A stretch of 35,889 nucleotides of DNA, taken from positions 1 through 35,889 of the forward strand of contig RBNJ01000234.1 of the NCBI GenBank assembly GCA_003990765.1, given 5' to 3'. This document shows positions 1-35,889 of the stretch, piece by piece (positions within the stretch are counted from its first letter, which is position 1; each line of letters starts with the position of its first letter). This DNA comes from Jimgerdemannia flammicorona (taxonomy: Eukaryota). The notes beneath the pieces were generated by a model that did not search any database, was not told the origin of the DNA, and saw only the letters and a list, made by a program, of their open reading frames with translations. A program made the position numbers and the translations under genes.

Positions 1-2677
1 GTTCTTGATTGTGGATATCCCTGAAGTCTGTAGCAAGTACTCCTTCATTCTGGTGCAGGATCTTGAGAAGTTGTTCCTCCAGAGGAAAGTTTTCTCCAAT
101 GGTATATGTGTGCTTGTTCTGGTCCTTTTCTTTCTTGTGTTCAAGTTTGGTAATCTTGGTGGCAGCATAGGCTCCTCTTCCAGTAGATCCAAAGCCTTGT
201 TCTCCTCTCTTGGTCTTGATAAGTTCAATGGCTTCTATGATCTTGGGTTTCTTGATTTCGTGGATCAGTATCTGGCCTATCCTGTCATGCTTCTTGACTT
301 CGAAGGGGGTGGTGTAGTTGTGATTTCTGACTATAAAGAAGATCTCACCAGTATAATCAGGGTCAATTACTCCTCCTTCAACTGAGATTTTACTTTTGGC
401 CAGACTGCTCCTGGTCTTGATAATTCCAGCATGGTTCTCTGGCAGCTTGACTCCAATTCCAGTGCCAAGTAGGGTGGTGGTCTGTGGTTCGAGGGTAGCA
501 TCTTGAATACTGGCAAGGTCCATTCCTATGGCTCCTTCAGTCTTGTATTCTGGGATCTTGGCTTCAGGGTGAAACTTCTTGATCTTGAGAGTGATGTCTG
601 ATTTTTGTTCCTCCTCATCGTCACTGTCAGCTTGAAGCTCTGGGGACTGGTCATCTTCTTCGGCTTTCCTTTTTGCTTTGGCGGCTTCTTGCTCATGTTT
701 CTGTTGGTGGATTTTCCTGACTTCACTGATACAGGACCAGCAGTCATTCAGGTGTTCAGAGCAGTACATCCTAGTACCATGGGGGCATCTTCCTTGAGAG
801 GCATAGCCATCGATGATCTTGTTGTACCACTGCTCATCTGTGAGCTTGGGTGTCTTGTTCTTGTTCTTGTTCACCGAGTGCATGAAGACCTCTGTGTCTT
901 CTTTATCTCCTTCCTCCATGTCTGGTAGAACTCCTTTGTGGACATTGATAGAGACTCATACCTTTCTCCCTCTGTAGTTGATCTGCATCTTCTGGGCATT
1001 GAGGTCAATGATGGCCTTGGCCTTGTGAAGCCATTGGTTGCCAATGAGGATGTCATAGTTGGTGGCGCTTGTAACAATCAGATCTACTGGGATGGTAGCT
1101 CCTCCTATCTTGATGGGGACTTCTCGGATTTTGCCAAGAGGGGTAGCTCATATACCATCTGCTGTGACATAGACCATCTTGGTGGACTCTTCAATGTCCC
1201 AACCTAGGCAGTCAATTGCCTTCTTGCTCATAAGGCATCCTCTAGCACCGGTATCAATGATGGCATCAAAGATACAATCTTTGATCTGGCAGGGGGTATA
1301 GGCTGATGTCTTGTGCTGGTCTTCGGATTCTTTGCCTGAGTTCTCGAATTCTTCCTGTGCATTGTGAGCTTCTACAATCTTGTACTCTTGATTCTTGGCA
1401 GTAGTTGCAAGTCCTACTCTCAACTGCTGTCTGAAGGTAGGGACTTCGGCTAGTTGTCCAAAAGTGGCATTGACCTTCTGTTCCTTGAGGTCCTTGTAGA
1501 TGTCATACTGGTGGATCTTGATCTTGTGCAGCTTCTGTTCCTTCTTACTTTCACTTTCTCCTGAGACTGGAGTAGTGTCTTCAATGATTTGGCAGGCAGC
1601 TTTGTCTAACTCTATGTCTTGATCAATCTCCTTGGGTTGGGTCTTGCTTTGAATAGTGATAGCTGGGGTCTTCTTTAGTCTTCCAACTGGCTTGCTGTTG
1701 CTCTTCTTGTCATAGGGCTTGGACTGGGTTCTGGTACCTTCAGTAGCAGGGTAGAATTCGAGCTCCTCATAATATTCTTCATCATCAGTGTCACCAATCT
1801 CCTCGATGACTACTGCATTGGTTTGTTCTCTGGTTCTACTAGCATTGCTTGGTTGAGCCTTGTGTCTTGTTTCGGTCATGCAATTCTTTGCATAGTGGCC
1901 TTCTTCTCCACATCTGAAACATGTAATATTGCATTCTTCTGTAGCGGCTGTAAATCTCTGCACTGGTCTCCTGTTGGCACTTCAGACCTCTCTAACAACA
2001 TCACCAAGGTGTGCAGTCATCTCAGCAAACTGCTTGGCGAGTTCTTCCACTGGGTCAGCTTTGGCTGTCTTGGGGGTAGGTGGGGTTGGTTGTCTGTTTA
2101 CCACTGTGGCAGGTAAGATACTAGTTGGCTTTGATGGCTCCATCTTGATGTCAGTTATTTTCTCCATTGAATGTTCGGCAGGGTGTCTGGCAGTCCAATA
2201 TCTCTGTGCAAAGACCACTTTCTGATCAAGGGTCAGTGTAGCTGGGGTAGATCGAATTGCTAGGGCAATTTCAGGGTGAACTCCTTTGAGGAAGGTTGAA
2301 TCCGCTATTTGTTCCTTGAGGCAGTCATCATAGCCAGCCAAGACAATCTAGTGACAGATTCAGGTATAGATTGAATTGGAATCTTCACTAAGTCCCTGGC
2401 AGATAGTATTGAGTTGATCCTTGAGAGCTTGCTTGATCTCTTTGGTATAATTTGTTGTTCTGAGGAAGACCTTTATGTTGGCAAGTTTGGCTGCACTAGC
2501 ATCAGCGATGGTGGCTGCATTGAACTTGTCTCTGGCAGGTCCTCTGAGGCTGACTGGTAGAAGGGCCAATTGAGCATCCACACCAAGGGCTCGTATGGCA
2601 GCGAATTGTTCAAAGTCTTCAATAAAGGTCAGGATTGACTCTTTAGTAGTATATCCATAGAATGTGGGGGGACGCAT
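1..2677 (-). pseudogene. Family A gag-pol polyprotein, copy 1 (single frame with in-frame stops)
   Basis: ORF pieces 2360-2677, 1982-2341 and 1148-1963 share one frame, which continues through PR, CPHGTRMYCSEHLNDCWSC (731-787) and dUTPase (~180-597, ending RGEQGFGSTG). The stops are TAG/TGA, as expected from C>T or G>A change. Confidence 0.9.
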
Positions 2678-2780
2678 TTCTATCTTGTCTTAAATTCTTG
2701 CAGGGGTGACTCTTGTAGTCAGGGTAGTTGTTGTGGGGGTTGTTCGTTTTTCAGCTTGAAAGTGAGGGATTTGTCTTGAA

Positions 2781-2800
2781 TCACCAGCCAATGGGCACCA
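2781..2800 (-). promoter_or_regulatory. Primer-binding-site-like sequence of family A (TGGTGCCCATTGGCTGGTGA)
   Basis: Starts with TGG 3 nt inside the LTR's terminal CA; the homolog at 22341-22360 has TGG>TAG. The tRNA primer was not identified. Confidence 0.65.
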
Positions 2801-2803
2801 AAT

Positions 2804-4376
2804 TGTCATGTAGTGGTTGCTGAGTCCTTCAAATATGCCAGATTCTCTTCAAGGTGTATCTCTTAGACTAACTCAAGTTTGTTATAAGCAAGTTCTTATT
2901 GGAGTACCTTCCCAAGGTCTTATAGTCCTCAAACTTCTTATCTTTAACTATCTTGTTATCTCTTAGATTGCTTGCAAGGAAGTGTGTAGGTGAACTTGAC
3001 TGACTTTATTTCAGAGAAAATAAGAGGGGTATTTATACAAAATATAATTCAATGGTTGCTAAGATATAAAGCTAATTATAAATTCCAATAACTAAAACTA
3101 CTAAGTTCCAGGGTCGGCACTGATGATTGTACAGGTTCAGGATGCTGATATTATCTAGTGTCACATCAAAATGCCAGTACTGGAACAATTTCACGTCACC
3201 TCAGAATACCGGTGCTGGCATTATCCAGTGTTATATGAGAATACCAGTGCTGGCATTATCCAGTGTAACAAAGAACTTAGAGCAGAAAGTTCAGGATCAT
3301 GGGGGCTTCATCATCATCATCATCACTGAAAGAGATGAGATCCACGAATTTGTTATGCAGGTCATACATTTCGCATACTTCAGGTGCTTCGGGTATGTTG
3401 CGCATCTCGCATATGTTGAAGTTGCATGAGATGATGTCATCGCCGATGATGTCATCACGTTCAGCTGTGGTGGAGAAATTGGGAACAAGATCTGGAGCTC
3501 TCTAGTCTATGAGGTTCTCTTCCACAAAATAAGGAACAAATATGGGGTCTTGGGGGGGTCTAACCCAGATGCTTGGGCCTTGGAATACTGAGATCAATCC
3601 TTGCAGGAATTGATCTGGGTTGTCCTGGAGGATAGGATGCCAGAAGTCTTCTACTTCTTCGCTGTTGAGGGTGATAGTGGACTGGGCTTCTGTAGCCACC
3701 CTGGCTTCTAGTGTATTGATATGGCAGGATGACAGGTCTCCAAAGTCTGAGACTCTCATATACTCCAAGTTGGGGATTGACCATGGTGCATGCCTGAAGA
3801 TCTGATGGATCTTCTTAGCTGTCTTTGTTTTGCATATATCCATGGGAGTGGTATCTTGTAGCTCTTGAGTGCTGGTCTGTGGGAACTCCCGGCAGAGGAG
3901 GTTTCCTATTTCATACTCCTGCCACATTTGGAGGCATTCAGTAGCAATAGTGATCCTTGTTTCCATCTCACGGCAGTAGAGGATAAAGTGATAGGGATCT
4001 GCAGTACCCAGATTGATACTAGGAGTCCTTCTTGAGCAGATCCCCATGACTCTTCTGATGTCTTGGAACATCCTTTCTTCAACCAAGGTATCTTGATGAT
4101 TCCTTGACCTTGAGGTTTGGTGGGCAGCAGGCATTTTGTTTGTGATAAGTCTTTGAGCTATTTTGGGATTAATGGTTCTTGTTGGTTGCTGCTACTGCAG
4201 TTCCTTGATCCTTCTTTTATATTCTTCAGGATGCTTGTACTGTGGTCACAATGACTCACAGTTGGTCATCATTACTCATCTCGTATGCCATATAATCTTC
4301 TTGTGCTCCGATCTGGTGGCTTGCAAGGAAAGGCTGTCTTTTGTACTGATGTCATCATTCTGGGGTCACCATTACA
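2804..4376 (-). repeat. Family A 5' LTR (1573 bp)
   Basis: TGTAATGGTGACC...ATGACA on the minus strand; homologous to 5557-7154, 7707-9342 and 22364-23935. Confidence 0.95.
3277..4134 (-). pseudogene. LTR-internal ORF (285 aa if TAG at 3502-3504 is read as Trp), function unknown
   Basis: MPAAHQ...EENLID*RAPD...DLISFSDDDDDEAPMILNFLL-TAA. The single stop corresponds to TGG in the copies at 6234-6653 and 8268-8690. Confidence 0.8.
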
Positions 4377-5556
4377 CTATATAAAGGTAGATAAAATAAA
4401 TATAAAGCCAAAGTAATTATCACTTGCTTTTAAAACTCTGATAACATTCCTTAGTACATTCTACTTACTTTTATCTATAGTCTCACTCTGTATTTCCTTG
4501 TTAGCAGCAACTGTAGAATCTATTTTGAATTTAATTAATTAACAATCCTCAGTCTTATGAAACAATTTACTTCAGCTAACTGAAAAAAGAATACATACTA
4601 TAGCAAACTCTAATATGTGCTGGATCATTATAAATATTGAGTTCTAATACATACAGACATCTAATATCAGCTCTTTCAAGACTAAACTGATTACTCTACA
4701 CTATATAGTAAATTTGTTCTATCATTATAAAGATGATCAGACCAATATAATCAGTTTATATAGCTTGAAAACAATACTTAGAGTTCTTTCACTTTTAGAT
4801 GTTTTGTCTATATATATAAGATAATTCTGAACAATAAGGTTCAGTATATGGGCCTAATAATGTATATAGTAGTTTTCTATACTAAAGGCTATATTTTTCT
4901 ATTGAAGGTTGGCTGCTAAATTTTGGAAAAACATTGAGTTATTTGTAGCATTATCTGTCATAATGATCAAAATCTATACTTGAAATTTTCAGTTGGCAAA
5001 TTTATATGAAAATAAATAACCATTAAAATCTGTTTTGTTTTAAGACTTCTCTCAAAATGCCAACCAGATAGTAAGTTCTCCCTTTTTATCTTGATTGTGA
5101 TTCCAAGCTCCTGGATATAACTAATAAAAACATCTATAATATTTTCTTCAGAATGAGGACCAGCAAGTTTGATGAAGTTAAGGGTAAGAGATTTAAGTTA
5201 CCAATTGAGATCAATTCAATGACTGGTAATTCCCAGAAATGAAATTATATTGAGGAATATCTATATATTGATTGGAAATAAAATTCTACCTGCTGAATTC
5301 TGTTTATTAAATGTGACATTAAATTTGTGAGCTCTTTTATATATATATATAATTCAGCTTACAATGGTCATAGTATTGCTTTTATTTATTTATTTTACCT
5401 AAAGTGTCTGGTGAAGATTATCATACTTCTTCCTATAGATCTCCAGGATATCTTTATGAATAGTATCAGTACTTAACAGATATAAATCATACTTGAGGAG
5501 GTCAAAGATGCTATGCAATTGATCACTCTTGATGGTTGTGAATGGTTGGTCTATAT
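4377..5556 (-). pseudogene. Decayed hAT-superfamily transposase, catalytic region (host element)
   Basis: Minus-strand translations DQPFTT..., FLGITSH*IDLNW*LKSLTLNFIKLAGPHS, IMTDNATNN, *AHILNLIVQ and LILDVCMY*NSIFIM match the hAT motifs (GITAHWID, TDNA, CxAH, DVxTRWNS). A probable intron lies at about 5303-5398. Confidence 0.8.
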
Positions 5557-5711
5557 TGTAATGGTGACTCCAGAATGATGACATCAGCACAGAAGACAGT
5601 CTTTTCTTACAAGCTATCAGATCGGAGCACAAGAAGATCATATGGCATATAAGATGAGCAACAATGACCAACTGTGAGTTATTGTGACTACAGTATAAGT
5701 ATCTTGAGGAA

Positions 5712-5719
5712 TATAAAAG
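5712..5719 (+). promoter_or_regulatory. Candidate TATA box (TATAAAAG) about 80 nt upstream of the LTR ORF
   Basis: Present at the equivalent position in all four LTRs. Confidence 0.4.
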
Positions 5720-5798
5720 AAGGATTAAGGAACTGCAGTAGCAGCAACCAACAAGACCCAACAATCCCAAAATAGCTCAAAGACTTACTATAAACGAA

Positions 5799-6653
5799 AT
5801 GCCTACTACTTACCAAACCTCAAGGTCAAGGAACCACCAAGGCACCTTGGTGGAAGAAAGGATGTTCCAAGACATCAGAAGAGCCATGAGGACCCACTCA
5901 AGAAGGACTCCTAGTGTCAACCTGGGTACTGATGACCCCTATCACTATATCCTCTACCACCATGAAATAGAAACAAGGATCACCATTGCTACCAAATGCC
6001 TCCAAATGTGGCAGGAGTACAAAATAGGAAACCTCTTCTACTAGAAGTTCCCACAGACCAGCACTTAAGAGCTACAAGATACCACTTCTATGGATATACG
6101 TGAAATAAGGATAGCTAAGAAGATCCATCAGATCTTCTGACATGCACCATGGTCAATCCCCAACTTAGAGTATGTTAGAGTCTCAGATTTCAGAGACCTA
6201 TCATCTCACCATATCAATGCACTAGAAGCCAGAGTGGCTATAGAAGCCCAGTCTACTATCACTCTCAATAATGATGAAGTAGAAGACTTCTGGCATCCTA
6301 TCCTCCAGGACAACCCAGACCAATTCCTGCAAGGGTTGATCTCAGTATTCCAAGGCCCAAGCATCCAGGTTAGACCTCTCCAAGACCCCACATTTGTTCC
6401 CTATTTTGTGGAAAAGAACCTCATAGACTGGAGAGCTCCAGATCTCCTTATTTCCGCCACCGCTAAATGTGATGACGTCATTGGCAATGACATTATCCCA
6501 CATGACATTGAAGTATATAAAATGTGCAACATTTGTGAGATGCACAACCTACACAATGACAACAATAATGATGAATTTGCAGACCTCATCTCCTTTGAAG
6601 ACATCCTGACCTCTGATAACAAAGCCCCCATGGTCCTGAACATTCTGCTTTAG
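5799..6653 (+). pseudogene. LTR-internal ORF copy (284 aa, 3 transition-type stops)
   Basis: ORFs 5799-6044 and 6234-6653 are in the same frame and end APMVLNILL-TAG. Confidence 0.78.
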
Positions 6654-6913
6654 GTCTCTTGGTTACACCGAATAATGTCAGTACCAGTATTTGATGGAAC
6701 ACTGAATAATGCCAGCCCTGGCATTTGATGTAACACTGAATAATACCAGCACTGGCATTCTAATGTAACACCAAATTATACCAGCATCCTGAACCTATAC
6801 AATTATCAGTGCTGACTCTGGAACTTAGCAGTTTTTCCTAATCTGGCATTTTATTTTAGTTATTGGAATTTATATTTAGCTTTATATCTTAGCAACCATT
6901 GAATTATATTTTG

Positions 6914-6946
6914 TATAAATACCCCTCTTATTTCCTCTGAAATAAA
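6914..6946 (+). promoter_or_regulatory. Candidate main LTR TATA (TATAAATA) followed by AATAAA
   Basis: TATAAATA at 6914-6921 and AATAAA at 6941-6946; the same layout occurs in the other LTRs and resembles a U3/R boundary. Confidence 0.45.
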
Positions 6947-7154
6947 GTCAGTTTCTCTCAGTGCAATATACAAACTTCCTTGCAAGCAATCTAAGAGATA
7001 ACAAGACAGTTTAAAGATAAGAAGTTTGAGGACTATAAGACCTTGGGAAGGCACTCCAATAAGAACTTGCTTATAACAAACTTGAGTTTGTCTAAGAGAT
7101 ACACCTTGAAGAGAATCTGGTGTATTTGAAGGACTCAGCGACCACTATGTGACA

Positions 7155-7706
7155 GTATATATAATCTGACAAATGAGTCAATTTCAAAATTCTGCTGAAG
7201 AATATAGTTAAATATTTTTAATTAAATAGGGTTATTGATATAGAAATAGTCAGACAATCAGATAAATGTACCCACTAAAGCTTGGATATCAATTTAATTT
7301 GTTTTCATATTCTTTTTAATTTTGTCAGAGTATTTGTCTTTTATATATCAATATATATTTGAAGTTGACCTACTAGGTATTTTGAACTTCTGGCTATATA
7401 GTATAAAAGGATTGATAGGAATAACATTATGTATATATCAAACAAAAACATCAGTTATATCATAAATACATCTTCTTTTTTTAATTTTTTACCTACAATA
7501 ATTACAAATAATATCATTTCCAATCTTAGTACAATGTTGTCAGATTTTGGAATAAGGATTGTATAGAAAGTGTGAAACTATCAAGAATGTTTGACTTGAA
7601 GCATCATCAGTACTATGAACTATTGAAGACTGATCTATTGATATATATATTTGCATATTTATATGTATATATGTTTATATATATATATATATATGTTTAT
7701 ATATAT
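7155..7706 (-). pseudogene. Decayed hAT transposase N-terminus (BED zinc finger) and AT microsatellite
   Basis: KI*QHCTKIGNDIICNYC, then after a probable intron STSNIY*YIKDKY (BED finger with His>Tyr transitions). The TA-rich repeat at ~7640-7706 continues at 23936-23991. Confidence 0.65.
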
Positions 7707-9342
7707 TGTCATATAGTGGTCACTGAGTCCTTCAAATATATCAGATTCTCTTCAAGGTATATCTCTTAGACTAACTTAAGTTTGTTATAAGCAAGTTCTT
7801 ATTAGAGTACCTTCTCAAGGTCTTATAGTCCTCAAACTTCTTATCTTTAAACTGTCTTATTATCTCTTGGATTGCTTGTAGGAAATTGTGTATAAGTGAA
7901 CTTGACTGACTTTATTTCAGAGGAAATAAGAAGAGTATTTATATAAAATATAATTCAATAGTTGCTAAGATATAAAGCTAAATATAAATTCCAATAACCA
8001 ATAAAATGCTGGAACACAGAAAACTGCCAAGTTCCAGGGTTGGCACAGATGGTTGTATAGGTTCAGGATGCTGGTATAATTTTGGTGATACAGGAAAATA
8101 GTGCTAGAATAATTCTGAGTCACAAGGTCAGAATGCCAGTGGAGGAACAGCTGTTATACAGAAAAAGAATACTGGAATAATTCTGAGTCACAAGGTCAGA
8201 ATGCTGGTGGAGGAATAGCTATTACATAGGAAAAGAATGCTGGCATAATTCAGTATAACTAAGGAACTTAGAGTAGAATGTTCAGGACCATGGGGGCTTC
8301 ATCCTCATCATCACTATCCTCAAAGGAGATGAGGTCTGCAAACATTTCAGTCTCATCATATAGATTATGTGTTTCACGTACTTTGTACATGTTGTGCAGG
8401 ATGATGTCATTGCCAATGATGTCATCATGTTTGGTGGCAGGGAAATTGGGGGCTCTCCAATCTATGAGGTTCTCTTCCACAAAATAAGGAACAAATGTAA
8501 GGTCTTGGGGAGATCTAACCTGGATGCTTGGGCCTTGGAATACTGAGATCAATCCTTGCAAGAATTTATCTGGGTTATCCTGGAGGATGGGATGCCAGAA
8601 GTCTTCTATTTTATCACTATTGAGGGTAATAGTGGACTGGGCTTCTGTAGTTACCCTGGCTTCTAGTGCATTGATACAGTGGGCTGACAAATCTCTGAAA
8701 TCTGAGACTCTAACATACTCTAAGTTGGAGATTGACCATAGTATATGCCTGAAGATCTGATGAATCTTCTTAGCTGTCCTTGCTTCTTATATATCCATGA
8801 GAGTGGCATCTTGTAACTCTTGGGGGCTGGCCTGTGGGAACTCCTGACAGAGAAGGTTTCTTATTTCATACTCCTGCCACATTTGGAGGCATTCAGTAGC
8901 AATAGTGATCCTTGTTTCCATTTCATAGTAGTAGAGGATAAAGTGATAAGGATCCATAGTACCCAGGTTAAGACTAGGAGTCCTTCTTGTACAGATTCTC
9001 ATGGCTCTTCTGATGTCTTGGAACATCTTTTCTTCAACTGAGGTACCTTGGTGGTTCCTTGACCTTGAGATTTAGCAAGCAGCAGGCATTTTGTTTGTGG
9101 TAAGTCTTTGAGCTATTTTGGAATTGATAGGTCTTGTTGAGTTGCTGCTACTGTGGTTCCTTGATCCTTCTTTTATATTTCTCAAGATGCCTGTACTGTG
9201 GTCACAATGACTCACAGTTGGTCATCATTACTCATCTCATAGCCTAAGTCATGCTGTATAATCTTCTTGTGTTCCAATCTGGTGACTTGTAAGGAAAGAC
9301 TGTCTCTTGTGCTGATTTCATCATTCTGAGGTCACTATTACA
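7707..9342 (-). repeat. Family A 3' LTR of copy 2 (1636 bp)
   Basis: TG...CA ends; preceded on the minus strand by the PPT AGGAGGAAGA; carries a 68-bp tandem duplication at 8102-8237. Confidence 0.95.
8268..9089 (-). pseudogene. LTR-internal ORF copy (273 aa, with stops)
   Basis: ORFs 8787-9026 and 8268-8690 are in frame with the ATG at 9089 and end APMVLNILL-TAA. Confidence 0.75.
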
Positions 9343-9352
9343 TCTTCCTCCT
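9343..9352 (-). promoter_or_regulatory. Polypurine tract of family A
   Basis: AGGAGGAAGA directly abuts the TG of the 3' LTR. Confidence 0.8.
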
Positions 9353-9669
9353 GAATAAGAATCTTCTTGAATGTCCTTATTCATTAGTTCAGTCCTGAAA
9401 AATTTGCTGATTCCATAACTTCTGATAAGAGGTCAAAAAGTGGTATTTATAGGCTGATATCTTCTCTATGTATTTTGGCATGATGGTGAAGAGTTGCTCC
9501 TTTCATATAGAGCAAGGGCCTAATTCTGATCTTGACCAATCAATTGATAGTTCAAACTCCTCTGGCTTTGAAAGTCTTATGAATGAGTAGTTGCTGGTGC
9601 CATATCCCTTAGAGAATGGTCCAGACAGATAGTCTGCTGGTTATGGGACATACTGTTACAATTCACAGA

Positions 9670-9957
9670 CTAGAATCTTGAAGCAGTTATCACATTTTGC
9701 TTCTCTTGTATAGGTTTATGGTACTTCTTAAGTCTGTTCCTATATACCATGGTAGACAGTATGGTCCCTGAGATTTTTCTAAGCCAGAAGATAGTTCTCT
9801 TGATATCTTGCATATAGAAGAGTTCTTCCTATTTGAGCTCTAGTTTTTACAACCATGAGACTTCTACTATATTTCGATATAGTAGGACCTTTTCTCCAAT
9901 TTGGATGGGTTCTAGAGTCTTGTGATTCTTTTCCACATTCTTTCTTGTCAGCACTTG
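9670..9957 (-). pseudogene. Family A integrase C-terminus (GPF/Y-like), separated from the rest of pol by element B
   Basis: The frame continues across the ACTTG TSD: ...IQIGEKVLLY...KLELK*EELFY...RNRLKKY. No chromodomain was seen. Confidence 0.75.
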
Positions 9958-10422
9958 TATAACAGTTCTAGTTTCTTTAAGAGGAAGTGGCTAAATATAG
10001 AAGTTCTAGTTGACTTAAAGTAGCTTAAAGAGATACTTAAAGGTTCAAGTGTTCTTGAAGGATTTCTGGGAGAAAATATTCTGAGCTTTATTGAGGCAGA
10101 GAACAAGGATATTAATATATGATCTGAAAGAAAGATCTGGAAGAATCTTGGAAAGAAAGAGAAATGCCAAGAAATAGGTTCTCAGCAAAGCTGACTGATA
10201 CTATTCTACAATGTTCTGAAAGGTTCCATGACTAGCTGAGACAAGATACTTGGTACCAAGGAAAGACAAGAATGTTCTAGTGATGTCTGGGCACTGAGAG
10301 AAGGCTTCTAAGCAAGTAGAAGGTGCCAGAACATAGTAGAATGTTCAAGAAATAACAAGAAAAGACTGACTAAAAGATGCAAAAAATGTACTAAGACTAA
10401 ATATGACTGTGAAATTGTTACA
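9958..10422 (-). repeat. Family B 3' LTR (465 bp)
   Basis: Direct repeat of 15594-16057; one terminal TG is mutated to TA. Confidence 0.95.
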
Positions 10423-10782
10423 TCCCTCTCTCCTTAAGAACCAATGTCCTTGTTGAGTTCTTAGGTAATACTAGGCTAGATATACTTAACCAAAATTTCT
10501 CAAACTTGAATCGGTGCATTGGTGGGGATTGGCCATCCTCATATAGAGCAGAGGGCCTATTACCAGACTAACCAACTGGGAGGGGTTCAAACCCAGCTAG
10601 TAGCTTCATTATAGTGGACTTCTTGTTCATTAAATGTTCTGCTGATTCTGGGGTCCCAAAGTAAACTTCTGATGCATAAGGCACTGGTCATTACCATAAG
10701 TCATCAACAATTCAAGAAAGTCACTACAGGGATTGAGTAATATATTTTGCCTTGAAGTCTTAAACTAGATTGAGAGTTCTTG

Positions 10783-13700
10783 AGGTTCCCAGGTAGCATC
10801 ATATTCAGAATAATCCATCCACTTGACTAGGTATTCAGGACAGTGGTAGTGAATTTGTTTGTCAAGAATTTTCTCAGCTTCATACTTGATATGATCTTCA
10901 ATAATTACAGAGATAGAAGGCTTAGAAATTCGACCAGGGTAGGGTGGTGACTGGTTTCAGGTCTTGAGGTGTAACATATGAAAGACTGGGTGTACTCTCA
11001 TGGTTTCAGATAGCTTGAGATAGTAGGAGGATGCAGAGACTTGTTCAGTGATCTTGAAAGATCCAATATACTTGGGTTGGAATTTGTTTGAAGGGTGGTT
11101 GACTTGAGATTGTATCTTGAGGTTCTTGGTAGACAGTAGAACTTGATCTCCAACAGTGTAAGTGACATCATGGCATTTCTTGTCAGCATATTTGGCTTGA
11201 TGCTGTTGAGCCTTCTGAAGGTTCATGGTAGCAATCTTGAGTAGTTCATCCATTTTATCTGTAAGATTCTTGGCCATTGGGACTTGTATTTGACTGGTTT
11301 TCTTGAAAGAGAATAGACTTGCAGGGGTCTTGGGATCTTGACTGTAGAGTAACCAGAAAGGGGAAAGACCAGTAGATGATTAGACAGTATTGTTATATAC
11401 AAACTCTGCATAAGTCAGATAGATGTCCCAATCATCTTGCTCATAAGAACATAGTTTCTAAGCATTTTTTCTAGAGTTCTGTTCATGTACTTGGTTTGTC
11501 CATCAGTTTGTGGGTGAAAGGCAGTAGATATAGCCAATTGAGTTCCCAGAGTCTTGAAGAGAGTTTGCCAGAAGTGGCTGGTGAACTTGGGGTCACAATC
11601 ACTAACAATTACTCATAGTAGACTATAGTGACAGAATATAGACTTGAAGAAGATTCTTGCAATCTTGGGCACAGTAGCATTGGTAGTGGTTGGTTCAGTA
11701 ACCATAGTCTTGGTCAGGCAGTCAATGAATATGATGATAGCATCAGCACCAGATTGAGTTCATGGTAGTTGAGTTACAAAGTCCATGGTGACTTGCTCAA
11801 ACTTCTTAGTAGGAATTGGCAGTGGTTGTAGCAAACTGGTGGGTGCTTGGTTGGTAGACTTATTGCACTGATATAGATCACAGCTGGCAACATAGTTCTT
11901 GATTTCCTTGACAATGTTTGGCTAATAGTAGTGGCATTGAATGTTCTTGATGGTCTTCTCAATTCCCAGGTGACCAGCAAGAGGGGAGTCATAGTGTTCT
12001 TGCAAAATCTTTTAGTGTAAGTTCATGTTTTCAAGTAGGTAGACTTGGTCTTGATGATATATCAGATTGTTCTTGACAGTATATGTATCCTTGAGTTCAT
12101 TTGAGAAAACTCTAGTGGCAACTGTGTCTTCTTTGTAAGCTTACTTGATTTGGTCTAGGAATTCTGATGCCAAGGTGACTTGCATGATTGTGGTGAGGCC
12201 TGAGTACCTTAATAAGGCATCTGGTACTACAAGTGTCTTGCTGGGCTTGTAGATGATCATCAGATTATAGATTTGAAGCTTGAGGCTCCACTTGGCTTGT
12301 AGATGTGACAGAGTAGGTTAGGTGTTGATATACTTGAGAGATTGATGATCAGTAATAACATCAAACTCAATACCTTCTAGATAGCATTGCCAGTGGTCTA
12401 GTGCATGTATTATTGCTAGTAGTTCCTTCTCATAAGTAGCTAGCTTTTATTCAGCTGGGGCCAGCTTGCAGAACTTGAAAGCAATAGAGCAATGTCCTTT
12501 GCCATCATCTTGTAACAGGACTGCTCTAATGGCAAATTTGATATATCAGTGGTGACTATAAATTTTAGGCCTTGATCTGCATTACACAGGACTGGAGCAT
12601 GGATCAGGCAGTTCTTGAGTTCTTGAAAGGCTTGTTGACAGAAGAGATCCCAGATGTAGGGTACATAGTGGTCTGAGTGTAGGGCCTTCCTCATGAGGTT
12701 AGTCAGTGGCTTAGCAATGCCAGAGAAGTTTCTGATAAAGTGGCAGTAATAGCCAGCTAGACCAAGGAAGGATCAGAGTTCTGTGAGGTTCGACAGAATA
12801 GGCCATTCTTCAATTACTTCTATCTTGTGTGGGTCTACTTGAATTCTTTGTACAGAGATAATGTGGCCAAAGTATTCAACTTGTTTCTTGAAGAATTTAT
12901 ACTTCTTGAGCTTGGCATAAAGCTTGTGTTTTTGCAGGATCTCCAGGACTATTCAAATATGTTTGAGATATTCTTCTTTAGTTGTACTAAAGATCAGAAT
13001 ATCATCAAGATATACCAACAGGAAAATAAATAGTTGGTCCTTGAATATCTCATTCATCAGAGTCTGAAATGTGGCAGATGCATTGGTGAGACCAAATGCT
13101 AAGACCAGGAATTCATAGAGTCCAAAGGGGGTCATGAATGCAGTCTTGGGAATGTCTTCTGGCTTTATTCAAATCTAGTGGTATCCTGATATGAGATCTA
13201 ACTTGGTGAAGTACTTGGCATTCTTGAGAGCATCAAAGATTTGATCAATCAAGAGTAATGGATAGTAGTTCTTGACAGTGAGTTTGTTGAGTGCATGATA
13301 GTCTATGCACATTTACAGGGTATCATCCTTCTTGACGAATAAGACTGGTGAGCCATAAGGAGATTTACTTGGCTGAATGGCTCCTCATGCAAGTAGTTTC
13401 TCTAATTCCTTCTTAATTGCTTCAATTTTGAGTGGTGACATGTGGTACATATATTTCTTGAGTGGTACAGCTTCTGGGGTCAGTTCAATTTCATGATCAA
13501 CTTCTCATGTAGATGGTAGACCAGGTAGCTTGTCTGGAAAGACATCCTTGAATTCCTCTAGCAATAACTTGATACTTTTATTGACTGATAGTCTCTTATC
13601 TTGTTTCTTGGAGTAGATTATTACAATAAAGATATGCATTGCCTTTTTGAGTGCTTTTTTATACTATATAGCTGACAGTGTTGCAATCTGGGTCTTGCTC

Positions 13701-15503
13701 GTGGTCTTGTCTGTCTTGATCATAATGTTGGCTCTATCTTAAAGTAGGGTGACTTCATTCTTGCACCAATCAATGTCTGGGTTATGTTTCATAAGCCAGG
13801 GTTTTTCTAAGATCAGATCATGATCTCCTAGTGGTGCAACCTCAAAGTCTACTCATTCCCAATATTTCTGGATCTTGATGGGCAGTTTGGCAGCAATTGA
13901 CTCAATGGAGTGCAGAGTACCATCTGTAGTGACTATACTATTGTTCTTGGGTACAGGCTTAGTGAGGATCTTAAGGTTTTTGATGAGATTATGATTGATG
14001 AAGTTCTCTGCAGCTCCACTGTCTATGAGTACTTGAATGTCTTTTCCTTTGACTAGGCCTTTAAAAATGAGTATAGCTTGAGCTCAATTTTCACTAAGAC
14101 TTGCTGCTTAATCAGTATTGCCAAAACTCTTTTGATCTTATTTAGTTTCAGGGAGTTTTTGGACTTCTGTAATCTTGAGTTGACTGGCTTTTTCTAGGAT
14201 CATTTGCATGACTCAGTCTCCTTCTTTAACTGTATAGTCTTGATCCTTCTGGTTGACAAGTATGTAAGACTTGAACTTGTCCTCAAAAGTCTGGGTCAAT
14301 GATACTAGCGCCTACATCTAAATGATGTTTGACACTGAGTCCTGATTGCAGTACAATTCTAGCATAATGTCCTTCAGAACATTGAACTGCAATTCCAGTA
14401 GGCACCAGAGTGCAGCCCTTGGCTGGAATAGTGACTTGTTTGACTGAGTGTAGGTCAAGACCAATGACTCCTTCTGTTTGATATTGAGAGACCTGGGTCT
14501 TCAAATGAAGCTTCTTGATCTTGAGCTCAAGTTGACTGGTAGTAGGATTAACAGATGTATCCTTGGACAACATGGTGACTGGTCTTGAGAGTTTGCTAGT
14601 CTTCCTAGGACATTTGATTGCAATGTGTTCTGTTTTGTAACAGAAGAAACAAGCTCCAGATTTCTTCAGGTGGTCCTTTTCTTCAGGGGTGAGCTTGGTG
14701 TTCTTTTTGTTCATGGTGTCTAAGTCCATTGGTACTGGACTAACTGTCCTTGGTTGGTTTCTGTAGTGGTTCTTGAAGTGGTTCTTTTTGTGGCATTCTG
14801 GTTCAAAGCAGTTACCAAAGGTGATGATATCAAATCTATCAGCAATTCTCATGGCTTCATCAAGAGTTTTGGTCTCTTCTAGCTCAACCTTAACTCATGT
14901 GTTTCCCTTCAGACCTCAGACATAGCAGTCTATCTTTTCATCCTTGGATACTGCTAGTAGCTTAAGTAGGATTGATAAGAATTGTATATTATAGCTTTGC
15001 ACAGACTTGAGTTACTTGACATTTGCTAGCTTGTCCTTGGCTAGCTTGGTGGCATTAGCAGACTTGAACTGCTTGTAAAGGGCTCTTTTGAAGGCTTCCC
15101 AATCTCTGATTCATGCATATGAGTATACAGATATAACCATGATATAATTATGCCACCAGATGGCTGCATTTTCTTGGAGAAGTGTGGCAGCAAATTGGAC
15201 TTGCATGTCATCTTCCATTCTTGTAAGCTCAAAGTATTGATCCAATTGGAAGATCCATACATCTGTAGATAGTCCTCCTCAATAGCTATTGAAGGTATCT
15301 GGCTTAAGTAGCTTGAAACTGACTGGTGCTACAGCAGGATGTAATATACCTATAGTTTGTATTTTCTGCTGTTCTAGTTGTACTTGAAGTTCTTGAATTT
15401 GGTGGGCCATAGCATTGATCATATCTTCTATGTTGAGCTGTGATCCTCCTGCTTCTTCTGTAGCAGAGGGGTCTGGCTGGTAAACTGACTCTTCACAGCT
15501 CAT
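10783..15503 (-). pseudogene. Family B gag-dUTPase-PR-RT-RH-IN-chromodomain polyprotein (many stops; 3' end approximate)
   Basis: CFFCYKTEHIAIKC knuckle; dUTPase at ~14112-14530; VLIDSGAAENFI at ~14000-14033; YLDD at 13001-13012; PKYIGSFKI; chromodomain YEAEKILDK...EYLVKWMDYSEYDATWEP at 10783-10884. Confidence 0.9.
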
Positions 15504-15581
15504 TTCAGGTTCATGTGACTAGTTGTGACTGGTTTCCGAATTCATGTGAGGTTTCTTAATAAGGCAAGGTATAATGACACT

Positions 15582-15591
15582 GCTGCTACCA
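15582..15591 (-). promoter_or_regulatory. PBS of family B (TGGTAGCAGC), probably initiator tRNA-Met
   Basis: Located 2 nt inside the 5' LTR; TGGTAGC is complementary to the 3' end of known initiator tRNA-Met. Confidence 0.6.
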
Positions 15592-15593
15592 AG

Positions 15594-16057
15594 TGTAACA
15601 GTTCTAGTTTCTTTAAGAGGAAGTGGCTAAATCTGGAAGTTCTAGTTGGCCTAAAGTAGCTCAAAGAAATACTTAAAAATTCAAGTGTTCTTGAAGAATT
15701 TCTGGGAGAAAATATTCTGAGCTTTATTCAGGCAGAGAACAAGGATATTTATATATGATCTGAAAGAAAGATCCAGAAGGATCTTGGAAAGAAAGAGAAA
15801 TGCCAAGAAATAGGTTCTTGGCAAAGCTGACTAATACTATTCTATAATGTTCCAAAGGTTCCATGACTAGCTGAGACAAGATACTTGGTGCCAAGGAAAG
15901 ACAAGAATGTTCTAGTGGTGTCTGGGCACTGAGAGAAGGTTTCTAAGCAAGTAGAAAGTACCGGAACATAGTAGAATATTCAAGAAATGACAAGAAAAGA
16001 CTGACTAAAAGACATAAAAAATGTACTAAGACTAAATATGACTGTAAAATTGTTACA
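15594..16057 (-). repeat. Family B 5' LTR (464 bp)
   Basis: TGTAACA...TGTTACA inverted ends. Confidence 0.95.
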
Positions 16058-19000
16058 ACTTGTGACTTGATGATGTAATCTTCAGCCTTCTTTCTGATTT
16101 GGTGTAGTCTCCAGATTTCTGCATCAACCCATCTCCAAGTTAGATCTAGATTTGTAGCTGAGGTTCCATCAGAATCTTCTTCTCTAAAGAGCAGTTCTCT
16201 TGGGGTAAAGTGTGTGCTCTGTGACTATATGTCTTGTAGGACAGAGAGAGCAGTTGGGAGGTAGTTATCCCAATTCTCATATGTCTCTGAGATCTTTGCC
16301 AGGATGTTCTTGAGGGTCTTATTGGTTCTCTCTGTCTGTCCATTTTCTTAAGAGTAGTATGCGGTGGTCTTGATATACTGAATCTTGTATTTCTGATATA
16401 TTATCTCATGGAATCCATTGACAAATTCTGTACTGTGGTCTGTTGTGATTTGCTTTGGTGTCTTATAGTAGCAGATGATTTCTCAGTGCAGGAAGTTGGT
16501 TATAGAGAGGGCATTGGTTTCTTGTAATACTCCTGCTTCTATCTATTTGGTAAAGAGGTCTACAATAACTATAATATAGTGGTTTCCTGATAGTGTTATG
16601 GGTAGTGGCCCAATGATATCCATTACAATGTAGTGGAAGGGGATAGACTCAATTCTTGATGACCTGGGTACCTGGTCTTGCTGATCTTGTTTCTGTTTTT
16701 GGTACTTGTCACACCCTTTGATAAATTGGTACAGGTCTTCTTCCATCTTGGGCCACTACATAGTTCTTCTTGTCTTATCATATATGTTAGTTCCTTCTAG
16801 GTGTCCTTGTTCATATACTTCCTTCATTACTTGATACTTCTTATGTTTGGGTATTACAAGCTTTCCTCCTTTTCTGAGTATAGTGTTGTCTAGTTTAAAC
16901 TGTTTCCAAGTCCAGTTGATGATGGTAATTGTCCAGGGTTTGAGGTGGTTGGACATCTTCCACTGCTCAAGATAGCTGATTAATCCATAGTATAACTCCT
17001 TATTCATATTGAATAGTCTTGATGGGGGTGTTTCAGAGTGTCCTTGAGAGTATATCAGCATTGGTGTTGGTTCTCTCTGAGTGGTGCTTGATAGTACAGT
17101 CATACTCTTGTAGCCTGTAGATCTATCTGGCATATATTCCTTTAGGGTTCAGAGTGTGGAACAGTCAGGCAAGAGTGGAATGGTCTGTTTGAATAGTGAA
17201 GTATTTCTCAGCTAGGTAGTAGTGGAACTTATCTACTGCCCAAACTACTGTCAAGCATTCGAGCATATATGTCTCATAGTTCTGTTCTGCTCCACAGGTA
17301 TCTTGACTTACATAGAAGATGACATATTTATGTCCATCTTTCTTCTGAGCTAAGACTGCTCCAAGTCCTATAGTACTTGCATCTGTCTGCAGGATGAATT
17401 CTAGGTTTCAATCTGGTCTTCTGAGGATAGGTGCTTGGGTCAACCTGGTCTTGAGTTTATTGAAGATTTCTTGGTATTTCTTGGTCCATTTGAATTTGGT
17501 CTCCTTCTTCAGTAGCTTGTAGATAGGTACTGTAATGTTGAAGTATCCTTTGATGAATCTTCTGTAGTAGCTGGCCAGTCCAAGGAAGGTATAGACTTCT
17601 GTAGTTGTTCTGGGTCTTGGGTAGGCTGCAATAGCCTCAATCTTTATGAGATCTGTATAGATTCCCATCTGGTTGATGAGGTGTCCTAGGTAGGTGATTT
17701 CCTGAGCCACAAACTTGCATTTCTTGGGCTTAATGTAGAGGTCATACTCCTTGAGCTTCTTAAGACTAGCTGTATATAGTTGATATATTCCCACATAGTA
17801 TTGCTGAAGATGATCACATCATCAATATAGACAAAGAGTCATTTTCCAATCTTGTTGCTGAAGACTCTGTTTATCATTTACTGAAAACTTGCTGGGGTAT
17901 TGCACATTCCAAATGGTATTCACAGGTAGATATAGGTGGCATCAGGTGTGATAAAGGCTGATTTCTCACTAGCATCTTGAATGAGACCAATCTGATGGAA
18001 GCCTGAGAACAGATCTAAGGTGGTGTAGTATTTGGCTTCACTTCCAAAAGTAGTAAGGATTTCTTAAATATTTGGCAAGGGCTGCCTATCTTTCTTGATG
18101 ATTGCATTGAGCTTCCTGTAGTTAATGCAGAGTCTTGGTACAAACTCTTCAGACTTGCTTCCATTCTTTGGGGTAAGGACAATGAGTGAAGCCCAGAGAC
18201 TGATAGCTTGCTGGCTTCTTCCATTTCCTTGAGTTCTGCTTGCAGTCATTCTCTGTAGACAGGTGGTATGGGTCTGGCTTTCTGATAGATGGGCTTGGTA
18301 TCATCAGTGTCAACTTTATGATAGTACTTGGGTTCTTGATTGTGGATATTCCTGAAGTCTGTAGCAAGTACTTCTTTATTCTGGTGCAGGATCTTGAGAA
18401 GTTGTTCTTCCAGGGGAAAGTTTTCTCCAATGGTATATGTGTGCTTGTTCTGGTCCTTGTCTTTCTTGTGCTCAAGTTTGGTAATCTTGGTGGTAGCATA
18501 GACTCTTTTTCCAGTAGATCCAAAGCCTTGTTCTCCTCTCTTGGTCTTGATGAGTTTGCTGGCTTCAGTGATCTTGGGCTTCTTGATTTTGTGGATCTGC
18601 ATCTGGCCAATCCTGTCATGCTTCTTGACTTTGAATAAAGTGGTGGGGTTGTGATTCCTGACTATAAGGAAGATCTCACCAGTGTAATCAGGGTCAATTA
18701 CTCCTCCTTCAACTGAGATTTTGCTTTTGGCCAGACTGCTTCTGGTCTTGATAATTCCAGCATGGTTCTCTGGCAGCTTGACTCTAATTCTGATACTAAG
18801 TAGGGTGGTGGTCTGTAGTTTGAGGGTAGCATCTTGAATACTGATAAGGTCTATTTCTATAGCTCCTTCAGTCTTGTATTCTGGGATCTTAGCTTCAGGG
18901 TGAAACTTCTTAACTTTGAGGGTGATGTCTGGTTCTTGTTTCTCCTCATCATTACTGTCAGCTTGCAGCTCTGAGGGCTGGTCATCTTCTTCAGCTTTTC

Positions 19001-20309
19001 TTTTTGCTTCAGCAGCTTCTTGCTCATGCTTCTGTTGGTAGATTTTCCTGACTTCACTGATACAGGACCAGCAGTTATTCAGGTGTTCAGAACAGTACAT
19101 TCTAGTACTATGGGGGCATCTTCCTTGAGGGGCATAGCCATCAATGATCTTGTTGTACCACTGCTCATCTGTGAGCTTGGGTGTCTTGTTCTTGTTCTTG
19201 TTTACTGAGTGCATGAAGACTTCTGTGTCCTCTTCATCTTCTTCCTCTATGTTTAGTAGAACATTTATAGAGACTCATACCTTTCTTCCTCTATAGTTGA
19301 TCTGTATCTTCTGGGCATTGAGGTCAATGATGGCCTTGGCCTTGTGAAGCCATTGGTTGCCAATGAGGATGTCATAGTTAGTGGTACTTATAATAATCAC
19401 ATCTACTGGGATGATAGCTTCTCCTATCTTGATGGAGACTTCTCAGATTTTGCCAAGGGGGGTAGCTTGTATACCATCTGCTGTGATATAGACCATCTTG
19501 GTAGACTCTTCAATGTCCCAGTCTAGGCAGTCAATTGCCTTCTTGCTCATGAGGCATTCTCTAGCACTGGTATCAATGATGGTATCAAAGATACAATCTT
19601 TGATCTAATATGGGGTGTAGGCTGATATCTTGTACTGGTCTTCAGATTCTTCACCTGAGTCTTCTTGATCATCTTCTTGTACATTGTGAGCTTCTACAAT
19701 ATTGTACTCTTGATTCTTGGCAGTAGTTGTAAGTCTTACTCTTAACTGCTGTCTGAAGGCAGGGACTTTGGCTAGCTGTCCAAAAGTAGCATTGACTTTC
19801 TGTTCCTTGAGGTTCTTATAGATATCATACTGGTGGATCTTGGTCTTGCACAGCTTCTGTTCCTTCTTACTTTCACTTTCTCCTGAGACTGGAGTAGTGC
19901 CTTCAATGATTTAGTAGGCAGCTTCATCTAACTCCATGTCTTGATCAATCTCCTTGGGTTGAGTCTTGCTTTAGATAGTGATAGCTGGGGTCTTCTTTAG
20001 TCTTCCAACTGGCTTGCTGTTGCTCTTCTTGTCATAGAGCTTGGACTGAGTTCTGGTATCTTCAGTAGTAGAGTAGAATTCGAGCTCCTTGTAGTATTCT
20101 TCATCATCAGTATCACCAATCTCCTCGATGACTACTACATTGGTTTGTTCTCTGGTTCTGCTAGCATTGCTTGGTTGGGCTTTGCATCTTATTTCAGTTA
20201 TACAACTCTTTGCATAGTGGCCTTCTTCTCTACATCTGAATAATGTGATATTGCATTCTTCTATAGCAGCTGCAAATCTCTGTACTGGTCTCCTGTTGGC
20301 ACTTCAGAC

Positions 20310-20361
<52 letters not shown>

Positions 20362-22237
20362 GAACTCATGTCCTACAGATTTTTATTGGAAGAGAACCTA
20401 GACTATATAGGCCAAAACCCTCCCCCACCACCCACCAAGTACTGCCACCCCATTAACCTAGGCTAACTATTGTCCAGCAGCTCGACTATGCCAGGCGCAG
20501 TAGGGCCGATGTAGGCCTGCACCTCATTCTGCGCACCATGCTCTCCCTACCACCAGGGGAAACCCAACCATATGCCAATGACTGAAAGCGCATGCCTGAG
20601 AACCCAATGTATGTACAAGGCCATGCCTGAGCTAAATAGAATAGCCCCTGTCACTCCAAAGAGAATGACAGACAAAGAGAAAACCCTCATCAAAGTACAA
20701 CACAGTGGGTAGGGCCTGGTTCTCCCAGTTGAGGTGAGTAAAGGACTTACACGTGAGGCGGGAGGAAACCCCCAATACCCCACTACTCAAGCCTGTGGGC
20801 CTCGATTACGTTGCCATGTCAGCTCCTGGTTCCAGTTGAATGCAGCCAAGACACCTGAAATGGGTAGCCTCAGGCCTCCCGACCCCCCCTGACGACTGGG
20901 GCCCAACCCCACTGACCGCCAAAAGAAGCCAATAGTGACACCTACTACCTAACTGTGCCACACCAATCAAAAGACCCCACCGAAGTAGTACCTGCCCCAG
21001 CCCCGATGACAACCCCCAGCCTGGCACCCTACTGGTCCACCGTAATCACCCTTCCTCCTAACTGTGATGGCCATCTCCCCTCCCATCCCGACAACACCTG
21101 AAAAACAGTCACCTATGCCAGAACCAAGCTCACCGGGAAGCTCGCCAAAGCCAGAGGGCTCCACCACAGATACTGAGGACCTGCAGGTAACCTACACTGA
21201 GCACTTGACGCCCAAGGTCAGCTGACTCCCTACATAGCCCAAGACACACCGAGACAACTCCTTGTTGGTGATGGCAAAAGGAAGAAGGCACCGCACCAAA
21301 ACGGGTACACCCCAGATGCAGCCGGAGGCACCAGAATCTGCAAAAAAGTAGAGGAAGCACTGATCTGACACCAATAAAGGGGCAACTTATCACTATTGCC
21401 CTCCTCCCACCATGCCCCTGCAGGTACAGCAAACCAACCCAAGGTAGAGGGGGTAATAATAGGGGAAAGAGGACTCAGAAGATTGCCTACCAAACCTTGT
21501 GACCGGTAAGGTAGTGGAGAAAGGGACATCCCCACCACACTTCAGACTTCTCTAACAACATCACCAAGGTATGCAGTTATCTCAGCAAACTGCTTGGCAA
21601 GTTCCTCCACTGGGTCAACTTTAATTGCCTTGGGAGTAGGTGGGGATAGTTGTCTATTTACAACTGTAGTAGGTATGATACTTGTTGGCTTTGATGGCTC
21701 TATCTTGATGCTAGTTATTTTCTCCATTGAGTATTTGGCAGGGTATCTGGTAGTCTAATATCTCTGTGTAAAGACCACTTTCTGATCAAGGATCAGTGCA
21801 GCTAGGATAGACTGGATTGCTAGGGCAATTTCAGGGTGAACTTCTTTAAGAAAAGTTGAATCTGCTATTTGTTCCTTGAGGATATCATCATAGCTAGCCA
21901 AGACAATCTGGTGGCAGATTTGGGTATAGAATGAGTTGGGATCTTTACTGAGTCCCTGGCAGATAGTATTGAGTTGATCCTTGAGAGCTTGCTTAATCTC
22001 TTCAGTATAGTATGTTGTTCTGAGAAAGGCCTTCATGTTGGTAAGTTTGGCTGTACCAGTATAAGCAATAGTGGCTGCATTGAACTTATCTCTGGCAGAT
22101 CCTCTGAGGCTGACTAGTAGAAGGACCAATTGTGCATCCATATGAAGAGTTCATATGGCAGCAAATTGTTCAAAGTCTTTAATAAAAGTCAGGATTGACT
22201 CTTCAGTAGTATATCTATAGAATGTGGAGGAATGCAT
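16058..22237 (-). pseudogene. Family A gag-pol, copy 2 (interrupted by the non-LTR insertion)
   Basis: gag from 22237; PR; Cys/His motif at 19062-19118; dUTPase at ~18510-18927; RT YIDD at 17818-17829; RNase H TDASTIGLGAVLAQ; integrase DIIGPLP...VDLFTK. Confidence 0.9.
20316..21537 (-). mobile_element. Poly(A)-tailed non-LTR retroposed insertion (5'-truncated LINE 3' end or a passenger RNA)
   Basis: T-run at 20315-20358; minus-strand AATAAA at 20382-20387; 16-bp TSD CACTTCAGACTTCTCT at 20300-20315 and 21538-21553; copy 1 shows the empty site at ~1978-1993. Confidence 0.9.
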
Positions 22238-22363
22238 TTCTATCTTATCTTGAATTCTTGCAGGGGTGACTCTTGTAGTCAGGGTAGTTATTGTAGTAGT
22301 TGTTTTTTTTTCAGCTTGAAAGTGAGGGATTCATCTTGAATCACCAGCCAATGGACACTAAGT

Positions 22364-23935
22364 TGTCATGTAGCAGTCACTGAGTCCTTCAAATATATCA
22401 GATTCTCTTCAAGGTATATCTCTTAGACTAACTCAAGTTTGTTATAAGCAAGTTCTTATTAGAGTGCCTTCCTAAGGTCTTATAGTACTCAAACTTCTTA
22501 TCTTTAAACTGTCTTGTTATTTCTTGAATTGCTCACAAGAAATTATATATAAGTGAACTTGACTGACTTTATTTCAGAGGAAATAAAAAGGGTATTTATA
22601 TAAAATATAATTCAATGGTTGCTAAGATATAAAGCTAAATATAAATTCCAATAATCAATAAAATACTGGAATACAGAAAACTGCCAAGTTCCAGAGTTGG
22701 CACAGATGGTTGCACAGGTTCAGGATGCTGGTATAATTTCAGTGATACAGGAAAATGGTGCCGGAATAATTCTGAGTCACAAGGTCAGAATACCAGTGGA
22801 GGAACAGCTGTTATACAGGAAAAGGATACTGGTACATATAATTCAGTATAACTAAGGGACTTATAGCAGAATATTCAGGACCATGGGGGCTTCATTCTCA
22901 TCATTACTGTCCTCAAAGGAGATGAGGTCTACAAACATTTCAGTCTCATCACATAGGTTGTGCATTTTGCATACTTTGTGTATATTGTGCAGGATGACAT
23001 TATCACCAATAATGTCATCATATTCAGTGGTAGGGAAATTGAGGGCTCTCTAATCTATGAGATTCTCTTCCACAAAATAAGGAACAAATATGGGATCTTG
23101 AAGAGATTTAATCTGAATGCTTGGGCCTTAGAATACTGAGATCAATCCTTACAGGAATTGATCTGAATTGTTCTGGAGGATGGGATGTCAGAAGTCTTCT
23201 ACTTCATCACTATTGAGAGTGATAGTAGACTGGGCTTCTATAGCCACTCTGGCTTCTAGTGCATTGATATGGTAGGCTGACAGATCTCTGAAATCTGAGA
23301 CTCTAATATACTCTAAGTTGGGGATCAACCATGGTGCATGTCTGAAGATCTGATGAATCTTCTTAGCTGTTCTTACTTCTTATATATCTATAAGAGTAGT
23401 ATTTTGTAACTCTTGAGGGCTGGTCTATGAGAACTCCTGGCAGAGAAGATATCCTATTTCATACTCCTACTATATTTGGAGGCATTCAGTAGCAATAGTG
23501 ATCCTTGTTTCCATTTTATAGTAGTAGAGGATAAAGTAATAAGAATTCATAGTACTCAGGTTGAGACTAGGAGTCCTTCTTGTATAGGTCCTCATGGCTC
23601 TTCTGATGTCTTGGAATATCCTTTCTTCAACTGAAGTGCCTTGGTAGTTTCTTGACCTTGAGGTTTGGCAAGCAGCAGGCATTTCATTTGTAATAAGTCT
23701 TTGAGCTATTTTGGGATTGGTGGGTCTTATTGAGTTGCTACTACTGCAGTTACTTGATCCTTCTTTTATATTTCTCAAGATATCTATACTGTAGTCACAA
23801 TAACTCACAGTTTGTTATCATTATTCATCTCATAGCCTGAGTCATGCCATATGATCTTCTTGTGTTCTAATCTGGTGGCTTGCAAGGAAAGGCTGTCTCT
23901 TGTACTGATGTCATCATTCTGAGATCACTATTACA
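22364..23935 (-). repeat. Family A 5' LTR of copy 2 (1572 bp)
   Basis: TG...CA ends with an adjacent decayed PBS. Confidence 0.95.
22861..23682 (-). pseudogene. LTR-internal ORF copy (273 aa, with stops)
   Basis: MPAACQTSRSRNYQ...APMVLNILL-TAA; 822 nt, same length as the copy at 8268-9089. Confidence 0.72.
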
Positions 23936-24400
23936 GTATATATATTTATATATATATGTTTATATATATATATATTTATATATATATATATAGACACATC
24001 CAGTATATGAGTCATGTGGAGGATTTGGATTAGAGGATTCAAATTGAAGGATTCAGATTGAATAATTCAGATTGAATAATTTAGATTAAATGATTTAGAT
24101 TGAATAATTTAGATTTAGTAATTTAAATTAAGTAATTCAGATTGAGTGATTCAAATTGAGTAGTTTGGATTGAGTGGTTCAGATTAAGTGATTCAGATTG
24201 AGTAATTTAGATTGAGTAATTCAGATTGAGTGATTTGGATGAAGTGGTTCAGATGGAGTGATTTAGATAGGGTAATTTGGATAGAGTAATTTGGATTAAT
24301 CTGAGTTGATTTAGATTGTTTTGGATTTGAGATTTGGGTCAAACTGTTATATAATGAATCAAATCCAGATTTGATTCAAATCAACTCATTCAGAGTACTA
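23936..24400 (-). mobile_element. Probable 5' terminus of the host hAT transposon
   Basis: Continues the microsatellite at 7640-7706; carries a subterminal repeat array; the minus strand begins TAGTACTCTGAATGAGTTGATTTG at 24400, resembling a deaminated TAG-starting hAT TIR. The partner TIR is not in the window. Confidence 0.55.
24018..24297. repeat. About 20 copies of a 14-bp tandem repeat, inferred ancestor GAGTGRTTCGGATT
   Basis: Units such as GAGTGATTCAGATT and GAGTAATTTGGATT; the core varies TTCAG/TTTGG/TTTAG/TTCAA. Confidence 0.9.
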
Positions 24401-25329
24401 ATGACTAGGTACCTCTTTCACATTAGTGACCAAGGGTCTATCATCTTATAGCAAATATATAAGCAATTATCTATAACAATATCATCAATATAGATAGAGT
24501 ACTAGATATTGTCATTGATAATAAAGAAAGTTATTTGACTTTATAAACTGTTAAAAGAACTTAAATTTGCTCAAAAATGGAGTATTATACTATGCTAGGA
24601 TAACCAGTCTATGATTGTACTTACTAAGAATTCAGTACATTATAGTAGAATGAAATATATTAATATATAATATCATTTTGTATGAAAATATATAGAAAAT
24701 AGTACTATATACTTGAAATACATTTCTGCAAAGTATATGATCACTAATTTACTTATTAAAGCTCTTTTAAAGCTGAAGTTTGAGCTATATATTAAAGAAA
24801 TAAGTCTTATGAGTAATATATCTAGATTTAGATAATTTGGGAATATTATTAGAGATATTTTTTAAGCTACAAAAGACCTTCCTTACTGTATTACATATAA
24901 TATATATATTGATATTTCTCATCTATAAACAAATTATATATATTATATTTTGTGAGTATTTTGAATATTATAGAATACTTTTTAACTTTTGAAAAATTTC
25001 TTAGATATAGAATTTTATATTAGTTATTATTCTAGATTATATGCAGTTCTAGTTTTTATATATGTATACATATTGCACTCTAGTTTGTATTCTTTTTTTT
25101 GGGATTATATATCTCATTAAGTGGAAGTATTGGGATGACAACTTGATATATTAATATGTAATTATGCTATTCTATTAGTTTTATATCATTCATTAGTAAT
25201 ATGTGAAATACATGACCTATATAACTTCAATAAAAATACCTCTCTCTCTCTCTCTTTATAACAAATAGAATTTAGTTTAAAGGTATAATATAATTAAAAT
25301 ATTAATAATAATCAAATATTGGTATACTT

Positions 25330-27730
<2,401 letters not shown>

Positions 27731-28281
27731 ACATTACAATATATTTATAAAATTAAAATAAATTATAATATTTATAATTATAGCTATAGTATAAATATTT
27801 CAATTTAATTTAAAATTTATTTTGTATTAATATAATAAATAATTTAATTTAATTCTAATATAAATTAATATTCATAATATATTTACTACTTTTAATTAAT
27901 TTATTTCTTGTTCAAACTTACCATTATAAAATATAATGATATCGATCAATTTGGCAGTCATATTCAAAGGTTTCTGTGGCTGAATGGCGTAGCTTGTCAA
28001 TATCTATCGCTTGACACCAACAATTCCCCATCATCCCATCTTGTTGTAACAAATATATCAAGTTATTAAATGCCACAAAGGAAAATAAAGATCCACGATA
28101 AGCTATCTAGCGACGATAGTTTCTATGGCAAGCAATCCGTACAGCGTACGGGGGTATTACATGACCACTCCGGTATCGAATTAACCATGATGGGATAAGT
28201 ACAAACTCAAACTTCTCTCTTAATTTACATTGCAGTCTCCATTCCTCCAACCCATTCTCCAAACCATCGAACCTTAAACCC

Positions 28282-30450
28282 TCAATCCTTGCGTAGGTAA
28301 GTACGACGGAACATGTGGTCTACCTTCTCAAGGTAGAAGTCGCCGTCGTTGATGTGCTCGAGCGAGCCGGTTGGAATGTAGTCCTTTGTGGAGTGGGTAA
28401 GCTCGCGCAGGTTGAGGGCGATCTCAAAGTCCTGTGGGGTGCAGAGGACACGGGAGTCGAGGCGCTCGCGAATTGAAAGGTGCTTGGCAATGTGAGTGAT
28501 TGAGCCGACGATGCGGAAGGAGAGCATGGACGAGGCGAGGCCCGAACCGTAGGAAAAGAGGACGACGCGCTTGTTTTGCTATTGTAGGTGAGAAAAGGAA
28601 AGGGGGGTGGGGCAAGAATTAGGTGACAGGTGGAAGAGCACGATAAAAAGCACAAAGATGTCGGTAGCAGTAAAAGACTAACCAGATCCTCCGACGACAC
28701 CTCGCTGATGACCGTCGCCAAGCAAGTCCAGACAGAAGCGGTGTACATGTTACCAATCTGCTTAGCGGCCAATAGACCCGGCTCGACCTTCTGGGCGTAC
28801 CCTGCCTTGGCATGGGTTACGAACGTCTTTTCGACATCACGGCTCAGTAGGGCCTCCTCGTAGCTCAACACTCGATGGTGAGCGTAATCAGCCCAGCGGG
28901 GGTCCTCGGCATTGCGGATGAAGTCGTTATAAAGCTAATTTGCGTGTAAGGATTTAATGTGAGATGCCAGTAATAAGTATTGTGCCGCATAATGCCCCTT
29001 GACGATATAGCAAAAATTTAAACAAAACCTACAGCACGAGCATAGGTCTTCTGCACGAGCTTGGTATAGGGCGAGTGGAAGACAAAATAGTCGATGTTGT
29101 CGACGCCAGGGTGTTGAACATTATCTATATCACCCAACCGCTTCATGTAGCGGTTATAGCATTTATCGAAGGCGCGGAGGTAGCAGATACCGGAGAGCTT
29201 GCCATCAACGGTAGGGTACTCGGATGAGAGGTCGGGCTTGTAGAAGTCCCAAGCGTGTTCCATGTGAGTGCTACGAAGGCCTGATCATATAGAAGCGAGA
29301 TTTTGGTAAAATATGGAGAATGAAGACATTGAAAAGGATATGAATGAGCGGCAAGGCTTTAAAGACATGAAAGTCTATCGAAGAAAAACAAAACCGACAT
29401 CTTCATCCACCATACTACAAGTGTTAAACCCCCTCCCCATCACCACAACCACCTCCATATTATTTGCGTTTAACTCTAAACCATCCCAAAACCAAGCCAC
29501 TTACCACGCTCAATGACGATGGGGGCATCTTTGCCGATTAGCATGGCGACGACACCGGCGCCAGAGGTAGGCCTCGCAGAGCCCTGGGCGTAGATGGCGA
29601 AGTCGCCTGCGACGACGATGGCGTACCTACCGTCCCATGAGGAGGACTCGATCCAGTTGACAGCGTTGAAGAAGGCGTTGGTACCGCCGTAGCAGGCGTT
29701 GGTGGTGTCGACCCCCTCAATCTCGGTGTTGCCGTGCTTGGAGAAAAGCTGCATCAGCGTCGACTTTACGGACTTGGACTTGTCAATGATGGTCTCCGTG
29801 CCAACCTCGAGGCGGCCAATGTCATTGAAAGAGATCTTGTACTTCTCGTGGAGTTTTGTGACGGCTGGAGGTGATGGTGGTGGTGATGGCGATGAGTATC
29901 ATGAATGTGGAGAGACAGCGTGCGCACACCATCTAAGAGCAGCCAGGACACGCTCCCTGCATTCCCCATAACCTGAAAGTCAACACAGTCCTCTTAGACT
30001 GACTTGTACCTACCAGTCAAGCAGACGGACTGGATATCCTCACGGTCGTCCACGAAGGCCATTTTTTTTTGGCCGAGACCGATTGTGTACTTTCCCTCAG
30101 AAACACCATCAAATTTCTCCAAGGCAGACTGCTCGACATACTGTGGGGAGCAGAGGCAGAAGGAAGACAGGGAAAGAACCATTTAGCTTGTGTGACGCAT
30201 AGCAGCCAGGAATACAAGCTACACGAAGCCCTTAGCGTTAAAATAACATGTGACTAGTATTTTCCATGTTCTTCCGAAAACAAGCCCAGCCTCAACCGAG
30301 ATGACGGTCTGACAGGCCGGGCAGCGAGCCGAAGACGACGAGGGACAGCAACCACGTAAAGGGGGGAATACTCACGCGCTTGGGGAAGTACACCTCGATG
30401 GCCAAGATACCGACGTTCTCGGGGTAGTGGGAGGTATTGCTGGAAACCAT
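28282..30450 (-). CDS. ERG13: Hydroxymethylglutaryl-CoA synthase, 6 exons, 452 aa: 30450-30376, 30140-30014, 29864-29505, 29280-29033, 28934-28683, 28578-28282
   Basis: Motifs [28 protein letters not shown], catalytic NACYGGT, DFYKPDL, FHSPY, GNMYTAS and FSYGSG; GT-AG introns with consistent phases; 1359 nt in total. Confidence 0.95.
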
Positions 30451-31265
30451 GCTGGGGAGGGGGTTGCTCGGTATTATTTTGATTTGGGTGGATGCGAAGG
30501 CGATAGAGCAAGGAGATGGGTAAAGGGATCCGGTTGGATGGGACAGGCCGAATTTTATCTGGTTGTCCAGATCAACGTCACACACACGCATGTCATTGAC
30601 AGTCACGCGGCTATCATCTTGGAATCCGTCGCTATAGAATCCCGATTCCGCTTATGTTTGCGACTGGTCAACCTTTTCTGACCCCTGGTGCCCAGCCCCT
30701 CATGAAAGTCGTGAGATTTAGGTTGTGTCGCACTCTGCAGGGTTAGACAAACTCGCTATCCCTGCCATTGCTTTTAGTATTAATAATGTATATAATATTG
30801 CACGATAGGATATCATCCTCTTCTGCGTTATCATATGCCTGTCTCTTAAATGAATTGTATCCACTTGTCGCCATCACATCATTTGGATGATGGAGTAACG
30901 GATAGAGTAACAGATAAAGTAAAGGATAGAATAATGAACTGACCAAGATGTGCCGGGTTTAAGTAATACACAAGTCAGCACGACATACCCATCCGAGAAC
31001 ATGTAAGCCGAGGCCCTTGTTATACATTTGTTTACAAAGTCGAATGAGTTCAACAAAGGAGCGAAATGGGCAGGGATTGTCAAATTCATATGGTCACGAG
31101 AGGTGCATTTAACAAGAATGTATATACTGTTCAAAGGAGGAAAGGAGGCGATGATTCATCCACGTTAGCAGTCCCGTTAATTCCCATAAAAAAATTCCCT
31201 GAATTTTCTTCGCACGGTCAAAAACCCTACCCCCCAGACTTGTCAACTCTCCACTACCATCAACT
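30451..31265. promoter_or_regulatory. 815-bp divergent intergenic region between the ERG13 and ERG20 start codons
   Basis: Head-to-head geometry; a shared promoter is inferred. Confidence 0.6.
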
Positions 31266-33067
31266 ATGTCCACCGATAAGAAAGCCTTCCTCGACGTGTT
31301 TCCCGTCCTTGCCGACGAGATCCTCGGGGAACTGCGCAAGCATAACATGCCACAGGATGCCTACGATTGGGTCAAAAATGTGAGTACTCGCGCGGGTTTG
31401 GTTAGGTTTCGCATCGAGCCTTGGGTGTACGGCGCTTGGTCGGGCAGGCAGCCGAACAGATCTCGTTTTCCTGTTCTTCAGCTCCTGCAGGGGGCGTCGC
31501 CATGTCCGCTGATCTTCATATTATGATCAAATCTTGCCTTCGACTTTTCTCACTACAGATGCTTTATTACAACGTTCCCGGTGGTAAGTACTTCTCTGGT
31601 TGTCGTTCATTATTTTTACACGCCTTTTGGCGACCATTTGAGAATTACCGCACCGGCTCTATTGCTAACCCTTTCTTCTTCCCCTCGACCTACCCTCGCA
31701 GGCAAGCTGAACCGCGGACTCAGCGTTGTCGACACTCTCCGTATCCTCCGCGGCGACAACATCACGGATGAAGAGCTCTTTCATGCTCGCATTCTCGGCT
31801 GGACCGTTGAGTGGGTGAGCTCGAATTGTCCACTTCCTCGTGTGTTGTTTTTTGCACGTGAAACGTCATCTCACGCCATCACGCGTGACCCAATCCAGCT
31901 CCAAGCCTTCTTCCTCGTCGCTGACGACATTATGGACTCCTCGTACACACGCCGTGGCCAGCCCTGCTGGTTCCGCAAGGAAAATGTTGGGATGGTGGCC
32001 ATCAACGACGGGTTCATTCTCGAGTCGTCCGTCTACATCATTCTCAAGAAGTATTTCAAGAAGACCCAATATTACGTCGAGCTGCTCGAGCTGTATCATG
32101 AGGTAGGTGATGGTCATAGTGACAGTAATTTTGTGAAACCGTGGCTACATTAATCACCAAAATGACTTACTCCATCGCATTCGTTTTTCTGTCGTCTACT
32201 TCTTCGACATACAGGTCACCTTCCAGACCGAACTCGGTCAGCTCCTTGACCTCATCACCGCTCCCGAGGACAACGTAGATTTGAGCAGGTTCTCCCCCGC
32301 CAAGTAAGCTGGACGACATCACACATCACATGATTACACCGCACTATATATATAACGCGTTTCGATCATTCCTCCTTCATCCAGACACCAATTCATCGTC
32401 ATTTTCAAGACAGCATACTACTCCTTCTATCTCCCCGTTGCACTTGCTATGCTGATGGTAAGCAATTGTCCAGCTCACATCCAACCATTGTCTCCCCCCG
32501 TCATTTGCTCATTTCTCACCAACCTCCTCCCAGGCTGGCGTTAAGAACGAGAACGCTTACTCGCAGGCCCGCGATATCCTGATCCCGCTCGGTGAGTACT
32601 TCCAGGTGCAAGACGACTACTTGGACTGCTACGGGGCACCCGAGGTGATTGGCAAGATTGGCACCGACATTCAGGACAACAAGTGTTCCTGGCTCGTGAA
32701 CCAGGCCCTCGTAAGGATCACCCCCGAGCAGCGCAAGATTCTGGACGTAAGTTTGAAATTTATGCTGTTCTCCTCTGTACACGATGAGATCGATATTGGC
32801 TACTTCTTTCCACCCAACCGAACTCTCATCTTTGCATGACTTGGTCACCTTTCCATCCAGCAACACTACGGCAAGAAAGATTCTAAGGCCGAGGCGGCTG
32901 TCAAGCAGCTTTACATTGACATCGACATCGAGAGCGTGTACAAGGCGTACGAAGAGAAGTCGTACACGGAGATCTCAGCGATGATTGCCAAGGTGGACGA
33001 GTCCACGGGCGTCAAAAAGGAGGTCTTCACCGAATATATGAACAAAATTTATAAGAGGACCAAGTAA
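31266..33067 (+). CDS. ERG20: Farnesyl diphosphate synthase, 8 exons, 345 aa: 31266-31379, 31559-31583, 31702-31814, 31899-32102, 32215-32303, 32385-32457, 32534-32746, 32861-33067
   Basis: Motifs [75 protein letters not shown] and C-terminal KIYKRTK; GT-AG introns; 1038 nt in total. Confidence 0.95.
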
Positions 33068-33484
33068 TTGGTTAGGCGTGACACCTTTACAAGGGGATAT
33101 TCTGCGTGTAATGGATTGGTTGAGATGAAAACAATACCAATAAAATACTCGTGTACGTAGAGGCGTTAGGTTGTGGTGACGGGTGATACATAGGACGCTT
33201 TCTCGTCGTTCATGTCTCAACCGTAATATATTCTACTGTGTTACGCGTACCGATAAGCTCATCGTGGTTTTATGGCATCATGAACCGACTGAAACACCAT
33301 AGATTGGAATATTGGAAACCGTAGGCCCAAACCATTATAAACAAGCAACATGCCTAGAAAAGTCAAACATACACATACAAGCCCTTAGCCAGGAATCTCG
33401 AGGAATGAGGCAAAGAGCGGGAGTGTTGGGATATGTATGATATGTATGCAACTCGATATCTAGTAATTCGTGGCTTATGTAACA

Positions 33485-33607
33485 ACGTCATCAAACTTAC
33501 GTCATCAAACTTACGTCATCAAACTTACGTCATCAATACTTACGTCATCAATACTTACGTCATCAATACTTACGTCATCAATACTTACGTCATCAATACT
33601 TACGTCA
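33485..33607. repeat. Tandem array: 3 x ACGTCATCAAACTT, 5 x ACGTCATCAATACTT, plus a partial unit
   Basis: Read directly; contains 8 TTACGTCA. Confidence 0.95.
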
Positions 33608-33647
33608 CTAACGTAAAAGGATTTTGCGCTGCTTTCCGAGATGTGGT

Positions 33648-33919
33648 TGTCGAGTTGGCGTGATGGCGTATAGCGGTGGCTGCGCCGTTGATCGTATAGA
33701 GATTCCCTTGCTTCGATACCGTCATTAGTAGTTTCTGACCGTTGTATATCGTCGCGCCTTTGGAATGTATGCGTATTTGCTTGTTTCCGCGCGTCATTGT
33801 TTTTCCCATAGAAAAGAGGTTCTTTAGATCAGGAGCAACTAATGACGGCATCGAAACAAGGGAATCTCGATATGATCAACGGCGCAGCCACCGCTATACG
33901 CCATCACGCCAACCCGACA
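33648..33919. repeat. Inverted repeat with 91-bp arms (33648-33738 and 33829-33919) and a 90-nt spacer
   Basis: Manual alignment gives 8 mismatches in 91, with a perfect 40-bp core. Confidence 0.93.
33660..33840 (-). pseudogene. Ty1/Copia-like pol fragment (segment between protease and the GAG-pre-integrase domain)
   Basis: VAPDLKNLFSMGK...G...ATIY...LLMT...GNLYTI resembles the Copia pattern VP.L..NL.S....G......I...GNLY. Confidence 0.55.
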
Positions 33920-34050
33920 TCTCCAACAACATATCTCACACCATGTACTTGAGGACGAGATTCTATTCCGGTAGTTCAAAGGGCTGTACAATGAACAAAA
34001 TAAGACAGTAAACAGATATAATTCTCTCCATTCTCCCATTACAACACGAC

Positions 34051-35792
34051 TTAAATCGAATTCCTTCTACCAATTCGCCCCTTGAGCCCGCCCTGCGCTT
34101 CCGTTATTGGATCTATTCCATCCGCGATCTGGTTCAACCTGCCGAGCGTGATCCCCTCCTTCTTCCACTTGGACATTATGTCCTTGGCGTGATCGTACCC
34201 AGCCTTGAGAATATCGTCGAATTTGTCGAACTCAAGGGTGGCCCACTTCTGGACAGGAAGCTTCATATAGATGCACCCCTTGGTGACTTTGGCCTCCTCG
34301 AGCTTTGCCACGCTTGACACGTACGCGAGGCGCGACTGGATGTCAGCGATGGACGGAATCTTGTAGTTGGGCTTCCAGAAGGGGTTAAAACTCTGCATGA
34401 GGGACCACCACCCGGAGACCGAGTCACCGTAGTACACGGGCGAGGTGTCGTCGTGCGATGCAACGTCGACGGCAACAATCATGTCGGCACCCATGTTCTT
34501 GGCCACGGAGACGGGCAAGTTGTCCATGTAGCCACCGTCTACGAGCATGTCGCCATTTTCGCAGATGGGAGGTAGGTAGCCGGAAAGCGACATAGACGCG
34601 CGGACGTAGCGCCATGCGTAGCCCTTCGTGTGGACTTCCATGCGTGAGAAGGTGATATTGGTCGTGACGGCGAAGTAGGGAAGCCAGAAATCCTCAATCT
34701 GACTGTCCATAAAGCACTTCCAGATACCACGATTGAACTCGTGTCCTAGTGGATGCGAGATTAGCAGTTTGGTGAGTGAAATTCGATTCCATACTATGCT
34801 GAACAACTCGTTGAGCGTGTAGAGAGGAAATCCATCGACCTCTGGATGATTCTTGACACATACCTGTGAACCAAGCCGTGATGGGGTACGTCAAATCCAA
34901 GGCCTGCCTCCATACAGAAGTCACCCTGCCCGAAAACATCTTGGCACGCCCGTACACAGCGACGTTATCCGCATCCCTGGCGTAGAGCCCGCCCACGAAC
35001 GATCCAATACTGGTGCCACCAATGATGTCGATTGGGATGCCGGCCTCCTCCATACACCGGATGACGCCAATATGGCCGATACCACGCGCACCACCACCGC
35101 CCAAGACGAGCGCAACGGATTTGCCACACAATCGACGAGCAAGCCTGGAATATGAAGAAAGGAAAAAATGAATAAATGACTGCATCGCATCCATTGTCCT
35201 TGTTCGAACGAGCGCATACATGCTAATTCGAAGGCTACCTAGCGAAATCGTTGCTTGCAGCGTTTTGCAAGCCGGAGGGTCCATCGTTTTTCCTGGACGT
35301 TAAGAGGCCGCCGAATGTGGGCACTCGCAGGGATGGGTAGTATTTCTCGATTTGGCCCTTAATGGAATTCAAGGTGTTGATCGAATTCAAGGAATTGATT
35401 GAGCCCATTGTGTTCTTGCGGCCCTGTGCGCGCAGGAATTGCGGGCTACGATTGGAAGCCATGTTGGGCCTGCGCATCGGCATGAATATATGGTGGTGAG
35501 CTTGAATCCAGAGACGGTTCTGGTATTTATGGAAAAATGTAACGGCGAGTGGTATCAATTGTAATCGACGTGGGTTTTATAATCTCAACTCCTGTAAATA
35601 CACGTGAGTTCGGCAGAAATCACAAAGACGCACCTTCAGCCATGCTTGCGTGGTACCCGGGTTGCAATGCTTCTCGGGATGCAGAAGGACGAGTTCCTTA
35701 CGCGCCGTGGTCTTCATGCTGATGATCAAACGCTCGAATTCGCCAACAGAGGGATCTTCGTCTCCCAATCCAATTAGTAAGATACAATCGGC
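34051..35792 (-). CDS. NTE1: Patatin-domain lysophospholipase NTE1, last 4 exons (35792-35634, 35519-35239, 35144-34864, 34745-34051); 5' part lies beyond the window
   Basis: Motifs [71 protein letters not shown] and terminal RRNSI; splice phases are consistent. Confidence 0.93.
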
Positions 35793-35889
35793 CTATTCGG
35801 TGCATGTCAAAATGGAGAATAATATAGAATATATTGGCAATAGTATACATCAAATACTCATGCAATATTGTAGGTTTGTTCCCCCCCCC

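Follow-up and report, generated by a model that had tools for sequence, protein, structure and literature searches.

A probable protein-coding gene inside the long terminal repeats of a Ty3/Gypsy retrotransposon of Jimgerdemannia flammicorona

The long terminal repeats (LTRs) of a Ty3/Gypsy retrotransposon family of Jimgerdemannia flammicorona, family A, appear to hold a complete, selected protein gene in their U3 region, a reading to which we assign a probability of about 0.7 and in which the copies described here are dead. The material is contig RBNJ01000234.1 (assembly GCA_003990765.1), positions 1 to 35,889, and 'the window' denotes this whole stretch of 35,889 nucleotides. Accessory genes set 'complex' retroviruses apart from simple ones, and the accessory open reading frames (ORFs) of LTR retrotransposons described in the literature that we examined all lie between the LTRs. 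A selected gene within the LTR would make of a solo LTR a potentially expressed gene copy and not a mere promoter relic; annotation pipelines mask LTRs as non-coding, and a gene in such a position would therefore be hidden.

Family A elements and the frame within their LTRs

Four copies of the family A LTR are present in the window, each of 1.57-1.64 kb with TG..CA ends; all four start with TGTAAT(G/A)G and end with (A/G)TGACA. The LTRs, the ORF that each contains and the primer-binding-site (PBS)-like sequence beside the first are as follows.

2804..4376, minus strand: LTR c1, 1573 nt, a 5' LTR with ends TGTAATGG...CATGACA, followed by a PBS-like sequence and gag
2788..2800, minus strand: PBS-like sequence TGGTGCCCATTGG, 3 nt past the end of LTR c1; the gag ATG is at 2677
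5557..7154, plus strand: LTR c2, 1598 nt, a probable solo LTR, neither flank having a PBS or element-internal sequence
7707..9342, minus strand: LTR c3, 1636 nt, a 3' LTR with a polypurine tract just before it
22364..23935, minus strand: LTR c4, 1572 nt, a 5' LTR followed by a PBS and gag, the probable partner of c3
3277..4134, minus strand: ORF of c1, 858 nt, 285 codons and a stop, with a single internal TAG, codon 211 in the copy's own numbering (codon 212 of the alignment)
5799..6653, plus strand: ORF of c2, 855 nt, three internal stops
8268..9089, minus strand: ORF of c3, 822 nt, two internal stops
22861..23682, minus strand: ORF of c4, 822 nt, eight internal stops

The internal sequence that follows is the same for c1 and c4, the PBS-like sequence of c4 being a diverged version (TAGTGTCCATTGG), and the polypurine tract AGGAGGAAGA stands immediately before c3. 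The element of c1 runs through gag, protease (PR) and dUTPase up to the left edge of the window, with Pfam zf-CCHC, aspartyl protease and dUTPase domains at 1-1981 on the minus strand. Family A as a whole yields minus-strand zf-CCHC, aspartyl protease, dUTPase, RVT_1 and RT_RNaseH_2 domains, an integrase SH3 domain being found only in a nested element of a second family (B); it is an autonomous, dUTPase-bearing Ty3/Gypsy LTR retrotransposon. LTRs c3 and c4 have their subfamily indels in common, differ by 167 transitions and 8 transversions, and are probably the two LTRs of one element. Target-site flanks are TA-rich and (TA)n-like (ATATAC against ATATAT for c4 and c3; TATAT with a one-base offset for c2), and for this reason the target-site duplications, that of c2 included, are ambiguous. 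Contigs of two sequencing runs (X1 and X2, molecule type unspecified) contain many variants of the LTR at 85% identity or more.

A single frame in every LTR copy begins with MPA or MPT (ATGCC) and proceeds to APM(I/V)LN(F/I)LL and a stop. It is oriented as gag-pol, starts 242-253 nt into the LTR and finishes about 475-560 nt short of its end, and so lies wholly within the LTR borders in 5', 3' and probably solo copies. An initial annotation of this DNA had reported the same sense ORF, of 858, 855, 822 and 822 nt, in all four family A LTRs, as we find. Its further claim that solo LTRs keep the ORF holds in that the frame lies wholly inside c2, although the solo status of c2 is itself only probable.

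Coding signature, decay and the encoded protein

Several lines of evidence support the frame as a genuine protein-coding gene that experienced purifying selection in the past. Gap runs within the ORF are all multiples of three (7/7), compared with 5/16 in LTR sequence outside it (Fisher p=0.0046). The earlier remark that the ORF lengths remain divisible by three despite a divergent acidic C-terminal part is borne out: the differences in the tail are in-frame indels. A metagenome contig (L001), found through a DNA pattern and tblastn and not through gene calling, contains an intact version of 323 codons with approximately 55% protein identity to the window copies. Maximum likelihood (ML) estimates of dN/dS between the window copies and L001, whose lineage has a synonymous divergence above 1, are 0.20-0.27 in frame. 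Of six estimates made in shifted frames, four came to 1.45-2.70, and the remaining two failed with dS running to about 9-10. The LWL85 bootstrap value for the same comparison is 0.40 (0.27-0.58), with 300 of 300 replicates below 1, and the protein core gives 0.26. Together with distant protein relatives, these results uphold the initial proposal of a selected gene.

Among the window copies themselves ML dN/dS is 0.51-0.63. The c3/c4 pair, being probably the two LTRs of one element, serves as a presumed neutral control, and its value is 0.63. We rejected within-window dN/dS as evidence of selection because this control is no different from the other pairs and because decay by transitions and at CpG distorts the estimate; the low dN/dS is that of the comparison with L001, and comparison between window copies cannot show selection. 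Codon-position skew was rejected likewise, since it is also present in the c3/c4 control.

All four window copies are inactivated relics, struck by hypermutation at CpG and by transition. Internal stops number 1, 3, 2 and 8 in c1 to c4, that is 14 stops at 12 codon positions, and the early description of these stops as transition-type and mostly copy-specific proved accurate: 11 of 14 are a single transition away from a sense codon of another copy, and at 10 of the 12 positions only one copy has a stop. The stops in common are a TAA at codon 102 (c3 and c4) and a TAG at codon 212 (c1 and c4); the TGA at codon 115 of c2 requires a transversion. Observed/expected CpG is 0.02-0.23 in the elements versus 1.03 in neighbouring host genes; element CpGs are almost completely deaminated by the host. 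Since the TAA at codon 102 is common to c3 and c4, the gene of that element may already have been dead at insertion, and if so it would be dispensable in cis.

Database homologues of the c1 ORF have 55-89% identity, and five more divergent proteins (P0009, P0010, P0011, P0012 and P0013) have 28-48% identity and the same architecture as the window protein; at about 30% identity the substitutions are conservative. Called database proteins were ascertained as open frames. The MP start recurs in six sequences (window copies, P0003, P0009, P0010, P0012, P0013). The family is tiny in the databases, with 5 representatives among 1.84 billion and 12 proteins in another search, and the contigs of its members are all short (0.6-4.8 kb, LTR-sized or slightly larger); an LTR context is demonstrated for the window copies and, in part, for L001 only. 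A candidate homologue on a 42-kb metagenome contig (L002) was rejected as a chance match of only 15 residues.

Gene length across lineages is approximately 270-340 codons. The protein begins with a short N-terminus that is basic, continues with a helical core, conserved over about 170 residues, and finishes with an acidic tail that evolves fast and is rich in bulky hydrophobic residues. In the five divergent members the N-terminal 45 residues carry a net charge of +1 to +8 and the tail, without exception, a charge of -14 to -24 with 24-34% FILMVW, a composition like that of an acidic activator; at the end of the tail stands a (D/E)-rich ...P..LNF motif, which is conserved. The helical core followed by an acidic tail that had been predicted from the sequence agrees with these charges and with the AlphaFold core model, which is helical (pLDDT 69.9, pTM 0.63). 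For the whole protein AlphaFold gives low confidence (pLDDT 51.6), as does the whole-length ESM model.

Searches for a known relative were negative. Pfam returned no family for the window protein (E up to 10) or for five relatives (E up to 1); the sole match in a PDB sequence profile search was a GNAT acetyltransferase at E=0.18; the ESM Atlas gave nothing usable (best feature score 0.83, TM at most 0.33). Foldseek gave no match at E<=0.001 for the whole-protein AlphaFold model and a best E of 0.94, at background level, for the core model, and a further fold search with the core model (VIA-wide) reached a best Z of 4.8, to a photosystem subunit, likewise background. No DNA-binding fold rose above background in the core-model fold searches. 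The function proposed below is therefore without homology support from Pfam, PDB sequences or folds. Neither Pfam nor the literature searched contains an already described accessory gene that matches the LTR protein.

Signals around the frame and competing readings

The signals flanking the ORF, with coordinates from c1, are these.

4214..4221, minus strand: TATAAAAG (TATA-1), 79 nt upstream of the ATG, a candidate promoter for the LTR gene
3137..3270, minus strand: tandem array of period about 34 nt with the palindrome CCAG(T/C)ACTGG, between the ORF stop and TATA-2
3029..3037, minus strand: TATAAATAC (TATA-2), putative promoter of the genomic RNA, which would mark the end of U3
3004..3010, minus strand: AATAAAG, a poly(A) signal 27 nt past the beginning of TATA-2, in the putative boundary region of R and U5, beyond which U5 would extend for about 200 nt

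A TATA about 80 nt upstream of the ORF, a second TATA with AATAAA downstream, and a location in a giant U3 had all been suggested at the outset. TATAAAAG lies 79-80 nt upstream of the ATG in all four window copies and 57 nt upstream in L001, and the stretch from it to the start codon is free of ATG in four of these five sequences, c4 containing one. Between the ORF and the second TATA the tandem array, which looks enhancer-like, has a period of 34 in c2 and 68 in c3; its copy number differs among the LTR copies, and the large differences in LTR length map to it. TATAAATA and AATAAA follow about 240 nt downstream of the ORF stop in 4/4 copies, and the same TATAAATA-N-AATAAA module occurs in L001, with its flanking signals as in the window, and also in family B, whose 5' LTR has 466 nt and no ORF. 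Spacing is equal in family A, L001 and family B, at about 130-200 nt from the LTR end. Since the module is present in an LTR that lacks the ORF, it would be an ordinary genomic promoter and poly(A) unit, and a location of the ORF in U3 is therefore favoured. The putative U3/R/U5 borders, like the candidate promoter of the gene itself, are placed from motif conservation. A weak tblastn match of P0006 in family B LTRs (E=0.67) was rejected, there being no frame at that place.

Another reading of the same signals makes TATAAAAG the sole promoter, driving the genomic RNA, and places the ORF in an R of 1.2 kb and not in U3; the ORF would be the first cistron, repeated at the 3' end of the RNA, and transcripts ending at the poly(A) site of the 5' LTR would be the mRNA of the protein. 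The retention of TATAAAAG in all four copies and L001 is in keeping with this, as is the mostly ATG-free leader, but the family B LTR has the TATAAATA-AATAAA unit equally far from its end, and there the unit is necessarily the genomic promoter and terminator. For an LTR element an R of 1.2 kb would be highly unusual, as would a gag that begins over 1.5 kb from the cap and follows an ORF of 285 codons, and we consider this arrangement unlikely.

More improbable again is a passenger origin, by which a cellular gene or fragment was transduced into the LTR without benefit to the element and its conservation reflects the past of the donor. The protein is indeed unlike any Pfam retroelement family and unlike gag (hhalign against the gag N-terminus, probability 0.1%), and LTR elements are known to capture genes (PMC7264820); yet the ORF stays between the same two LTR signals at a synonymous divergence above 1 with dN/dS near 0.25, and the database relatives are all on the short contigs described above. 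A search for longer or fused cellular forms came up empty, which is weak evidence, and no relatives were found in the viral contigs and prokaryote genome contigs searched. As for the frame being a chance or compositional opening in a non-coding LTR, stops in all four window copies, the want of a known domain and the low-confidence whole-length models could be cited in its favour, but the in-frame indels, the intact 323-codon frame of L001, a dN/dS far under the out-of-frame controls and the conservative substitutions in relatives at about 30% identity leave it hardly any credence.

Under the preferred reading, a selected gene in U3, genomic RNA would start just past the downstream TATAAATA and be polyadenylated just past the adjacent AATAAA, so carrying the ORF in its 3' part; reverse transcription would then copy the ORF into both LTRs of each new insertion, and solo LTRs would retain it. 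The TATAAAAG situated 57-80 nt before the ATG would most likely be the gene's own promoter and the AATAAA of the LTR its putative terminator, each LTR forming a self-contained unit with an mRNA of about 1.2 kb. What the protein does is a more tentative matter. By analogy with retroviral transactivators it may be a trans-acting regulator of transcription of its own element, acting on the palindrome repeat array before the genomic promoter, a guess more apt to be wrong than right. The role of a DNA-binding activator or anti-silencing factor, raised in the initial annotation, is speculation to which composition (basic N-terminus, acidic-hydrophobic tail) would be suited in the case of an activator. 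We regard as rather doubtful the full combination, in which the LTR of a fungal-type Ty3/Gypsy lineage is a self-contained Pol II gene (with a promoter, a 5' UTR, an ORF some 300 codons long, repeats that serve as enhancers, and the terminator in common with the genomic RNA) and the product is an element-specific transactivator or anti-silencing factor binding the palindromic array.

If it were true, LTRs of every sort (5', 3' and solo) would be scattered copies of a regulator gene, whose dosage would therefore scale with LTR number, and a 'complex' regulatory circuit like that of retroviruses would exist in a non-infectious retrotransposon. The family would offer a tractable system for the study of retrotransposon self-regulation or of resistance to host methylation.

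Comparison with known systems

We could not find a protein gene resident in the LTR of an LTR retrotransposon in the literature searched, and a position inside a Ty3/Gypsy LTR would, as far as that literature goes, be an undescribed arrangement, with a known retroviral precedent in mouse mammary tumour virus (MMTV). Additional ORFs of plant elements (Ogre ORF1, Grande gene23, RIRE2, Retand) are lineage-conserved, of unassigned function and without database homologues; some have their own promoter and some are nuclear (PMC7264820). These are all internal, lying in the interval from 5' LTR to gag or in that from pol to 3' LTR, often antisense, and the text of that source makes no mention of an ORF in, within or inside an LTR, whereas the ORF described here is within the LTR borders in 4/4 copies, including a probable solo LTR. 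In the TRIM elements Cassandra, Helenus and Ajax the LTR does carry an independently transcribed, gene-like unit that is duplicated with it (PMC10886601). Those units, in the same source, consist of small-RNA sequences of Pol III (5S, tRNA), and the elements that bear them are non-autonomous and of less than about 1.3 kb; here the unit is a Pol II-type protein gene in the 1.6-kb LTRs of an autonomous element. An Rfam gathering scan of the whole window had no matches.

Also comparable are the dUTPase-bearing fungal Ty3/Gypsy elements, namely PosPlaTy3-5 (Postia), the Phanerochaete elements and Tmt1 (Tuber), which have the order gag - PR - dUTPase - RT seen in families A and B of the window; in the accessible parts of both sources (PMC2864245, PMC6431247) no LTR ORF is described for them. 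A figure legend of PMC2864245 names an 'add. ORF' of unassigned function, the position of which is absent from its text. The 'LTR ORF' of Talaromyces and the statement that 'LTRs encode' in Blumeria were rejected as precedents, both referring to polyprotein ORFs. In crapaud of Podospora the 5' halves of the LTRs are variable, and no ORF is described in them.

Foamy viruses have an internal promoter for Tas/Bet, and their bel ORFs reach into U3. As is proposed for the gene here, Tas/Bet is accessory and sits at the genome's 3' end, has an acidic activation region and is served by a second promoter that does not depend on the main one in the LTR. The foamy virus genes differ in being mostly in the internal region, merely overlapping U3, and have no sequence or fold similarity to the LTR protein; their transactivators act on repeats of their own U3, an action that is only hypothesised for the protein here.

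MMTV, which has env, is an infectious retrovirus of vertebrates, and its Sag is a type II membrane glycoprotein acting on host T cells; the host element here, by contrast, is a Ty3/Gypsy retrotransposon, and the protein is soluble-looking, acidic and helical, with no sequence relation to Sag (no Pfam matches). The likeness is one of arrangement: sag (see PMC2118998) is a complete protein ORF inside the LTR (U3) that is expressed apart from gag-pol and, being inside the LTR, is therefore present in both LTRs of every provirus. For the study of how genes borne by LTRs evolve, the family A gene would stand beside MMTV sag as an independent parallel.

LTR copies of family A and their surroundings

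A BLAST search of 2601-4600 against the window located three further copies of the LTR, and the borders of all four (c1 to c4) were set from a four-way alignment including their flanks.

Copies of the family A LTR
2804-4376, minus strand, 1573 nt, copy c1
5557-7154, plus strand, 1598 nt, copy c2
7707-9342, minus strand, 1636 nt, copy c3
22364-23935, minus strand, 1572 nt, copy c4

All four begin with TGTAAT(G/A)G and end with (A/G)TGACA. A PBS-like TGGTGCCCATTGG lies 3 nt past the LTR in c1 and c4, diverged in the latter; the internal sequences beyond it are homologous to each other, and a polypurine run, AGGAGGAAGA, directly precedes c3. The internal region of family A encodes, on the LTR strand, a CCHC zinc knuckle, an aspartyl protease and a dUTPase, to which the longer element adds RT and RNase H on the same strand. 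The four copies are genuine LTRs, belonging to a Ty3/Gypsy element whose dUTPase lies between PR and RT, an arrangement that two papers describe in fungal elements and also in rotifers and planarians (PMC2864245, PMC6431247). Copy c2 is probably a solo LTR, since neither a PBS nor element-internal sequence adjoins it. Copies c3 and c4 have subfamily indels and similar TA-rich flanks in common and are probably the two LTRs of a single element, so that their divergence should be neutral. A microsatellite-like (TA)n / TATATATGTTTATATATATATG array at 7636-7715 abuts the end of c3 and the same kind of sequence lies past the start of c4, a likeness that would fit a single insertion into TA-rich sequence.

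Family B, a dUTPase-bearing Ty3/Gypsy element of about 6.1 kb (9957-16057; LTRs of 466 nt, 93% identical to each other), lies nested within pol of the longer family A element, most of whose integrase seems to be missing because only about 614 nt remain between family B and the family A 3' LTR. The gag of the longer element also holds, relative to the other copy, an insert of about 1.2 kb (20316-21537) that starts with a long T run, or poly(A) on the other strand, and has the same 16 nt (CACTTCAGACTTCTCT) on both sides; it resembles a retroposed sequence with a poly(A) tail (a non-LTR element or processed copy) and a target duplication of 16 bp, and Pfam matched neither of two frames at 21130-21541. 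Around the insertions lie AT-rich tracts of 19-27% GC (4377-5556, 7155-7706 and 24000-28000). The remnant of a dUTPase in the last of them (26222-26524; Pfam E=3e-9) marks it as an older element, by now barely recognisable. Positions 19300-19663 match 27033-27389 at 66% identity. Host genes occupy the right end, two of them divergent neighbours from the isoprenoid pathway.

Host genes to the right of the elements
28320-29898, minus strand, HMG-CoA synthase gene
31527-32153, plus strand, polyprenyl (farnesyl-type) synthetase gene
34051-35299, patatin-like phospholipase gene

Decay and coding status of the LTR-borne frame

In the ORF sense, each LTR carries one frame running from ATGCC (MPA/MPT...) to ...APM(I/V)LN(F/I)LL-stop, of 858, 855, 822 and 822 nt in c1 to c4, the same lengths and ends as in the initial annotation. 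The copies contain 1, 3, 2 and 8 internal stops respectively, a total of 14 at 12 codon positions. These had been described as transition-type and mostly copy-specific, which holds for the majority: 11 of 14 are one transition away from a sense codon of another copy at that position and 10 of 12 positions are private to one copy, the exceptions including a c2 stop that requires a transversion, a TAA at codon 102 common to c3 and c4, and a TAG at codon 212 common to c1 and c4. All family A copies in the window are dead. Differences between LTR copies are overwhelmingly transitions; c3 and c4 are separated by 102 transitions and 3 transversions inside the frame, and by 65 and 5, respectively, outside the frame. 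In every retroelement copy the CpG observed/expected ratio is within 0.02-0.23, compared with 1.03 in the host genes (28000-35889), with TpG and CpA in excess, and the commonest class of change private to one copy is C-to-T at CpA (78 of 248 available sites). This pattern points to methylation-linked deamination aimed at repeats, perhaps together with a RIP-like process.

Seven gap runs fall inside the frame in the four-copy alignment (6, 15, 24, 9, 6, 6 and 3 nt), and every one is a multiple of three, compared with 5 of 16 in the rest of the LTR (Fisher p=0.0046); frameshifting indels, the check originally proposed, thus number 0/7 against 11/16. The dN/dS test proposed between window subfamilies carries no weight, because the presumed neutral c3/c4 pair (maximum-likelihood dN/dS 0.63) matches the other pairs (0.51-0.63) in ratio and resembles them in codon-position skew.

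It is sequences from outside the window, and not dN/dS within it, that decide that the frame is coding. A word-based protein search returned 7 relatives among 58 candidates, including P0003, intact and full-length (271 residues, 75% identity), and P0006 (247 residues, 55%). Metagenome contigs were scanned independently of gene calling, by degenerate DNA patterns and tblastn, and 184 pattern matches yielded two loci; L002 was rejected as a chance match of 15 residues, and L001, a contig of 1345 nt, carries an intact ORF of 323 codons. Against L001, dN/dS for the four window copies is 0.20-0.27 by maximum likelihood (dS 1.35-1.89) and 0.40 by LWL85 codon bootstrap (0.27-0.58; 300 of 300 replicates below 1), or 0.26 for the N-terminus and core only, all of these being upper bounds because of neutral decay in the window copies. 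When three L001 alignments were shifted by +1 or +2 bases, four of six estimates were 1.45-2.70 and two failed, with dS of about 9-10. A selected gene inside the LTR, as first proposed, is thus supported by the in-frame indels, the intact L001 and its low ratios. Only 5 proteins emerged from a profile search of 1.84 billion representatives, and 12 from a profile word search; several relatives have 28-48% identity, among them P0009, P0010 (342 aa), P0012 (325 aa) and P0013, which have the N-terminal motif MP..R..QT(S/A) in common with the ORF protein. Relative to P0012, P0013 has many R-to-W/C/H changes, which are CGN-codon decay as in the window. These comparisons show a real, ancient protein family with few members in databases.

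Signals and position within the LTR

In all four copies an upstream TATA box, TATAAAAG, stands 79-80 nt ahead of the start codon, and TATAAATA follows about 240 nt past the stop, with AATAAA 27 nt later; both signals agree with the initial annotation. L001 has GAATATAAAAG 57 nt before its ATG and, past the stop, about 180 nt that read by eye as unalignable and containing a different repeat, then GTATAAATACCCCTC and shortly AATAAA, and so keeps the same architecture. The 466-nt family B 5' LTR, which has no ORF, has TATAAATA-AATAAA at the same spacing, 130 nt from the LTR end; an LTR so short leaves this module no role but that of genomic promoter and poly(A) unit. Homology would assign it that role in family A as well, giving a U3 of about 1,370 nt, a very short R and a U5 of about 200 nt, and the ORF probably lies within U3. 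Of the giant U3 proposed earlier, the location of the ORF inside the LTR stands; the U3 borders given here are drawn from motif conservation. The conserved TATA box, the short leader (ATG-free in 4 of 5 sequences) and the A at -3 suggest a gene with its own promoter, using the LTR poly(A) signal as terminator. A tandem array that holds the palindrome CCAGTACTGG and near-copies separates the stop from the genomic promoter; it varies in copy number and repeats every 34 nt in c2 and every 68 nt in c3.

LTRs are formed at reverse transcription by an established mechanism, by which, given this U3 layout, the ORF would travel in the genomic RNA as part of its 3' untranslated sequence and be copied into both LTRs. 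If the gene does possess a promoter of its own and use the LTR poly(A) signal, any LTR, solo copies included, could yield an mRNA of about 1.2 kb.

The predicted protein and known systems

Pfam contained no family matching the window protein or five relatives, PDB no sequence relative, and the ESM Atlas nothing; the protein has no similarity to the gag N-terminus of the element. For the whole protein (11 sequences) AlphaFold gave a pLDDT of 51.6; for the core by itself (196 residues of L001, 13 sequences) it gave 69.9 and a pTM of 0.63, the model showing nine helices and then a small hairpin. Foldseek and VIA-align found no match above background (best Z 4.8). Composition is consistent over five divergent members: the first 45 residues have a net charge of +1 to +8, and the tail past the core, 24-34% of which is bulky hydrophobic residues, a charge of -14 to -24. 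The tail changes by in-frame indels, retaining the short motifs DD(I/V)I and DLI(S/N/T)F and, in sequences that reach the C-terminus other than P0012, a terminal P..LNF.

Such a make-up is that of acidic activation domains, but also of other adaptor-binding tails. Our preferred guess, at roughly one in four, is that the protein may be an element-specific transcriptional regulator acting on the tandem array. An anti-silencing factor is an attractive alternative, because the host deaminates the element's CpGs so thoroughly, and the protein might otherwise serve the export or packaging of genomic RNA.

Full-text searches of the literature, covering the main text of papers, yielded no LTR-resident protein ORF in an LTR retrotransposon; 'LTR ORF' matches were rejected as precedents, being MMTV sag or polyprotein ORFs. 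A review (PMC7264820) sites the additional ORFs of plant elements in the internal region. Within these sources, nothing contradicts the earlier view that such a gene is not known from fungal Ty3/Gypsy elements, and an unpublished or database-only description is possible. Subject to transcript mapping and a genome-wide copy analysis, the finding holds real interest for transposon biologists. Retroviral transactivators with a second promoter offer a functional analogy, and the closest analogue is the MMTV LTR ORF, neither being homologous to the window protein. The LTR-borne accessory gene is a known type, now in a Ty3/Gypsy retrotransposon.
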